Source: Bdellovibrionales bacterium RIFOXYD12_FULL_39_22
Lineage (GTDB): Bacteria; Bdellovibrionota; Bacteriovoracia; Bacteriovoracales; Bacteriovoracaceae
Direction: 5' to 3'
NCBI GenBank assembly: GCA_001770205.1
Contig: MEQL01000048.1
Span: 1 to 64,000 of the forward strand
DNA: 64,000 nt
Shown one piece after another: positions 1-64,000 of the stretch. Within the stretch, counting starts at the first letter, position 1, and each line of letters starts with the position of its first letter. The notes below the pieces were generated by a model. The model was given only the letters and a program-made list of their open reading frames with translations, was not told the DNA's origin and ran no database searches. The position numbers were made by a program, and so were the translations under genes.

Positions 1-347
1 TATGGAACAAAAAACACAAAAGGCCAACAATTATTTCATGTTATGTGAAATTTATTTCGTTACGAACTATAATCTCAATGGCATGTCACTTTGGTGGGTA
101 AACAACTTTTTTTAAGTATTCTCATTTGAGAAAACATTGTTCTCGAAAATGTTTTTTAACCTCAGCCTCCTTTGTGTATTTGAAATGAGCGAACTGTAAG
201 GAAAAATCAGACAAAAAGTTTCATTCAAATCCAATTCAACTAACTGAAAATATTTACAGTATTTCATATTTTCGACCCAGAAGGTTTTGTGAGAATCATT
301 TTTTATTTCACAAGGAATATTTTTTTTGCTAGAAAATTATAAAAATT

Positions 348-1244
348 ATGGAGCATCCATTGGAAACAACGCCTGAAAACTCATCGCAGTTACAATCAGA
401 ACGATTCTACACTGAGTTGAATGCTATCGTAGATCGCGCTGAAAATAAGGCCAATGGTTCTAAAAAAACTCTTCAAGAAATAACTAATCTAGGCAAAACT
501 ACTATCTGGCGTTGGGCCAATACTGTAAACAAAGCGCTTCCAGATCCATATAAGCTTGTCGCCCTACTTCGCTTTGAATCTGGCAAAGAAAATATCAAGG
601 ATGTGGCCGCTCACTACGGCGGACATATTGAGTCATTTCTACGCACAAACTTCCCTTCCGAGTTTGCGTCCAAGATTCACCAAGATTTCGATCCGGCTAA
701 TGAGCCAAAATTTAACGACTACTATAGTTTTGTTATTTTCACTCTATGTGGTACTGACCGCAAGATGACTGTTGAAGAAATTAAACAATCCGTTGGCCAG
801 CTTACTTTAAAAAACTCCATGATCCCAAGAGAGCTTTGGACACAAGAGATGATTAACGCTCACGGACAGTTTGCGGAGATAAAGATTCGCGAACTTGTAA
901 ACGCAGGATACCTCGCCATCGTTGACGGCCATGCAATTAGAACACGAACACACCTACACTTGAACGTTGTTGAAAAAATCGAATTTGTGTCAAAAAATAT
1001 TCCGACTTTCTTCAAAATGGAAAACGTCGAAAAAGAGATGAATGGATTGCACTTTTTTTCTGACACCGTTACTCCGGCATACGCAAAGAAACTTGCCAGA
1101 GAAATTAGTCGGTTCTTCATCCAAAAACGTGATGAAGCTTCGACAAATTCAGATCCTAATGGTATACCCATACATAGCATCTTTTTTATGGACACGATGC
1201 TACCCGAAACTATCAAGGAAGAAGATGGAGGGACTCTGCAATGA
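348..1244 (+). CDS. Hypothetical regulator, probably TIGR02147/DUF4423-like (N-terminal HTH)
   Basis: HTH-like LQEITNLGKTTIWRW; C-terminal GLHFFSDTVTPAYAKKLAREISRFF...IHSIFF resembles the DUF4423 strand-helix-strand end; ATGA overlap with next gene. Confidence 0.45.
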   Translation: MEHPLETTPENSSQLQSERFYTELNAIVDRAENKANGSKKTLQEITNLGKTTIWRWANTVNKALPDPYKLVALLRFESGKENIKDVAAHYGGHIESFLRTNFPSEFASKIHQDFDPANEPKFNDYYSFVIFTLCGTDRKMTVEEIKQSVGQLTLKNSMIPRELWTQEMINAHGQFAEIKIRELVNAGYLAIVDGHAIRTRTHLHLNVVEKIEFVSKNIPTFFKMENVEKEMNGLHFFSDTVTPAYAKKLAREISRFFIQKRDEASTNSDPNGIPIHSIFFMDTMLPETIKEEDGGTLQ

Positions 1245-1555
1245 AAAACATGATGGCCTTAACAGTATTAGCAGTACTTTTTATCTCAAACATCGCGCTT
1301 GCTGGCGGTGATTCTGGTTCCATTGGCGGCGGAAAGGGCGCTCAGACCATGTCTATCGCTTTTGATTTGTCTCATATAGTGGATTTCAAGGTAAAGGGAG
1401 GAGACATTGTTCCGGCCAATGACATCAAAGACGGTATTGCCTCAATTCCAAACTCATATCTACGAGGAGAAACTTTGGTGGTTGGTGGGAATGCACCGAT
1501 AGTTGATCTACAAATGGATGATGGGCGGGTTGTAGTCCTTGGTTGGGCTGAGTAA
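1241..1555 (+). CDS. Small secreted protein
   Basis: Signal peptide MKNMMALTVLAVLFISNIALA followed by GGDSGSIGGG; RBS GGAGGG. Confidence 0.7.
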   Translation: MKNMMALTVLAVLFISNIALAGGDSGSIGGGKGAQTMSIAFDLSHIVDFKVKGGDIVPANDIKDGIASIPNSYLRGETLVVGGNAPIVDLQMDDGRVVVLGWAE

Positions 1556-2094
1556 CCTTTAAAGCGTCGAACTCCCCTGCAATAATTTCTATTCTTTTCC
1601 TTATCACGCGCTTACAACTATTTTTTGCTATTTTAATATTTGCGGGAATCGCCTATCCAACGTTGCCCTTCTTTACACCAGCAAAGAAGACTGAACTATT
1701 AGGAACAAATGCATATTTTTATAATATTTTTTGCAACCAATGGTGCAACAACACAAAACTTATAGTGGAGATAGAAAAATTGTTATTTATGAACAAAAAT
1801 TTTAAAACCCACTACGAAATCTAACCGAGGCCACCCATTAGCTAGAAAGGTGGGCGAAAAAATATCGTAGTCCGAGTTGCAACAATTCATCATGCTAAGC
1901 TACCTTTAATCTTGATGTCACAACTTTTGCAAATGCACTTTTGAGGTGTTGTTTTAAGGTCACTTCCAAATTCTCCATGTCATTTAATGACTCAAATGGG
2001 ATTTCGATGGCAGTAATTCTAATCTCGCCATTCCAAGAAAAGCCACGTCTGCTTCACTATTACTTTCGGCTAAAACAAGTTTTTTAAAATAGGG

Positions 2095-4185
2095 TTACTT
2101 GAAAATTTCATCAAAAATATGTTCAAACTCATATTTTTCTTCAAACTTGTGGTTCAATTTGTCTAGCAATTCTTTAGTGTCGACTATTTTACAAAAGTTC
2201 TGGGCTTTTGTCGGTTTATCAGGGCCTGTGATACTGTCGGGGTAGTATTTTTCAATCGCTCCCTTTTCTAAGACAAACACTTTTTCTTCTCTCAACTTAG
2301 AAAATAATCTTCTTTTAAATTCTACTACCTCTGTATAATTAAAATTTTCTAGAACCTTAATTCTTGGCTTGGCCCACTCAAAATCAAAAAAATCTTCAAG
2401 AGCTATCGCAACTTTCTCATTATCTCTATCTTCTCTACCTCGTTTAATATTTTCAAAAATAGCCCTTCTTCTTTCCTTTTTTAATTCTTCACTAAGTAAA
2501 TCATTACTTGGAGGTGTCTTCAAATTCTCTTTAGTAATTATTGAATCAACTGCACTTAATAATTGCTCTCTAAGCTTTTTGGCATCTTCAGACGCCTCTA
2601 TTTTGGAAAATCCATCTAGTATAATATCCAAATCTGAAATCATATAGATATCGATATCAAATTTTTTAAAAAAATCTTTATATCTTTTAAAGCTCCCCTT
2701 GCCATCCGTTTTCACCATACTAATAGAGTTGTTTTTAAAATCATATTGGGGATTTAGTATTTTTGCCACGTGAGGAAGTAGTATCAACTCACTGTCTCCT
2801 TCAACAAGCACAATCTTATTTGAAAAAAATGCATGATTGGAAGTTTCAAAAGATATCAGCTGAAAAACATCTTTTTCGCTCATTGAGTCTAAATTAATAA
2901 ATAATGCTTCAGCAAAAGGCTTAGCAATATTAGTAATTTTTTTTATTTTTATAAACGCACTTGTATTCTTTGGAGAAAAAAATAATGGCGAATGTGTTGT
3001 AACAACCATTTGATGTTTTTGAGAGATTAATGATAACGCTTCAAATAATACGTTCTGTGCTTTGGGATGCAGATATAATTCTGGCTCTTCAAATAAAAAT
3101 AAAAACCTATCTGTTTTTTTTAATTTACTACCTTCTTTTTGCCAATCATGACTATGAGCCAATTCTACATAACTTCTTAATATACTAAATGTAATGGCCC
3201 TTTTAAAACCATCTCCTTTATTGACAACAGAACTCTTAACCCCATCGTTTGCAATAACAGATGCCGATGATAGTATCGTTTTAATCTCTGGTTGTGGAAT
3301 TTGTAATTCAATAGATACATTTTTAAATGTCTCATTTAAATTTTTCTGAATTGTTTCTTCTACTTTTTTAATCTTATCAACTCTATCATCTGAAATAACA
3401 CTGCCATCTTCATCGTAAAGTTTATTGAGTTTTTTTCTCAGCTTTTCAAAAAGTTCTTTTTCTTCATTCAAATCATCTTCAATTACGTCAAGAAGAATGC
3501 TTAACAATTTCCCAAAAGTAGCACCCTCTTTTGTTTTCATATCATCTGACAAATCTTTTACGGCCGGAATATAAACAGGTTCAGGAAAAAAAGCAGTTAT
3601 TGTATTATCAAAACCTGATTCTAATGCTACATCCTTGAATTCTTTCTCTGATATCGGCATTTGTTTGATATAATCATCTATAAGCTCTTTGGCACCGGAT
3701 TGAGTTGTAACAATTTTTCCATCAGTATCTATTTCATGATAAAATGTGTTTAATGTTTCAATAATTTCTTTCCCTTTTTTTCCTTGAAAGGTTTCATTGA
3801 TTTTTTCTTTTGAATACTTTTGAAGTTTTGGAAAATACCCAACATTACGTAATGTTGATTTACCATCTAAAGAGTATCTTCTGGCCAGAATTAATTTTCC
3901 ATCATTTATATATTTTTTTAACTTATCTCGATGCCCTTCTCCAAGATTTTCTAATTCAACATCAGAAATGTTGCTAAACTCAACAATAATTAGAACATCT
4001 TGTTTACAATCGTAATAATCATCATTTGTGGAAAGCTTATTCCCTTTTAAAAACAAAAGTAGTGCTTGCATAAAAGTTGACTTCCCTGCATTGTTCTCTC
4101 CAACGATACAACTGAATTGGGACAAGGGAACATCTACACTTTTTAATCCTTTATAATTTTCAACGATAATCTTGGAAATAATCAT
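2095..4185 (-). CDS. OLD-family ATP-dependent endonuclease (ABC ATPase plus TOPRIM)
   Basis: Walker A GENNAGKST, Walker B FLFEEPELYLHP, H-loop TTHSP, TOPRIM LVEGDSE and DLD, C-terminal GAIEKY. Confidence 0.9.
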   Translation of the reverse strand: MIISKIIVENYKGLKSVDVPLSQFSCIVGENNAGKSTFMQALLLFLKGNKLSTNDDYYDCKQDVLIIVEFSNISDVELENLGEGHRDKLKKYINDGKLILARRYSLDGKSTLRNVGYFPKLQKYSKEKINETFQGKKGKEIIETLNTFYHEIDTDGKIVTTQSGAKELIDDYIKQMPISEKEFKDVALESGFDNTITAFFPEPVYIPAVKDLSDDMKTKEGATFGKLLSILLDVIEDDLNEEKELFEKLRKKLNKLYDEDGSVISDDRVDKIKKVEETIQKNLNETFKNVSIELQIPQPEIKTILSSASVIANDGVKSSVVNKGDGFKRAITFSILRSYVELAHSHDWQKEGSKLKKTDRFLFLFEEPELYLHPKAQNVLFEALSLISQKHQMVVTTHSPLFFSPKNTSAFIKIKKITNIAKPFAEALFINLDSMSEKDVFQLISFETSNHAFFSNKIVLVEGDSELILLPHVAKILNPQYDFKNNSISMVKTDGKGSFKRYKDFFKKFDIDIYMISDLDIILDGFSKIEASEDAKKLREQLLSAVDSIITKENLKTPPSNDLLSEELKKERRRAIFENIKRGREDRDNEKVAIALEDFFDFEWAKPRIKVLENFNYTEVVEFKRRLFSKLREEKVFVLEKGAIEKYYPDSITGPDKPTKAQNFCKIVDTKELLDKLNHKFEEKYEFEHIFDEIFK

Positions 4186-4274
4186 ATAAATCCCTTCTGA
4201 TAATTTATATTATTAGTAAGCCAGTCATAATTTGTAATCAGATACAAAATATTTCTAGCGGTTTTCTCTGTCAT
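4182..4274 (-). CDS. 30-aa small ORF MTEKTARNILYLITNYDWLTNNINYQKGFI coupled to the OLD gene
   Basis: Read by hand: GGAG 8 nt before the ATG at 4274; TGA overlaps the OLD ATG (ATGA). Confidence 0.35.
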   Translation of the reverse strand: MTEKTARNILYLITNYDWLTNNINYQKGFI

Positions 4275-4332
4275 ATCTTCATCTCCAATTCGAACTCAAC
4301 TGAATAAACAATGCCTTCCTTGGCTCCCTGCT

Positions 4333-6282
4333 TTATTTAATCCACTCTCTCCACGCCTCATAAATCATCACCATCGCAAGCGTATCAAGCTCGCAGTAGC
4401 GAAGAAGGGCGCTAGATAGTTCTTTTCGCTCTATCTCACTCATCTCTGTAAATTGCATACGTCCATAAGCCGTCAGGGCTGCTCCGCCATTTCGAAGCTC
4501 ATCATCCTGAATAAGGATATTAAAATTCTTGTCACTCACATCCTGAAAGAGTTTAGGGAGCTTCTTATACGGGTCAACGACTTCGCCGGCACTCATCTCG
4601 AGCCACTGCCAGTTTTTCAAGTTCAGACTCTTAATTCCGCCCTCAGCTCCATAAATTGCCTTTGAGTATTTCTTTTGAAGATACTCAGAAGAATTTAAAA
4701 CAGCAGGGAGAACGTACTTAATAGAATTTGAACCATGAGTGTAGGGATCGTAGAAAAACCTCTTCACAAGATGCCAGAGATCGACCATTGCGCGTTTGCC
4801 ATTCCACTTTTCAGCACTAGAATCCGTTGACGTTGTAATCGACTTAATAAACTTACAAAGATCATCTCGGTCAACGATATTACTCTTGTCTTCTTTTAAC
4901 TGCCGGTAGATATGATTTAAAACCGTATTCTCATGGGGAGAATAGCGAAAGATTGTCCCTTCATCATTTTCAAGCTGTCTCTTTAGCCCTTGAAGAAAAT
5001 CATAGTTTGGGAATTTTCCAAGCTCAGCATTTAAATACTGGCCTGCGTGTTCAACATTTTCATCCTTATCCACAGTGTGTCTTGAAAATTGAAATGCGAC
5101 CATCTCATACGGGCGTCTGCCCTTATTAAATGGAATCGCAACACAAGTCGTCTCAAAATCAATGAAGTGTAGTGGGAACTTCCATTTCTTCATCTCAAGA
5201 GCAAGGCCATCTTTGTCAAAGAAAGGTTTGTTATCAATATTTTGAACCTTTTCAACTTGAAGCCACTGACGTTCACTTGCTGACATCCCAGGTTTCTTAT
5301 CATTCTTTGGATCAATGTCGCTGATATCAAGGTCTGTTATTTTCACTTTGTCATCAGTGATAAAATTATCTTTTTTACGACAACTCCAAATCTCTAAAAC
5401 ATTTGGTTCATCAAAATCTTTGTCTTCCCACTTGAGGGCTGCTTTCCAGCACTCCTTAAATCCACTTTTGTAACCGTTTGCCTCTTCCTTTTTAGAACAC
5501 TGAAATTCGCAGTCTCCACAATGAGCGCCAATGTCAGTCACTATCTTTTTATCCTGTTCATAAGCTGTGGCGTAATCATTAATCATCTTTTCAAAAGTTC
5601 CATCTTCAATGATAGAATCAATCACATCATCCACAGGAACTTTAACAAGAATCTTTTCTTTAAGATCTGCTGCACTTAAAAGAGTTGAGACCTTTATCCC
5701 TTTGCGGTTGCTCTCATCTCGAAAAATTTTAAATTTCTGATTAAGGCCATCAACTCCGCAGACTGCATTTTTGTCTGCCATCATCAAAAAACAAGAGATC
5801 TTTATCTTGGGATGAGCAGACTGAAGAACATACTTTTGAAACGCGATATCGTATAAATACGCCTTCCATCCCGCTTGAATAGTTCCATTCTTATTAAAGA
5901 AAGCTTCCTCTTCTGTATCATCAAAAGATTTGGCCTTTACTTCAATAAGTTCAAAGATGTTTTTATTTTTTAAAAGGACGTCGATACGAATAAAAAGATT
6001 ATTAAACCTGATTGCCGGTTCATAGATTGTCACTTTATCTTCTTTGAGAAGCTTGTTTGTCTGTCTCTCGGCCTCTTCATAATCAAGAGTAGTTATGTCA
6101 TGACCGCCTGGGTGATAACATTTCGCAAGCTCACCAACTTGATAACCACCTTCGGCCAAGGCCGCAAGAAATGGGTCATCCATTTTTTGATCGAGGTATT
6201 CTTTCTTCTTTGTGTAATAGAGTTTCGTTGGGCATTCAAGGCCCAATTTGAAACGTGATTTTGTGAGATATCTCTTTGTCAT
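4333..6282 (-). CDS. DUF2779-domain protein (PD-(D/E)xK/Cas4-like N-terminus plus RNase H-like C-terminus)
   Basis: LTKSRFKLGLECPTKLYY, RIDVL...LIEVKAK, CGDCEFQC, HFIDFET, LLRYCELDTLAM; start moved to ATG 6282 behind GAGAGGGAGA. Confidence 0.85.
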   Translation of the reverse strand: MTKRYLTKSRFKLGLECPTKLYYTKKKEYLDQKMDDPFLAALAEGGYQVGELAKCYHPGGHDITTLDYEEAERQTNKLLKEDKVTIYEPAIRFNNLFIRIDVLLKNKNIFELIEVKAKSFDDTEEEAFFNKNGTIQAGWKAYLYDIAFQKYVLQSAHPKIKISCFLMMADKNAVCGVDGLNQKFKIFRDESNRKGIKVSTLLSAADLKEKILVKVPVDDVIDSIIEDGTFEKMINDYATAYEQDKKIVTDIGAHCGDCEFQCSKKEEANGYKSGFKECWKAALKWEDKDFDEPNVLEIWSCRKKDNFITDDKVKITDLDISDIDPKNDKKPGMSASERQWLQVEKVQNIDNKPFFDKDGLALEMKKWKFPLHFIDFETTCVAIPFNKGRRPYEMVAFQFSRHTVDKDENVEHAGQYLNAELGKFPNYDFLQGLKRQLENDEGTIFRYSPHENTVLNHIYRQLKEDKSNIVDRDDLCKFIKSITTSTDSSAEKWNGKRAMVDLWHLVKRFFYDPYTHGSNSIKYVLPAVLNSSEYLQKKYSKAIYGAEGGIKSLNLKNWQWLEMSAGEVVDPYKKLPKLFQDVSDKNFNILIQDDELRNGGAALTAYGRMQFTEMSEIERKELSSALLRYCELDTLAMVMIYEAWREWIK

Positions 6283-6341
6283 AAATAATCTCTCCCTCTC
6301 AAAATGAAAGGGCACACCAAAAGAATTTACTAAACAAATTC

Positions 6342-6368
6342 TTATCGGCATGCCCTTACAGTTCTTTG
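6342..6368 (-). promoter_or_regulatory. Sigma28 (FliA)-like promoter for the DUF2779-OLD pair
   Basis: CAAA-N15-GCCGATAA on the minus strand (consensus TAAA-N15-GCCGATAA). Confidence 0.6.
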
Positions 6369-6716
6369 ATTAAATTTCATTAGTTTTAAAGATTTCTTTT
6401 TTTCCAATCAAGCTTGTCAAGTATCTTTAACGCTCCCTGGATTTGGATAGCTGACTGCCTAATGTAGCGTTGAAACACTTTCAGATTAATTTACCACAAA
6501 AAATTATACGGAGGTTCAAATACTTTTACCCGATATGTGTTTAAGAGAGTGCAGAGAAGTATGCCTAGCTATTTGATCTGACTTAGTTTTTTCTATGTAT
6601 CCACTACCAACCAAGAAATTCCCTTCATAATTAGCTTTTGAGCAAAAATTCCAGTAAAAGACATGGGCATCACTTTTAGTAAGATTTGATTGAGAAAATT
6701 ATTTTTTATTAAAAAA

Positions 6717-6770
6717 GGTCCATTCCGGACACATCCTTTACAGTTTATACCGGAGACATAGTTTACACTT
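6717..6770. repeat. IS481 left inverted repeat (two ~25-bp subrepeats)
   Basis: CCGGACACATCCTTTACAGTTTATA followed by CCGGAGACATAGTTTACACTT. Confidence 0.85.
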
Positions 6771-6818
6771 TTAAATGAATTGGTCTGCTATAATTTTTCC
6801 ATAACAGGAGGTTATAGT

Positions 6819-8003
6819 ATGCCATGGGAGGAGTGTAAAATTATGGATCAAAAATTGAAGTTTATTGCTCGGCTATTAGAGGGAGAACAGATGGCCCCGC
6901 TATGTAGAGAGTTTGGGATTACAAGACCAACTGGATACAAAATTTGGGATCGTTACAAACAAATGGGAGAATGCGCTCTTGTTGAACAAAAGCGAACGCC
7001 GTATCGTTACGCCAACAAACTTCCAGTTGCAATAGAGGCATTAATTCTTGACGTCAAGAGAGAATATCCGACTTGGGGCGCTCCTAAAATAAGAGAAAAG
7101 ATCGTTAAAAAATTTCCAGATGTGAAAGTGCCTGCGAAAAGTACGATTCACGCTGTGCTAGATCGTAATGGGCTGGTGGAACATCGGACTGGTAGAATAA
7201 GATACAAAGCATGTGGTACCGCTCTTACCGATGTAAAAAAGCCGAATCAACTCTGGTGTGCAGACTACAAGGGCGAATTTATGCTAGGCAACCGCCAATA
7301 CTGTTATCCACTAACTATTACAGACTATAGCTCAAGATACCTTCTTGCCTGTGACGCCATGACTGGAACAAATGAGGTATTTGCATTTGAAGGTTTCACT
7401 CGGGCCTTTAAAGAATTTGGATTGCCGGATGCTATTCGCACAGATAATGGGGTACCATTTGCTAGTGGAAATTCATTCTACAACCTAACAAAACTTTCAG
7501 TATGGTGGATGCGATTAGGAATTCAGATAGAGAGAATTGAACCTGGCATGCCCCAGCAAAATGGGAGACATGAAAGAATGCACTTAACGCTGAAGCAAGA
7601 GGCAACAAGGCCACCGAGAGAAAATCTCATAGCGCAGCAAGAGCAGTTTGATAAATTTATGCAAATATATAATCACGAGAGACCACACGAAGGAATTAAT
7701 AACAAATACCCAGCAGAAGTTTATAAAAAGTCCAAAAAGGAATTTAAAAAACCAGAACCACTGTTTTATCCATTTCACGACAAAACGATTCAGGTTAGCC
7801 AATGCGGGAGGATATGTGATCAAGGATTGAAGGTTAGTCTGAGTCGTGCATTTGCTGGGATGGAAGTTGGAATTAAGGAGATGGAGGATGGCATTTGGGT
7901 GGTATCATTTTTAGATTATGATTTAGGATATTTTGACGATAAGGGGAAAAGAGTTGAACCAATAGAGGACCCATTTGGGTTGTATATTAAGAATGGAGTG
8001 TAA
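6819..8003 (+). CDS. IS481-family transposase
   Basis: MPWEE...LCREFGITRPTGYK HTH; WCADYKG, RTDNG, NGRHERMH DDE motifs; RBS GGAGG before ATG 6819. Confidence 0.93.
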   Translation: MPWEECKIMDQKLKFIARLLEGEQMAPLCREFGITRPTGYKIWDRYKQMGECALVEQKRTPYRYANKLPVAIEALILDVKREYPTWGAPKIREKIVKKFPDVKVPAKSTIHAVLDRNGLVEHRTGRIRYKACGTALTDVKKPNQLWCADYKGEFMLGNRQYCYPLTITDYSSRYLLACDAMTGTNEVFAFEGFTRAFKEFGLPDAIRTDNGVPFASGNSFYNLTKLSVWWMRLGIQIERIEPGMPQQNGRHERMHLTLKQEATRPPRENLIAQQEQFDKFMQIYNHERPHEGINNKYPAEVYKKSKKEFKKPEPLFYPFHDKTIQVSQCGRICDQGLKVSLSRAFAGMEVGIKEMEDGIWVVSFLDYDLGYFDDKGKRVEPIEDPFGLYIKNGV

Positions 8004-8048
8004 AGGATGTCTCCGGTATAAAGTGTAAACTATGTCTCAGGAAGCACA
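7998..8048. repeat. IS481 right inverted repeat
   Basis: GTGTAAAGGATGTCTCCGGTATAAAGTGTAAACTATGTCTCAGGAAGCACA, reverse complement of the left-end subrepeats. Confidence 0.85.
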
Positions 8049-8128
8049 AAATGGATGACTATGTCACCAGAATATTTTCTAGCAGATCGTATAATTTTTC
8101 CAGACCTAATTCCATCGATCCGGATTCT

Positions 8129-8476
8129 TCACAAAATATTAAGCATCGCATAAACCATTTCCAGCTTGCTTGGCTCTAGCATGTATATAATCTCTACACA
8201 CTCATCTCTGATCCGAAGATCAGAGCATGATGGTCTCCCCCTGCTTTTTTCTAAATGATAATTCCAATCGGCCAATGTTAAATTCAGTGCCTTTAAAAAT
8301 TTTGAAATGTAATCAGATGTGACGTCTTCGCGGCCAGACTCCATTTGATGGGCCCTGGCAAAAGAGATTTCCATTTTATCGGCTAGTTTTCTCAAAGATA
8401 GTTCACTCTTTTCTCTGATCCGTTTTAGCGCATCTGATTCCGGCGTCGTTTTTACAACTTTGTTTCGTTTGCTCAT
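8129..8476 (-). CDS. XRE-family HTH transcriptional regulator
   Basis: LKRIREKSELSLRKLADKMEISFARAHQMESG; start moved to ATG 8476 behind GAGGAG. Confidence 0.85.
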   Translation of the reverse strand: MSKRNKVVKTTPESDALKRIREKSELSLRKLADKMEISFARAHQMESGREDVTSDYISKFLKALNLTLADWNYHLEKSRGRPSCSDLRIRDECVEIIYMLEPSKLEMVYAMLNIL

Positions 8477-8652
8477 AAATTTTTCTCCTCTTTGTTTAAG
8501 ATCCCAAATCTCTCGCTCTTCCAGAGATTTGTTTGTGTATAGTTTTTGTAAAGCGACGACGAGAAAAACCTCTTTTGTAAAGCCGCAATGAAGCACAAAA
8601 AAGTGTTCATTAATAAAGACTTACATCACCTGCAAATATGAATAAAGTGAGT

Positions 8653-8714
8653 TTGGCTAAGTAAAATGCAACGCTCTGCTTCGTTAGCCAAAGCGTTAGC
8701 ATAAATTTAGCCAA
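8653..8714. repeat. Phased TTAGC(C/A) repeats
   Basis: TTGGCTAA 8653 (inverted), TTAGCCAA 8684, TTAGCATA 8696, TTAGCCAA 8707. Confidence 0.5.
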
Positions 8715-8889
8715 TCAGTGAAAGTGCCAGACAGTTTGCGACAACTTTGAGTTTAAAAAAAATTACAGATCATGATCAATTGCGATCAACTTACTGAAAC
8801 CTCATATGAATAATTCAAAATAGATAAAGAAATTTTTTTTCAATCGTTCAATCTGTTCATTTTTTTTGGAATTTTTGTTTCGGTTTTGC

Positions 8890-8967
8890 TGGAGGAGAGT
8901 GCCGGATTTGAACCGGCGGCTGTACGGTTTTGCAAACCGTTCCTTTGGACCACTCAGGCAACTCTCC
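8890..8967 (-). tRNA. tRNA-Cys(GCA)
   Basis: GGAGAGT/ACTCTCC acceptor stem, anticodon arm ACGGT-TTGCAAA-ACCGT, T-arm GCCGG-TTCAAAT-CCGGC, U73, encoded CCA. Confidence 0.97.
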
Positions 8968-8989
8968 CGATTTGAATCTTTGTTTTGGA

Positions 8990-9018
8990 ATATTGAAGGA
9001 TTGCGGCCAAATTGTCAA
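8990..9018 (-). promoter_or_regulatory. Sigma70 promoter of tRNA-Cys
   Basis: TTGACA-N17-CAATAT. Confidence 0.65.
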
Positions 9019-9089
9019 CCCAGGGATCTAGTAAATAAAATCTTTGGCCAAAAATCTATACGAAGAAAGCATCAAGCTTCGCAAGTAAA

Positions 9090-11519
9090 TTAGTGATTGG
9101 CCACCTCTAATTTGCCATTAGAGACTTCCTCGCCACCATTTACAACCTTGAGCCCTACCATTTTCATAAATGTCTCTGGCCGGGCAATTTCAAGGGCAAT
9201 TCGCAACACCTCTTCGGCGTCCGTTACGGGAATAATTTCTAGATTATCCTTGATGTGATCTGGGATCTCTTGAAGATCCTTCTCGTTTTTCTTAGGAATA
9301 ATAACTTTTTTCATCCCATACTGTTTTGCCGCCAAAAGCTTTTCCTTCAATCCACCGATAGGTAAAACCCGGCCACGAATAGTTACCTCGCCAGTCATAG
9401 CAACATTTTGCCAAACTTTGATTCCAGCAATAGCAGAGGTTAGGGCGGTCATCATGGTAATTCCTGCGGAAGGGCCATCTTTAGGGGTGGCCCCCTCTGG
9501 AACGTGAATATGAATATCGTGCTTATTGTACCAGTCAGCAATCACACCCAACTTATCACTGATAGAGCGGACATAACTAAGTGCCGCTTTGGCGGACTCC
9601 TGCATTACTTCTCCGAGCTTTCCTGTTATAGAAAGCTTTCCAGTTCCCTCATGCGTTACAACTTCAATATTTAAAACCTCACCGCCAACTGCGGTCCAGG
9701 CGAGGCCATTGACCAGACCCAATTGTGGCTCGATCTCCAGGTCAGTACGATCAAATTTGCATGGCCCCAGAAAATGCTTTAGTTGCGAAATAGAAATATT
9801 GAACTTCTTTCCTTTGGCAATTTGCTTATCTACTACATTGGTAGCAGTTTTCCGAGCAATAGTATTCATCATTCGCTCTAGCTCGCGCACCCCAGCCTCT
9901 CTCGTGTACTGGTCAATAATAGCAGCAATAGTGCTGTCACTAATCTTGAAAATATAATCGTCTAATCCATTATTCCTTATCGCTTTACTTAGAAGATACT
10001 GTTTGCCAATTTGCAATTTTTCGTCTGGTGTATAACCTGGGATAGTAATTATTTCCATCCTATCCTTCAACGGTCCAGGGATCTTACTAACATCATTGGC
10101 CGTCATTACAAACATAACCTTCGATAAGTCGTATTCAACTTCAATGTAGTGGTCGGCAAAATTTTTATTTTGTTCAGGATCCAACACCTCCAACATCGCA
10201 CTGGCCGGATCTCCCCGCATATCGCTACTCATCTTATCGATCTCATCCAGCAGAATTAGCGGATTACCAGTCTTGGCCTTTTTCAATGCCTGAATAATTT
10301 TTCCTGGCATTGCCCCAACATAAGTTCGACGGTGGCCACGAATTTCGGCCTCATCCCGCACCCCGCCTAACGAGATTCTCACAAAGCTACGTCCCAATGC
10401 TTCGGCCAACGAAGTTCCGATGGAAGTTTTTCCTACTCCCGGAGGGCCGGCCAAGCAAAGAATAGTTCCTTTGCTTTTATCTTTTACTAACGTGCGTACT
10501 GCTAAATATTCGATGATTCTATCCTTAACGTCTTTTAATCCATAGTGCTGCTCTTCCAAAACTTTTTTGGCCGACTCTAGTGAGTTGTCATCTTTGGTAT
10601 AATCCTGCCAAGGCAGAGAGAGCATCCAATCTATATAATTGCGCACCACTGCTGATTCTGCAGACATTGGAGACATATTTTTTAACTTTCTTATCTCTTT
10701 TCTAACCTTATCAGCGGCCTCTTCCGGCATGGCCTTTGTTTTCAACTTCTCTTCAAACTCTTCCAACTCTCCTTTTCCATCATCTTTTTGGCCGAGTTCT
10801 CGCTGAATAGCATTTATCTGTTCATTCAAATAGTATTCTTTTTGCGACTTTTCCATTTGCGTTTTTACGCGATTTCTAATTTTGCGTTCAACGTTAATTA
10901 TTTCAATCTCTCCTTGCATTTTTTCTAGCAGCAAGTGCAGTCGTTTCTCAACATTATCGGCCTCTAGCACTTCTTGTTTTTCAGGTATCTTCATACTCAT
11001 ATGAGCAACAATTATATCCGCCAACCGGGAAGGATCATTAATTGATGAAATACTCATTAAGAGTTCAGGTGGAATTCTTTTATTTAATTTTACATACTGT
11101 TCAAAGGTAGTTTTTACACTACGAGTAACCGCTTCCAGGGCCACCCCATCCACTTCCCCATCTTTTAGTTCCACTACCTCTGCCCAGTAGCCATCATTGG
11201 ACGATTTGAAGGTGGAAATTTTGGCGCGATACTTTCCTTCAATCAAAACTTTAACGGTGTTATCAGGCAAGCGCAACATCTGGATGATGCTAACCACTGT
11301 TCCAATATCATAAACATCGGTCCGTTCTGGATTTAGAATACTGGCGTCTTTTTGCGTTACAAGAAAAAGTTCGTTGTTTTTACCAACTGATTCTTCCAAG
11401 GCAGCAATAGATTTTTCTCTTCCAACAAAGAGGGGGACCACCATATGAGGGAAAATTATCATGTCTCTCAGCGGGAGCAGTGGTAAATTTAACGTCTTCT
11501 CTTGGTTATTCTCCGACAT
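9090..11519 (-). CDS. lon: ATP-dependent protease La
   Basis: LPLLPLRD N-domain, GPPGVGKT, KDGPSAG catalytic Ser, IGGLKEK. Confidence 0.98.
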   Translation of the reverse strand: MSENNQEKTLNLPLLPLRDMIIFPHMVVPLFVGREKSIAALEESVGKNNELFLVTQKDASILNPERTDVYDIGTVVSIIQMLRLPDNTVKVLIEGKYRAKISTFKSSNDGYWAEVVELKDGEVDGVALEAVTRSVKTTFEQYVKLNKRIPPELLMSISSINDPSRLADIIVAHMSMKIPEKQEVLEADNVEKRLHLLLEKMQGEIEIINVERKIRNRVKTQMEKSQKEYYLNEQINAIQRELGQKDDGKGELEEFEEKLKTKAMPEEAADKVRKEIRKLKNMSPMSAESAVVRNYIDWMLSLPWQDYTKDDNSLESAKKVLEEQHYGLKDVKDRIIEYLAVRTLVKDKSKGTILCLAGPPGVGKTSIGTSLAEALGRSFVRISLGGVRDEAEIRGHRRTYVGAMPGKIIQALKKAKTGNPLILLDEIDKMSSDMRGDPASAMLEVLDPEQNKNFADHYIEVEYDLSKVMFVMTANDVSKIPGPLKDRMEIITIPGYTPDEKLQIGKQYLLSKAIRNNGLDDYIFKISDSTIAAIIDQYTREAGVRELERMMNTIARKTATNVVDKQIAKGKKFNISISQLKHFLGPCKFDRTDLEIEPQLGLVNGLAWTAVGGEVLNIEVVTHEGTGKLSITGKLGEVMQESAKAALSYVRSISDKLGVIADWYNKHDIHIHVPEGATPKDGPSAGITMMTALTSAIAGIKVWQNVAMTGEVTIRGRVLPIGGLKEKLLAAKQYGMKKVIIPKKNEKDLQEIPDHIKDNLEIIPVTDAEEVLRIALEIARPETFMKMVGLKVVNGGEEVSNGKLEVANH

Positions 11520-11629
11520 AGCACCTCCTGTACTATTTATTCATGTCGAGTCTTTTTTCGAGTCCTTCATAACTCTACTTTTAGTTCCCAATCACTGATA
11601 TTATTTTCTCTTAATTTGAAATGGCGGTC

Positions 11630-11657
11630 AAAAAAAAGGCAGCGGCCAATATTGCCT
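11630..11657 (-). terminator. Possible intrinsic terminator between clpX and lon
   Basis: AGGCA-N11-TGCCT followed by a T run on the minus strand; short stem. Confidence 0.35.
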
Positions 11658-11766
11658 ACGCACCTTTTGTTTGTTTTTTTTACATATAACCAGCTAAAAA
11701 CACAGCGTTTAATATGATTTGTTTATTGTTCTGGAGTGGAATGTTTTCTAAAAAAAACTGTCAACG

Positions 11767-13107
11767 CTAGGCCGACTCCGCCTTTCCCTTCGAAAATGAG
11801 TTTATTTTGGTTTTGCTTTTTATAATTTTAGGGCCCTCTAGTAAATGTGGAGTCCCTTTTCCCATTATAGAATCCGCAGTGATGATGACCTTATTAACTT
11901 TATCATTGGAAGGAATATCATACATAACATCTAACATGGTCTGTTCTAAAATAGCACGTAAACCACGGGCACCTGTCTTCTTTTCTTTGGCAATTCTGGC
12001 CACTTCGACCAAGGCCGCCCGATCAAATTCCAACTCAATTCCTTCAAACTCAAATAGCTTTTGATATTGCTTTACAATAGCATTCTTAGGTTCTTGTAAA
12101 ATTTTAAGCAAAGCATCTTGATCTAATTCTTCCAACATCGCACTCACCGGAAGACGGCCAATAAACTCGGGGATAAGTCCGAATTTAATTAAATCCTCCG
12201 GCTCAATTCCTCCTAACTTCTCTATTTGCGATTTTTCAGAATTGGGGTCTTCTGCAATTAGTCCCATCGGCCGCTTCGTCATGCGCTTTTCGATTATTTT
12301 ATCAAGGCCTACGAAGGCACCAGCACAAATAAAAAGAATATTTTTAGTATTAACTTGTAAAAACTCCTGCTGGGGATGTTTTCTGCCTCCTTTAGGAGGA
12401 ACAGAGGCAATTGTTCCCTCAATAATCTTCAATAGGGCCTGTTGCACTCCTTCCCCTGAAACATCTCGAGTGATCGAAGCATTTTCCGATTTTTTGGCAA
12501 TCTTATCAATCTCATCAATGTAAACAATGCCGCGTTCTGCTCGTTGAATATCGAAATCACAATTCTGCAAAAGATTTAAAATAATATTTTCAACATCCTC
12601 TCCCACATAACCTGCCTCCGTTAACGCGGTGGCATCCGCAATTGCGAATGGAACATTTAAATATTTTGCCAAAGACTGCGCAATTAGAGTCTTTCCACTT
12701 CCAGTCGGCCCGGCCAACAAAATATTTGACTTAGAGAGCTCAACCTCTCCATGATTTTTTATCCCACTCAAACTCTGTTCATGATGAATTCGCTTATAAT
12801 GGTTATGTACGGCCACTGCAATTATTTTCTTCGCGCGATCTTGTCCAATAACGTAACTATCTAGGTGTTCCTTTATTTCGTTCGGCCTTGGCACATTATC
12901 AAATCCGCTTTTATTGGCAACTTTGACTGAATCCTCATAGATAATATCATTACAAAGTTCAATGCATTCATCACAAATATAACAACCAGGTCCGGCAATT
13001 AATTTTTTTACTTCGCGCTGCGACTTTCCGCAAAAATTACAGTGCAACGTATTGCCATATGTTCCCTTGCTACCCAAATTGTTATTATTATTGTTGTTAT
13101 CTTTCAC
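11767..13107 (-). CDS. clpX: ATP-dependent Clp protease ATP-binding subunit
   Basis: C4 zinc finger CNFC...[39 protein letters not shown]. Confidence 0.98.
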
Positions 13108-13175
13108 GTCTCCAACCCCTTCTGTTGCATTGCAACCATTTAAAATTATGGCGGCATAACCGTTTTGTCACTGAT

Positions 13176-13790
13176 TTATTTTCCTTTGATTTTATTCTTA
13201 GGTTCTATAATTGCGTCAATAAGTCCCATTTCACGGGCCTTTGCTGGAGATAGATAATTATCTCTATCAGTCTCCTTCTCTACTCGCTCATAGCTCATGC
13301 CAGTATGTTTGCAATAGATGTTGTTCAACTGTTTTTTCAAGTCCTGAATTTCATTGGCCTGAATCTGGATATCAGAGGCCTGCCCTTGGGCCCCACCCAA
13401 TGGTTGATGTATCATAATTCTACTATGAGGAAGAGCATAACGATGTCCACCATCTCCGGCAGATAGAAGTAACGAGCCCATCGAAGCTGCCATTCCAACG
13501 CAATAAGTATAAACGGGACAACTTATATGCTGCATCAAATCGTATATACCAAGGCCCGCATAAACGGAACCTCCCGGACTATTTATATAGAAGTTGATTG
13601 GGGCCTCTCTGTCAGAGGTCTCCAAAAACATCATTTGAGCGATGATTAAATTTGCCACCACATCGTTCACCTGCGTTCCTAAAAATACAATCCGATCTAG
13701 CAACAACCTAGAATATATATCGTACTGACGCTCTCCCCTACCAGTTTGTTCGATAACTATGGGATTGGGGATATATAGTTTTGGATCCAT
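13176..13790 (-). CDS. clpP: ATP-dependent Clp protease proteolytic subunit
   Basis: DIYSRLL, YINSPGG, AASMG, IMIHQP, DRD. Confidence 0.98.
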
Positions 13791-14129
13791 AAAAAATCTC
13801 CTCTGCTTTTGTGGTTACAAGGCCAAAATAAAATTTTTCTAAGTATAAACTTTACAAGGTCTTTCGTAATAAATGGCGCTATTCTTTAGATAATAACTGG
13901 TGATTGAAGTTAATTTTTTCCAAAGAAGCTATTTGCCATAATTTGCTATAATTTGCCATAAATGGAGGATGTTTGATTAGAGATAAATACCCAACAAATT
14001 TAATGCATCTTTGCACGTGACCTCTCTTTTATATCAAGTAAAAAATTCACATCCGTTGTCATTTAATCTCGCTCGTAAGATAAAGGCCGGCACTAAAATT
14101 ATTAACCAAATTTAAACCGTGGAACTTGT

Positions 14130-14483
14130 GTGAAAAAAATTGGCAGCAGTAACGAAAAGAAAAATGATGTAAGCAACGAAGTAAATGAAGTAGTAAAAAT
14201 TGGTGAGTGGAAAGAAAAACATGCTGAACAAGTAGAAAAAAAATCGCTAGAGAAATATCTAAAAGTTCTAAGCTTCAATGGATTAATTAGTGAATCTAGA
14301 GAGCTTCTTGATCATTTATCGCTAAGTGGCCCAACTCCTGGCCTCACTTTGCGCTTCAAAACTTTAGTCAAAGAATTTTCGTCTCGCTTAGAAAAAGAGG
14401 CCCCCAATCTCTCGCGCTCTCTCTTGGCAGGCCATGAGATTACTGAGAAAAAACTGAAAGCATATCGCAATAAAACTGTATAA
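14130..14483 (+). CDS. Hypothetical protein
   Basis: 117-aa helical ORF convergent with phoH-like gene; no motif recognised. Confidence 0.55.
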   Translation: MKKIGSSNEKKNDVSNEVNEVVKIGEWKEKHAEQVEKKSLEKYLKVLSFNGLISESRELLDHLSLSGPTPGLTLRFKTLVKEFSSRLEKEAPNLSRSLLAGHEITEKKLKAYRNKTV

Positions 14484-14491
14484 TAAAAACC

Positions 14492-15814
14492 CTATAGATT
14501 TTTGGAAGCTATTTCCGATAACTCAGAACGCTCACCTACCGTCAACGTGATGTGTGCCACAATTCGTTCTTGTTTCAAACGCTCCACGCAGTAGGCAAGT
14601 CCGTTGTTCACGGAATCTAAATAGGGACTATCAATCTGTTCACAATCTCCCGTTAAAATAATCTTTGTTCCTTCCCCAGCTCTGGTAATAATGGTTTTAA
14701 CTTCATGAGGAGATAAATTTTGTGCTTCATCCACGATTAGATATTGTCCAGGAATGGTACGGCCTCGAATATAAGTTAGTGGCTCAACATAAAGAAGTCC
14801 TTGCGTAATCAATTCATCCCACGTAGTAGCACCTTCTCCTAGTTGCTTGCCAAAAAGAAAATCTAGATTATCAAAAACTGGTTGCATCCAGGGGGCCAAC
14901 TTTTCATTGACATCACCTGGCAAATATCCCAAATCTTTTCCCATGGGTTGCACAGGACGAGAAACTAAAAGTCTGGAATATTTTTCTTGGGTAATTGTTA
15001 AATCTAATCCAGCGGCAATGGCCAACAGGGTTTTTCCAGTTCCCGCTTTTCCGACCAAAGAAACTAACTTCACTTCATTGTTCAATAACGCATCAAAGGC
15101 AAACTGCTGTTCAACATTTTTTGGATAAATCCCCCAAACCCCTTCTCGTGGTTTTATAAGCGGAACAATTCCACGTTTTTCTTCTGAATAACGGCCAAGC
15201 AATCTATGACTCTCATTATTTATTTCACAGACAATCATATATTCATTGGCGTATAGCTCTTCTAGTTCATTATCTTCTACTTGCAAAAAACGCTCTTGTT
15301 CAAATTTTTTTAAGCGATCAATGGAAACACTAAATAATTTATTGCCTGTATACAACTCATCAATGGTGGCATCTCGTTTACCAAAATCTTCCGCAATCAG
15401 TCCCAGCACATCTGCCTTCAAGCGCAAATTAATATCCTTAGACACTAGCACCACATGCTTATCTTTTTGCTTGTGATGAAGGGCAGTTGCCAAAATCATA
15501 TTGTCATTAATGGAAAGATCTAACGCCTTTATCGGCGACTTGATGTTTTGATCAACCTCAATTATTAAAATCCCTCCGCTCTCTAAGGGGACTCCTTTTG
15601 ACAACGATCCTTGCTTCCGCAAATCATCTACAATACGCGAAAAATTTCTGGCATTGCGGCCATTTTCATTTTGATCTTTCTTAAAACGATCTAGCTCTTC
15701 GACGCAAACAAAGGGTATTATCACAATGTTTTTTTTGAATTTAAAAATCGACAGAGGATCAAATAGCAACACATTAGTATCAAGTACAAAAATTTTTTTA
15801 GCTGAATCACCCAT
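14492..15814 (-). CDS. PIN-domain PhoH-family ATPase (YlaK/PhoH2-like)
   Basis: VLDTNVLL PIN motif, GKAGTGKT, LGYLPG, YIRGRT, DEAQN, TRAGEG. Confidence 0.93.
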   Translation of the reverse strand: MGDSAKKIFVLDTNVLLFDPLSIFKFKKNIVIIPFVCVEELDRFKKDQNENGRNARNFSRIVDDLRKQGSLSKGVPLESGGILIIEVDQNIKSPIKALDLSINDNMILATALHHKQKDKHVVLVSKDINLRLKADVLGLIAEDFGKRDATIDELYTGNKLFSVSIDRLKKFEQERFLQVEDNELEELYANEYMIVCEINNESHRLLGRYSEEKRGIVPLIKPREGVWGIYPKNVEQQFAFDALLNNEVKLVSLVGKAGTGKTLLAIAAGLDLTITQEKYSRLLVSRPVQPMGKDLGYLPGDVNEKLAPWMQPVFDNLDFLFGKQLGEGATTWDELITQGLLYVEPLTYIRGRTIPGQYLIVDEAQNLSPHEVKTIITRAGEGTKIILTGDCEQIDSPYLDSVNNGLAYCVERLKQERIVAHITLTVGERSELSEIASKNL

Positions 15815-15835
15815 AATAGTTTACCTACTCCCGCC

Positions 15836-16999
15836 TCATCCTTTAAATGAGAAATCTAACAAGCTAATATATATAACTGCCCTACTGGCATCTTCTTCTC
15901 CGTAATTCGTTCCAACTTCTACTCCATAAAGCCCCAGCATAATAGTAACTGGCCAAACTTTAATAGACACTCCGTAGCTCAAATACCCCTCACTCACTCC
16001 TCCAAAACAACGAAGAAGTGGCAATCCAATATCTAGTCCAATATGTACTTTACGCATTAAATCCATTGTTTGCAAAATAGGTCTAACATCCAAAGAAAGT
16101 GTATAATCAATAATTTTAAAATTTTGTTTCCAAGAAACACCCGCCGACATAATCATTGGTAGCGAAGGAACCTCTGTCCCCTCTGTTACTTTAAATTCCG
16201 TGTCAGAGATATCTAGCAACGAAATGGCCCCGGCCAATTGGTACCAATTAGCACTAATAACGTGCTCTACACCAGCATCCCATCCCCAGGCCTCACCTTT
16301 AGAATATCCTAGATTTTCTCGAATATTGGTAATTCCTCCCTCTCCATTCATTATCGCATTATAAAGCTTCGGGCCAAAAACCGGAAAGTCCTCTTGCAAG
16401 GCCTGTCTATTCAACTTTTTTACTGCCACCCCAACGGAAGTGCGATGGCCGGTAGTGCGACTACCATCTTTTTGTCTAACTCCCCCTGTACCAAAACTAT
16501 GCGCATACCCCATGATAAAACCACGATCCTGATGATAATCAATGGCCATAGTGGGATGAGTGGCATTTTGCGTCATCATATTAAGATGTAAATTATAAAA
16601 AAATCCCAAAGCAAAAGGGCCAAATTTTAGGGCCGGGGCCGCCCCGACATGAAGGTATAAAGGAATTCCCATAGCACTTTCCACCATACCTTCGGGAGTA
16701 TCCGGCAATGAAGTAAAACTATCCAGATGGGCCAGTGGATTAGTTAACCCGATACTAGGATTGATTGGGTAAAGGCCAATTCCAGCAAGCCCGTTACGCC
16801 CCAGTGCGGCCGGATTATAAAAAAGAGTATACGCATCATCCGCAACTGCCGTATACGCATCTCCTGAAAGTAAGGCCCGAGTACTTCGCATCAAATAGGT
16901 CACCTCTTCGCCAATGGCCATCGACACTACTAGTGAAAGTAAAAAAAACCTTGGTAACACATTTAGAATATTTAAAATAATAGTCGATTTTGTTTTCAT
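15836..16999 (-). CDS. Putative outer-membrane beta-barrel (TraF/PorV/FadL-like N-terminal plug)
   Basis: Signal peptide, GDAYTAVADD...LFYNPAAL motif, alternating beta strands, C-terminal LLDFSFKG. Confidence 0.6.
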   Translation of the reverse strand: MKTKSTIILNILNVLPRFFLLSLVVSMAIGEEVTYLMRSTRALLSGDAYTAVADDAYTLFYNPAALGRNGLAGIGLYPINPSIGLTNPLAHLDSFTSLPDTPEGMVESAMGIPLYLHVGAAPALKFGPFALGFFYNLHLNMMTQNATHPTMAIDYHQDRGFIMGYAHSFGTGGVRQKDGSRTTGHRTSVGVAVKKLNRQALQEDFPVFGPKLYNAIMNGEGGITNIRENLGYSKGEAWGWDAGVEHVISANWYQLAGAISLLDISDTEFKVTEGTEVPSLPMIMSAGVSWKQNFKIIDYTLSLDVRPILQTMDLMRKVHIGLDIGLPLLRCFGGVSEGYLSYGVSIKVWPVTIMLGLYGVEVGTNYGEEDASRAVIYISLLDFSFKG

Positions 17000-18036
17000 C
17001 TAAATAATACCTCCATCCGAAAAAGGAAGTAGGCCTGAAGCTCCTCTGGAATTACCGTCGGATTATCTGCGTCATAGTAAAGTTCCATACATTTCGTCTG
17101 ACTCATTGTTGAATTAATCTCCGCCATATCTGGATCAGTTACAACATTAAGTACGGCGTCAATAACAGACGAGAGAGCGGCCAGAGAATCCATCGAATCA
17201 CCCATAAAATATGTAACAATTTTTTCATAGAGATCTAGAAAGACGTTTAATAGCACAACCCCCTGACAAGCACGCGCCACAGTGGTTAAGCGAGCATGTC
17301 CAGTAGCAATCCCGTCACAACTACCAATTTGAGAAGCAGCGTTGAGGGCCGCTACCGCGGCGGCATAAGTCACATCATTTCCCGTTGGCCCCCCATCGGT
17401 AAAGGTAAAATCAAGTGTCTGAGCAGAACTGTAATCCATAAAACATTTATTACTACTGGCCCCCGCCCCTTTTACTCCGATAGAATCCGCGTTGCCGTAA
17501 TAGCGTGCATAACGGCCAAGCTGTGCCATAACCATCAAAAATAACTGAGTCTCAATATCTTTTAAATCCTCTGTCGAAAAATTCTCGGCCCTCCTTTCAG
17601 TAGTAGGATCTTTAGTACGAGAAATTCCTCCCGCATACAACAGCGTATTTATGGCAACTTGCAAATTATCAAAATCATCATCATCCGGCTCCGTCATATC
17701 TTCCGAGGTAGAAAAAGCGGCCATCGAACTTAAATAATCATCCGGATTAAAAGAGAGTAGATCTTCCGAAAAAAAAGTTAATTCATTAAAAGATGCCTTG
17801 CACGCATAAGCAGAAGCATAGGTGGCCAAAAAATCAGTATCTACATCGCCGTATGGAGCTGCATTCAAAACATCCACCGCATCATCACACTCTCCACTAT
17901 TTAGAAATATTTTTGCAGATACTACCGCATCTCGCCTTTTCTCTGCATCTGTCTGAGCGCAAGAAGAAAACAACAAAGTGAAAATTATGGCGAAAATGCC
18001 AAGAAACATCTGATAAAAAAAACCTTTATTTTTCAT
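16996..18036 (-). CDS. Acidic, Cys-containing lipoprotein
   Basis: Lipobox LLFSSC; TPR-like helical start; ATGA overlap with the barrel gene. Confidence 0.7.
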   Translation of the reverse strand: MKNKGFFYQMFLGIFAIIFTLLFSSCAQTDAEKRRDAVVSAKIFLNSGECDDAVDVLNAAPYGDVDTDFLATYASAYACKASFNELTFFSEDLLSFNPDDYLSSMAAFSTSEDMTEPDDDDFDNLQVAINTLLYAGGISRTKDPTTERRAENFSTEDLKDIETQLFLMVMAQLGRYARYYGNADSIGVKGAGASSNKCFMDYSSAQTLDFTFTDGGPTGNDVTYAAAVAALNAASQIGSCDGIATGHARLTTVARACQGVVLLNVFLDLYEKIVTYFMGDSMDSLAALSSVIDAVLNVVTDPDMAEINSTMSQTKCMELYYDADNPTVIPEELQAYFLFRMEVLFR

Positions 18037-18150
18037 AAAATAATCCGTGCAAACCTGTTGGTAATTTTATGGCATAAAACATTATTAAATTATCCTCTAT
18101 TTTTTGTGAGATATTAAGGAGGAAAATATCGGTAATAAAAAATAAAGCTG

Positions 18151-19383
18151 CTACTTATTGATCAGGTATTGTGACAACTTCTCCATCGCTTCTGCAAAGG
18201 GCCGTTTATCAAGTACATGACTGATCCGGGCAAAATTAGGTAGTCCAAAATCATTTCCTGGAACTATTGCCACTCCATATTTTTCAAGGAGCTCATCACA
18301 AATCTTGTCTCCATAGTCCACTTCTCGTTGATTTTTGTTTTCCTGAACAAACCTCTCAAATACTGGAGTCGCAGAAAGATCTATCATGTAGTAAAAGGCC
18401 GAGTTCGGTTGATACCAAATTTTTTCTAAATTATTCGCCTTAAGCGTATCTCTAATCGTATATGAATTTTGGCGTAATAACTCTTTTATTGGCCGCAAAA
18501 ATTGAGAGATCGTATTAAAATCAAAATCCAACAATGCCCGCTGAGTTAAACTATTGGCACAAGAAGTTGTCTGCCCTTGCAAACGAGAAACATAATCTAA
18601 AAAACTTTTAGGCCCTACACAAAAACCAATTCGCAGGCCGGTACTAGCAAAAGATTTAGAAATGCCATCGATAATAATTGTGCGTTTCAGTAATGATGGT
18701 TCAAATTGATAAAAATATCGAGGCCTCGGATCAAAATAGTATAACTCATAATAAATTTCGTCACTGACTATCGTTACATTAGGATATTTCAAAAGCAGTT
18801 GCGCTAAATCTTTCATCCATTCTGCAGAGTAATGAATCCCGGCCGGATTATTGGGACTATTTAAAATAATTGCCTTGGCCCCTTCTTTTAAACGCTTTTC
18901 AATATCTGACATCGAAGGAATAAAGCCATCAATAAGGTTAGACTTAACAACTAGTGGCACGCCTCGAAATAACTGTACGATCACCGGATAAGAAATCCAA
19001 TAGGGTGACAAAATAACCACTTTATCACCTGGATTGATCATGGCCGCAAAAATATTAGTGATCGAATGCTTGGCCCCACTACTTATTACGCAATCAAAAA
19101 TTTCACCGGCCTTTGAAAAATCAATCTCTCTAGTCACTTCAATGTATTTAATTAGTTTGCTTCGCAACTCCGGAAGGCCTGCCGAAGGCCCATACTGAAA
19201 ACTTTTTAAAAAATTTAATTCCACCTTCAAGCTTTCAATAAACTCTTGCGCTGGCTTAATCGGCAATTGTCCGGCGGTTAAGTTATATATTTGCCTGCCT
19301 TCTTCTGCCATTTTTACGGCCTTGGCATTTAGTTTTAGCGTAACACTCTCTGCAACATTTTTGGCCGGAACACTAATCTGCAT
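18151..19383 (-). CDS. Class I/II PLP aminotransferase (aspartate aminotransferase-like)
   Basis: SGAKHS, NSPNNPAG, SDEIY, SKSFASTGLRIG. Confidence 0.92.
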   Translation of the reverse strand: MQISVPAKNVAESVTLKLNAKAVKMAEEGRQIYNLTAGQLPIKPAQEFIESLKVELNFLKSFQYGPSAGLPELRSKLIKYIEVTREIDFSKAGEIFDCVISSGAKHSITNIFAAMINPGDKVVILSPYWISYPVIVQLFRGVPLVVKSNLIDGFIPSMSDIEKRLKEGAKAIILNSPNNPAGIHYSAEWMKDLAQLLLKYPNVTIVSDEIYYELYYFDPRPRYFYQFEPSLLKRTIIIDGISKSFASTGLRIGFCVGPKSFLDYVSRLQGQTTSCANSLTQRALLDFDFNTISQFLRPIKELLRQNSYTIRDTLKANNLEKIWYQPNSAFYYMIDLSATPVFERFVQENKNQREVDYGDKICDELLEKYGVAIVPGNDFGLPNFARISHVLDKRPFAEAMEKLSQYLINK

Positions 19384-19389
19384 ATTTTC

Positions 19390-19893
19390 CTATCCCTCTA
19401 CATTCTGTAGATTATTTTTAACGTAACTAAAAACAACTGGTGGAACAAATTTTTCAATATTACCCTTATGCTTTAAAACCTCTTTGACAAACGAAGAAGA
19501 GATAAAATAATTTTCTCCACTAGTTGCTAAAAAGATCGTTTCTATCTCCGGATAAAGTTTGTTATTCATAGTGGCCATTTGAAATTCTGTCTCAAAATCA
19601 CCTAACGGACGTAGTCCGCGCACCAACATTCCTATTTGATTTTTTTGGGCATATTCAACCACCAGGCCATCCCAAAAATCAACCTTAACTCTCGATTCCT
19701 TGATATACAGCTTTTTTAACATTTCAATTCGTTGATCCTGATTAAACAAAGGCCTCTTGGTGGGTGACAATGCTACCAAAAGAACCAGTTCATCGAAAAT
19801 TTTCAAAGAACGAGTGACAATATCTGCATGGCCATTGGTAAATAGATCAAAAGTTCCCGCATAAACGGCCCTTTTTATCTGCTTCATAATCAT
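19390..19893 (-). CDS. coaD: Phosphopantetheine adenylyltransferase
   Basis: YAGTFDLFTNGH, VRGLR, DFETE, ISSSFVKE. Confidence 0.95.
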   Translation of the reverse strand: MIMKQIKRAVYAGTFDLFTNGHADIVTRSLKIFDELVLLVALSPTKRPLFNQDQRIEMLKKLYIKESRVKVDFWDGLVVEYAQKNQIGMLVRGLRPLGDFETEFQMATMNNKLYPEIETIFLATSGENYFISSSFVKEVLKHKGNIEKFVPPVVFSYVKNNLQNVEG

Positions 19894-19962
19894 TCCTGGT
19901 GATTGATAGTAACAGCTATTATATTACAAGGAATTTCATCTTGTATACACCAGCGGCCCTCT

Positions 19963-20577
19963 TTAGCTAGAAAAATTGGCCAAAAAAATGTAACGATCTC
20001 CACAAGTGATAACCTTTTCCTCTTTTTCTTGCAATCTCCCTATTTTACTTGCCACCTCTCTCTGATTGCTGCTTTCCGCTTCTATCCATAAACGGCCCAA
20101 GAACCAATTCCCATCTAGCATTTGTTCCTCAATCACCTTTTTGTAGAGCTCTGTCATTTTGTAGGGGGGATCAAAAAAAATAATATGATTCTGCTGATCA
20201 ATTACAGAAAGTTTTAGATAAACTTCATCTCGATATTGTGCCAGCCAGCGGACAACCTCACTTTTTACCGCCCAAATTGGCCGCTCTTTTACGGCCACTG
20301 GATACTTAACATTCATCAATTGTACGTTCGCTTGCAGCGTTTTAAATATAGAAAAATCTTTTTCCACTAAAAAGACTCGGGACACTCCTCGAGACCAGGC
20401 CTCTAATCCCATCGTGCCGGCCCCGGCACAAAGGTCTAAAAATATAAAATTTTCTAAATCTTGGTAAGTATCAAATAGCTTTCTTTTTAATACTACGGCC
20501 GTAGGACGCAGAAGATCATTGTCTGCTACCTTAAGAGAACTTCCCTTGGCCATCCCACCTAAAATTTTTACCGACAC
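19963..20577 (-). CDS. rsmD: 16S rRNA m2G966 methyltransferase
   Basis: ILGG..KG, LRPT, DLCAGAG, EAWSRG, DPPY; adjacent to coaD. Confidence 0.88.
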   Translation of the reverse strand: MSVKILGGMAKGSSLKVADNDLLRPTAVVLKRKLFDTYQDLENFIFLDLCAGAGTMGLEAWSRGVSRVFLVEKDFSIFKTLQANVQLMNVKYPVAVKERPIWAVKSEVVRWLAQYRDEVYLKLSVIDQQNHIIFFDPPYKMTELYKKVIEEQMLDGNWFLGRLWIEAESSNQREVASKIGRLQEKEEKVITCGDRYIFLANFSS

Positions 20578-20585
20578 AAAATTTA

Positions 20586-21362
20586 CTAACTTGCCTTTTT
20601 ATGGCCAATGGGGAGTGAAAATTTTGCCCCGCCATCCATCTCGATGACTAGGCCATCTTCTTTGTTGATGAAAAGGCCAATATGCTGCCCTGAAACTGTA
20701 AAATTCAATTTTAGTTTCATATCGCCAGAAATAGAAAAATCCATTTCTGCAGGATAAGTTCCGACTGCTTCGACATTATGATGTGCTGATTGCTGATCTT
20801 TTGTACTCTTAAATGCTACCACCTTGCTATCCTCCATTTTTTCCTCATCCAACTTAATACCTTTGGCCTGCGGATGAATCTCCTCTACGGCAGCATCCAT
20901 CTCATCCACCGTTACCTCATCTAATATCTCTTCCACCTCTAAAATCTCTTCAGAGAAACTACTCTTAACTTCCTCCACCACTTTAGATTCTCGCTTATCA
21001 AGCATTCCACTAATTTCTTCGTCAATGGCCCGCTGTACTTTGGTTTTTTGAGATGCCACACTTTTTTCTACCGTCAGATCATCCGTTGCCATCACCGGCC
21101 CATCCTTAATTCCAAGTGCCACTGACAGCTCTTCATCTTCTGAAGCGGAGTCTGGCACTCTATCACCATCTTCGCCGGCCACTTTCTCCATATCACTAAA
21201 AAGCTGCCGATCATCTTCCTGCGCAGAATCATTGATGGCCGCTTCATCTTCTTTTATTTCATGAAAATCATGTTCAAGACTTTCTATCTCGCTCATTATG
21301 TCTTCCAACTCAGAATCATTGAACCCTTGCGTTGGTGTATCATCTTTTAGTGTATCACTCAT
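20586..21362 (-). CDS. Acidic, largely disordered hypothetical protein
   Basis: D/E-rich N-terminal two-thirds, small beta-rich C-terminal domain; RBS GGGAGGAG. Confidence 0.7.
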   Translation of the reverse strand: MSDTLKDDTPTQGFNDSELEDIMSEIESLEHDFHEIKEDEAAINDSAQEDDRQLFSDMEKVAGEDGDRVPDSASEDEELSVALGIKDGPVMATDDLTVEKSVASQKTKVQRAIDEEISGMLDKRESKVVEEVKSSFSEEILEVEEILDEVTVDEMDAAVEEIHPQAKGIKLDEEKMEDSKVVAFKSTKDQQSAHHNVEAVGTYPAEMDFSISGDMKLKLNFTVSGQHIGLFINKEDGLVIEMDGGAKFSLPIGHKKAS

Positions 21363-21419
21363 GCGCTCCTCCCAATTTCAGACATCTAGCACCAAGTAGA
21401 CGCTACTGCCTTTGCTCGT

Positions 21420-21446
21420 TTTTCGGAGATTGGCCATAAATCTTTA
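21420..21446 (-). promoter_or_regulatory. Sigma28-like promoter
   Basis: TAAA-N15-TCCGAAAA. Confidence 0.5.
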
Positions 21447-21680
21447 ACGATTCTCTAAAAGATTTTTTTTAAGAGTAAAAAAGTTTTTTTGTCTGTTATT
21501 TTCTTACATCTTGTCGTTCTAAAACAGTCGGCCAATTTCTTTAAATTAAGGCCAAAAAAATATTTTTTTTCTCATGACATTTGAACAAATTTAATACAAG
21601 ATTTTGCCCTAAAAAAACAATTAAAGATAAATATAACTAGTTTATAATTAGTTAGTAGGTTTTTGTAGGAATTTTTCAAA

Positions 21681-24524
21681 TTGAATAGCAAAACATTTCG
21701 GCCAACCGCTTGGGTAAACCACGCACAAAGTAGGCCTGATATTATAAATTCTCTGGAGAATACCGGCGCGGTACAAAGCGGCCAAGAGAGAAAATTTTCT
21801 TTGCAAAATTTTCTGGTTCCTGGATGGAAAGGTGATGGCCTCTTTACTAAGCAGGCACTGCTAATTAAACAGTGCTATCAAATTTTGCTTACTGACGCCC
21901 ATCAAAAATTTAAAACATTCAATAACACTAATAAATCTTTGAAGCTTGCCGTCTACAATGATTTTTTGATGTATGTCAATGGCCAAAACCTAAAGTGCTA
22001 CGACATCGATAGCTTTACTACTTTTTGGTCAAACATCTCCGATGAGAAATCACCATATCGAAAAGAATTAGATGATTTCGTTACAGAGTTTTGCTTTCGC
22101 GCCGTAAACATTTATCTCTTCCGATTGAAATTTGTTATTGCTATTGGAAATGCAACTGCTATCGACGTCTCCATCAGTAATCTATTAAATCCGACTTCGT
22201 TTATTACAAAAATTTTTCCGAAGGGTGGAGGACGTGAATTATATTGCGAGGCCTTACAAACTAACCAGTATAGCTGGTATAGGCCGGAGGCAAAACTAGA
22301 TGACACCATAATCAAATTATCCTCCATGCTTCCAACTCTATCGATCACGGAAATTATCAAGCTATCAACTCCAGTTACTAATACCGAGCACAAAACAGAA
22401 GGTGAAAGTGATCAATTAGAATATTCTCACTCTATTTCCCATAAATCTTTTGGGGCATTTGTTAATGAACTATTACTTTTTTTCCCAGCTTGGCTCCATA
22501 AAAGAAATAGTGAAAATAAATCAGAACACCATGCTTCTGCGAACTCTCCATCTATTTTAAATTGTAAATTTACCGGCAATAGTCTCACCTCTTTTATCCT
22601 CTCTCACTGGTTGGCGCAAGAAGAAGAAATACACAAGATATGGAAAGAGATTATCTGCCCTGACTTCATTAATGACGATGCCTGTAATGGACAATATGTA
22701 AAGCTCTGTCACGAGCTGCAATTTCTGGAATATCTAGTAAAAATTGCCCAACACCAAAACCATCCTCCCATCGATTTTGTCTGTGAAGTTATTAATGAAA
22801 AATATCGTGCTTTTTATGATGATCCAAATGGCCAGACCTGGATGTTCTCCTCTCCCGAGGCAAAAAGAAATATTTTCTACTCTCGAATTGTCCTAAATTT
22901 AGCGCAGCTGCCAGCAAAAAACCCTCACCATTTTCTGCTAACTCAGATTAGTAATCAAAAAAAATGGCTTACCTCCAATGGACTTATATACGTTTTTTCC
23001 AATCAAAAACTATTCATTCCCAGTCATAGTGATAAAGTCGACTCTTTTTTAAAAGAGATTAAAATTGAGGCATTTTTTAGCTTTGAAGGATTAAAAGGAA
23101 AGGGAGAGATTCCAAATTACCTCTATGTTTTTTCCAATCGCCCCTCAGATGCTACACTCTCCCTAAATATCGGAATAGTTCCTCAGCTAGAAATAATTAA
23201 AGAAAATTGCTACCATTTTAAAATTTCTGGAGAACTTCCAATTTTTCAAAATTTCGCCAGCGCTGTTACAGAGTTTCAGACATTTTTAAACTCAAAAAAC
23301 CCCATTACAACATCCATTTATCAAAAGGAATTGGAAAAAGAATTACTCTTTGAATTCTATCAAGATGCCATTGTTAAAGGCAAACTACTTCATTCTTCTT
23401 CTAATGATCCTCATAAAATAACTCATCCTCAGTTTTTTAAAAACCTGACAAAACAATGTTGTCCACTAGATAATTTTTTTCTTATCGACTCTATTTATAG
23501 CAGCGAATATGGTAGTAAAGATCGACACCTCATGGCCTCCAGTTTTCTTGGCGCCTCGATTCAGATGGAGGAGCGTTTTCCTGTTGTTCTAATCGTCAAT
23601 CGTTCTGATGCTACAAATATTAAAGTTGAGATTATAAGTAGTGAGGGATATAACGGCGCCGTAGAAAAATATGGTGTTGCTCTTTATCACTACTTTGGAC
23701 TACGCCCGAAGCAAAAAGATCTGAACATTAATATTTTCAGAGAATTTTTCAATAGTAACATTGGTAGTCAGATTATCCAATTAACGCTAGGTGATTCTGT
23801 TACAAAACTAAAGTCAAAGCTAAACGCAATGCTTGTTCCCAAATTTCTAGGTGCCTCAGAAAAAATCCCGCCTCACTTAGAAGACTCCCTCTCTTTTTTA
23901 AAAAGCTCTCTTCCACAACTTTTGGCCACTGATCCGGCCGTTTTAAAAGAAAATTTTACGACGATATCGCCCCAAATAGCGCAGTTAACTACTAATTTCC
24001 CCGCACACATAATGGGATTGATCTCATATTTTAAAGTTAATTTAAAAGATTGCTTGGCCCATTTTGATAAAAAGCAAAAGTATGCAAACTATAACAATCC
24101 GGCCATTATTACTCCACTCATCAAATTAAAATCGCATCCAATATTTCCATCACATAGTGATATTTTCATAAAATTTTTACCGGAAGGAGCAAAGCTTATT
24201 AATTCTTTGCTCTCCGAAACGGCCGTGAAACAAGATGGAGAAGAGAATAACTATCTAGAAATTTATGCAGAGGGCGTGGCAGTAGTACAGCTCCATACCG
24301 GCCCCGTGATGATAAATTTTTTAAATTTTATTTTAAAATCAGCAACTGGACGGCCACTCTCTACTATTTTGCAAGGACTACAGGCCCCGGCACTTGCAGA
24401 CCTGGAACGCCTTCTGGACAATTTTAATCAGTTATCTGCTACCTTGCAAAATATTCATGAGCAAATTGAGGCCATTATCTCCTCAATCTTTATCAAGGCC
24501 ATTTCATCCAATATAAATTCCTGA
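21681..24524 (+). CDS. Large hypothetical protein, possibly a degenerate N6-methyltransferase/TaqI-C fold
   Basis: Segments resemble the post-catalytic motifs and target-recognition domain of Eco57I/TaqI-like enzymes, but NPPY and FxGxG are absent. Confidence 0.5.
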   Translation: MNSKTFRPTAWVNHAQSRPDIINSLENTGAVQSGQERKFSLQNFLVPGWKGDGLFTKQALLIKQCYQILLTDAHQKFKTFNNTNKSLKLAVYNDFLMYVNGQNLKCYDIDSFTTFWSNISDEKSPYRKELDDFVTEFCFRAVNIYLFRLKFVIAIGNATAIDVSISNLLNPTSFITKIFPKGGGRELYCEALQTNQYSWYRPEAKLDDTIIKLSSMLPTLSITEIIKLSTPVTNTEHKTEGESDQLEYSHSISHKSFGAFVNELLLFFPAWLHKRNSENKSEHHASANSPSILNCKFTGNSLTSFILSHWLAQEEEIHKIWKEIICPDFINDDACNGQYVKLCHELQFLEYLVKIAQHQNHPPIDFVCEVINEKYRAFYDDPNGQTWMFSSPEAKRNIFYSRIVLNLAQLPAKNPHHFLLTQISNQKKWLTSNGLIYVFSNQKLFIPSHSDKVDSFLKEIKIEAFFSFEGLKGKGEIPNYLYVFSNRPSDATLSLNIGIVPQLEIIKENCYHFKISGELPIFQNFASAVTEFQTFLNSKNPITTSIYQKELEKELLFEFYQDAIVKGKLLHSSSNDPHKITHPQFFKNLTKQCCPLDNFFLIDSIYSSEYGSKDRHLMASSFLGASIQMEERFPVVLIVNRSDATNIKVEIISSEGYNGAVEKYGVALYHYFGLRPKQKDLNINIFREFFNSNIGSQIIQLTLGDSVTKLKSKLNAMLVPKFLGASEKIPPHLEDSLSFLKSSLPQLLATDPAVLKENFTTISPQIAQLTTNFPAHIMGLISYFKVNLKDCLAHFDKKQKYANYNNPAIITPLIKLKSHPIFPSHSDIFIKFLPEGAKLINSLLSETAVKQDGEENNYLEIYAEGVAVVQLHTGPVMINFLNFILKSATGRPLSTILQGLQAPALADLERLLDNFNQLSATLQNIHEQIEAIISSIFIKAISSNINS

Positions 24525-24586
24525 TCTAACTACTCTAGCGATTGCCAAAGAAATAATTAATTTTAGTCAATTCATTTTAATCAACA

Positions 24587-24614
24587 TAAAGATTTTTTCT
24601 GCTTTGTTCGATAA
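24587..24614 (+). promoter_or_regulatory. Sigma28-like promoter
   Basis: TAAA-N16-TTCGATAA. Confidence 0.4.
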
Positions 24615-24680
24615 GTCTAAAGCTAGCTGAATATTGCGGCCGAAGCAACAATATTGGCCAGCAGAAGGTGTTAAACTATT

Positions 24681-25079
24681 ATGAAATCTCTTCCCTATTT
24701 TCTATTTCCCATTGTCGCAATTTTGGGCTGGAGTTATTTTTCTGAGGGGCCTAGGCCTGTCTATAAAAATGAAGTGGCATCTATCTTCTCTGAACGAATA
24801 ACTGCCTTTGTTAACGATGCCGTAACTGAGCATTGCGATACCAGACACTTTAGCTTCTCCGTTACCAACGAAAATTTCAAAGTTCAAGATGATCGCTATC
24901 TATTCTACGCAACACTTCATATTGAAGAAAATCATGATCGCATCGGCTCGTTTAGAATTGATGAATTAAACAGCGGAAAAATCGTACTAAATAAGATGGA
25001 ATGCCCAGGTAAAAATGGAGAGTGGGCAGTCATATCAGAAGATAAAACTGGCCGGGCCAAGGCCAGTATCACTGAATAA
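24681..25079 (+). CDS. Membrane-anchored or secreted hypothetical protein
   Basis: N-terminal hydrophobic segment, two Cys. Confidence 0.65.
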   Translation: MKSLPYFLFPIVAILGWSYFSEGPRPVYKNEVASIFSERITAFVNDAVTEHCDTRHFSFSVTNENFKVQDDRYLFYATLHIEENHDRIGSFRIDELNSGKIVLNKMECPGKNGEWAVISEDKTGRAKASITE

Positions 25080-25090
25080 AAAATTAACAA

Positions 25091-27349
25091 TTATTTCTTT
25101 TCTTTGACTGAACTCTCTACTGGTGTAGTTTCGATTTTATTCAAAAGACGCGGAAACGCACTTCGCACATAGCGAGTAGTAATCAAATCAAAAATGGAGG
25201 GCCCATCGGCCTTGCTAATGCTGGCCCCTGAGTAATCATAATTTGCCTGCGCTAACGCGGCCTCGTCATCTCCGCCCACCGCCACTTCGTCTTCTTTGAA
25301 GGTGTCAGTGGAAATTAAATCGCTGCTTAGCGAAGATCCTTGCGACACCTCTATTCCTCCACCCATCATGCTCGCTCCGGCCATATCCAGCGCGGCAACT
25401 TTTTTCTTTTCATCTTTTGTCTTTTTATCTCCTTCACTTTCCCTAGCAAGAGCGGAGGCAAAGGTACCATTCATCCCACCAAGTGAACTATTAACCGCTG
25501 CTTCATCCATCCCTTTGCTCTTCAATTGCGCCATAGCATCCTTATGTATTCTATTTAATAGTCCACGGGCCTCTTTGGCGGCCTGCTTCCCCTCCTTAGT
25601 ATCTAGCAACTTCTTCATCAAATCTCGATGAGCATTTTTTAAAAATCCCTGCTGCCCGGCCAGCGATCCTCCGGCAGCAGAAAAGGCGGCAGGAGTAGTG
25701 GCACTGCCAAGCGCAGAAATCGCGCTAGCACTGGCAGCGAAATCTGAGGGAAATGCTCCGCCAGTTGCCCCAAGAGAAGAAATAGTGGCCCCAATATTGG
25801 CACAAGATTGGTTGGCCGGGACGCAGGCCAGCGCCTTTCCACCATTGCCATTTGTGCCACCGATACCTCCTCCGCTGGTAGCAGATTTGGCATTGCCCGA
25901 AACCTTACTTCCAGCAGTAACGGCCAAATCTGTCGTCGCCTCATTGGTTATGGCCCCCTGATCAATGACTCCATTGGATGGGGAGTTATCCATGTTGGCC
26001 AAAATAGTGTCGATGTCTTTTACATTTTTATCCATCGCATCGATAATCTCTTGTGTAGTACCGGCGGTATAATAGGCAACTCCCGCAAGCGCCCCCCAAA
26101 CCAACGCTCGCTTCATCGGAGAAGACATGAATAAATCGACAGTACTAGCAGATGTTAATTTCGAGGCCGTAAAGTATGCTATTGCCGCTGCCCCCATACC
26201 CAGAAAAGGAGAAACCCCTCCCGCATATGCAGAAGAAATTAACAAGCTACTTGCTTTGTTTAAGGCCATAGAAAGAAGCGTACCATGTTGATAGTGGCCA
26301 TTTAAAGAAAAGTCTTTTGATTGTGAAAATGGAATGTATCTCATTGGATTAAAAGCGCTAAGTCCCTTCACCTCGCATTGGACAAGCGTACTAACTCCCA
26401 ATATTTTGTACTCGGAGCATCCTAAACTTAAACCAGATTGGCATTTGTTGATTACCATTTCATTATCGCTCAATGTTGTCATTCCTGCATTCACCGCTTC
26501 GCTGGATATTGTCGACAAGGCCGGAACCTCCATGCTCTCCCCAATACCTGAAACAACCGGCACAGTTGCATAACTCATTCCCTGAGATGCCTCGCATATG
26601 GCCGCCGAGGGGTAATTTTCGGCAGCAGCATACTCCTTGGCCAATACCCCCGCCGCAACGCCGGCCGTTTTTAGCGCCGCCTGACACTTTGTCTGCGCAC
26701 TCCGCAACTGCCAAGCATCCCACGCAGCAAATGCGGCAGCGGCCAACCAGGCCATTGCAGCGATTGTCTGTTTAGATTTCTTACCTTCGGCCACCGTTTT
26801 AAGTTCAGAGTACTGCTCGCGCATATCCTGCAACGTCTGTCGCTGCATATTACACGACTCCGTCGAAGCATCATCCCTGACCTTATTAGTACCGGCCACC
26901 TGCGAATTACCTGCACCAGCTTCTGTTTGCGCCGTATTTTTAATCGTCCCATCAAGAGACATAGCATATTGTCCACAAGCTCCATCTACCGTTTTAAATT
27001 TAATATCGTTATACGCGCCCCAAGCAGAAATCTCTGAGTAAATAAATGCTGCCGCTGCCACTGCTGCCGCAATAACATCCCGCTTCCATCCCACACAACC
27101 GGCCAACAAATTTGCCACTACCACCGAAACGCCGACCATAATGATCAAAGTCATCATCTGAGAACTCTCCAGCGCATCTTCGCCTTCGGGGGTAAAATTT
27201 ATAGATTGGGCATGTGCCGATGCAATTCCCCAATCAATGATAGTTCTTCCTGCAAAAGAATTATGCTCTTGGCCAGGCAAAGTTATCTGCAAATTAAGCA
27301 AGCAAATCGTCACCAGCAGCGCAATAAATTTCTTAATTGTTTTTTCCAT
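25091..27349 (-). CDS. Large exported Ala/Gly-rich protein with several hydrophobic helices
   Basis: Signal-like N-terminus, hydrophobic helices alternating with coiled coils, Cys pairs, C-terminal SIFDLITTRY. Confidence 0.75.
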   Translation of the reverse strand: MEKTIKKFIALLVTICLLNLQITLPGQEHNSFAGRTIIDWGIASAHAQSINFTPEGEDALESSQMMTLIIMVGVSVVVANLLAGCVGWKRDVIAAAVAAAAFIYSEISAWGAYNDIKFKTVDGACGQYAMSLDGTIKNTAQTEAGAGNSQVAGTNKVRDDASTESCNMQRQTLQDMREQYSELKTVAEGKKSKQTIAAMAWLAAAAFAAWDAWQLRSAQTKCQAALKTAGVAAGVLAKEYAAAENYPSAAICEASQGMSYATVPVVSGIGESMEVPALSTISSEAVNAGMTTLSDNEMVINKCQSGLSLGCSEYKILGVSTLVQCEVKGLSAFNPMRYIPFSQSKDFSLNGHYQHGTLLSMALNKASSLLISSAYAGGVSPFLGMGAAAIAYFTASKLTSASTVDLFMSSPMKRALVWGALAGVAYYTAGTTQEIIDAMDKNVKDIDTILANMDNSPSNGVIDQGAITNEATTDLAVTAGSKVSGNAKSATSGGGIGGTNGNGGKALACVPANQSCANIGATISSLGATGGAFPSDFAASASAISALGSATTPAAFSAAGGSLAGQQGFLKNAHRDLMKKLLDTKEGKQAAKEARGLLNRIHKDAMAQLKSKGMDEAAVNSSLGGMNGTFASALARESEGDKKTKDEKKKVAALDMAGASMMGGGIEVSQGSSLSSDLISTDTFKEDEVAVGGDDEAALAQANYDYSGASISKADGPSIFDLITTRYVRSAFPRLLNKIETTPVESSVKEKK

Positions 27350-27549
27350 AATGCCCCCTAAATTCTATCAATATCATATTAAAATTATAAGGCCCAATCA
27401 CACTCCTGAAGCTTATATGCCTAACATACTGGCAAAAAGACAATAATTTAAACACATTATGCTGTGTAACAGGCCCTCATATCACCTCCATAAGCGCCAA
27501 CCACCTTGGGCAAAGAAGAAAGTGGGCCATACATGCATGCATATACCTC

Positions 27550-27576
27550 TTGTCGGCCGGCACCGTTGGAACATTA
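27550..27576 (-). promoter_or_regulatory. Sigma28-like promoter
   Basis: TAAT-N15-GCCGACAA. Confidence 0.5.
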
Positions 27577-27816
27577 GTCTATTGATGACATTCTATTGAT
27601 GAGATCTTGATAGTGATACATAATTAGCGAGTCTGACTCTTTTTTGCTTTTTTTATTTCACTTGCCTCCGCTAATTTCTTGAGTAAAAAACTTTGCTACC
27701 TAAAATTCTTTCTTCTTTTTTCCTCCTTCCTCTAAAGGTAAAAAAATGACTCGCATTTTATCGCCTTTCATGTAACGATTACCTATAGTTATTCACAAAA
27801 GGATGGGATTTAACCA

Positions 27817-29553
27817 ATGACACAGGGGATAGTGTTAAAGAAAAGGTTTGGTAAATACCTTCTACTTGATCACATCGTCGATGGTGGAATGGCCGCAATT
27901 TATCGCGCCCGCGAAATTGCTGACAACGCCACCAAACTGCTGGCCGGTAAAGTGGTGGCCATCAAAGTTATTAAAGGCGAACACTCTCAGGACTCTAATT
28001 TCAAAGATATGTTTCTCGACGAAATCAAGGTGGCCTTTGCTCTTATTCACCCTAATATCGCTCAAACCTACAATTACGGCGAAGTCGATAAACAACTTTT
28101 TGCGGTCCTTGAATACATTGATGGAAAAAATCTTAAACAGTACGTTGATGAGCTAAAACAAAAAGGTGTCAATTTCCCCATAGACATGGCCGTGTATATA
28201 ATCACCCAAGTATGCCAGGGCCTTGACTATGCTCATAAATTTACCGATAAACTCTCCGGCACTGCTGCCAATATCGTACATAGAGATATCTCACCTCATA
28301 ATATTATGCTGGACTACGATGGGATTGTTAAGGTTATCGACTTTGGTATTGCCAAGGCCACCACCAGCGCTGAACACACTAAAACTGGAACCATAAAAGG
28401 AAAGGTTGCCTACATTGCCCCAGAATATTTGGCAGAAGATGCCAAGCTAGATCATCGCTATGATCAGTTTGCAGTAGGCCTGACTTTATGGGAACTGATC
28501 TTTGGCAAAAGATTATTCACTGGGGCCAACGACATGGCCATTTTACGAGGCATTTACGAGTGCAAGATTCCACCGCCAACTTCTCAAGATCCCAGTTTTC
28601 CCAAAGAACTAGAGCGAATTATTTTAAAATCTCTATCTCGCAATCGCGACAAGCGTTATGAAAATATGGATGCCTTTAACCGCGATCTGACGAAGTTTTT
28701 ACACACTCACTATCCGGATTTTCACGCTGGCGATCTCGCTAATTTTTTACATCAGCAGTTTAGTGATGAAATAACCGCCAATCGTAATAAGTTACTGGAG
28801 TTTGGCAATATTGATGTTACTCCCTACCATGAGGAATTAAAAAAAGAAGTGGCCTTAGGTCTAACCAAACATATCGACGCTACTACTTTAGATGCCCATA
28901 ATCTTACCGGGACTGGCGGAGTCAAGCGTAGTGAAAATACTACCTCCATTAAACGCAAAAATCTCCTAAGAAGTAAAAAGCACCAAGAGATCCAGGCGCA
29001 AAAAAATAAGCAAGAAGATGCTATCCGCAGGGCCGCAAAAAGTTTGGTGTTTGGCCAAATGTCTATTACCGATGATAAGGATCGCACCATAAGCGATTTC
29101 ATCCAGCAACAACGAGATGCCAAGGCAAAGGGAATAGCTTTGCGGCCGATCAACGCTCATGCTTCTGATCGCAAGATGAACTCCAAAGAGCGCGAACAAA
29201 ATATCGAAAACGATAGTGATGGTAACAATAAGGGTGATGGTGATAATCACAACGACAGAGATCATAATAGCAATAATGGACGCAGCGAAGCTCAGGCCAA
29301 AGTTCTTGCCTTCAAGAAAAATGAGACTGTCAGCATAGTTCAAAAGAAAGAAAAGAAAGAAAATAAAGCAAAATTTGAAAGCAAAAAAAGTGAAACGCAA
29401 GCACTGACAATCACCAAACGGGGCAAAAAGGAAGATGGGGATGAGGAGCAAATGGGAGATGGAGATGGGAAACTCCAAATTCCCCAGTCCATCATTTTCA
29501 TCGCCATTGCGTTAGTAATGGCCGGTATTGTATTGGCCTATTTGAATCAATAA
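27817..29553 (+). CDS. Hanks-type Ser/Thr protein kinase with C-terminal TM anchor
   Basis: GGMA, VAIK, HRDISPHN, DFG, KGKVAYIAPE; hydrophobic C-terminus. Confidence 0.95.
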   Translation: MTQGIVLKKRFGKYLLLDHIVDGGMAAIYRAREIADNATKLLAGKVVAIKVIKGEHSQDSNFKDMFLDEIKVAFALIHPNIAQTYNYGEVDKQLFAVLEYIDGKNLKQYVDELKQKGVNFPIDMAVYIITQVCQGLDYAHKFTDKLSGTAANIVHRDISPHNIMLDYDGIVKVIDFGIAKATTSAEHTKTGTIKGKVAYIAPEYLAEDAKLDHRYDQFAVGLTLWELIFGKRLFTGANDMAILRGIYECKIPPPTSQDPSFPKELERIILKSLSRNRDKRYENMDAFNRDLTKFLHTHYPDFHAGDLANFLHQQFSDEITANRNKLLEFGNIDVTPYHEELKKEVALGLTKHIDATTLDAHNLTGTGGVKRSENTTSIKRKNLLRSKKHQEIQAQKNKQEDAIRRAAKSLVFGQMSITDDKDRTISDFIQQQRDAKAKGIALRPINAHASDRKMNSKEREQNIENDSDGNNKGDGDNHNDRDHNSNNGRSEAQAKVLAFKKNETVSIVQKKEKKENKAKFESKKSETQALTITKRGKKEDGDEEQMGDGDGKLQIPQSIIFIAIALVMAGIVLAYLNQ

Positions 29554-29666
29554 ATTTGAGATTATCTAAAAATCAGTATACCTCAACAAAAAAAATCCTG
29601 TTGCCGTAGCAACAATTACTAGGATACCATTTTCTCGCAATAGTTAATAACCCGTGAGCATTTAAT

Positions 29667-30611
29667 ATGAAAATACTTAGCATAGTAATTCCATGCTATA
29701 ATGAGGAAAAAAATGTAAAACCCTTATATGATGAAATCAATCTTGCTACAAAACGTCTTGACACCTATAAATTAGAAATTATTTTTGTCAACGATGGGAG
29801 CCGCGATAATACCGCAGGCGAAATAAAAAAATTAGCAGATACTGACCATCGCATTGTAGGACTGATTCTGTCACGAAACTTTGGCCACCAGCCTGCTAGC
29901 ACGGCCGGAATTGATTACACCACAGGAGATGCTGTTATTCTTATTGATGCCGACTTACAAGATCCTCCTAGCGCCATCGTAAACATGGTAAAAAAATGGG
30001 AAACTGGATTTGATGTCGTCTATGGTGTTCGCAATTCACGCAAAGGCGAATCGTTTCTAAAAAAACTCACTGCTAAAATATTCTATCGCCTTATTCATTT
30101 TGCCTCTAACACCAACATCCCGGTAGATACCGGAGATTTTCGCTTAATATCCAGACGGGTGGTGGAAGCCTTGAAGCAAATGCCTGAACGCTCGCGCTTT
30201 ATTCGCGGTATGGTCAGTTGGACTGGCTTTAATCAAACCAGCATCTACTACGATCGCAATCCGAGATATGCAGGAGAGACAAACTACACCTATCGAAAAA
30301 TGTTTCGTTTTGCGATAGATGCTATAACTTCCTTTTCTTCTGCCCCTCTCGTGATGGCCACTTGGGTAGGAATCTTTATTTCGTTTTTTAGCTTTATGTT
30401 TATCGCAAAACTACTATTTCAAAAACTAACAAATACCGCTTATGTCGTAAGTGGTTGGACCTCTATGATTGTTGTTACCTTATTCTTAGGTGGAGTACAG
30501 TTGTTTTTCCTTGGAGTAATTGGTGAATATTTAGCAAGAATGTTTACTGAAGTTAAGCAACGTCCAATATATCTAATTCAAGATATTTATGGACAAAACA
30601 AACAGTCATAA
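29667..30611 (+). CDS. GtrB-like polyprenyl-phosphate glycosyltransferase (GT2)
   Basis: IPCYNEE, NDGSRD, SRNFGHQ, DADLQDPP, DTGDFRL, two C-terminal TMs. Confidence 0.93.
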   Translation: MKILSIVIPCYNEEKNVKPLYDEINLATKRLDTYKLEIIFVNDGSRDNTAGEIKKLADTDHRIVGLILSRNFGHQPASTAGIDYTTGDAVILIDADLQDPPSAIVNMVKKWETGFDVVYGVRNSRKGESFLKKLTAKIFYRLIHFASNTNIPVDTGDFRLISRRVVEALKQMPERSRFIRGMVSWTGFNQTSIYYDRNPRYAGETNYTYRKMFRFAIDAITSFSSAPLVMATWVGIFISFFSFMFIAKLLFQKLTNTAYVVSGWTSMIVVTLFLGGVQLFFLGVIGEYLARMFTEVKQRPIYLIQDIYGQNKQS

Positions 30612-30624
30612 AAAAGAGCATCAT

Positions 30625-31410
30625 ATGAAGGTAGTAATTTTGGCCGGAGGATTTGGGACAAGGTTGAGTGAGGAGACGGAGGTACGTCCGAAGCCGATGG
30701 TAGAAATCGGTGGCATGCCTATTTTATGGCACATCATGAAAACATACTCTCGATATGGATTTAATGAATTTATTATTTGCCTCGGATACAAAGGCTACTA
30801 CATCAAGGAATATTTTGCTAATTATCTTCTGCACCACTGCGACATTACCATCGATCTTAATGATCGAAGCAAGATGGAGATTCACCATAATAAATCTGAA
30901 CCATGGAAAATTTCATTAATCGATACTGGAGCAAATACCCAAACTGGCGGACGTATTAAGCGTATTCGAGAATATTTAAACAATGAAACATTTTTTATGA
31001 CCTATGGTGATGGGGTGGCAGATGTGAATATTGCAGAACTTCTAAAATTCCACAAAGCACAAAAAAAATTGGCAACCGTCACCGCCGTCCAACCTTCTGG
31101 CCGATTTGGAGCACTAGAAACCTCCAACAAAGATTCTGTCGTAGTTTCGCAATTTGTAGAAAAGCCCAAAGGGGATAATGCTTGGATCAATGCCGGATTT
31201 TTTGTCCTTGAGCCTTCGGCCTTAGATTTTGTCTCCGGCGATCACTCTTCATGGGAAGAAGAATCCATGCCCCGGCTTGCTCAAAAAAAAGAGATGGTAG
31301 TTTTCAAGCATAGTGGTTTCTGGAAACCAATGGATACGTTAAGGGAAAAAAGAGAGCTGGAAGATTTGTGGAAGCGCGGTAATGCTCCATGGAAGGTTTG
31401 GGGGGAATAA
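30625..31410 (+). CDS. rfbF: Glucose-1-phosphate cytidylyltransferase
   Basis: ILAGGFGTRLSEET..PKPMVEIG, TYGDG, FWKPMDTLRE; start moved to ATG 30625. Confidence 0.95.
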   Translation: MKVVILAGGFGTRLSEETEVRPKPMVEIGGMPILWHIMKTYSRYGFNEFIICLGYKGYYIKEYFANYLLHHCDITIDLNDRSKMEIHHNKSEPWKISLIDTGANTQTGGRIKRIREYLNNETFFMTYGDGVADVNIAELLKFHKAQKKLATVTAVQPSGRFGALETSNKDSVVVSQFVEKPKGDNAWINAGFFVLEPSALDFVSGDHSSWEEESMPRLAQKKEMVVFKHSGFWKPMDTLREKRELEDLWKRGNAPWKVWGE

Positions 31411-31412
31411 TT

Positions 31413-32501
31413 TTGTTTAATAATATTTATCAAAACCGAAAAGTGTTAGTCACAGGACATTCTGGTTTTAAAGGAAGTTGGCTTGTACTTTGGCTGCAAC
31501 AAATGGGTGCCAACGTCTCCGCAATATCCCTACCTCCATCCACATCTCCAAATCACTGGGATCTTCTTAATATTAATATCGACTCCCACTACCTAGATAT
31601 TCGCGATGAACAAAAACTAAGAAAAAACATTTTAAAAATAAATCCAGAGATTGTATTTCATCTTGCGGCCCAACCTCTAGTTCTCGCATCATATCAACGC
31701 CCATTGGATACCTGGTCCACCAACGTTTTAGGAACGGCCAACGTTCTTGATGCTTGCAGAGAACTAAAAAAGTTATCAGCAATCGTCGTAGTTACCACCG
31801 ACAAATGTTATGAAAATAAAGAGTGGGTTTGGAGTTATCGAGAAATTGATCCGCTGGGAGGAAATGATCCCTATAGCGCATCTAAGGCAAGCAGTGAACT
31901 GGTTGCAAAAAGTTATCGGCAATCATTTTTCAACACCGACAATGGGCCTCTCTTGGCAACCGCCAGAGCTGGGAATGTTATTGGAGGAGGCGACTGGTCG
32001 GAGGATAGAATTGTACCAGATCTGGTTCGAGCGACAGTTACCAAAAAACCACTCCTCGTACGGTCCCCATACGCGACACGTCCATGGCAACACGTACTTG
32101 AGTGTCTATCTGGCTATCTTGCGCTGGGAGAAAAACTACTATCCCAAAATAAAATTTTTGCCGATGCGTGGAACTTTGGGCCCAACAACGACAGTCATCG
32201 CACTGTTGAAGAACTTCTAATTTCTATGAAGTTAAAGTGGCCAGACATTGCGTGGCAACTGTCTTCGGCCGCGCAGGGGCACAAGCATCACGAGGCCAAT
32301 CTGCTGCAGCTAGACAGTAGCAAGGCAAGATCAATACTTGCGTGGCGACCGGTCTGGAGCTTTGAAGAGTGTGTGGCCAAAACAGCGGAGTGGTATCAGA
32401 ATTGGATAAGTAAGGGAGAAATCATAGGACAGCGACAATTAAAAGAGTATGTGGCAGCGGCAAAAAACAAAAAAATAGAGTGGTCTGAGGAGAGAAAATG
32501 A
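31413..32501 (+). CDS. rfbG: CDP-glucose 4,6-dehydratase
   Basis: VTGHSGFKGSWL, HLAAQPLV, TTDKCY, DPYSASK, RPWQHVLE; probable TTG start. Confidence 0.95.
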   Translation: MFNNIYQNRKVLVTGHSGFKGSWLVLWLQQMGANVSAISLPPSTSPNHWDLLNINIDSHYLDIRDEQKLRKNILKINPEIVFHLAAQPLVLASYQRPLDTWSTNVLGTANVLDACRELKKLSAIVVVTTDKCYENKEWVWSYREIDPLGGNDPYSASKASSELVAKSYRQSFFNTDNGPLLATARAGNVIGGGDWSEDRIVPDLVRATVTKKPLLVRSPYATRPWQHVLECLSGYLALGEKLLSQNKIFADAWNFGPNNDSHRTVEELLISMKLKWPDIAWQLSSAAQGHKHHEANLLQLDSSKARSILAWRPVWSFEECVAKTAEWYQNWISKGEIIGQRQLKEYVAAAKNKKIEWSEERK

Positions 32502-33052
32502 TTTTCAAGGAAACTTCTCTTGCAGGAGCCTTTACAATAGAACCAGAAAGACGAGAAGACCAACGTGGTTTTTTTGCCAGGACTTTTTGCGTAAAAGAAT
32601 TCGAACAACATAATCTTGATTCAAGACTAGTGCAAGCAAACTACGCCTTCAGTAAAAGCAAAGGAACTTTGCGTGGGCTTCACTATCAACGCTCGCCAAT
32701 GTCCGAAACAAAAATCGTCCACTGTATCCACGGCGCAATCTGGGATGTCATTGTAGATTTGCGACAAAGTTCGCCAACTTTTGGAAAGTGGTTTGCCGAA
32801 GAACTCACTTCCAATAATAGAAAAATAATGTATGTTCCTAAAGGATTTGCTCATGGCATGCTAACCCTTACCGATGATGTTGAAGTTTTGTACATGGTTA
32901 GTGAGTTTTATTCACCAACTCACGAAAGAGGAATCCGTTGGAATGATCCTTTTTTGAATATTGTGTGGCCCAATGTACCAACAATAATTTCGGCCAAAGA
33001 CAACTCTTGGTCGGATTTTAATCCTCACGATCTCTTAGGTTCAATTACCTAA
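32498..33052 (+). CDS. rfbC: NDP-4-keto-6-deoxyhexose 3,5-epimerase (RmlC family)
   Basis: DQRGFF, LRGLHYQ, DVIVDLR, PKGFAHG, IRWNDP. Confidence 0.92.
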   Translation: MIFKETSLAGAFTIEPERREDQRGFFARTFCVKEFEQHNLDSRLVQANYAFSKSKGTLRGLHYQRSPMSETKIVHCIHGAIWDVIVDLRQSSPTFGKWFAEELTSNNRKIMYVPKGFAHGMLTLTDDVEVLYMVSEFYSPTHERGIRWNDPFLNIVWPNVPTIISAKDNSWSDFNPHDLLGSIT

Positions 33053-33063
33053 CAGGAAAACAA

Positions 33064-35331
33064 ATGATTCTCAAAAAAAGTGAGTATGAACCAATCAAGC
33101 TTTATATCTACCTCCTAATAACGATTATCTTAATTTGGATTTTATTTTTAGGATGGCGCCCTGGATTATTTTTTATTGGAAACGACGGGATTGGTGGGAT
33201 GCAGCCATTTCTTATGGAATTATTTAGAAATGGTGGCAGTTGGAAAAATACCGTCTATATGTTTAAGGCAGATGGTGGAACCATGGGCAGTGATAGTGCT
33301 GGGATTGTTCCATTTTATGAATTGGCATGCTATCTTGGCATCAGCACATTCTCTGCACAAATTATTTTAAATTTTCTCTTACAGACGGGAATTGCCTTTT
33401 TTTCCGTTTGTACGATCCGAGGACTAGCAACTCTACTTTCCGAAAAATCGCCAGACTGCCTAAATCAAATTTCAGTCACATTAATCATCGGTATTATATT
33501 TGCTTTCTTACCATTTATTGGCTGGCGCATTTATTACGGACATGAACTTATACTTCTTGGGTTATTATCCTTCATCGTTCCTTTTACAATAATTATCGCC
33601 CATGCCGCTGGCCATCTCTCCCTCTCACTACTAATCATCTCTATTATTTACCTTACACATAGCTTCCCGAGTCGCGGCCAACAAATAATAGCTTACTCGA
33701 TCATATTTGGCCTTCCAATTTTTGCGGGACTATTTTTAGAACTCTATAAGGACAAAAAGAAGCTTCTGGGGTTTACCATCGCAATTTTGATATCCGTTTT
33801 GGCATTAACTCTAATTCTTCCTCGATTTGCGTCTATGCTGATCTCCGCTCTGGGAAGTGATTCTGGACGAACGATAAACTCATTTCCCCTTACCTATTCA
33901 TACGTGACCGGATCAATCTCTGATTGGCTAACGAGCATACCGGTATTACTTTCAACATTAACTCCAACTAGACCACAGTACTTCTGGCACGAGGTAAATT
34001 ACGGATTTGGCCCCTTAATAATAATGCTTTTCTTGTTTCCATGGAAAAAATGGTGGAAATTCGGAGTTGGCCTGTTAATCACATTAATTTCTTGCTTCCT
34101 TTTTACAAACGATGTTCAACCATTTTCCACCTTAATAACATCTACTTTTAAAATATTGCAAAATTTTCGTGTTCCTCACCGATCAATATTAATTTTAGCC
34201 TGGCCTTTCTCAATTTTGGCCATTACTTCCTTGATCGTTCGTCTAAAATTAAAAAGAGAATTTAAAAATCAATTCACTCTCTGGGCGATTTTTTTATTAT
34301 TTTCTATTGTTGTCTGGACAAAATTCGAGATGAGCGAATTCGTTATTTTTGGCCTATTCATCGCCAGCGCACTAATGATATTGTTTCGGCCCTCAACGTT
34401 ATTATCATATCGTGAAACACTCATTTTTTTATTGACATCGATCGCTGCTCTAAATATTCTCGCCTTCTCTCAGCGGGCCATTCAAATGTACCCGACAAAC
34501 GAGATTACTAATACCGTTGATAATATCCGCAACATAATTTTTTCTCAACGGCCAGATTTACAAAAACCATTTCAAAGGGCGAAGTTATCTTTTGGGTTAG
34601 GATGGTTTAACGCTAATACCCCCGTGGTATTGGGACTTAATTCAATCGAAGGTTATATCGAACCAACTAAACGATTTGGTCAATTAGTGGCCGCACTCTA
34701 TCATCGGCCATATGACGTCACCAACAGCAACATTCTCTTTGATATAAATTCTCCTCAATTTGCTGTATTACAGCAAATATATAACGTTAGCACCATCATC
34801 ACGGCACCAAACAACACCATCGCATTTTCTAATGTCGTGACTCCGGGGCCAGTATGGTTCCCAAAAACATTTGAATCAGCTTCATCGATAAATAAATTAG
34901 CAAGTGCCGTTTCTTCAAATATAGCACATATCGCGACCAAGGCATTTATTCTCTCGGATGATTTTCCTGATATTAAAAAACTAACTCCTTGCTCAGACGC
35001 TCAAGCTGAGCTTATTAGCTATATTAACAGTGGTGTCTCAATCAAATATCACAGTGACAACGAATGTCTAATGACGGTATCCACCAATTATTCCTCAAAA
35101 CTAATTGCCACTCACAACGAACAGAGACTCCAGATCGTTCCTGTGTATGGTGTATTAACTGGGGTTATTATACCCGCTAGTTCAGGGGAAATTTTCTTAT
35201 CCCAGCAAAGTCTTGTTCCAGTGTGGATCTATGTTGTCTCCATTTTAGGTTTCATTTTGACAGCTATTATATTAATCTACTACCGTAAATCTATCATGAT
35301 AAACAAACCAGTAATAAATAATAGGAATTAA
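33064..35331 (+). CDS. YfhO-like polytopic membrane protein (GT-C fold candidate)
   Basis: Many TMs, FRVPHR motif, SIEGY in a periplasmic domain, final C-terminal TM. Confidence 0.65.
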   Translation: MILKKSEYEPIKLYIYLLITIILIWILFLGWRPGLFFIGNDGIGGMQPFLMELFRNGGSWKNTVYMFKADGGTMGSDSAGIVPFYELACYLGISTFSAQIILNFLLQTGIAFFSVCTIRGLATLLSEKSPDCLNQISVTLIIGIIFAFLPFIGWRIYYGHELILLGLLSFIVPFTIIIAHAAGHLSLSLLIISIIYLTHSFPSRGQQIIAYSIIFGLPIFAGLFLELYKDKKKLLGFTIAILISVLALTLILPRFASMLISALGSDSGRTINSFPLTYSYVTGSISDWLTSIPVLLSTLTPTRPQYFWHEVNYGFGPLIIMLFLFPWKKWWKFGVGLLITLISCFLFTNDVQPFSTLITSTFKILQNFRVPHRSILILAWPFSILAITSLIVRLKLKREFKNQFTLWAIFLLFSIVVWTKFEMSEFVIFGLFIASALMILFRPSTLLSYRETLIFLLTSIAALNILAFSQRAIQMYPTNEITNTVDNIRNIIFSQRPDLQKPFQRAKLSFGLGWFNANTPVVLGLNSIEGYIEPTKRFGQLVAALYHRPYDVTNSNILFDINSPQFAVLQQIYNVSTIITAPNNTIAFSNVVTPGPVWFPKTFESASSINKLASAVSSNIAHIATKAFILSDDFPDIKKLTPCSDAQAELISYINSGVSIKYHSDNECLMTVSTNYSSKLIATHNEQRLQIVPVYGVLTGVIIPASSGEIFLSQQSLVPVWIYVVSILGFILTAIILIYYRKSIMINKPVINNRN

Positions 35332-35335
35332 AATA

Positions 35336-36193
35336 ATGCAAATACTTGTCACTGGGGCAACAGGGTTCATAGGCCAGCATCTTGTACCCTTCCTTCAACA
35401 ACAAGGGTTCGCAGTACATAGACTTGTAAGAAAACGAACCGATTTGTCTGGCCATAATGATCATATTTACGACGGATCACTTGAATCACTTGAGAAATGC
35501 CTGCGAACTCCATTTGACGGAATTATTCACCTGGCAGCTTACTACGTTAATAGGCATACCGGGAAAGATATCAGTGATCTTATAAATTCAAATATCCTTT
35601 TCCCGACGCAGCTACTTGAGACCGCAGGCCAAGGAAAAGTTCGTTGGATAATTAACACGGGATCATATTTTGAACATTTTGGAGACACCGAATACTCTCC
35701 AATTAATCTATATGCTGGCCTCAAAAAGGCCTTCCAAGATATTGGCCTCTTCTATACACAAAATACCCCTATCAAATTCTTAACATTAAAAATAACTGAC
35801 TCCTATGGCCCAAATGACAACCGCCCAAAAATTTTAAATATATGGAAGAACCATTTGAACAAGACGGCCCCACTCGAAATGAGCGGTGGTGAACAATACA
35901 TTGATCTGATCCACACTTTTGACATTTGTCGAGCCTTTCTTATTATGATTAATTTGATTGAAAATAAATCATCAAAATTTGACTACTATGCGATCGACTC
36001 AACTCGGTCAATGCGCTTAAAGGATTTAGCGAAATTAGTTAGTCAAATAACCAGCCGATCACTCAACATCGCGTGGGGGAAGCTCCCCTATTCAGGAAGG
36101 GAATTTATGCGTCCCTGGAAAAACATCCGTCCACTACCAGACTGGTCGCCAACCATTTCTCTTGAAGAAGGATTAATGGATTTTTTCAAATGA
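35336..36193 (+). CDS. NAD-dependent sugar 4-reductase/epimerase (RfbJ/RfbS-like SDR)
   Basis: GATGFIG, HLAA, YAGLK, DSYGPND, SGGEQYIDLIH. Confidence 0.8.
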   Translation: MQILVTGATGFIGQHLVPFLQQQGFAVHRLVRKRTDLSGHNDHIYDGSLESLEKCLRTPFDGIIHLAAYYVNRHTGKDISDLINSNILFPTQLLETAGQGKVRWIINTGSYFEHFGDTEYSPINLYAGLKKAFQDIGLFYTQNTPIKFLTLKITDSYGPNDNRPKILNIWKNHLNKTAPLEMSGGEQYIDLIHTFDICRAFLIMINLIENKSSKFDYYAIDSTRSMRLKDLAKLVSQITSRSLNIAWGKLPYSGREFMRPWKNIRPLPDWSPTISLEEGLMDFFK

Positions 36194-37014
36194 CACACAC
36201 CCCAATAGCTTCCATTTTTATCCCCGTCTACAACGCTGAAAAGTTTATAGCGCAAACTATATCTTCAGTGTTGGCCCAATCAGTCACTGATTATGAACTT
36301 GTGATAATTGATAATTGCTCTACTGACAATACTAGACAAGTAATAGCAGAATTTAGTGATCCCAGAATACGTGTAATTCATAATAAAACCAATATTGGCT
36401 TTGCAGCAAATTGGAACAAAACATTATCCGAGATTCGTGGCAAGTATTATAAACTTTTACCAGCGGATGATCTACTGCTCCCTGACTGCATCGAAAAACA
36501 AGTTGCCATTTTAGAAAATCCTAAATTTAATAATATTTCTCTTGTCTGTGGCCACAGAGATATTATTGGCCCGACTGGCAAAACGATACTAAAACTCAAA
36601 AACCCACTGGCCAAAGGGACAAACAGTGCCCGGACCGCACTCAAAAAATGCATTTACAGAGGAACAAATATCTTTGGTGAACCAGGTAATATTATGATTC
36701 GCTCCGAATTAATCACCAAGACTCACGGATATACTGATAAATATAACTTTGTGATCGACCTTGATTTCTATCTCCAAATTTTGAAGTATGGTGATTGCTA
36801 CAATATTCCAGAAACAATTGGCCAATTTAGAATTTCGTCAGATTCAGAAAGTACTTCAATCGGTAGGTTGCAAGCAAATCAATTTACGGCCTTAATGGAG
36901 CATCTTCGTCGTGAAAAGCATTACAACATATCCATCTTTGAATTATTTATTGCTAAATTAATGGCCAGAATAAATGGTTTTCTACGAAGAATAGTATATA
37001 AGTTTTTATTATAA
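36190..37014 (+). CDS. GT2 glycosyltransferase
   Basis: IPVYN, DNCSTD, ADD, FGEPG. Confidence 0.9.
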   Translation: MTHTPIASIFIPVYNAEKFIAQTISSVLAQSVTDYELVIIDNCSTDNTRQVIAEFSDPRIRVIHNKTNIGFAANWNKTLSEIRGKYYKLLPADDLLLPDCIEKQVAILENPKFNNISLVCGHRDIIGPTGKTILKLKNPLAKGTNSARTALKKCIYRGTNIFGEPGNIMIRSELITKTHGYTDKYNFVIDLDFYLQILKYGDCYNIPETIGQFRISSDSESTSIGRLQANQFTALMEHLRREKHYNISIFELFIAKLMARINGFLRRIVYKFLL

Positions 37015-37026
37015 GGTATTGATCAT

Positions 37027-37926
37027 ATGAATTGTTTATTTTGTGGCGATGAGATAGAAAATGATCCAAATTATAGTGACTGTCGCGACTACTACCTTCA
37101 ATCCCCAACGATTGTGAGTTATGCGCATTGTAAAAAATGCAACAATCTGCAACAAAATCCAATTCCAAAAAATATAGACAGTTTTTACCATGCTTATCCG
37201 ATTCATAAAAAAAAACATCCTCTATTTTCCATGATTCGTAATTTCGTTGGGCAAAGTGGTTATTGCGATGTTAAGAATAAATTTATACAAGGTAATTTTG
37301 TAGTTATTGATTATGGTTGTGGCGATGGTTCTTACCTGCGCTCTTTACAAAAAAACAAAAAACTAATCCTAATAGGGTATGATAAATTCAAAAGTTGGTC
37401 CACCCGCGAAAACGAAACCAACATAATATTTACCTCTGACAAATTTTTTTTAAAAAATAACTTTAAAAATAAAGCGAACATAATAACGTTACATCATGTC
37501 TTTGAACACCTCCCAAATCCTGCGGAGGTTATGACTGAACTCAGATCTCTGCTGGCAGATGATGGCATTATATACATACTTATACCGTCAATTGAGTCCT
37601 TGATCGCAAGCAAGTTTAAAAAAAGGTGGCATGGGCTTGATGCCCCCAGGCACTTACATCTTGTGACCGAACGTGGACTAAGAATCTTTCTTGCTCCGTT
37701 AGGTTTTTTTATCACTAAGACCGAAAAACATTATTTCTCAAATGATATCCCGGCCTCCATCTCTTCTCTTTTATTCGGTAAGTTTAATAATATATTTTTC
37801 TATATGCTATTACCTATTTCTATTTTGTTTGGATGGGCGAAGATTAAAACAACCCGTTCTATAATTTCGTTTGAAATAAAAAAAATTACAACTGACAAAA
37901 TATTACGGGACAATTTAACATGTTAA
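37027..37926 (+). CDS. Class I SAM methyltransferase with N-terminal Zn ribbon
   Basis: CLFC/CKKC, DYGCGDG, HHVFEHLPNP, DAPRHL. Confidence 0.85.
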   Translation: MNCLFCGDEIENDPNYSDCRDYYLQSPTIVSYAHCKKCNNLQQNPIPKNIDSFYHAYPIHKKKHPLFSMIRNFVGQSGYCDVKNKFIQGNFVVIDYGCGDGSYLRSLQKNKKLILIGYDKFKSWSTRENETNIIFTSDKFFLKNNFKNKANIITLHHVFEHLPNPAEVMTELRSLLADDGIIYILIPSIESLIASKFKKRWHGLDAPRHLHLVTERGLRIFLAPLGFFITKTEKHYFSNDIPASISSLLFGKFNNIFFYMLLPISILFGWAKIKTTRSIISFEIKKITTDKILRDNLTC

Positions 37927-37944
37927 GGTCACTCAGGAGGACAA

Positions 37945-38658
37945 GTGGACCATTTTAAACAAACAAAAGAATTGTACGAAAATACCATTAGGCCAATTAC
38001 AAAGTACTGCCGTCATAGAAGAACAGACATTATTCTAAACTATGTGTGTAATAAAAACGTTTTGGATATCGGATGCGTCGAACACGAATCATCCATAGAA
38101 CAAAAAAGTAATTGGTGGCTTCATGGATTAATAAAAAACAAGGCAGCTAATTTGCTAGGTGTTGATTACGATACAGCGGCCATCGAAGAACTTAGAAAAA
38201 AAGGATATAACGTATGTGTGGCCAACGTTGAAGAAATGAATCTTGGGTGCAAATATGATGTTATCGTGGCAGGAGAAGTCTTTGAGCATCTTACCAACCA
38301 CCGCTCCTTCCTTGAATCAGTAAAACGACATTTGACAGATAATGGTATTCTTGTAGCAAGCATGCCAAACGCAAACTCCCTTAATTATTTTATTCAAACT
38401 CTAGTTTTTGGCCATGAGGTTGATGCCTGGGATCACTCTTCATTCTTTACTCCGGTGACATTAACCGTGATGTTAAAAAAATGTGGGCTCACTCCAACAG
38501 AGATAATTTTATATCAACCAGATGAGATCTTTCATCATGAGAACGAATTTCATCATTTGGCCGCATACTTATTTAATAAATTTCAACAAATGATTTGTTG
38601 GCTACGCCCGTCACTTTCAAGGGGGCTAATCGTTGTGGCCCAAAAAGGAACAATATGA
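37945..38658 (+). CDS. Class I SAM methyltransferase
   Basis: VLDIGC, GVD, AGEVFEHL, SMPN. Confidence 0.85.
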   Translation: MDHFKQTKELYENTIRPITKYCRHRRTDIILNYVCNKNVLDIGCVEHESSIEQKSNWWLHGLIKNKAANLLGVDYDTAAIEELRKKGYNVCVANVEEMNLGCKYDVIVAGEVFEHLTNHRSFLESVKRHLTDNGILVASMPNANSLNYFIQTLVFGHEVDAWDHSSFFTPVTLTVMLKKCGLTPTEIILYQPDEIFHHENEFHHLAAYLFNKFQQMICWLRPSLSRGLIVVAQKGTI

Positions 38659-38713
38659 TCATCGCAAAAGCACCTTTACGAATTTCTCATGGTGGTAGGT
38701 ACCCTTGTAATTG
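38655..38713 (+). pseudogene. 5' stub of a GHMP sugar kinase (HddA-like)
   Basis: ATGA-coupled MIIAKAPLRISHGG matches the HddA-type N-terminus (APLRISLGGGGTD), then similarity stops. Confidence 0.65.
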
Positions 38714-39463
<750 letters not shown>

Positions 39464-39472
39464 AAATGCCTC

Positions 39473-40750
39473 TTATACTTCATCATTTCTAATAATTTTA
39501 GGTACTGGCAGCGGAACTATAAAATCACCTCGAAAACCCATTTTCTTTAGTTTAGGAATTAGTTCATCAGCAATATGCCAAGAAAATATTAGTGCAAAAT
39601 TTGGCTGATCCTTATATAAATTTTTCTCATGAAGAATGGGAATAAGTGTGCCAGGAACATATTTCCCTATTTTATGCGATCCTTCAATCTCCATAATTGA
39701 ATCCAATATCCCATCATCGATACCAACATAGTTAATCAGAGTTGAAGCTCTTGAAGGAGCACTGATTCCAACAACACTCTTTTTAGTTACCTTAATTTCA
39801 TGAAACATCTTAAGAAGTGCCAACTTTGACATAACAACCTTTTCCTTAAATTTCAGAAGATTTTCATAGGAGACAGTATCTTTTTCTTTTTGCAACAACG
39901 ATTCAACCGTGGGTCTAGTTTTAAACTTACCTTTTTTTGCCGCATATACTCGAACAGACCCACCGTGTGTAGGAATCTGCTTTACATGAAAAATTTCCAA
40001 ACCATGTAACTCTAATAAATATTGAAGACTGTGAAGAGAATAATATCGCAGGTGTTCGTGATAAATTGTATCGTATTGTAAATTTTCAACCAATGGTAGA
40101 AGATAATGAGACTCTGAAATAAAAACTCCATCATCAGTTAGCAAGCGTAAGATCTGTTTTATTACTTCGTGAATATTCTCCATGTGAGCAAAAACATTCG
40201 TTGCAGTAATGATTTTAGCTTTTCCGCTTGTGCCCAAAATTTCATCAACAACTTTTTCGTTAAAATAGGAAAAAATAGTGGGGATTCCTTTTGCAACGGC
40301 AATTTTGCCAATCTCCTCGGGAGTCACTCCCTGAACCTTGTGATCGTTTTGGAAATTACTTAAAAGATTTCCATCATTTGATCCTATATCAACAACCAAG
40401 TCATTTTTATCAATCCTAATAAGTGATATGGTCTCTCGATATAATTCTTGGAAATTTTCCCGTAGGATTTTTGTTGTAGAACTTGTATAAGGATACTCTG
40501 GTGGAAACAAAATTTTCGGATCAACGGCCAACCCCATCTGGATCAGTCCGCATTTAGAACATAGTAAAATTTCAGCAGGATAACTTGGCCGTTCTTTTGG
40601 CAAACTATCAATTAATGTCAAGGTATTAACCGGTGGCAGATAACCCAAAAAAAGAATGGATTTGAGTTCTTTACTGCTACAAACTTGACACTTGTCAATT
40701 ACAACACTCGAACCTGTTCCCATCGATAGTGACACACCATCATTTTTCAT
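39473..40750 (-). CDS. NDP-sugar C-methyltransferase (Zn-binding, TcaB9/NovU-type)
   Basis: CQVC/CSKC, DIGSNDG, NVFAH, YHEHLRYY, THGGS, KIGKYVPGT; start moved to 40750 (ATGA overlap). Confidence 0.9.
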   Translation of the reverse strand: MKNDGVSLSMGTGSSVVIDKCQVCSSKELKSILFLGYLPPVNTLTLIDSLPKERPSYPAEILLCSKCGLIQMGLAVDPKILFPPEYPYTSSTTKILRENFQELYRETISLIRIDKNDLVVDIGSNDGNLLSNFQNDHKVQGVTPEEIGKIAVAKGIPTIFSYFNEKVVDEILGTSGKAKIITATNVFAHMENIHEVIKQILRLLTDDGVFISESHYLLPLVENLQYDTIYHEHLRYYSLHSLQYLLELHGLEIFHVKQIPTHGGSVRVYAAKKGKFKTRPTVESLLQKEKDTVSYENLLKFKEKVVMSKLALLKMFHEIKVTKKSVVGISAPSRASTLINYVGIDDGILDSIMEIEGSHKIGKYVPGTLIPILHEKNLYKDQPNFALIFSWHIADELIPKLKKMGFRGDFIVPLPVPKIIRNDEV

Positions 40751-41733
40751 TTCTTTACTCCTCTCTTTTTTTGAAAGTCGTCTCGATACCATTGTGTCGT
40801 TTTTATCAATCCTTCTGACAAGGAAATTTCTGGACAATAACCGAGAGCTGTTACCTTGGAAATATTTGGACATCTGCGTTTCGTTCCACCCTCTTGCAAC
40901 TTTCCTGGAACTATCTCAATTTTACGCGCGAAACAGTCGGCAACTTTTCTTGCAACTTCCTTTATGTTTACTTCATCCTGGGTACCAATATGATAAATTC
41001 CCAAATTGTCCCCTTTATCTAGCACAATTTGCACACCATTAATAAAATCGTCGATATAGACAAAGGATCTGGTCTCATTGCCATCACCTTGTATAGGGAA
41101 TTTTATTACGCCCTCTGAAAATTGATCTGTCAACTCACACATACGAGTAATAAATTGAGGCAAGACATGCTCATAACCCATCGCCCCACCATAAACATTG
41201 TGAGGGCGAATGATCAAAGAGCGCTCGAAATATTTTCGCCCATAATTAATTGCCAACAGTTCGGAAATTATTTTTCCACCACCATAAGAATAGCGAGGTT
41301 TCAAAGGGTCAGGAACTAGCAATGGAATCGATTCATCTGTGGGAATTGTGGCCGGAGTTTGATAGACCTCTGAGCTAGACATCAAGAGCAACTCAGGAAC
41401 ATCGTGTTCAATACATCCCTCCAAAACATTCATTATGCCCTTTACACCGACTTCCAATACTTCATGTGGTCGAGAATAGAAAAATTCCGTTCCATTTATG
41501 TAGGCAAGATGACAAACAGAATCAATACCCTTGCAGAGTTTTTTTACCTCTACAAGATTTCGGATATCTCCTTCGACGTATTCGATATCTTTTAAAACAG
41601 TTGCTAATCTTGACACATCTCCTCGTGAGCTATTATCCATAACTCTTACAAAATTACCAAAAGAAACAAGTTTCTTCACCAACGCACTACCAATGAACCC
41701 AGATCCTCCCGTAACAAAATATTTTTTTTTCAT
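40747..41733 (-). CDS. NAD-dependent epimerase/dehydratase
   Basis: GGSGFIG, SSSEVY, YGGGK, RPHNVYG, ETRSFVYIDD. Confidence 0.9.
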   Translation of the reverse strand: MKKKYFVTGGSGFIGSALVKKLVSFGNFVRVMDNSSRGDVSRLATVLKDIEYVEGDIRNLVEVKKLCKGIDSVCHLAYINGTEFFYSRPHEVLEVGVKGIMNVLEGCIEHDVPELLLMSSSEVYQTPATIPTDESIPLLVPDPLKPRYSYGGGKIISELLAINYGRKYFERSLIIRPHNVYGGAMGYEHVLPQFITRMCELTDQFSEGVIKFPIQGDGNETRSFVYIDDFINGVQIVLDKGDNLGIYHIGTQDEVNIKEVARKVADCFARKIEIVPGKLQEGGTKRRCPNISKVTALGYCPEISLSEGLIKTTQWYRDDFQKKRGVKK

Positions 41734-42767
41734 TATATATTCACCCATGTTTTTTTGTTGTTTGATTCTAAAACTTTTTCAATTAACAGTTCAACTCTAA
41801 CCCCAGCTTCTATGCTAGGCGCCACCAGACACTTGTTTTCGATACCTAGCAAAAATTTATCTATCATTTTAGCAACTGCCTTAATCCGGCCATCGACCAC
41901 AGTATTTGAAATATTTTGTTCATCACTAACCATTGTTAAATTCTTATCGCCTTTCTTTCCATACATTAATTTGAAACCATTAATGTAATCTTTTGTCTGA
42001 TTATCAAGAAAAATGACTCCTTTTTCTCCAAACACCTCTAGCTTATGTTCAAACTTGAAGCAACTATTATCACTTATGTTTATAGACACCGGAATCTTAT
42101 TTTCTAAAATACAGGTTATCTGCAAAAAATTGCCTCCAAACTTCGTTCCCCTATCTTCCGGACCTATATAGGCATTTAGGGTTGATATTTTTCCAAATAA
42201 CCATTCAAGATAAAAGAGTGTATGGGAAGCAAATAGGTTAAGAACACCGCCTCTCTCGGCCGGTATTCGTTTCCATGAATCTAGCTTATTTTCGTTAGCG
42301 TAAGTTTGTACATGCCAATTTATCATAATATGCGACAAAGACCCAATAATATCACCTCTTAATAATTCATGCAGCTTCTTCCAAATAAAAATTTCTTCAA
42401 ATTCAAAATCAACCATATGGTTGACAGAATTTTCTTTGGCAATATGCAGCAACTCATTGCCATCTGCGGCCGTTCCGCCTAAAGGTTTTTCCAAAAAGAG
42501 ATGAATACCTTTTTGCATGGCAGTTTTTGCAATTTCAAATTGATTACTTGGAGGAACTGCAATGCTTAGAATATCTACAGATACAGAATCCAACATCTTC
42601 TTCCAATCATCAAAGTAGTTCGGAATGTTAAATTTCCCAGCAACTTTTTTAACCTTTTGGAGATTACATGAACATATCGCCACAACCGTACAATCCGAGC
42701 GACCTAGATAAATTGGCAAATGTACCTGTTGGCCAAATCCTAAACCGATGACTCCAACTTTATACAT
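41733..42767 (-). CDS. Gfo/Idh/MocA oxidoreductase
   Basis: GVIGLGFG, LEKP, GGVL...SH. Confidence 0.88.
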   Translation of the reverse strand: MYKVGVIGLGFGQQVHLPIYLGRSDCTVVAICSCNLQKVKKVAGKFNIPNYFDDWKKMLDSVSVDILSIAVPPSNQFEIAKTAMQKGIHLFLEKPLGGTAADGNELLHIAKENSVNHMVDFEFEEIFIWKKLHELLRGDIIGSLSHIMINWHVQTYANENKLDSWKRIPAERGGVLNLFASHTLFYLEWLFGKISTLNAYIGPEDRGTKFGGNFLQITCILENKIPVSINISDNSCFKFEHKLEVFGEKGVIFLDNQTKDYINGFKLMYGKKGDKNLTMVSDEQNISNTVVDGRIKAVAKMIDKFLLGIENKCLVAPSIEAGVRVELLIEKVLESNNKKTWVNI

Positions 42768-42786
42768 AGCTTACCTATATCAGATA

Positions 42787-43992
42787 TTATGATACCGAAT
42801 TAAACATTCCCCAAATATCAATTAAGATAAAATCCTTAGGAACTTTAACCTTCTTATAATCTTTATGAGGAGCACCGATAATAGCCGCATCTGCCTTCAA
42901 GGCCGTTGGTAAATCAACAAATTTAAAATCAAACTTCTCTTGGTGTTTCACATATGGATCGTGACAAATAACTTCCGCACCAAAAAATTCTAACATTTTT
43001 CTCAACTTAAATGCAAGAGAATCACGAACATCATCATTATTTGCCTTAAATGCCATTCCTAAAATAGCTATTTTTTTTCCTGTTATTGAACCACCCATGC
43101 GATTTTTCAATAAATCAATAGCAAAGGATGGCATCCCCTCATTAATTAACATAGCACTATGGCCTAAAAAAAAAGTATTCTGACTATATGCAGACAACTG
43201 CATGGTATCTTTAAACAAGCAAGGACCTGAAGCAAAACCTGCGCGAGCAAAGTCATTCATTCGGGGATAATCTTTTTTTACCGCCTCATAAATTTTAAAA
43301 AAATTCGCACCGGCCTTTTCAGAGATCTGAAAAAATTGATTACTGATGGCAAAATTAATATATCTCCAAGCATTACAAAATAATTTTGCAAGTTCAGCTT
43401 CTAACGGCAATAGCGTCACAGGTTTTTGTTTTGAAATTGTCCCAAAAATTTGCCGACAAACACTCAAACTTTTTTCATCAAATCCAGAGATAATCTGCGG
43501 AACTTCCACTAATTCTATCAACCCCTTCCCTTGAACAATGCGTTCAGGGCAGAAGGCCAAAGAAGCGTTGCATTTTTTTGTTTTCAGATAATCATTAATT
43601 AAAGACATCGTTCCGGGAAAAAGTGTTGAACGAAAAATCAAAACCTGATCTGCCTTTATGTATGGTAAGATCGCATCAATAACCTTAAAAACGTCAGCTG
43701 TTCTTGGATTCAAATGTTCATCAACAGGAGTTCCGATAGTCAGGATTACGATATCGCAATCACTCAAGACTTTAGGGGAGATTGTAGCCAAAAGATACTT
43801 TGACTTTATAACCTCTTTTAAACGTTCTTCGCCTTCTTCTTCCATGTGCGGAAGAATCGAGTCGTTAACAGTATTTACCGAGGCTTCATCTATATCATAC
43901 AAAAATGTCTTGAATTTGTTTTCAGCCAACACAATACCCAATGGTAATCCTATGTGTCCACACCCTCCAACAATAGCAATTTTATGCAGCAT
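42787..43992 (-). CDS. Nucleotide-sugar dehydrogenase (WecC/UDP-ManNAc dehydrogenase-like)
   Basis: GCGHIGLP, RST, FCPER, AELAKL, GPCLFKD, AFK..DDVRDS. Confidence 0.9.
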   Translation of the reverse strand: MLHKIAIVGGCGHIGLPLGIVLAENKFKTFLYDIDEASVNTVNDSILPHMEEEGEERLKEVIKSKYLLATISPKVLSDCDIVILTIGTPVDEHLNPRTADVFKVIDAILPYIKADQVLIFRSTLFPGTMSLINDYLKTKKCNASLAFCPERIVQGKGLIELVEVPQIISGFDEKSLSVCRQIFGTISKQKPVTLLPLEAELAKLFCNAWRYINFAISNQFFQISEKAGANFFKIYEAVKKDYPRMNDFARAGFASGPCLFKDTMQLSAYSQNTFFLGHSAMLINEGMPSFAIDLLKNRMGGSITGKKIAILGMAFKANNDDVRDSLAFKLRKMLEFFGAEVICHDPYVKHQEKFDFKFVDLPTALKADAAIIGAPHKDYKKVKVPKDFILIDIWGMFNSVS

Positions 43993-44216
43993 GTTTATTC
44001 TCCGTGAGAATTATAAAAGACAAAGATATTTTACTCAATTACACTCTAAGTTCACAATAATAATATTTAAAAACAAAAGCGCTGTCTCTAATTTTCTCTA
44101 GGATAATCAATAAGCAGCTAAGATTATCAAAAGATTATTGACGATGCAGGTTTTTGTTCGCTAAAATTATAACTGCAGTCCAATCTCCACCAACAGCAAT
44201 TAAACTAGAGAATACT

Positions 44217-45776
44217 ATGAAACTTACCATTAAACGCGATAACGTAATTGATATTGCGATATATCTGATATTTATTGTTGCATTATTTCACTCTTTATTT
44301 TCAGTTTTTGTAGGTATCAATAATACCATTGTTGATATGCATGGATTCCGCCAAAGCCAAACAGCTCTGTCTGCACTCTATATGCAAAAAGGTGGACCTT
44401 TTTTCAAATACGAGACACCTATTAATGGGTTCCCCTGGTCCATGCCACTGGAGTTTCCTCTTTATCAGTGGATAGTTGCGCAAATGACAATACTTTTTAA
44501 TGAAAACCTTGATACAATAGGAAGAGTTGTAAATATAATCAGCTTCTATTTGGCGTTAATTATCTGTTTTTTTTCTCTGAAACAATATCTCGGAAAAACC
44601 TCTTCTTGCCTTATTTTTATTTCCTTAATTCTTGCAAGCCCCCTATACCTTTTTTGGAGCAGAACATTTCTTATCGATGTGCATGTTTTTCTCTACGCTG
44701 CCCCCTACATCATTTTTGGTATTTTATATCTTAATACAAGAAAATTGAAACATTCCATCACAGGTTTATTTTTTGGTATTCTGGCCGGTCTGGTCAAAAT
44801 TACCACCTTTTATGTGCTCTCTCTTGTAATGTGTGCAATATTTTGTTTTGAGTATTATAAGAAAAACAAACTCAAAGTAGATTTGCTGAAAATCAAAGAG
44901 GAAGCCAATTTTATCTTCTGTTTTGCAATCTTGCCGCTAATTGCTCAGATCATTTGGATGAAATTTGCCGATGGTGTTAACAATGAAAACCCGCTGGCCT
45001 CTGGCGAGATGACCTCAGCTGGACTGTTTTACTGGAATTTTGGAACTCTCGAGCAAAAACTATCACTCCTTACTTGGGGGCAATTCTACCACCACACTAT
45101 TTTTAACACCCTTGGATCAACCTTTCTGGTCCTGCTATGGGCACTTCTTTTCATCTTGGCCAATAAAAAAACAAAACTTCTCAGTGCCACATCACTGCTA
45201 ATTGCGATACTGGTTTTTGCCACTTTTACAAATTTGCATTTTGTACACAACTACTACTCATACGCTGACGGATTTCTAATCCTATTTTCTCTCGGCTTGC
45301 CTATTTTGCAGTATATCGATGAACAAAACCTTAGTAAGCGAATGATTGGCGTTTCAATTTTATTATTGGTTGTTTTTTCTGAAATTGTTAGTCACAGAAA
45401 TAGTGCTCTATTTATGTTACAAGGCCATAATCGAACAAATATTCAAGAATTTGGGAATAAAATACAAGAATATGTGAAAGAGGATGAGGTTTTGTATATA
45501 TGGGGACATGAAAAAAATCCAGAAGTAACTTATTACTCACAACGACGATCTATTATGGAAAATACGACAGGAAGCATTTTAAATGACAAATTACAAAAGG
45601 CAATTGCCATGACCGATAAAGAAAAGATAACTGGACTGGTTGTATGTGCAGATCGATTTAAAAACAAGGAACTATTAAATGAAAGGCTTTTTACCTTCAA
45701 CCTTTCTTCGAATCCAATAATGCGTTATCAGACTCCTTACGAAAATATTAGAGATTGTTATTTTTTCGCACGATAG
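44217..45776 (+). CDS. ArnT/PMT-like GT-C membrane glycosyltransferase
   Basis: HGFRQSQTA, PLEFPLYQW, WSRTFLID, HNYY; many TMs; start moved to ATG 44217. Confidence 0.7.
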   Translation: MKLTIKRDNVIDIAIYLIFIVALFHSLFSVFVGINNTIVDMHGFRQSQTALSALYMQKGGPFFKYETPINGFPWSMPLEFPLYQWIVAQMTILFNENLDTIGRVVNIISFYLALIICFFSLKQYLGKTSSCLIFISLILASPLYLFWSRTFLIDVHVFLYAAPYIIFGILYLNTRKLKHSITGLFFGILAGLVKITTFYVLSLVMCAIFCFEYYKKNKLKVDLLKIKEEANFIFCFAILPLIAQIIWMKFADGVNNENPLASGEMTSAGLFYWNFGTLEQKLSLLTWGQFYHHTIFNTLGSTFLVLLWALLFILANKKTKLLSATSLLIAILVFATFTNLHFVHNYYSYADGFLILFSLGLPILQYIDEQNLSKRMIGVSILLLVVFSEIVSHRNSALFMLQGHNRTNIQEFGNKIQEYVKEDEVLYIWGHEKNPEVTYYSQRRSIMENTTGSILNDKLQKAIAMTDKEKITGLVVCADRFKNKELLNERLFTFNLSSNPIMRYQTPYENIRDCYFFAR

Positions 45777-45947
45777 ACTGGTAAATAGGTCGGATAATGG
45801 CAGTAAGCTTTCAAAAAAATGGATTAAATTCGAACTGGATTAAGTAATACTATCGTAATTACAAATAATACCGATATGGTTTCAAACTTGAATTCAGGTA
45901 ATTCGTATAGCTCGATAGCTCGATAGCATTATAAAAAGGATGTTCTT

Positions 45948-46925
45948 ATGCAGGATCTTTTAAGTTTCACCAAATTTTACATTAAATCTATGCGACTCCA
46001 CTTTGGTTTTATCACTGGTATCGCCGGATGGATTGGTATTGCCTACTACGAATATCTCTACCCAGAAACCCAAGTGGATTTGGCAAAAAAAATTTTCTTT
46101 TTAATAGCAATTTTTTTAGCATATGGAGTTAATCAAGTGGTCAACGATTATTTTGGCATGGAAGAAGATCGCATCAATGCCCCCAATCGCCCCATGGTTA
46201 CAGGAGAACTTTCACCAAAGATTGCGCTCTTTACCTCATTTTCTATTATGATCATACTGGGAATTGTTTCTTGGTTTATAGCACCACTTTCAGTTCTCCC
46301 TCTTATTGCCGGCGTTTTGCTCAATTTGCTTTATGAATATGCTAAATCCATTTCGTTGCTTGGTAATGTCATTTTCGGAATGTCAATGACTGTCTGCCCA
46401 ATCTACGGTTTCACTATTGCAGGCCCCGTCGGGCCACTCACTCTTTCCTGGCAAATAATAGGCCTTTTGGCCTTGATGGTCTTTATCACTGGTAGGATGA
46501 CTTACTTTACTTACTTCAAAGATTATGAGGGAGACAAGGCCACCGGAACAAAAACTTTTATTGTCGTTCACGGACTAGATACCGCTCGCAAGGTAGGACT
46601 AATTTTTTCGTTTATTCCAGGAGTCATCGTATTATCTCTATTGGCCTTGGGGGCAATTGATCTTGCCACATTTCAGGACCCGACAGCGGCACTATTTTGC
46701 TTTTCTTTGACAGTGCTAACCGTACTCTGGACAGGAATTTTGTACTACATCAAACCCTCTGGCGAAGCGACGTACTATAATCTAAGAATTAACATTCAGG
46801 CCTGCGTTTTAAGTCTGATCACCATTTTATCAATTATCGATGGTACGCTAGCACTCTACTTGTTATCTGCCAGCTATATTCTAATCGATATGATTTTTGG
46901 ATTGCATGGTGACGCTAAAGCATAA
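45948..46925 (+). CDS. UbiA-family prenyltransferase (DGGGP synthase/chlorophyll synthase-like motifs)
   Basis: NQVVNDYFGMEEDRINAPNRP and YFKDYEGD Asp-rich motifs; multiple TMs. Confidence 0.9.
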   Translation: MQDLLSFTKFYIKSMRLHFGFITGIAGWIGIAYYEYLYPETQVDLAKKIFFLIAIFLAYGVNQVVNDYFGMEEDRINAPNRPMVTGELSPKIALFTSFSIMIILGIVSWFIAPLSVLPLIAGVLLNLLYEYAKSISLLGNVIFGMSMTVCPIYGFTIAGPVGPLTLSWQIIGLLALMVFITGRMTYFTYFKDYEGDKATGTKTFIVVHGLDTARKVGLIFSFIPGVIVLSLLALGAIDLATFQDPTAALFCFSLTVLTVLWTGILYYIKPSGEATYYNLRINIQACVLSLITILSIIDGTLALYLLSASYILIDMIFGLHGDAKA

Positions 46926-46928
46926 ACA

Positions 46929-46952
46929 CATGGCCGTTCATAGGCGGCCATG
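46929..46952 (+). other. Intergenic stem-loop between UbiA and ACP genes
   Basis: CATGGCCGTT-CATA-GGCGGCCATG (10 bp with two G-U pairs), no U tract. Confidence 0.6.
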
Positions 46953-46980
46953 AATAAATACCAACGAAGGAAATAGTAAT

Positions 46981-47223
46981 ATGACAAAAAAGGAATTAGA
47001 AAAAGAACTGTTAAAATCTATTGAAAAACATACCCAGATCGTGATTGGAAATAATGACTACTCCACTTCACTGGCCAATTTAGGAATTGATTCCGTTTAT
47101 GCGGCAGAAGTAGCAAACGATATGGAAGATTTATTGGGGATTGTCATTGATGATCGCGATATTGCAAAATTCACCAGCATCACTGCTATTTTAGAATACT
47201 TTGATGGCCATATTAAAAACTAA
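46981..47223 (+). CDS. Acyl carrier protein
   Basis: Acidic 80 aa with LGIDSV phosphopantetheine site. Confidence 0.92.
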   Translation: MTKKELEKELLKSIEKHTQIVIGNNDYSTSLANLGIDSVYAAEVANDMEDLLGIVIDDRDIAKFTSITAILEYFDGHIKN

Positions 47224-47243
47224 GCAAATAGGTATCCAACTTT

Positions 47244-48479
47244 ATGAAAAAAAACTTCCACGATTTTTTTATTGAAAGCAAGCGTAATGATATTTTTGCC
47301 AATCTAGATGCTTTTTATGAATATCTTGAAGAGGCAAAATCAACTAAAGAGTATGCCTACCGTCGAACACTTGCCTCGGCCACCTCTTCTACCGTAGTCG
47401 TTGAAGGAGCAGGTGAAATGATCATGCTGGGTTCAAATAATTATTTAGATCTAGCGGCCAATACTAAAGTAGTAAATGCAGCGCAAGCTGCACTGGCCAA
47501 ATATGGAAATGGCAGTGGTAGTGTGGCGCTGCTGGGAGGAACCTTTGATTTACATCGAAAATTAGAAACTAAAATTGCTACCTTTTATTCTCGAGAATTG
47601 GCGGCCATTTTTCCCACGGGATTTAGCACTAATATTGGAACAATTAGTTCACTCATTTGCAGCAATGATCTTTTACTACTTGATACCTATTCGCATGCCA
47701 GTTTAATTGAAGGAACAAAGCTTACTCGCGCCACCGTAAAATTTTTCAAACACAACGACATGGAGCATCTAGAAAAACTTCTAATCAAACTTCGTTCTCA
47801 ATATGATGGTGTTTTAATTGTCACTGATGGCATTTTCAGTATGGATGGAGATATTTGTCCTCTTGATAAACTTATAGCGCTAAAGCAAAAATATAATGCC
47901 CGATTAATGATAGATGAAGCGCATGCCATTGGTATTGTCGGAGATCATGGACGTGGAACAGAAGAATATTTCCACTTAACAGGAGCAGTTGATATTATTA
48001 CGGGAACTCTTTCGAAAGCTCCTGGCGGTATCGGTGGTTATGTGGTGGGATCTAAAAAATTAGTAGAATATATTCGCCATTTTGCAAGCAGTTATATTTT
48101 CTCAACCAGTCTTCCTCCGGCCGTAGTTGGAGGATTAATTGAAGTTTTTAATATTTTAGAAAATGACCTCTCACATAAGGAAAAATTAGATTACAACAAA
48201 CAGCTTTTCACGGCCCGACTAAGAGAGCTTGGTTTTAATATTGGACAAACCATTTCGGCCATTGTTCCTATTATCATTGGCGATGAAGAAAAAACCAAAC
48301 TCATGGCCCGGGAATTGGCGGAAGAAAAAATTTTTTGTTCTGCGGTAGTCTTTCCGGCCGTAAGCAAAACACAGTCACGCTTACGAATAAGTTTAATGTG
48401 TTCTCATAGTGAAAAACAGCTTTTAAAAGTACTCTCCGCTCTAGAACTGATTGGTAAAAAATATGGAGTAATTGTCTAA
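47244..48479 (+). CDS. Alpha-oxoamine synthase (serine palmitoyltransferase/BioF/KBL family)
   Basis: LGSNNYL, SHAS, FSMDG, DEAH, GTLSKA, FSTSLPP, PAV...RLRIS. Confidence 0.92.
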   Translation: MKKNFHDFFIESKRNDIFANLDAFYEYLEEAKSTKEYAYRRTLASATSSTVVVEGAGEMIMLGSNNYLDLAANTKVVNAAQAALAKYGNGSGSVALLGGTFDLHRKLETKIATFYSRELAAIFPTGFSTNIGTISSLICSNDLLLLDTYSHASLIEGTKLTRATVKFFKHNDMEHLEKLLIKLRSQYDGVLIVTDGIFSMDGDICPLDKLIALKQKYNARLMIDEAHAIGIVGDHGRGTEEYFHLTGAVDIITGTLSKAPGGIGGYVVGSKKLVEYIRHFASSYIFSTSLPPAVVGGLIEVFNILENDLSHKEKLDYNKQLFTARLRELGFNIGQTISAIVPIIIGDEEKTKLMARELAEEKIFCSAVVFPAVSKTQSRLRISLMCSHSEKQLLKVLSALELIGKKYGVIV

Positions 48480-49507
48480 TGCGTGTTGTAGTAACCGGTG
48501 CCAATGGTTTTTTGGGCAGTCACATTGTTAGAAAACTTTCCAGATCAGGATATGAGGTTATCTCGCTTATCAGAAAAGGAAGTTCTCAAGAATATTTAAA
48601 AAACTATCAAACAACTATTTGGGAAATTGACTATACAGATGAAAAAAAACTATTAGAGATCTTTTCCACATCTGACATTTTAGTACACAACGCCGCACTG
48701 GCCAAAGATTGGGGTCCATATTCAGATTTTTATAAATCAAATGTTTTACTGGCCTCTCAAATTCATCAACTTGCCAATCAAGCAAAGATAAAAAAAATTA
48801 TTCACATCAGTTCTATTGCCGTAATGGGAGAAGAAGATTCTCTAACTCCCAAGAGCGAGGATGTTGAATATAATTCTAATCTACCCTATTTCCTCGAGAC
48901 AATTATACCCAGTGCCATGAATCACTATCGTAATACTAAGCGCGATGGCGAAAAAGCGGCCATCGCCTTGGCCTTAAAGTCTCAGGGAAATTTGACCATC
49001 TTACGTCCCGCCTGGATTTTTGGGCCAAGAGAATTTAATGCTGGGCCCTACGAATATTCAAAAACCATTCGTGATGGTATTTGGGCCCTGCCCGCCTCTT
49101 CCACTAATTTATTTCATGTGGTTTACGTGGAAGATGTAGCATCAGCAGTACATGCCGCCATTTTGGCCAATCGGGTGGGAATAAATATTTACACCATTGG
49201 AAATTCTTCCGTTCCGCTAATGAATAATTTTTATGGCCTTTTTTGTCTCCATCTTAAGAAGAAAATTCCATACAAATTACCCTATTGGGCCTTACTTTTT
49301 CCCTCTATTATTTTAGAACTTTTATATCTACTCCTTAAAAGTAAAACACCTCCTCTTTTAACTCGTGGCCGACTTTACATGATGTATGCCAACAATATTT
49401 ACCAAACTAATAAGGCAAAGAAAGAAATAAATTTTGAGGCCACCACCGATTTAAACTACGCCGTAAGAAAAACGGTTAAGTGGTGGAAGCTATACCGCTA
49501 TCTATAA
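48479..49507 (+). CDS. Extended SDR (3-beta-HSD-like reductase)
   Basis: GANGFLG, HNAA, ISS, YRNTK, RPAWIFGP. Confidence 0.9.
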   Translation: MRVVVTGANGFLGSHIVRKLSRSGYEVISLIRKGSSQEYLKNYQTTIWEIDYTDEKKLLEIFSTSDILVHNAALAKDWGPYSDFYKSNVLLASQIHQLANQAKIKKIIHISSIAVMGEEDSLTPKSEDVEYNSNLPYFLETIIPSAMNHYRNTKRDGEKAAIALALKSQGNLTILRPAWIFGPREFNAGPYEYSKTIRDGIWALPASSTNLFHVVYVEDVASAVHAAILANRVGINIYTIGNSSVPLMNNFYGLFCLHLKKKIPYKLPYWALLFPSIILELLYLLLKSKTPPLLTRGRLYMMYANNIYQTNKAKKEINFEATTDLNYAVRKTVKWWKLYRYL

Positions 49508-49542
49508 ATCTTAAACAGTATAAAATATAAGGAGAGGCCACT

Positions 49543-50859
49543 ATGTCTAATATCCCTAAAGAAGTTGTGCAAGAACCAGTTTTGGGTATAAAAAAACCAC
49601 TAACCTACCTCTATATTATCCTCTATGTTGGATGGAAATATACTTTAGAGCTTTTGACTTTCAAAATGAATCCTTGGCGTTACCTCATCTATCTGAGGCG
49701 GTTATTAATTGCAATAAAAGGATTTTATGAAAATAAAATTATGAAGATAAATGGCCAATATAAAATTCAACTTTATCTTCCGGCCTTCCCAAGTAAACCT
49801 TTTTTTCATGCTTTGAAAAAATTTGATCCAGACAATAAAAATCCTGGGCCAATTACGGTGGTATTTTCCATGACAAAAGCATGCCCTTACAAATGTCCTC
49901 ATTGCTATCAACGAAATGATCAAGGGCCAGAACTTGATATGGCATTATTAAAAAAGACGGCCAAAGAGATGCAAGAGCTTGGTGTTTCCATGTTTGACTT
50001 GGAGGGAGGAGAGCCGTTAGTTCGATTCAATCGATTACTAGATTTACTTTCCGTTTTTGATGAGCGAGCAGAAGTTTGGGTTAATACCACCGGGTACTCT
50101 CTGACTGAAGAGAAAGCGCAGCAGATGAAAGCGGCCAATGTTTATGGCGTTATGATCTCCTTGCACACTCCTCATCCCCAAGAATATGAATCCTTCACCC
50201 AAATGGAAGGCTCTTTTGATATTGCAACTAAAGCAATAAAAATGTTTCAAAAATATGGAATTGTCACGGCCATAAATTTTTGTCCCTCAGCTAAGCAAAT
50301 CAGAAATGGAGATGTGGAAAAATTATTCAAAATTACCAGTGAGTTAAAAGTATCGTTAGTGCAAGTTATCCATGCAAAACCTTCCGGTGCCTGGCTTTAT
50401 GAAAAAGATGAAATTTTTGATTCCGAAGAATTGATGCAAAAACTTAGAGAGTATCATCATCGATTTAACGAAGGCCCGGAAGCTTCTAACTATCCTTCAA
50501 TTATTTTCCAAGTAATGGAAGAAGATAAAGATCATTTTGGTTGTACTGCTGGGGGAATTGATCGCTTTTACTTTAACCATGAAGGAGAAGTTCAACCATG
50601 TGAGTTTATCAATATTTCTTTTGGCAATGTTAACGAGGAACCGTTTTTAGAAATTTTCCAAAGAATGAGATATCATTTTAAGCGTCCGGGAGTAAAGTGG
50701 ACTTGCTGTACAGAGGCCATGCGAATTGGAGAAGCTCTTAAGCAAAACAATGTTCCCAAGACGCCTCTTCCCTGGAAATATACTAAGGAGATCATTGAAA
50801 AATGGGATAAGGGAGAAGAAACTCCTCTTTATAAAAAAATGGGAATCTATAAAAAATGA
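49543..50859 (+). CDS. Radical SAM protein with twitch/SPASM-type extension
   Basis: CPYKCPHC, GGEP, GCTAG...GEVQPCEF; hydrophobic N-terminus. Confidence 0.92.
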   Translation: MSNIPKEVVQEPVLGIKKPLTYLYIILYVGWKYTLELLTFKMNPWRYLIYLRRLLIAIKGFYENKIMKINGQYKIQLYLPAFPSKPFFHALKKFDPDNKNPGPITVVFSMTKACPYKCPHCYQRNDQGPELDMALLKKTAKEMQELGVSMFDLEGGEPLVRFNRLLDLLSVFDERAEVWVNTTGYSLTEEKAQQMKAANVYGVMISLHTPHPQEYESFTQMEGSFDIATKAIKMFQKYGIVTAINFCPSAKQIRNGDVEKLFKITSELKVSLVQVIHAKPSGAWLYEKDEIFDSEELMQKLREYHHRFNEGPEASNYPSIIFQVMEEDKDHFGCTAGGIDRFYFNHEGEVQPCEFINISFGNVNEEPFLEIFQRMRYHFKRPGVKWTCCTEAMRIGEALKQNNVPKTPLPWKYTKEIIEKWDKGEETPLYKKMGIYKK

Positions 50860-51791
50860 ACAAATACTATCTTATTTTAAATCCTACCGCTCAAAGCGGG
50901 CGAGGAAAAAAATTGTGGCCAGAAATTTTCTCTTTGTTAGATAGGGAGAAACTAGCGTATGAAATAGGAACCTCTACTTACGCAGGACATTCCGTGGTAC
51001 TGGCCCAAGAAGCGGCACTCACTGGTAAATACCAAGGCATCGTGGCCATTGGCGGAGATGGCACTATCAATGAAGTATTAAACGGCCTACGCCAGGCCTG
51101 CCAGCTTTTAAATTCAACACAAACACTTCCGGCCTTTGGAATTATCTATACCGGCACTAGCCCCGATATCTGTAAATATCATAAAATACCTCTAAAAATG
51201 ACGGAAGCCGTTGCAAATCTAAAGCGCCATCGCGTCGTGATGATAGATGTGGGAGAAGTCATTTATAAAAAAAATAGCACCGACCAGACCTCTTGGTTTT
51301 TATGCAGTGTAAATTTGGGTATTGGTGCTAGCGTAGCTGACGGTAGCAACTCTGGATTGCGCAGATACTTTGGTGATCTTTTGGGAACATTTTTTTCCAT
51401 AATCCTTTCTGTTTTAAAATATAAGCAAGCAAATTTAAAGGTACGATTTGATGGACAAGAAATGCTTTTTGAAAAAACACTTAATATGGCCATTGGAAAA
51501 AATCCACTAATTGCCTCAGGAGTAAAAGTGGATGTAGAGGTTTTGCCGGATGACGGAAAAATGTATCTCTTTTCCATTAATAACATGGGCCTGCTCTCTC
51601 TGCTTTTTAATGTAAAAAAAATATATGATGGTTCTCTACATCGTCTTCCTTCAAACAAACTAATATTTATAAATTCTTTTGCCTGTGACTACTCTTCTGC
51701 GGCCCCCGATGTGGAATTTGATGGAGATCCTCAAGGAAAACTTCCCTGTAGCATTAAACTTCTTCCTAAAAAAATAGGATTGATCAAATGA
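50856..51791 (+). CDS. DAGK/sphingosine-kinase-family lipid kinase
   Basis: ILNPTAQSG, GGDGTINEVLNG, IDVG, EFDGD. Confidence 0.9.
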   Translation: MNKYYLILNPTAQSGRGKKLWPEIFSLLDREKLAYEIGTSTYAGHSVVLAQEAALTGKYQGIVAIGGDGTINEVLNGLRQACQLLNSTQTLPAFGIIYTGTSPDICKYHKIPLKMTEAVANLKRHRVVMIDVGEVIYKKNSTDQTSWFLCSVNLGIGASVADGSNSGLRRYFGDLLGTFFSIILSVLKYKQANLKVRFDGQEMLFEKTLNMAIGKNPLIASGVKVDVEVLPDDGKMYLFSINNMGLLSLLFNVKKIYDGSLHRLPSNKLIFINSFACDYSSAAPDVEFDGDPQGKLPCSIKLLPKKIGLIK

Positions 51792-52825
51792 GTAAAAAAG
51801 AAAAAGAGTTAGTAAAATTCATCTCGCAAACTTTTAAGCGACATCCTGCACAACTAAATGACGCCTATGAGGCCGACAGCGAAATAATTAATCTAGGGGG
51901 AATAAATTATGCCATCAACATTGATTCCTACTCAGCGGAAGAAGATTATTTTTCTGATCTTGTTCCGGCCAACTTAGGTTTTAATCTGGCCATTGCCACC
52001 ATAAGTGACCTCCTGGCCGTCGGAGCCGATCCTCAGTTTTATCTTCATTCCATGGGATTGGATCGTGCAAAAGATGAAAAGTATCAGCAAAGTTTTTTGC
52101 AAGGTATCGCCGAGGCATTACAAAAAACTAACACCTATCTTTTAGGAGGAGATACCTCTACTGGAAATTGCTGGGCATATACTGCTACGGCCTTTGGACA
52201 ATGTCTTACTACTCCCGTTTTACGAAAAGGGGCCAGACCGGGTGATTTCTTGTATTCCACTGGTAAATTAGGAACGGGTAATCGTCAAGCACTCGCCTTA
52301 CTTTTATTGCGCGATAAAAAACTACCACTTGATAATAGAAGCATTGCCCTGGCCTCTCCTCGTTTTATTTCTCGTTATAAAGAATCTACTGTTATAAAAA
52401 AATATGCGAGCTTTATGATTGATAGCAGCGATGGTGCAATTAACTCTCTATACAATTTAAGCGAAGTAAATCCGTTGGTAGAATTTGAATTGAAATTCAA
52501 AGAAGAGTTAATTGAACAAGAAGCACAAGAGATAAGTAAATTGGCCCAAATGCCACTGGAAATTTTTCTCTTCTCCACTCTCGGTGAATATGAACTTTTC
52601 TTTGGTATTCCCCAAAATAAAAACAGTGATTTCTTGGCCAATTGTAAAAAGGAAAACATCACCATTTTTCCCCTTGGACAAATAAATAATGGGTCCGGAA
52701 TACGCTTCACTAAAAATAATCTCTCCTTTCAACTTCCCTCCTCTATGCCCGACCCACGAGATTTGACGATGGAAAAATATGTAAGTGGCCTTTTGGCCTT
52801 TATCAAAGAGAATATCTATGGATAA
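51788..52825 (+). CDS. ThiL-like kinase (PurM/AIR synthase fold), divergent
   Basis: SDLLAVGADP, LLGGDT, RKGARPGD, IDSSDG, GEYEL. Confidence 0.85.
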   Translation: MSKKEKELVKFISQTFKRHPAQLNDAYEADSEIINLGGINYAINIDSYSAEEDYFSDLVPANLGFNLAIATISDLLAVGADPQFYLHSMGLDRAKDEKYQQSFLQGIAEALQKTNTYLLGGDTSTGNCWAYTATAFGQCLTTPVLRKGARPGDFLYSTGKLGTGNRQALALLLLRDKKLPLDNRSIALASPRFISRYKESTVIKKYASFMIDSSDGAINSLYNLSEVNPLVEFELKFKEELIEQEAQEISKLAQMPLEIFLFSTLGEYELFFGIPQNKNSDFLANCKKENITIFPLGQINNGSGIRFTKNNLSFQLPSSMPDPRDLTMEKYVSGLLAFIKENIYG

Positions 52826-54020
52826 CAGCAAAATATTTTTCCCGCTTCGCTTGGGAAAAACTACCCTTCAAAACAGAGTAATCCGCGCGGCAACTTACGA
52901 GGGCGGTGGAGATCATAATGGGATTCCCACCAAACATCTACATAACATGTATGAAGATCTGGCCCGCAATGATGTGGCACTAATTATCACTGGCTTTAAC
53001 TATGTCTCTCTAGAAGGCCGCGCCTATCAACCTCGTCAATGTGGAATCGATCATGAAAATAAAATTGCTCCTTGGCAAGAAATTACAGATCTTGTTCATC
53101 AGCATAGAGCAAAAATTTGTATGCAAATTTCCCATTGCGGGAGACAAACGAGAAGTGAAATTACCCATTCTCCCATTTACGCTCCTTCCGCAATAACTTG
53201 CACATATTTTCGTCAACGGCCTAAAACTTTAAGTGAAGAAAAAATATTATCTATAATTGCTGAATATGTTGATGCCGCCAAACGTGCGCAACAAGCAGGT
53301 TTTGATGGTGTTCAGGTACATTGCGCTCATGGCTATCTTATTCATCAGTTTTTTTCCTCCCACACTAATCGCCGAACAGATTCATGGGGTGGAAGTTATG
53401 AAAATCGCTTTCGTTTTGCCAAAGAAATTCTCACAAAAATTAGAGAGGTTTGTGGCCCCAATTTTTTAATCCTAACTAAAATCAGTGCTGGGGATGATCG
53501 AGGCCTTACAGTTGACATGGCCCGCATTTTTTGTGAACTAATCGACCAACTTAAAGTAGTAGATGGAATTGAAATATCTTATGGAACGATGGAATTTGCT
53601 ATGAACATATTTCGTGGCAAACTGCCTATTAATTTAGTTTTCAAGTACAATCCTCTTTTTGCCAGGTATCCTCGTCTAGTACAAAAACTGTGGCTTAAAT
53701 TTATTTTTCCCTGGTATAAGAAAAAATTCTATCCATTTAGTGAAAATTATAATTTAGAAAACGCACTGGCAATTGCCAAAAAAGTTAATACTCCCATCAT
53801 TGTTACGGGAGGAATTCGTAAAAAGTCTTCTATTTCTAATATTCTTAACACCAATATCGCAGCAGTATCTATTTGTCGTCCCTTTTTGGCCGAACCAGAT
53901 TTAATGAAAAAGATTGCGGCCAACGAGGAGTATCATTTTCGCTGTACCAACTGCAATATCTGCACCGTAATGTGTGATAGCGATAATCCCGGACATTGCT
54001 ACACTATAAAATCAAAATAA
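52818..54020 (+). CDS. NADH:flavin oxidoreductase (old yellow enzyme family) with C-terminal Cys cluster
   Basis: NRVIRAATYE, QISHCGR, HCAHGYLIHQF, NRRTDSWGG, CTNCNIC...C; start moved to ATG 52818. Confidence 0.92.
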   Translation: MDNSKIFFPLRLGKTTLQNRVIRAATYEGGGDHNGIPTKHLHNMYEDLARNDVALIITGFNYVSLEGRAYQPRQCGIDHENKIAPWQEITDLVHQHRAKICMQISHCGRQTRSEITHSPIYAPSAITCTYFRQRPKTLSEEKILSIIAEYVDAAKRAQQAGFDGVQVHCAHGYLIHQFFSSHTNRRTDSWGGSYENRFRFAKEILTKIREVCGPNFLILTKISAGDDRGLTVDMARIFCELIDQLKVVDGIEISYGTMEFAMNIFRGKLPINLVFKYNPLFARYPRLVQKLWLKFIFPWYKKKFYPFSENYNLENALAIAKKVNTPIIVTGGIRKKSSISNILNTNIAAVSICRPFLAEPDLMKKIAANEEYHFRCTNCNICTVMCDSDNPGHCYTIKSK

Positions 54021-54035
54021 TAGGAAATTATTTGT

Positions 54036-56270
54036 ATGAAAACAAAAACTAACTTTGATCTATCAATATTTTTAGAAAAATATGCCAATCTTTGTATTGG
54101 ATTTATCGTCATTGTCAGTTTGCTTTTTTTGCTCCCGCTATGGCAAACGCGAGTGGATAACAGTCTAAGTGTTCTCTATGAATCGGGAAATGATATTGAT
54201 CGGGCCAACCAAGAAATAAAGAAAGTTTTTGGTAACATAGATGAGTTAGTCGTGCTGGCCTATCACTCTCCAGATCTATTTCAAGTAAGTGAGTTGCGCT
54301 TTTTGCAGCAAATACAAGAAAATCTGGAAATAATACCAGGAATTAAATCCTGTATTAGTCTAGTCAACGTTCAAAGTTTTTGGAATGAAGTGGTCGGCGG
54401 AGAAATTATTACTAATACTGCTCCCTTTTTAAAGGAGCTGCCAACTAATAGTGAAGAATTAAGTGCGCTCAAAAAAAAGGCCCTGGCCAATCCACTTTAT
54501 TTAAAAAACTTTATAAGTAAGGATGGCAGAGTTGCAGGATTTAATATTATTTTTGATGATGGGATAACTGATCTACAAAAAGAAGAAACAGTAAAAAAAA
54601 TAATTTCTACCCATAAAAGTTTCAATCGGCCCTCTCAATTTTACTTGGCCGGCATGCATGTTTTTATGGAATCCACCGGCCGCTATATCGAAAATGATAT
54701 CATCCTCTACACTTCTTTGCTGGTACTAATTATGTTTGTACTAATGCTAATAATCTATAGAAATATCTGGGCCAGTTTGATGATCTTAAGCACTGTGGCC
54801 ATTTCCAATATTTTAACTATTGGCACTGTTACTCTTTTAGGAATGAAAATTAGTATCGCTACTACCGCTACTCCGGCCATCATAACTGCTTTTTCTATTG
54901 CCTACACTATTCATATCTTTTCAAGCAGCAACCAGGGAATGAATGAAGTTTTGCTTTCAAATTTTTTGGCCATTCTAACCACCCTCTTGGGTTTTGCCTC
55001 TATGCTCTTTAGTCCTATGCCAACTGTAAATCAATTGGGATTATACCTAGTAATGGGATCCATCTACTGTCAATTGACAATACTATTATTTGCGACTCCT
55101 ATGAAGTTGAGATATTTTAGTCATCTACAGCGCAATGAATTGGCCATTGCCTTCACACAGATGTGTCACAAGTTTGTTAAAACAAAGCGCCTATTAATCT
55201 ATCTCTATGCCCTTTTAATGTTTATTATTAGCTTTTTTGTACTCAATATGAAGTTGGATACCAACTACTATAAATATTTCAAAGAGCGCTCTGAAATTGT
55301 TAAAAGCGTTGATTTTATCAATCAACACCTCTCCGGACAATATCCCATTGTAGTAAAAATCACCAATCCCAGCGGTGTTAAGAACGAAAAAACACTGCGA
55401 CTTATTGAAAAATATAGCAACTTTATCAGTACCTCTCCCGACGTTGATAAAGTTATAAACTATCTCTCTTTGCTAAACGAAGGCGAGAAGGCCTTTAGTG
55501 ATGAAATTAAATCCAACTGGTATTTAGACCTGCGGGCCCTAGAAGAGGTACATATGTTGCTGGAAGGAGAAGACAAGGAGATGTTGCGTTATTATATTAA
55601 TTCCTCCGAAGATTCCACTTTAATTTTTGTGCGCACAAAAAGTATTAGTTCACTGGACTTTAAATCTATTGTGGCACAAACGCGCCAATTTTTTGCTCAA
55701 GAGCAGCTAGATAATTTAGAAATATCAATTGGAGGAACCTACCTTAATACTGTGGAGTCTGCCGATAAAATGTCGGCCTCGCAATTGACCTCTTCTTTTT
55801 ATGCCATCTCTGCGATCTTGCTAATTATCTTTATTTTTGCCAGAAAATTTTCACTGATGCTATTTGCTGGGGTGGTTAATATTCTGCCTATTTTTGCCAT
55901 CTATGGCATCATGGGCATTATGCAAGAGCCGCTAAATATGGGAACGGCCATTATCGCCTCTATAGCTTTTGGAATGGGTGTTGACGACACTATCCATTTT
56001 ATCATCCGCTATCGCTATGCTTTCAAAAAAATAGGAAGCGTTGAGCAGGCCATTTCACTAGTCTTTTTTGAAGGGGTTCCTTCTATGACCTACACCTCCA
56101 TTGTTATCGGTATTGGCTTTCTTTCGCTGGCACTCTCTTCTTTCACCCCTATTTATCAATTAGGCGTTTATACCTCGCTTACTATGCTTTTGTGCTACAC
56201 CTTCGATGTTTTTGTACTGCCACGTCTTCTTTATGATTTTGAAAAAGATGAGACGGAGAATGTTCATTAA
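54036..56270 (+). CDS. MMPL/RND-family lipid transporter
   Basis: Two repeats of TM, periplasmic domain and five TMs; GMGVDDTIHF. Confidence 0.9.
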   Translation: MKTKTNFDLSIFLEKYANLCIGFIVIVSLLFLLPLWQTRVDNSLSVLYESGNDIDRANQEIKKVFGNIDELVVLAYHSPDLFQVSELRFLQQIQENLEIIPGIKSCISLVNVQSFWNEVVGGEIITNTAPFLKELPTNSEELSALKKKALANPLYLKNFISKDGRVAGFNIIFDDGITDLQKEETVKKIISTHKSFNRPSQFYLAGMHVFMESTGRYIENDIILYTSLLVLIMFVLMLIIYRNIWASLMILSTVAISNILTIGTVTLLGMKISIATTATPAIITAFSIAYTIHIFSSSNQGMNEVLLSNFLAILTTLLGFASMLFSPMPTVNQLGLYLVMGSIYCQLTILLFATPMKLRYFSHLQRNELAIAFTQMCHKFVKTKRLLIYLYALLMFIISFFVLNMKLDTNYYKYFKERSEIVKSVDFINQHLSGQYPIVVKITNPSGVKNEKTLRLIEKYSNFISTSPDVDKVINYLSLLNEGEKAFSDEIKSNWYLDLRALEEVHMLLEGEDKEMLRYYINSSEDSTLIFVRTKSISSLDFKSIVAQTRQFFAQEQLDNLEISIGGTYLNTVESADKMSASQLTSSFYAISAILLIIFIFARKFSLMLFAGVVNILPIFAIYGIMGIMQEPLNMGTAIIASIAFGMGVDDTIHFIIRYRYAFKKIGSVEQAISLVFFEGVPSMTYTSIVIGIGFLSLALSSFTPIYQLGVYTSLTMLLCYTFDVFVLPRLLYDFEKDETENVH

Positions 56271-56399
56271 CTGCCTGGCATTCTCATTCAACGGTCGATA
56301 AGGATGAGGTTGAATTTTTAGTTGAATTGTTGGCGGCCTTACAAATAAAAAGTATGTCCGCATGGCAAAAGTAAGTCCTGAGACGGCCAAAAGATATTT

Positions 56400-56626
56400 T
56401 GCTGCTCCTGCAAAAAGTTTTTTTCATACCATAAAAGTTGAGCATATTTTAGGCAAAAAAATTTTAACAAGGGCCAAAGCAAAAGCTAGCATCTTTGAAT
56501 GGACTGAAGTAATTTATAATCGTTCAATAATTCACTCGACGCTTGGTTACATTTCACCGGTTGAATTTGAACGTATGTATTTTGAAAAAGTTTCTTTACC
56601 CGAGTCCGTTTTTGAGCGGAAGATCA
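56400..56626 (+). pseudogene. IS3-family transposase C-terminal remnant with right inverted repeat
   Basis: SFFHTIKVE...IFEW...YNR..IHSTLGYISPVEFE; end GAGTCCGTTTTTGAGCGGAAGATCA (reverse complement begins TGATCTT, IS3-like). Confidence 0.8.
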
Positions 56627-56692
56627 ATCTGCGCTTGTGGATTTCATGGAGGCCCATCATAAGATAAAGGCCACCAAGAGGAGTAGTTCAAA

Positions 56693-57454
56693 ATGAAGTA
56701 TGATAATAAAATAAATGAAATCGACAAACTCAATGGAAAAATTGATCAATTTAGACCAATTAACAAAGTATTGTTAAAGCAAATCAAGGAATATTTCCGA
56801 ATAAGCCTAACTTACTCCAGTAACGCCATTGAAGGTAACACCCTTACTGAAACAGAAACGAAGGTTGTCCTTGAAGATGGACTTACTATCGCAGGAAGGC
56901 CCTTAAAAGATCATTATGAGGCATCAGGACACAGCGAAGCCTATGACATGGTTTTTGACCTTGCAAAAAAGAAAACAATTACTGAAAAAGACATTTTAAA
57001 CATTCATCGACTTTTCTATTATAGAATTGACAACGAAAATGCTGGCCATTATCGCGAAGTTCCAGTTGTTATCACTGGAACTGAATATGTGCCACCTGCC
57101 CCATCAAAAATCCCTACTCTTATGAAAAAATTTGTGGCAAAAATCCCCTCACTCAAAAAGAAACATCATCCCATTGAGGCCGCGGCCTTGATTCACAAAG
57201 AGCTTGTTGGCATTCACCCATTTGTTGATGGCAATGGCAGAACAGCACGATTATTAATGAACCTTTCGCTTTTTCAGGCCGGTTATACCATAACAATAAT
57301 CCCGCCAATTCTTAGGGCTGACTATATTGCTTTAATTAAACAATCGCAGACGGGCAAAAAGGATGACTCTGGATTTATTAATTTTATCAGCGCAATGGCA
57401 TATGAATCGACTAAGGATTATTACCGCTTATTAAAGCAGCTATGCCAAACATAA
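56693..57454 (+). CDS. Fic-domain AMP transferase, class II (autoinhibited)
   Basis: HPFVDGNGRTAR catalytic motif; N-terminal inhibitory SNAIEGN. Confidence 0.95.
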   Translation: MKYDNKINEIDKLNGKIDQFRPINKVLLKQIKEYFRISLTYSSNAIEGNTLTETETKVVLEDGLTIAGRPLKDHYEASGHSEAYDMVFDLAKKKTITEKDILNIHRLFYYRIDNENAGHYREVPVVITGTEYVPPAPSKIPTLMKKFVAKIPSLKKKHHPIEAAALIHKELVGIHPFVDGNGRTARLLMNLSLFQAGYTITIIPPILRADYIALIKQSQTGKKDDSGFINFISAMAYESTKDYYRLLKQLCQT

Positions 57455-57566
57455 TGTTTACGTTCACTCAATTAAGGGTAATTAAGGTAGTTATTGAGAG
57501 GTTCACATAAAAAAGAACAGATACAAAAAACTTGGAGATTTAGCAGAAAAAAGATGCATAAAAAAT

Positions 57567-57643
57567 TGGCACACCGGACAGGGGTCGAACCTGTGACCTA
57601 CCGCTTAGAAAGCGGTTGCTCTATCCAGCTGAGCTACCGGTGC
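57567..57643 (-). tRNA. tRNA-Arg(TCT)
   Basis: GCACCGG acceptor, AGCTCAGCTGGATAGAGC D-arm, ACCGC-TTTCTAA-GCGGT, ACAGG-TTCGACC-CCTGT, encoded CCA. Confidence 0.97.
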
Positions 57644-57680
57644 GCATATGATTTTATTAATGCTGGGGATCGCTCTGCGA

Positions 57681-57709
57681 AATTTAAGCAAAATAATACT
57701 TCTTGTCAA
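57681..57709 (-). promoter_or_regulatory. Sigma70 promoter of tRNA-Arg
   Basis: TTGACA-N17-TAAATT. Confidence 0.6.
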
Positions 57710-57789
57710 GAAATTGATAATTTGTCAGATTGATAAAAACTACTGGGCCTTCTACCCATAAAACAACCTTTCGTAATAGGAGATAATTT

Positions 57790-58779
57790 ATTCGCGCCCG
57801 TATATACCATTCCTCTACTCGCGAATTTACCTGCAAAATTATCGACAGTGGTCTCACCGTACGAGCATGTGCGCTCGGCAATCTTCTTAAAGATGGCACC
57901 GTCGTTGTGGGTGACTTTGTGGATCTAGGAATTATTTCTGAGACAGGTGAATATCAAATACGATCAGTGGAAAAGCGGCAAAACGAAATCTTTAGGGTAA
58001 TTGTTCGCGAAGGGAAAAAAAAGGTTACTGCAGCTAATTGTGATTGCCTGGTAATTATAACATCTGCGGCCGATCCTGATTACAAACGCGGAATTATAGA
58101 TAGATTTTTGGTGCGGGCCTATCAGTGGGGAATTCGACCGTTAGTTGTATTCAACAAAATGGATCTCTACAATGAAGATCTTTTTTTTATCCATTTCGAG
58201 GCCGAAAGACTTGCTCAACTTGGTATCGAATCTTTTGAAATATGTGCCAACAGCTTCGATCCCAGTTCTCCCAATAAATCAAATTATCAACAACGCTTTT
58301 TGAAAAATGGCATTGCGCAATTGCGTGATGAATTACACAACAAAACGGCCATTTTTGTAGGACAATCTGGTGTCGGTAAAAGCAAGCTCATTTCGCTACT
58401 TGCAGGCAATAGCATTTTGCTCAAAACCAACGAAGTGGGAAAAAACAAGAAAGGGACTCATACCACAACCTGGTCAGAGATAATTGATTGTGAATTTTTT
58501 CAATTGATTGACTCTCCCGGTGTTCGCTCTTTTGCACTCGATGATATTTCCAAGGATGAACTACTTTCTCTTTTTCCAGACATTGAAAAAATCGCCCTAA
58601 AATGTTCCTTTTCAAACTGCACCCACAGCGAAAACGCTAAGGGGTGTGCTTTTGCGCCGCTATGGGAAAGTGACGAATTGGCCGACCTCTATCTCTTATC
58701 CCGACTAGAATCGTACGTTAAAATACTAGAAGAACTTGCTAAAGTGGATGCCTGGAATAAAAAAAATTACTCGTCATAA
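57790..58779 (+). CDS. rsgA: Small ribosomal subunit biogenesis GTPase, apparent ATT start
   Basis: VVGD OB motif, NKMD, GQSGVGKS, HTTT, DSPG, CSFSNCTH...C; frame open 39 codons upstream of the GTG 57907 to ATT 57790, with AGGAGA 6 nt before. Confidence 0.9.
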   Translation: MRARIYHSSTREFTCKIIDSGLTVRACALGNLLKDGTVVVGDFVDLGIISETGEYQIRSVEKRQNEIFRVIVREGKKKVTAANCDCLVIITSAADPDYKRGIIDRFLVRAYQWGIRPLVVFNKMDLYNEDLFFIHFEAERLAQLGIESFEICANSFDPSSPNKSNYQQRFLKNGIAQLRDELHNKTAIFVGQSGVGKSKLISLLAGNSILLKTNEVGKNKKGTHTTTWSEIIDCEFFQLIDSPGVRSFALDDISKDELLSLFPDIEKIALKCSFSNCTHSENAKGCAFAPLWESDELADLYLLSRLESYVKILEELAKVDAWNKKNYSS

Positions 58780-58879
58780 TAGTTTATTTGACTGAATAGC
58801 TTGAAAAATATTAGCGCCCAAGGGATACTAATCAGCATTGATTTTCAGCTAACATCCCACAGACATAAGGCAACAGCAA

Positions 58880-59383
58880 ATGGCCGCATTATCCGAAAAA
58901 GAAAAAAACAGAAAGTATCGTGAATCAAAAGTTCTTTTAATCGATGAAAATACCCAGGAGCGCAACAATATCGCCTCTCGCTTGCGCATGCAGGGAATTT
59001 CGGTCGATAGCATGTCCAGCGGTTTTCAAGCGATCAATCAAATAGAACACACCCAATATGACTTAATCATTGTAATGCGAACACTTCAAGATATGATTGA
59101 AAGCGAAATAATAACATTAATAAAATCTCCGCTTAATGAAAGTATCAGCACTGCCGCAATGATTGAAGATGTAGAACCAACAACTCTGCCAAATCAAGAT
59201 AACAAGCTGGAGGCCATAAAAGTCATTTCGCAAAAAAGTCGAACTCCCAAGGTAATTTGCTGCATCGATAAACTAGATAGCAAATACGTCGATGAAATAG
59301 CCATGGCCGGGGCAGACTGCCTCTATCAGTCTCGGTATAATTTCAATGAAATTCTGAAAGCAATAGATAAGATTCTTTTTTAA
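58880..59383 (+). CDS. Atypical (pseudo-)receiver domain protein
   Basis: VLLIDE...YDLIIVMRTLQDM...AMAGAD: receiver pattern with the phospho-Asp replaced. Confidence 0.65.
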   Translation: MAALSEKEKNRKYRESKVLLIDENTQERNNIASRLRMQGISVDSMSSGFQAINQIEHTQYDLIIVMRTLQDMIESEIITLIKSPLNESISTAAMIEDVEPTTLPNQDNKLEAIKVISQKSRTPKVICCIDKLDSKYVDEIAMAGADCLYQSRYNFNEILKAIDKILF

Positions 59384-59579
59384 AGTTAATCTATTTTTTT
59401 ACAATTTAGTGGCCGACAAAATTAGACGGGAAAAATTTTCCCAAATATTCCTCAGTTTTTATAAAAAAAAATCGATCAGTGCTTCAGGAACTGATGAAAA
59501 TGGCAAGTAACAGGAGTGTTTAGATGCCTTGGATAGCAGTGGAAGCTTTGATGAACAACCAGAAGGGGAAACTGCGCCA

Positions 59580-59843
59580 ATGAAAACCTGTGATAAAAAA
59601 GTCAGTAGCAAAGAACAAAAATGCAAAGGGAAAATTCTAATCAAAAAGTGTCACGTTTGTGGCCATCTCATGGAGTCAACTAAAGAGCTTGAACGATGTC
59701 CAGCATGCGACAAATCCTTTTTACCAACAAATTACTTTGGAAAAATTCACGCTAAAAATTCTGCGGAATTTAAAAATCTCTACGCTGATTGTAATGAGCT
59801 TTGCGAAGAAGATTTAGTAAAAGGCATTCATGTTATTTGGTAG
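59580..59843 (+). CDS. Small Zn-ribbon protein
   Basis: CHVC and CPAC; ATG 59580 behind GAAGGGGA. Confidence 0.6.
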   Translation: MKTCDKKVSSKEQKCKGKILIKKCHVCGHLMESTKELERCPACDKSFLPTNYFGKIHAKNSAEFKNLYADCNELCEEDLVKGIHVIW

Positions 59844-59874
59844 TCGCTGATTTTTATGATACCTTTGTTGGCCT

Positions 59875-61590
59875 ATGGCCAATCCATCTGCTACCTCGCT
59901 TACACTTCATCCCGTCATTCGTGAATTATTCCGTCTCAAAAACATGGCCAAAAAGGATGTTGAGGAATTTCTTTCATGGGATCTGCTTTCTATTCCAGAA
60001 TTGGTCCAGTTAAAAGGGTTACCAGAGGCCTCTACCCGCATAATTGCGGCCATCCAACGCGGGGAGAAGATAGGTATCTATGGAGACTATGATGTAGATG
60101 GTACTACTTCTTGTGCTCTGCTTTTTTTCTTTTTCAAATCAATTTCTGTCCAAGTTGAAATAATACAACCAAATCGTTTTGATGATGGTTATGGACTACA
60201 CAGTGAACTTATTGACCGAGCACTAGAATACAATATTGGCCTGTTAATAACTGTAGATTGCGGAATAACCAACACTCAGGCGGCAGATCATGCTAGAGAA
60301 AAAAAATTAGATCTTATCATAACAGATCACCATCAAGATATTGCCGAATCAATGCCTTGGGCCACGGCCATTGTAAACCCCAATCGTCGAGATGAGACAT
60401 GCCATCAACATTTAAAAGGATTGGCCGGAGTAGGAGTGGCCTTTGCTCTGGCATTACAAATTAAAAATGATTGGGAAAAGGCCTTTGGCAAAAAATGTCC
60501 GCCTCTTTATCCATTACTACAATTTGTGGCCGTGGGAACTATTTGTGATATGGCCCCTTTAAATACGACTAATTTGCGCTTGGCCCGACATGGAATAAAA
60601 CTGCTTAAAAATTCAGAATATCCCGGCCTTCGGGTATTTATAACGGCAGAAGAGCGTGCTTGGCCCATGCTCCCAAGTGAAAAACTCTCTTTTAATATTG
60701 GCCCCCTGATCAACGCCAAAGGCCGTCTAGAAGATGCTGCCTGCGCCTTAAAACTATTAACGGCCGATAATCCAGAAGATGGCCGAAGACTCTATCAACA
60801 ACTAGAAAACTGCAATGATGATCGCAAATTTATTCAGAGTAAAATTTTTAAAGAGGCCAAAGAGCAAATTCGTCGAGAGATGATAAATGGTGAACAAAAC
60901 ATAAGTATAGTATATGATCCAAATTGGCACGAGGGTGTTATCGGCATCGTTGCTTCGAAGTTAGTTGAGGAATTTAAAGTTCCGGCCATTGTTTTTGCTA
61001 ACGCCAAGGAGGAAGGACTCATTAAAGGTTCAGCGCGAAGTGCTGGTGAACTTAATCTTTTAGCGGAGCTGAATAAAGTATCCGACCTTTTTACTAAGTA
61101 TGGAGGCCATCGCGCGGCCGCCGGCATGACATTGCCCAAGGATAAATTTCATCAGCTCTACCTGCGAATGAACAGTTCGCTAAGCACTATCCCTCGTTCT
61201 TTGCGAACTATAGCTGACCAATATGACCTTGAGATCAAGGCCTCTGACGTTGGGCCCAAACTAGCGCGCGACCTGGAACTACTCGAACCATTCGGGGTTG
61301 ACAACCAAAGGCCGGTCTTTAAAATAAGAGATATAAAACTTGACTCCTTTGAAGTCATGGGAGAGGCCCATGTACGCTGGAATTTTTCAGCACTAGATGA
61401 TCCGATGGTAAAACTTCGAGGAATCAGTTTTAATTATATTAACAAGTGGGCAAATACCGCTCCTTCTGAGTTGTTTTCGTTACAAAATAAGCGAGGAGCG
61501 TCTTTGGAAATTTATTTTAATTTAGGTATCAATAGATTTAAAGGAAACGAGTATATACAATTACAGGTTCGAAAAATTGATTTGGCGTAG
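59875..61590 (+). CDS. recJ: Single-stranded-DNA-specific exonuclease
   Basis: GDYDVDG, TVDCG, TDHH, GTICD, PLINAKGR, GSARS, GGHRAAAG, EPFG. Confidence 0.96.
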   Translation: MANPSATSLTLHPVIRELFRLKNMAKKDVEEFLSWDLLSIPELVQLKGLPEASTRIIAAIQRGEKIGIYGDYDVDGTTSCALLFFFFKSISVQVEIIQPNRFDDGYGLHSELIDRALEYNIGLLITVDCGITNTQAADHAREKKLDLIITDHHQDIAESMPWATAIVNPNRRDETCHQHLKGLAGVGVAFALALQIKNDWEKAFGKKCPPLYPLLQFVAVGTICDMAPLNTTNLRLARHGIKLLKNSEYPGLRVFITAEERAWPMLPSEKLSFNIGPLINAKGRLEDAACALKLLTADNPEDGRRLYQQLENCNDDRKFIQSKIFKEAKEQIRREMINGEQNISIVYDPNWHEGVIGIVASKLVEEFKVPAIVFANAKEEGLIKGSARSAGELNLLAELNKVSDLFTKYGGHRAAAGMTLPKDKFHQLYLRMNSSLSTIPRSLRTIADQYDLEIKASDVGPKLARDLELLEPFGVDNQRPVFKIRDIKLDSFEVMGEAHVRWNFSALDDPMVKLRGISFNYINKWANTAPSELFSLQNKRGASLEIYFNLGINRFKGNEYIQLQVRKIDLA

Positions 61591-61641
61591 ACTGCATATT
61601 AACAACTGCCTAAGCAGAAAAAATAAAAATACGGATAACCA

Positions 61642-63489
61642 ATGTCAAAAAAAGTTCAAAAAAATTTAAAAGAAGAGATAAAAAAACAAAAAGAAAAAAC
61701 AGGACTTACTCCTGAATTAGGCCACCCAACACCTACTGCAATGACAGGCCACAATAACTCTAATTCCTCCGAGTTGGAAGATGTAATAGAAATAGATGTG
61801 ACTAAAATTGTAATCTATCTTCTTTTACTTTTGGTTCCACTAATAATTTTTTTGCAAACCAAAGATTTTTGGTTTGTCTGGGATGATGATCGTTATCATC
61901 TCCAACCCCATCCATACATTCAGCAACTGACCTGGGATAATTTGGTTAAAATCTGGACAGAAATTTACGTAGGCATGTATATTCCAGTTTCATACACTGT
62001 GTGGGGATTATTAAAACCACTTGGCCAAATGCTCTCGCCTACACCAGTGGATTTTTACGCCCCTCTCTATCATCTGACGAATGTCGTTTTACACATATTA
62101 AATGTTATCTTGGTTTTTAAAATCGTGGGCCGCTTTGTAAAAAACCAATGGGCCGTCTGTCTGGCCGCACTACTTTTTGCCGTTCATCCAATTCAGGCCG
62201 AAATAGTTGCCTGGATCTCTGAATTAAGAGGTCTGTTGGCCACCTTCTTTGCCTTTTTATCTCTGGAGCTTTATCTCCATTATCACAGCGAACAAAAGAA
62301 TAAAAAAAGCGGAATTTACATTATGTCTATCATCTGTTTCGTTTTGGGAATGATGTCCAAACCATCAGTAGTCGTCATGCCAGCTATTTTTGCCTCCTAT
62401 CACTATTTTTTTGAAGAAAATAATTTAAAGAAAATTTTTAATAAAACATTTTTTTGGTTTGGATTGGCCGCTATTTTTATTATTCTAACTCGCATTGCAC
62501 AACCTTTTAGTGCCACTCAACTAAACTCACCCCTTCTTTTTCGGCCACTACTTTGGATGGATGCCATCAATTTCTACTTATATAAAATTATCTGGCCATT
62601 GGATCTTACAAGCTTTTATGCCAGAACTCCCGAACATGCCATCGCGGATAATTTTCTCTATATCGAATGGATCATTCCCGTTATATTGGGGAGCTTTCTT
62701 TGGAGTATCAGGCAAAAACAAAAAATTATTGTCCTCTCTGCTGCAATTTTTATAGTCGGTTTTCTTCCCACCTCCGGCCTGGTCGGCTTTGATTTTCAAC
62801 GCTGGTCTACCGTGGCAGACAGATATATCTATATTTCCATGCTGGGAATTTCTCTTATCGTTGCCTTTGGAATCGATTATTTTACAAAATGGCATCCTAA
62901 GCAGGAGTTTGCTTTCTTAAAAAATGTTGGTTGGATCTTTATCTGCGCAATTATTTTTTTGGCCGCACTAAGAAGCTACTCTTTCCAAATTCCAACCTGG
63001 AAAGATTCCGTGGTTCTATGGGATCACTGTATTAAACTCACCCCTGGAGAGGCCCAGGCCTATAACAATCGAGGGGACGGCCTTAGTAAGCATGCTGGCA
63101 AACTGCCAAATCCTGAGGAACGAAAACATTTTTATGAGCGTGCTCTCACCGATTTCGACGAGGCCATTCGCTTAGATAAAGTCTATCTGCAGGCCTACGC
63201 AAACCGAGGCTCTGTTTTAAATAATTTGGCCAGATACGAAGAAGCGATTCGCGATTTTACCTCTGCCATCTCCTTAAATGGAATGTATGTTGATGCCTAT
63301 CAAAAACGTGCCATCGTTTACTATAACAAGGGAGATTATCCACAATCGGCCGAGGATATAAAAAATCTACAAAAAATCGGGGCACCTGTTAATATGAATC
63401 TTGTGAAGGCATTAGAGGCCAAAGGCATTAATGTCCAACTATCTAATGCGCCCCCTACAATCTCCCCACAAACCATTATCACTCAGTAA
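61642..63489 (+). CDS. TMTC-like GT-C membrane protein with C-terminal TPRs
   Basis: FVWDDD, YHLTNVVLH, LFAVHPIQAE, ADRYIY, WKDSVVLW, TPRs (AYNNRG, AYANRG). Confidence 0.88.
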   Translation: MSKKVQKNLKEEIKKQKEKTGLTPELGHPTPTAMTGHNNSNSSELEDVIEIDVTKIVIYLLLLLVPLIIFLQTKDFWFVWDDDRYHLQPHPYIQQLTWDNLVKIWTEIYVGMYIPVSYTVWGLLKPLGQMLSPTPVDFYAPLYHLTNVVLHILNVILVFKIVGRFVKNQWAVCLAALLFAVHPIQAEIVAWISELRGLLATFFAFLSLELYLHYHSEQKNKKSGIYIMSIICFVLGMMSKPSVVVMPAIFASYHYFFEENNLKKIFNKTFFWFGLAAIFIILTRIAQPFSATQLNSPLLFRPLLWMDAINFYLYKIIWPLDLTSFYARTPEHAIADNFLYIEWIIPVILGSFLWSIRQKQKIIVLSAAIFIVGFLPTSGLVGFDFQRWSTVADRYIYISMLGISLIVAFGIDYFTKWHPKQEFAFLKNVGWIFICAIIFLAALRSYSFQIPTWKDSVVLWDHCIKLTPGEAQAYNNRGDGLSKHAGKLPNPEERKHFYERALTDFDEAIRLDKVYLQAYANRGSVLNNLARYEEAIRDFTSAISLNGMYVDAYQKRAIVYYNKGDYPQSAEDIKNLQKIGAPVNMNLVKALEAKGINVQLSNAPPTISPQTIITQ

Positions 63490-63498
63490 TATTTAGCA

Positions 63499-64000
63499 AT
63501 GAACTTAATAGCAAAGTTAAAAAACTCCAACACCCTCTACTTTTTCTGCTCTGCCCTTTTTTTATTTGTGCTGTATCTCTTGACGGCACCTCACAATGTG
63601 CAGGTTTTGGATACCGGCGAATTAGTGCTAAATTCATATCGCTCCCGAGTAATCCATCCTCCCGGCTACCCGCTATATAATCGACTCTTTTTTCTGGCCA
63701 CGCACCTAATCCCTTTTGGCACAATTTTTTTTCGGGCGGCCATCTTCAACTCTATCTTGGCCAGCGGAGTGTTGCTCTTTTTTTTCCAGCTTGCCAAGCG
63801 AGAAAGTTATCTCTTGGCCACTATACTTTCTCTACCTTTTATCTCTTCTTTCCTTGTTTGGAAGTATTCCATTTTGCCAGATGTCTTTATGCTCCACTCT
63901 TTTTTTGTTGCCGGAATAAGTTATTTTTACCTAGCACCAAAAGAGTTAAGCAAAAACGAAATTCGCTGGCTTTTTGTCCTTTTTGCCCTATCTTCCACCA
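63499..64000 (+). CDS. DUF2723/TMEM260-like membrane transferase, truncated by the window end
   Basis: Translated by hand, open to the end: LDTGEL...IHPPGYPLY...WKYSILPDVF. Confidence 0.85.
   Translation, partial: MNLIAKLKNSNTLYFFCSALFLFVLYLLTAPHNVQVLDTGELVLNSYRSRVIHPPGYPLYNRLFFLATHLIPFGTIFFRAAIFNSILASGVLLFFFQLAKRESYLLATILSLPFISSFLVWKYSILPDVFMLHSFFVAGISYFYLAPKELSKNEIRWLFVLFALSST

Follow-up and report, generated by a model that had tools for sequence, protein, structure and literature searches.

The window analysed here (64,000 nucleotides, positions 1 to 64,000 of contig MEQL01000048.1 from Bdellovibrionales bacterium RIFOXYD12_FULL_39_22) carries a run of forward-strand genes that opens with a UbiA-superfamily membrane transferase (45948..46925; PF01040, 93.7 bits, above its cut-off), a dedicated acyl carrier protein (ACP; 46981..47223; PF00550, 34.1 bits) and a PLP-dependent alpha-oxoamine synthase (AONS) of the SPT/KBL/BioF-like type (47244..48479; PF00155, 189.6 bits). 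These are followed by an extended SDR reductase of the HpnA/OleD/3beta-HSD/thioester-reductase-like kind (48479..49507; PF01370, 101.8 bits; PF07993, 71.6 bits), a radical SAM/SPASM enzyme (49543..50859; PF04055, 64.1 bits; PF13186, 27.9 bits) and two kinases: a soluble lipid kinase of the DAGK family (50856..51791; 311 aa) and a ThiL-like PurM-fold kinase (51788..52825; 345 aa), which its profile scores, fold model and tree place in a distinct, cassette-linked subfamily. The run closes with an OYE/FadH-like FMN oxidoreductase (52818..54020; PF00724, 221.3 bits) and a predicted, accessory lipid exporter of the MMPL/HAE3-type RND class (54036..56270; PF03176, 85.4 bits). The AONS scored 382, 379 and 369 bits against the NCBIfam KBL, BioF and SPT models, each below its own cut-off; the SPT models as a group gave 266 to 369 bits against cut-offs of 500 to 670, which does not mark it as an SPT equivalog, and three more AONS paralogues lie elsewhere in the genome. 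Scores also fell below cut-off for the SDR (TIGR03466, 125 bits) and the exporter (TIGR00921, 137.9 bits), and far below it for the top rows of the radical SAM enzyme (GeoRSP, AhbD and NirJ2). The exporter was seen in the window and in a Bacteriovoracaceae relative, whose copy is 49% identical and is followed by a LolA-like gene.

Three start/stop overlaps can be read directly in the forward strand: TAATG between the AONS and SDR genes (48477-48481), ATGA between the radical SAM and DAGK genes (50856..50859) and ATGA between the two kinase genes (51788..51791). The last of these had been proposed in an earlier, sequence-only reading of this DNA, and both the overlap and the reading frame coordinates proved to be as claimed. 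For the OYE gene, the ATG at 52818 is a likelier start than the listed GTG at 52785, and on this assignment it overlaps the ThiL-like gene by 8 nt. A promoter and terminator scan of positions 43800-57800 returned counts not above those of shuffled sequence. While an ATGA overlap is by itself ordinary for operons, the conserved adjacency of the two kinase genes exceeds chance: the DAGK gene lies immediately upstream of the ThiL-like gene in all 8 genome loci with upstream DNA, and in 38 of the 50 metagenome loci whose upstream sequence extends for 1100 bp or more.

Comparison with other genomes and metagenomes revealed that these genes travel as a cassette of seven to ten genes, comprising the UbiA, AONS (SPT-like), reductase, radical SAM, DAGK and ThiL-like genes together with an optional ketosynthase (KS), ACP and OYE, and that it is found in Bdellovibrionota, Bacteroidota, Planctomycetota, Auribacterota and Ozemobacteraceae. 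Among the 21 well-covered metagenome loci (those flanked by 5 kb or more on each side), UbiA and AONS were present in all 21, the SDR and radical SAM genes in 20 each, DAGK in 19 and OYE in 18, and all seven core genes occurred together in 17. In 25 metagenome loci there is an ACP-like reading frame some 85 aa long, and a KS is present in most cassette relatives. In a second architecture (two loci, L107 and L111), the ThiL-like, AONS, DAGK and UbiA genes stand in a row, and the reductase and radical SAM genes have been swapped for nonhomologous members of the same classes, so that what is conserved is the functional set. Two cassette architectures, spread over no fewer than five phyla, thus hold UbiA, DAGK and ThiL-like genes together, and this comparative evidence strongly supports the earlier suggestion that the ThiL-like protein acts with the other two. 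Recurrent cassette genes included no prenyl-diphosphate synthase, no CDP-activating enzyme and no N-acyltransferase or ceramide-synthase-type acyltransferase. Full-text literature searches turned up no account of the cassette; sections of the lipocone paper (PMC12419801) and of the Ubi-297/ebo paper (PMC9235831) describe other UbiA neighbourhoods. The cassette is a widespread, uncharacterised bacterial lipid-synthesis gene set of which the kinase pair are fixed parts.

The first kinase contains DAGK_cat (PF00781, 82.1 bits) and YegS_C (PF19279, 37.4 bits) domains, both above their Pfam cut-offs, although it fell below the cut-off of every NCBIfam model for a named subfamily (YegS, DgkB, BmrU), the best being TIGR00147 (YegS/Rv2252/BmrU) at 84.3 bits against 118.65. 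Its nearest solved chain is DgkB (2qv7, E 5e-11), and none of the five residues of its GGDGT loop (G66, G67, D68, G69 and T70) varies among 40 cassette orthologues. Structure prediction gives weak support for a complex between the two kinases: the pair scored 0.45, as opposed to 0.21 for the best of three controls, with at least 96% of contacts agreeing between runs and a partner pLDDT of at least 89. In a benchmark of this score, 116 of 157 solved complexes and 2 of 215 mismatches reached the mark; only 18 of those solved complexes, and both of the mismatches, did so with a value of 0.60 or less. No DAGK/ThiL-like or UbiA/ThiL-like fusions were found among proteins of 605-2000 aa, which is weak evidence in any case.

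The second kinase bears an AIRS N-domain (Pfam) and scored 140.4 bits against the NCBIfam thiL model TIGR01379, short of the cut-off of 184.15; all 47 homologues tested also fell below it, and 2 of them gave no match at E<=1e-25. Since only 9 of 14 control genomes pass this cut-off, a subthreshold score is not decisive by itself. The AlphaFold2 model (pLDDT 96.9) has the PurM-type two-domain fold, and its top ten Foldseek hits were all ThiL chains (E 4e-26 to 1e-24), with Aquifex ThiL (3c9t, among the top hits) aligning at TM 0.73/0.81. SelD, HypE and PurM structures also matched, at a TM of about 0.7. One could therefore suppose that the protein is no phosphate kinase at all, but that, in the manner of PurM, PurL or HypE, it spends ATP on activating an oxygen (carbonyl or amide) of the AONS product, which could then be cyclised, aminated or dehydrated, with the DAGK-family kinase acting independently. 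The PurM superfamily does serve several chemistries with one fold and one set of metal ligands, and the alpha-amino-ketone released by an AONS would be a plausible substrate. We nonetheless consider this idea improbable: the thiL profile score of 140 bits far exceeds those for selD (48), hypE (28) and purM (24), the best solved sequence matches are all ThiL, and tight pairing with an alcohol kinase better suits an enzyme that consumes a monophosphate.

Phylogenetic analysis placed the protein in a 79-row clade (SH-aLRT 99) separate from canonical ThiL. As the sequence-only reading had noted, it keeps the SD (S73-D74), GGDT (G120-G121-D122-T123) and DSSDG (D212-S213-S214-D215-G216) motifs; D30, D46, D74, G120-G121-D122, R146, D212, S214, D215 and G216 are conserved in 76 to 79 of the 79 clade rows. 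In the account of Pseudomonas ThiL (PaThiL), Asp30, Asp47, Asp75 and Asp211 are metal ligands, Asp214 bridges metal to the phosphate of thiamine monophosphate (TMP) and His54 hydrogen-bonds TMP (PMC13254938); the metal ligands and Asp214 so described are matched by conserved residues of the clade. The protein retains all the metal, ATP and phosphate residues of ThiL. The substrate side is different. The canonical E-x-[VIT]-H-F site is occupied by AEEDYF (residues 50-55), and the canonical pattern occurs in none of the 79 clade members. The column of PaThiL His54 (His in 7 of 7 canonical rows) holds D53, an assignment with which the profile alignment to Aquifex ThiL agrees, with Asp in 76 and Glu in 2 of the 79 rows; it is preceded by E52 in 78. 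At the GDD loop site (beta1-beta2, a ribose-phosphate contact) the protein reads E28-A29-D30, the clade having E-[SA] for G-D, such that the GDD[ACST] pattern is found in 1 of 79 clade rows versus 5 of 7 canonical ones. G[IVLM]GDD was not found in the protein by motif search, nor was the C-terminal G[YWF]xHF, a motif defined from the sequence-only reading and a canonical set, which 5 of 7 canonical rows have and none of the 79 clade rows; all three departures from ThiL had been pointed out in that reading. N66 stands in the clade where canonical ThiL has Lys or Arg, and W129, N165, R324, Y331 and a C-terminal helix (328-344) are clade specific in the alignment and model. The region of PaThiL Tyr189 aligned with gaps and is not conserved even across solved ThiLs. 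By sequence comparison, then, the catalytic side is retained, while the substrate-side residues are changed and themselves conserved.

Could the gene simply be the organism's thiL, its lipid-gene neighbourhood being incidental? It is the top TIGR01379 match of a genome in which no copy reaches the cut-off (a cut-off that, as noted, several control genomes also fail), and since the genome encodes a transketolase, which is TPP dependent, the organism needs TPP. However, thiE, thiC, TPK and a TPP riboswitch (PF02581, PF01964, TIGR01378 and RF00059) were not found in this 94.6% complete genome, and the window itself holds no riboswitch. Moreover, thiL above the cut-off is absent from 37 of 41 genomes of the same family, while the ThiL-like gene is restricted to genomes with the cassette and never adjoins thiamine genes. 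A search for a separate canonical thiL, a check proposed in the sequence-only reading, found none above the cut-off in the window's genome; 4 of 12 cassette-bearing genomes (G042, G044, G045 and G062) hold one (222-285 bits) beside the cassette copy (90-145 bits). These four genomes, the separate clade and its nearly uniform lack of the three ThiL patterns strongly support the view, put forward in that reading, that this is not a housekeeping thiL, and we regard the contrary as having next to no likelihood. The enzyme may have a side activity on thiamine phosphate, which we keep in view because a transketolase is present and a recognised route to TPP is not. From these comparisons, the kinase pair probably activates a lipid alcohol rather than serving vitamin B1 synthesis.

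The reading that we tentatively favour, at somewhat less than an even chance, is that the consecutive kinases turn the long-chain (amino) alcohol made by the cassette into a diphosphate that is used by the UbiA enzyme, most likely as a leaving-group substrate. We infer the substrate and the order of steps as follows. The AONS would condense an acyl-ACP with an amino acid, drawing on the cassette's own ACP and, in the majority of relatives, on a ketosynthase; the reductase would convert the resulting amino-ketone to a long-chain amino-alcohol, a hydroxyl of which would be phosphorylated by the DAGK-family kinase. The ThiL-like enzyme would then transfer the gamma-phosphate of ATP to this lipid phosphomonoester, just as thiamine phosphate is phosphorylated by ThiL, and the atypical UbiA-fold membrane enzyme would consume the lipid diphosphate, most likely as a leaving-group carrier. 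The radical SAM and OYE enzymes may tailor the product, and in the window's genome the MMPL/RND pump may export it. A sequence from R-OH to R-OP to an R-OPP donor for UbiA fits the known reactions of the three families.

It is also conceivable that the kinases salvage free polyprenols or phytol-like alcohols, reactivating them to the prenyl diphosphates that are the normal substrates of UbiA enzymes, by the same logic as a known two-kinase supply line to such enzymes. Of the readings that keep the kinases in series this is the least favoured, and to us a highly improbable one, because the AONS and reductase to which the kinases are always linked would make a non-isoprenoid alcohol of their own and no prenyl-diphosphate synthase recurs in the cassette; neither the acidic E52-D53 pair nor the remodelled UbiA motif described below would be expected with plain prenyl substrates.

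The UbiA enzyme bears on the donor role that we favour for the lipid diphosphate. Its first motif reads N66-D67-x-x-G70-x-x-E73-D74 in place of NDxxDxxxD, with G70 in 40 of 40 orthologues, E73 in 39 of 40 and D74 conserved, and its second, D192-x-x-x-D196, is intact, both Asp residues being present in 40 of 40. A first motif so remodelled, and so uniformly, would fit an unusual diphosphate donor, for which Rv3806c, a UbiA-fold enzyme with PRPP as its donor, is a precedent (PMC10994848). Against this, loss of the middle Asp could mean weaker rather than altered diphosphate binding, and alkyl diphosphates that are primary and non-allylic make poor electrophiles for ionisation of the UbiA type. 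Furthermore, the nearest solved chain is a DGGGP synthase (6m31, E 2e-11), and the closest characterised relatives in NCBIfam are likewise DGGGP synthases (PRK12883 and PRK12882). In DGGGP synthase an ordinary prenyl diphosphate alkylates a lipid phosphate acceptor, with which an acceptor role for the phosphorylated lipid would fit equally well. The long-chain amino-alcohol would then still pass through both kinases in turn, but their product would be an acceptor or head group, to which UbiA would attach one of the host's prenyl chains, with ordinary prenyl diphosphate as the source, at the amine or secondary hydroxyl of a long-chain-base phosphate that is a structural analogue of GGGP; the OYE and radical SAM enzymes would saturate or modify the prenyl chain, and the diphosphate would either serve as head group itself or activate the lipid for exchange of its head group. 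No N-acyltransferase recurs in the cassette, so that a second chain must have an outside source, and 18 of 21 loci encode an ene-reductase-type OYE, both of which suit this scheme. It leaves the diphosphate, and hence the ever-present ThiL-like enzyme, without a clear need, and does not explain why an ordinary prenyl donor should go with an invariant change in the donor motif; nor do a prenyl-diphosphate synthase or CDP-activating enzyme recur in the cassette. On this evidence we rate the acceptor role as unlikely, albeit deserving of serious consideration.

If the favoured donor reading is correct, lipid phosphate would be a new substrate class for the ThiL/PurM fold, UbiA enzymes would have a new type of donor, and many uncultured Bacteroidota, Planctomycetota, Auribacterota and Ozemobacteraceae, as well as predatory Bacteriovoracaceae, would make an unknown lipid. 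In its fullest and more speculative form, which we consider doubtful as a whole, this would be an undescribed membrane lipid in which a non-isoprenoid, sphingoid-type base, diphosphate-activated by a DAGK-family kinase together with a ThiL/PurM-fold enzyme that would be the first lipid-phosphate kinase known for this fold, serves as alkyl donor for a remodelled UbiA, in parallel to archaeal ether-lipid assembly but from an amino-alcohol backbone. A cassette of this size is compact enough for heterologous expression. There is also a consequence for annotation: several clade members carry the source label thiamine(-mono)phosphate kinase, and the only ESM Atlas matches of the ThiL-like protein were clusters with the generic names "thiamine monophosphate kinase family" or "hypothetical". 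Such labels can mislead calls of thiamine self-sufficiency in metagenome-assembled genomes.

ThiL is the thiamine-phosphate kinase (EC 2.7.4.16), with solved structures from Aquifex (3C9R-U), Acinetobacter (5CC8/5DD7) and Pseudomonas (8YKS/8YKU). The ThiL-like protein shares its two-domain PurM fold, four metal-binding Asp residues, GGD loop, conserved Arg and SDG loop, and probably the same type of reaction, transfer of the ATP gamma-phosphate onto a phosphomonoester. It differs in its sub-cut-off score, separate clade and lipid-cassette context; in having E-[SA] for G-D, Glu-Asp at the TMP His site and Asn for K/R66; and in lacking the C-terminal G[YW]xHF while carrying an extra C-terminal segment with R324, Y331 and a helix. 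The DAGK-family kinase, for its part, resembles the soluble DAGK_cat kinases (DgkB, YegS, BmrU and Rv2252) in domain composition and GGDGT nucleotide loop, but lies below all named-subfamily cut-offs and has a fixed ThiL-like partner. Sphingosine and ceramide kinases share the DAGK catalytic domain.

The core sphingolipid pathway of Caulobacter consists of Spt, a dedicated ACP, a ceramide reductase and a ceramide synthase. Similarly, the cassette sets an SPT-like AONS, a dedicated ACP and an NAD-dependent epimerase-type reductase side by side; unlike that pathway, it has no recurrent ceramide-synthase-type acyltransferase and adds UbiA, the radical SAM enzyme, two kinases and usually KS and OYE. 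In plants, phytol kinase VTE5 and phytyl-phosphate kinase VTE6 feed the UbiA enzymes VTE2 and chlorophyll synthase. The proposed route has the same form, with two dedicated kinases taking an alcohol through its monophosphate to the diphosphate and a UbiA-superfamily enzyme using the product, although the VTE5 and VTE6 families are not known to be related to the cassette kinases and the cassette alcohol is probably self-made via AONS and non-isoprenoid. Among solved structures, DGGGP synthase (6M31) remains the nearest to the cassette UbiA. Rv3806c offers a second comparison: the counterpart of its Mg-bridging Asp77, the middle Asp of NDxxDxxxD, is an invariant Gly in the cassette enzyme, followed by E73-D74. 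Rv3806c too has the UbiA fold, and it is described as using a non-prenyl diphosphate donor, PRPP (PMC10994848).

The kinase pair lies within a tightly packed run of genes, all on the + strand, which in the window's ORFs extends from 45948 to 56270 and leads from a UbiA-family enzyme to an MMPL/HAE3 RND transporter. Assigned by Pfam and NCBIfam profiles, its products are UbiA (45948-46925), an ACP (46981-47223), an alpha-oxoamine synthase (AONS; SPT/KBL/BioF-like; 47244-48479), an extended SDR (48479-49507), a radical SAM/SPASM enzyme (rSAM; 49543-50859), a DAGK_cat/YegS_C kinase (50856-51791), the ThiL-like protein (51788-52825), an OYE/FadH-like flavoenzyme (52785, or 52818, to 54020) and the transporter (54036-56270). 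Read directly from the DNA, ATGA overlaps lie at 50856-50859 and 51788-51791 and a TAATG overlap at 48477-48481, with a further 8-nt overlap at 52818-52825 if an ATG is the OYE start. The sequence-only reading had placed two ATGA-coupled kinase genes here, the second keeping ATP/Mg motifs but lacking typical ThiL features; its coordinates, coupling and motif statements all proved correct. All proteins of the run score below the curated cut-off of every named NCBIfam equivalog, those of this lipid-synthesis gene set (here, the cassette) are claimed by no NCBIfam model, and our full-text literature searches found no paper describing it. At the family level, its chemistry is familiar.

Using a profile of the close clade, we found nine genome loci, whose neighbors were identified by tblastn. 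These come from Bacteriovoracaceae, Candidatus Ozemobacteraceae, Planctomycetota, Candidatus Auribacterota, Candidatus Riflebacteria (locus L015, where a truncated ThiL-like match alone is present) and uncultured MAGs. DAGK lies directly upstream of the ThiL-like gene in all eight loci having upstream DNA, and UbiA, rSAM, OYE, AONS and SDR surround the pair. A metagenome scan yielded 79 further loci, and DAGK was directly upstream in 38 of the 50 with at least 1,100 bp of upstream sequence; among the 12 exceptions, DAGK sits at the far end of a permuted operon in 2 and two genes downstream in 2, while 3 are permuted with the contig ending where DAGK would sit and 5 are short or unresolved. In the 21 metagenome loci flanked by at least 5 kb in each direction, we found UbiA and AONS in 21, SDR and rSAM in 20, DAGK in 19 and OYE in 18. 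All seven core genes are present in 17; the incomplete loci are L056 and L057 (near-identical, without OYE), L062 (at a contig end) and L111. The commonest gene order is UbiA, OYE, ACP, AONS, DAGK, ThiL-like, KS, SDR, rSAM. A FabF-like ketosynthase (KS) occurs in 31 loci and an ACP-like ORF of ca. 85 aa in 25; KS is absent from the window's cassette, and the top KS match in the window's own genome is 30% identical and located elsewhere. A second architecture (L107 and L111) has ThiL-like, AONS, DAGK and UbiA consecutively, followed by a classical adh_short reductase and a different radical SAM protein, and so keeps the same set of functions through non-homologous replacements. This persistence argues for a single pathway of AONS, reductase, two kinases, UbiA and rSAM. 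Database proteins carrying the labels Bacteroidota, Bacteroidales or Saprospiraceae share 65 to 76% identity with the ThiL-like genes of the full cassettes L062 and L053, and Bacteroidota therefore carry the cassette too. On one metagenome contig (L094, 1631-7153), two ThiL-like copies in opposite orientation flank SDR and rSAM, an arrangement that reflects an inverted duplication or else a chimeric assembly.

Within the GTDB family Bacteriovoracaceae, the window-type ThiL-like gene occurs in 4 of 41 genomes: the window's own (G000), G014 (44% identical), G059 (a short contig with DAGK and the ThiL-like gene) and G062 (the entire cassette). Directly after the window's cassette we read an integrase/transposase-like fragment (56362-56667) and a Fic-like protein (56693-57454) from the translations, followed by a tRNA gene on the - strand (57570-57643). 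This position, together with the sporadic occurrence in the family, suggests that the cassette was acquired horizontally; with the region 56362-57643, the arrangement looks like an acquired island. Directly upstream of the cassette, translations indicate a large locus (29667-43992) of the O-antigen or capsule type, with sugar-nucleotide and glycosyltransferase genes. Within it, a glycosyltransferase-like ORF on the - strand (38714-39463) ends in 12 leucines in a row, a sign of a simple-sequence tract at the 3' end of the ORF that may be prone to slippage. Between locus and cassette lies a 540-aa membrane protein (44154-45776) with no match in Pfam or NCBIfam; its neighbors in the ESM Atlas, with a feature score of 0.99 and structure TM values reaching 0.90, are GT-C glycosyltransferases of the ArnT/PMT type, which we treat as no more than a lead. 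The protein could be part of the polysaccharide locus or could decorate the cassette's lipid.

Could the ThiL-like gene simply be the organism's thiL? It is the top match in G000 to TIGR01379, the model of canonical thiamine-phosphate kinase, at 140 bits. The sequence-only reading had looked to a separate canonical thiL to set it apart, and none in this genome exceeds the cut-off of 184. The other AIRS-fold genes there are hypE (adjoining, by our reading, a hypD-like gene), selD, purM/purL-type matches and one more ThiL-like paralogue on contig 10. Searches of G000, which is 94.6% complete, gave no match to thiE (PF02581), thiC (PF01964), thiamine pyrophosphokinase (TIGR01378) or a TPP riboswitch, and a riboswitch search of the window found none. 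The genome encodes transketolase, and our guess is that these predatory-lineage bacteria take up TPP from prey. A thiL above the cut-off is found in only 4 of the 41 Bacteriovoracaceae genomes, 37 being without one. Moreover, G062 has a canonical thiL of 285 bits besides its cassette, as do 3 of the 9 cassette-bearing genomes of other lineages (canonical thiL at 222 to 265 bits, cassette copies at 90 to 108), making 4 of 12 cassette genomes with both. That the ThiL-like gene is the true thiL strikes us as scarcely credible.

A quick maximum-likelihood tree of 100 rows comprised the window protein, 8 genome-locus cassette copies, 82 database homologues, 7 canonical ThiLs, the contig 10 paralogue (L002) and the outgroup L023, a more distant AIRS-family row, which was used with L022; we excluded P0001, which is a fragment of the window protein, and P0084-P0087, whose matches are weak or short. 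One 79-row clade (SH-aLRT 99) takes in all nine context-known cassette copies, and the canonical ThiLs group separately (support 95). By column counts, the cassette clade conserves D30, D46, D74, G120-G121-D122, R146, D212, S214, D215 and G216, which match metal ligands and conserved loops described for Pseudomonas ThiL (PMC13254938). His54, which hydrogen-bonds TMP in that structure, is replaced by Asp in 76 of 79 clade rows, and the preceding residue is Glu in 78. Position 66 is Asn in 78 of 79 rows, versus K/R in canonical ThiL, and W129, N165, R324 and Y331 are clade specific. Three motifs are rare or absent in the clade compared with the canonical sequences, one of whose seven rows is N-terminally truncated: GDD[ACST] (1/79 versus 5/7), [ED]x[VIT]HF (1/79 versus 6/7) and the C-terminal G[YWF]xHF (0/79 versus 5/7). 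The AF2 model (pLDDT 96.9) has an extra terminal helix at 328-344, and in the alignment all 7 canonical sequences have gaps at positions 321, 322 and 331 of the window protein. In Foldseek, the model is nearest to Aquifex ThiL, with SelD, HypE and PurM ranking behind. Residue counts and model together indicate that the clade has kept the phosphotransfer machinery and rebuilt the substrate side. That the protein performs a non-kinase, PurM-type chemistry we regard as improbable. The conserved acidic pair E52-D53, which replaces V-H, would, we infer, suit an ammonium group beside the phosphate.

A third group (support 91) stands apart in the tree, with 12 database proteins (P0043, P0046-P0048, P0053, P0055, P0064, P0067, P0074, P0075, P0079 and P0080) and, on a long branch, L002 ("group 2"). 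Several of these proteins are labeled thiamine-phosphate kinase (e.g., in Flavobacterium maritimum), and none of the 12 has the GDD loop, the VHF histidine or the C-terminal G[YW]xHF; an N-terminal E-[SA]-D-A-E motif is common to this group and the cassette clade. Their label may be mistaken, or else ThiL in Bacteroidota may depart from the usual form. The L002 paralogue itself (1408-2415, - strand, 335 aa, 117 bits to TIGR01379) lies between two P-loop genes (thymidylate-kinase-like by sequence reading) and a HAD-type gene. An aminotransferase-like ORF adjoins it, and an AONS paralogue (35140-36264 of contig 10) lies ca. 12 kb away; the region could represent a further lipid or metabolite cluster that includes a kinase. 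Beyond the AONS of the cassette, G000 has in all three AONS/SPT-like paralogues, on contigs 35, 47 and 10 (33 to 36% identical to the cassette's), one of which is probably the housekeeping sphingolipid SPT of the lineage.

The nearest solved relative of the cassette UbiA is DGGGP synthase. In 40 of 40 cassette orthologues the first Asp-rich motif reads N-D-x-x-G-x-x-E-D, versus NDxxDxxxD (E73 being A in one row), and the second, DxxxD, is intact. In Rv3806c, a UbiA-fold phosphoribosyltransferase with the non-prenyl donor PRPP, Asn73 and Asp77 of this first motif hold a Mg ion on the PRPP pyrophosphate (PMC10994848). The Asp77 position is Gly in the cassette enzymes, a difference indicating that the diphosphate site is remodeled in a conserved manner.

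The cassette's own enzymes equip it for just one alcohol, the long-chain amino-alcohol that results when the AONS product is reduced. In established family chemistry, DAGK_cat enzymes add phosphate to lipid hydroxyls, ThiL adds it to a phosphomonoester, and UbiA-fold enzymes use diphosphate-bearing donors. The most economical scheme, and the likeliest of those considered, is one in which AONS and the reductase would supply the amino-alcohol, DAGK would convert it to R-OP, the ThiL-like kinase would convert R-OP to R-OPP, and R-OPP would pass to UbiA; rSAM and OYE would tailor the product, and in Bacteriovoracaceae the RND pump, accompanied by a LolA-like partner in a relative's cassette locus (L007), would export it. 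That the kinase-made lipid diphosphate is the UbiA donor, as the sequence-only reading proposed, is possible, if somewhat doubtful. A DGGGPS-like prenyl transfer might instead use the phosphorylated base as its acceptor or head group, which we consider rather unlikely. Prenol salvage would call on the same two kinases, with an alcohol other than the cassette's own; its chances seem slim. A predicted complex of DAGK and the ThiL-like protein scored 0.45 (best control, 0.21), with a contact agreement between runs of at least 96% and a partner pLDDT of at least 89. Of 157 solved complexes, 116 reach the mark for such predictions, as do 2 of 215 mismatches; at 0.60 or under, only 18 of the 157 and both mismatches do. 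The support is weak, and we claim no binding. In plants, phytol kinase and phytyl-phosphate kinase supply UbiA enzymes. The donor scheme would share this supply logic, but differ from the plant pair in that DAGK-fold and PurM-fold enzymes would act here on the cassette's own lipid.
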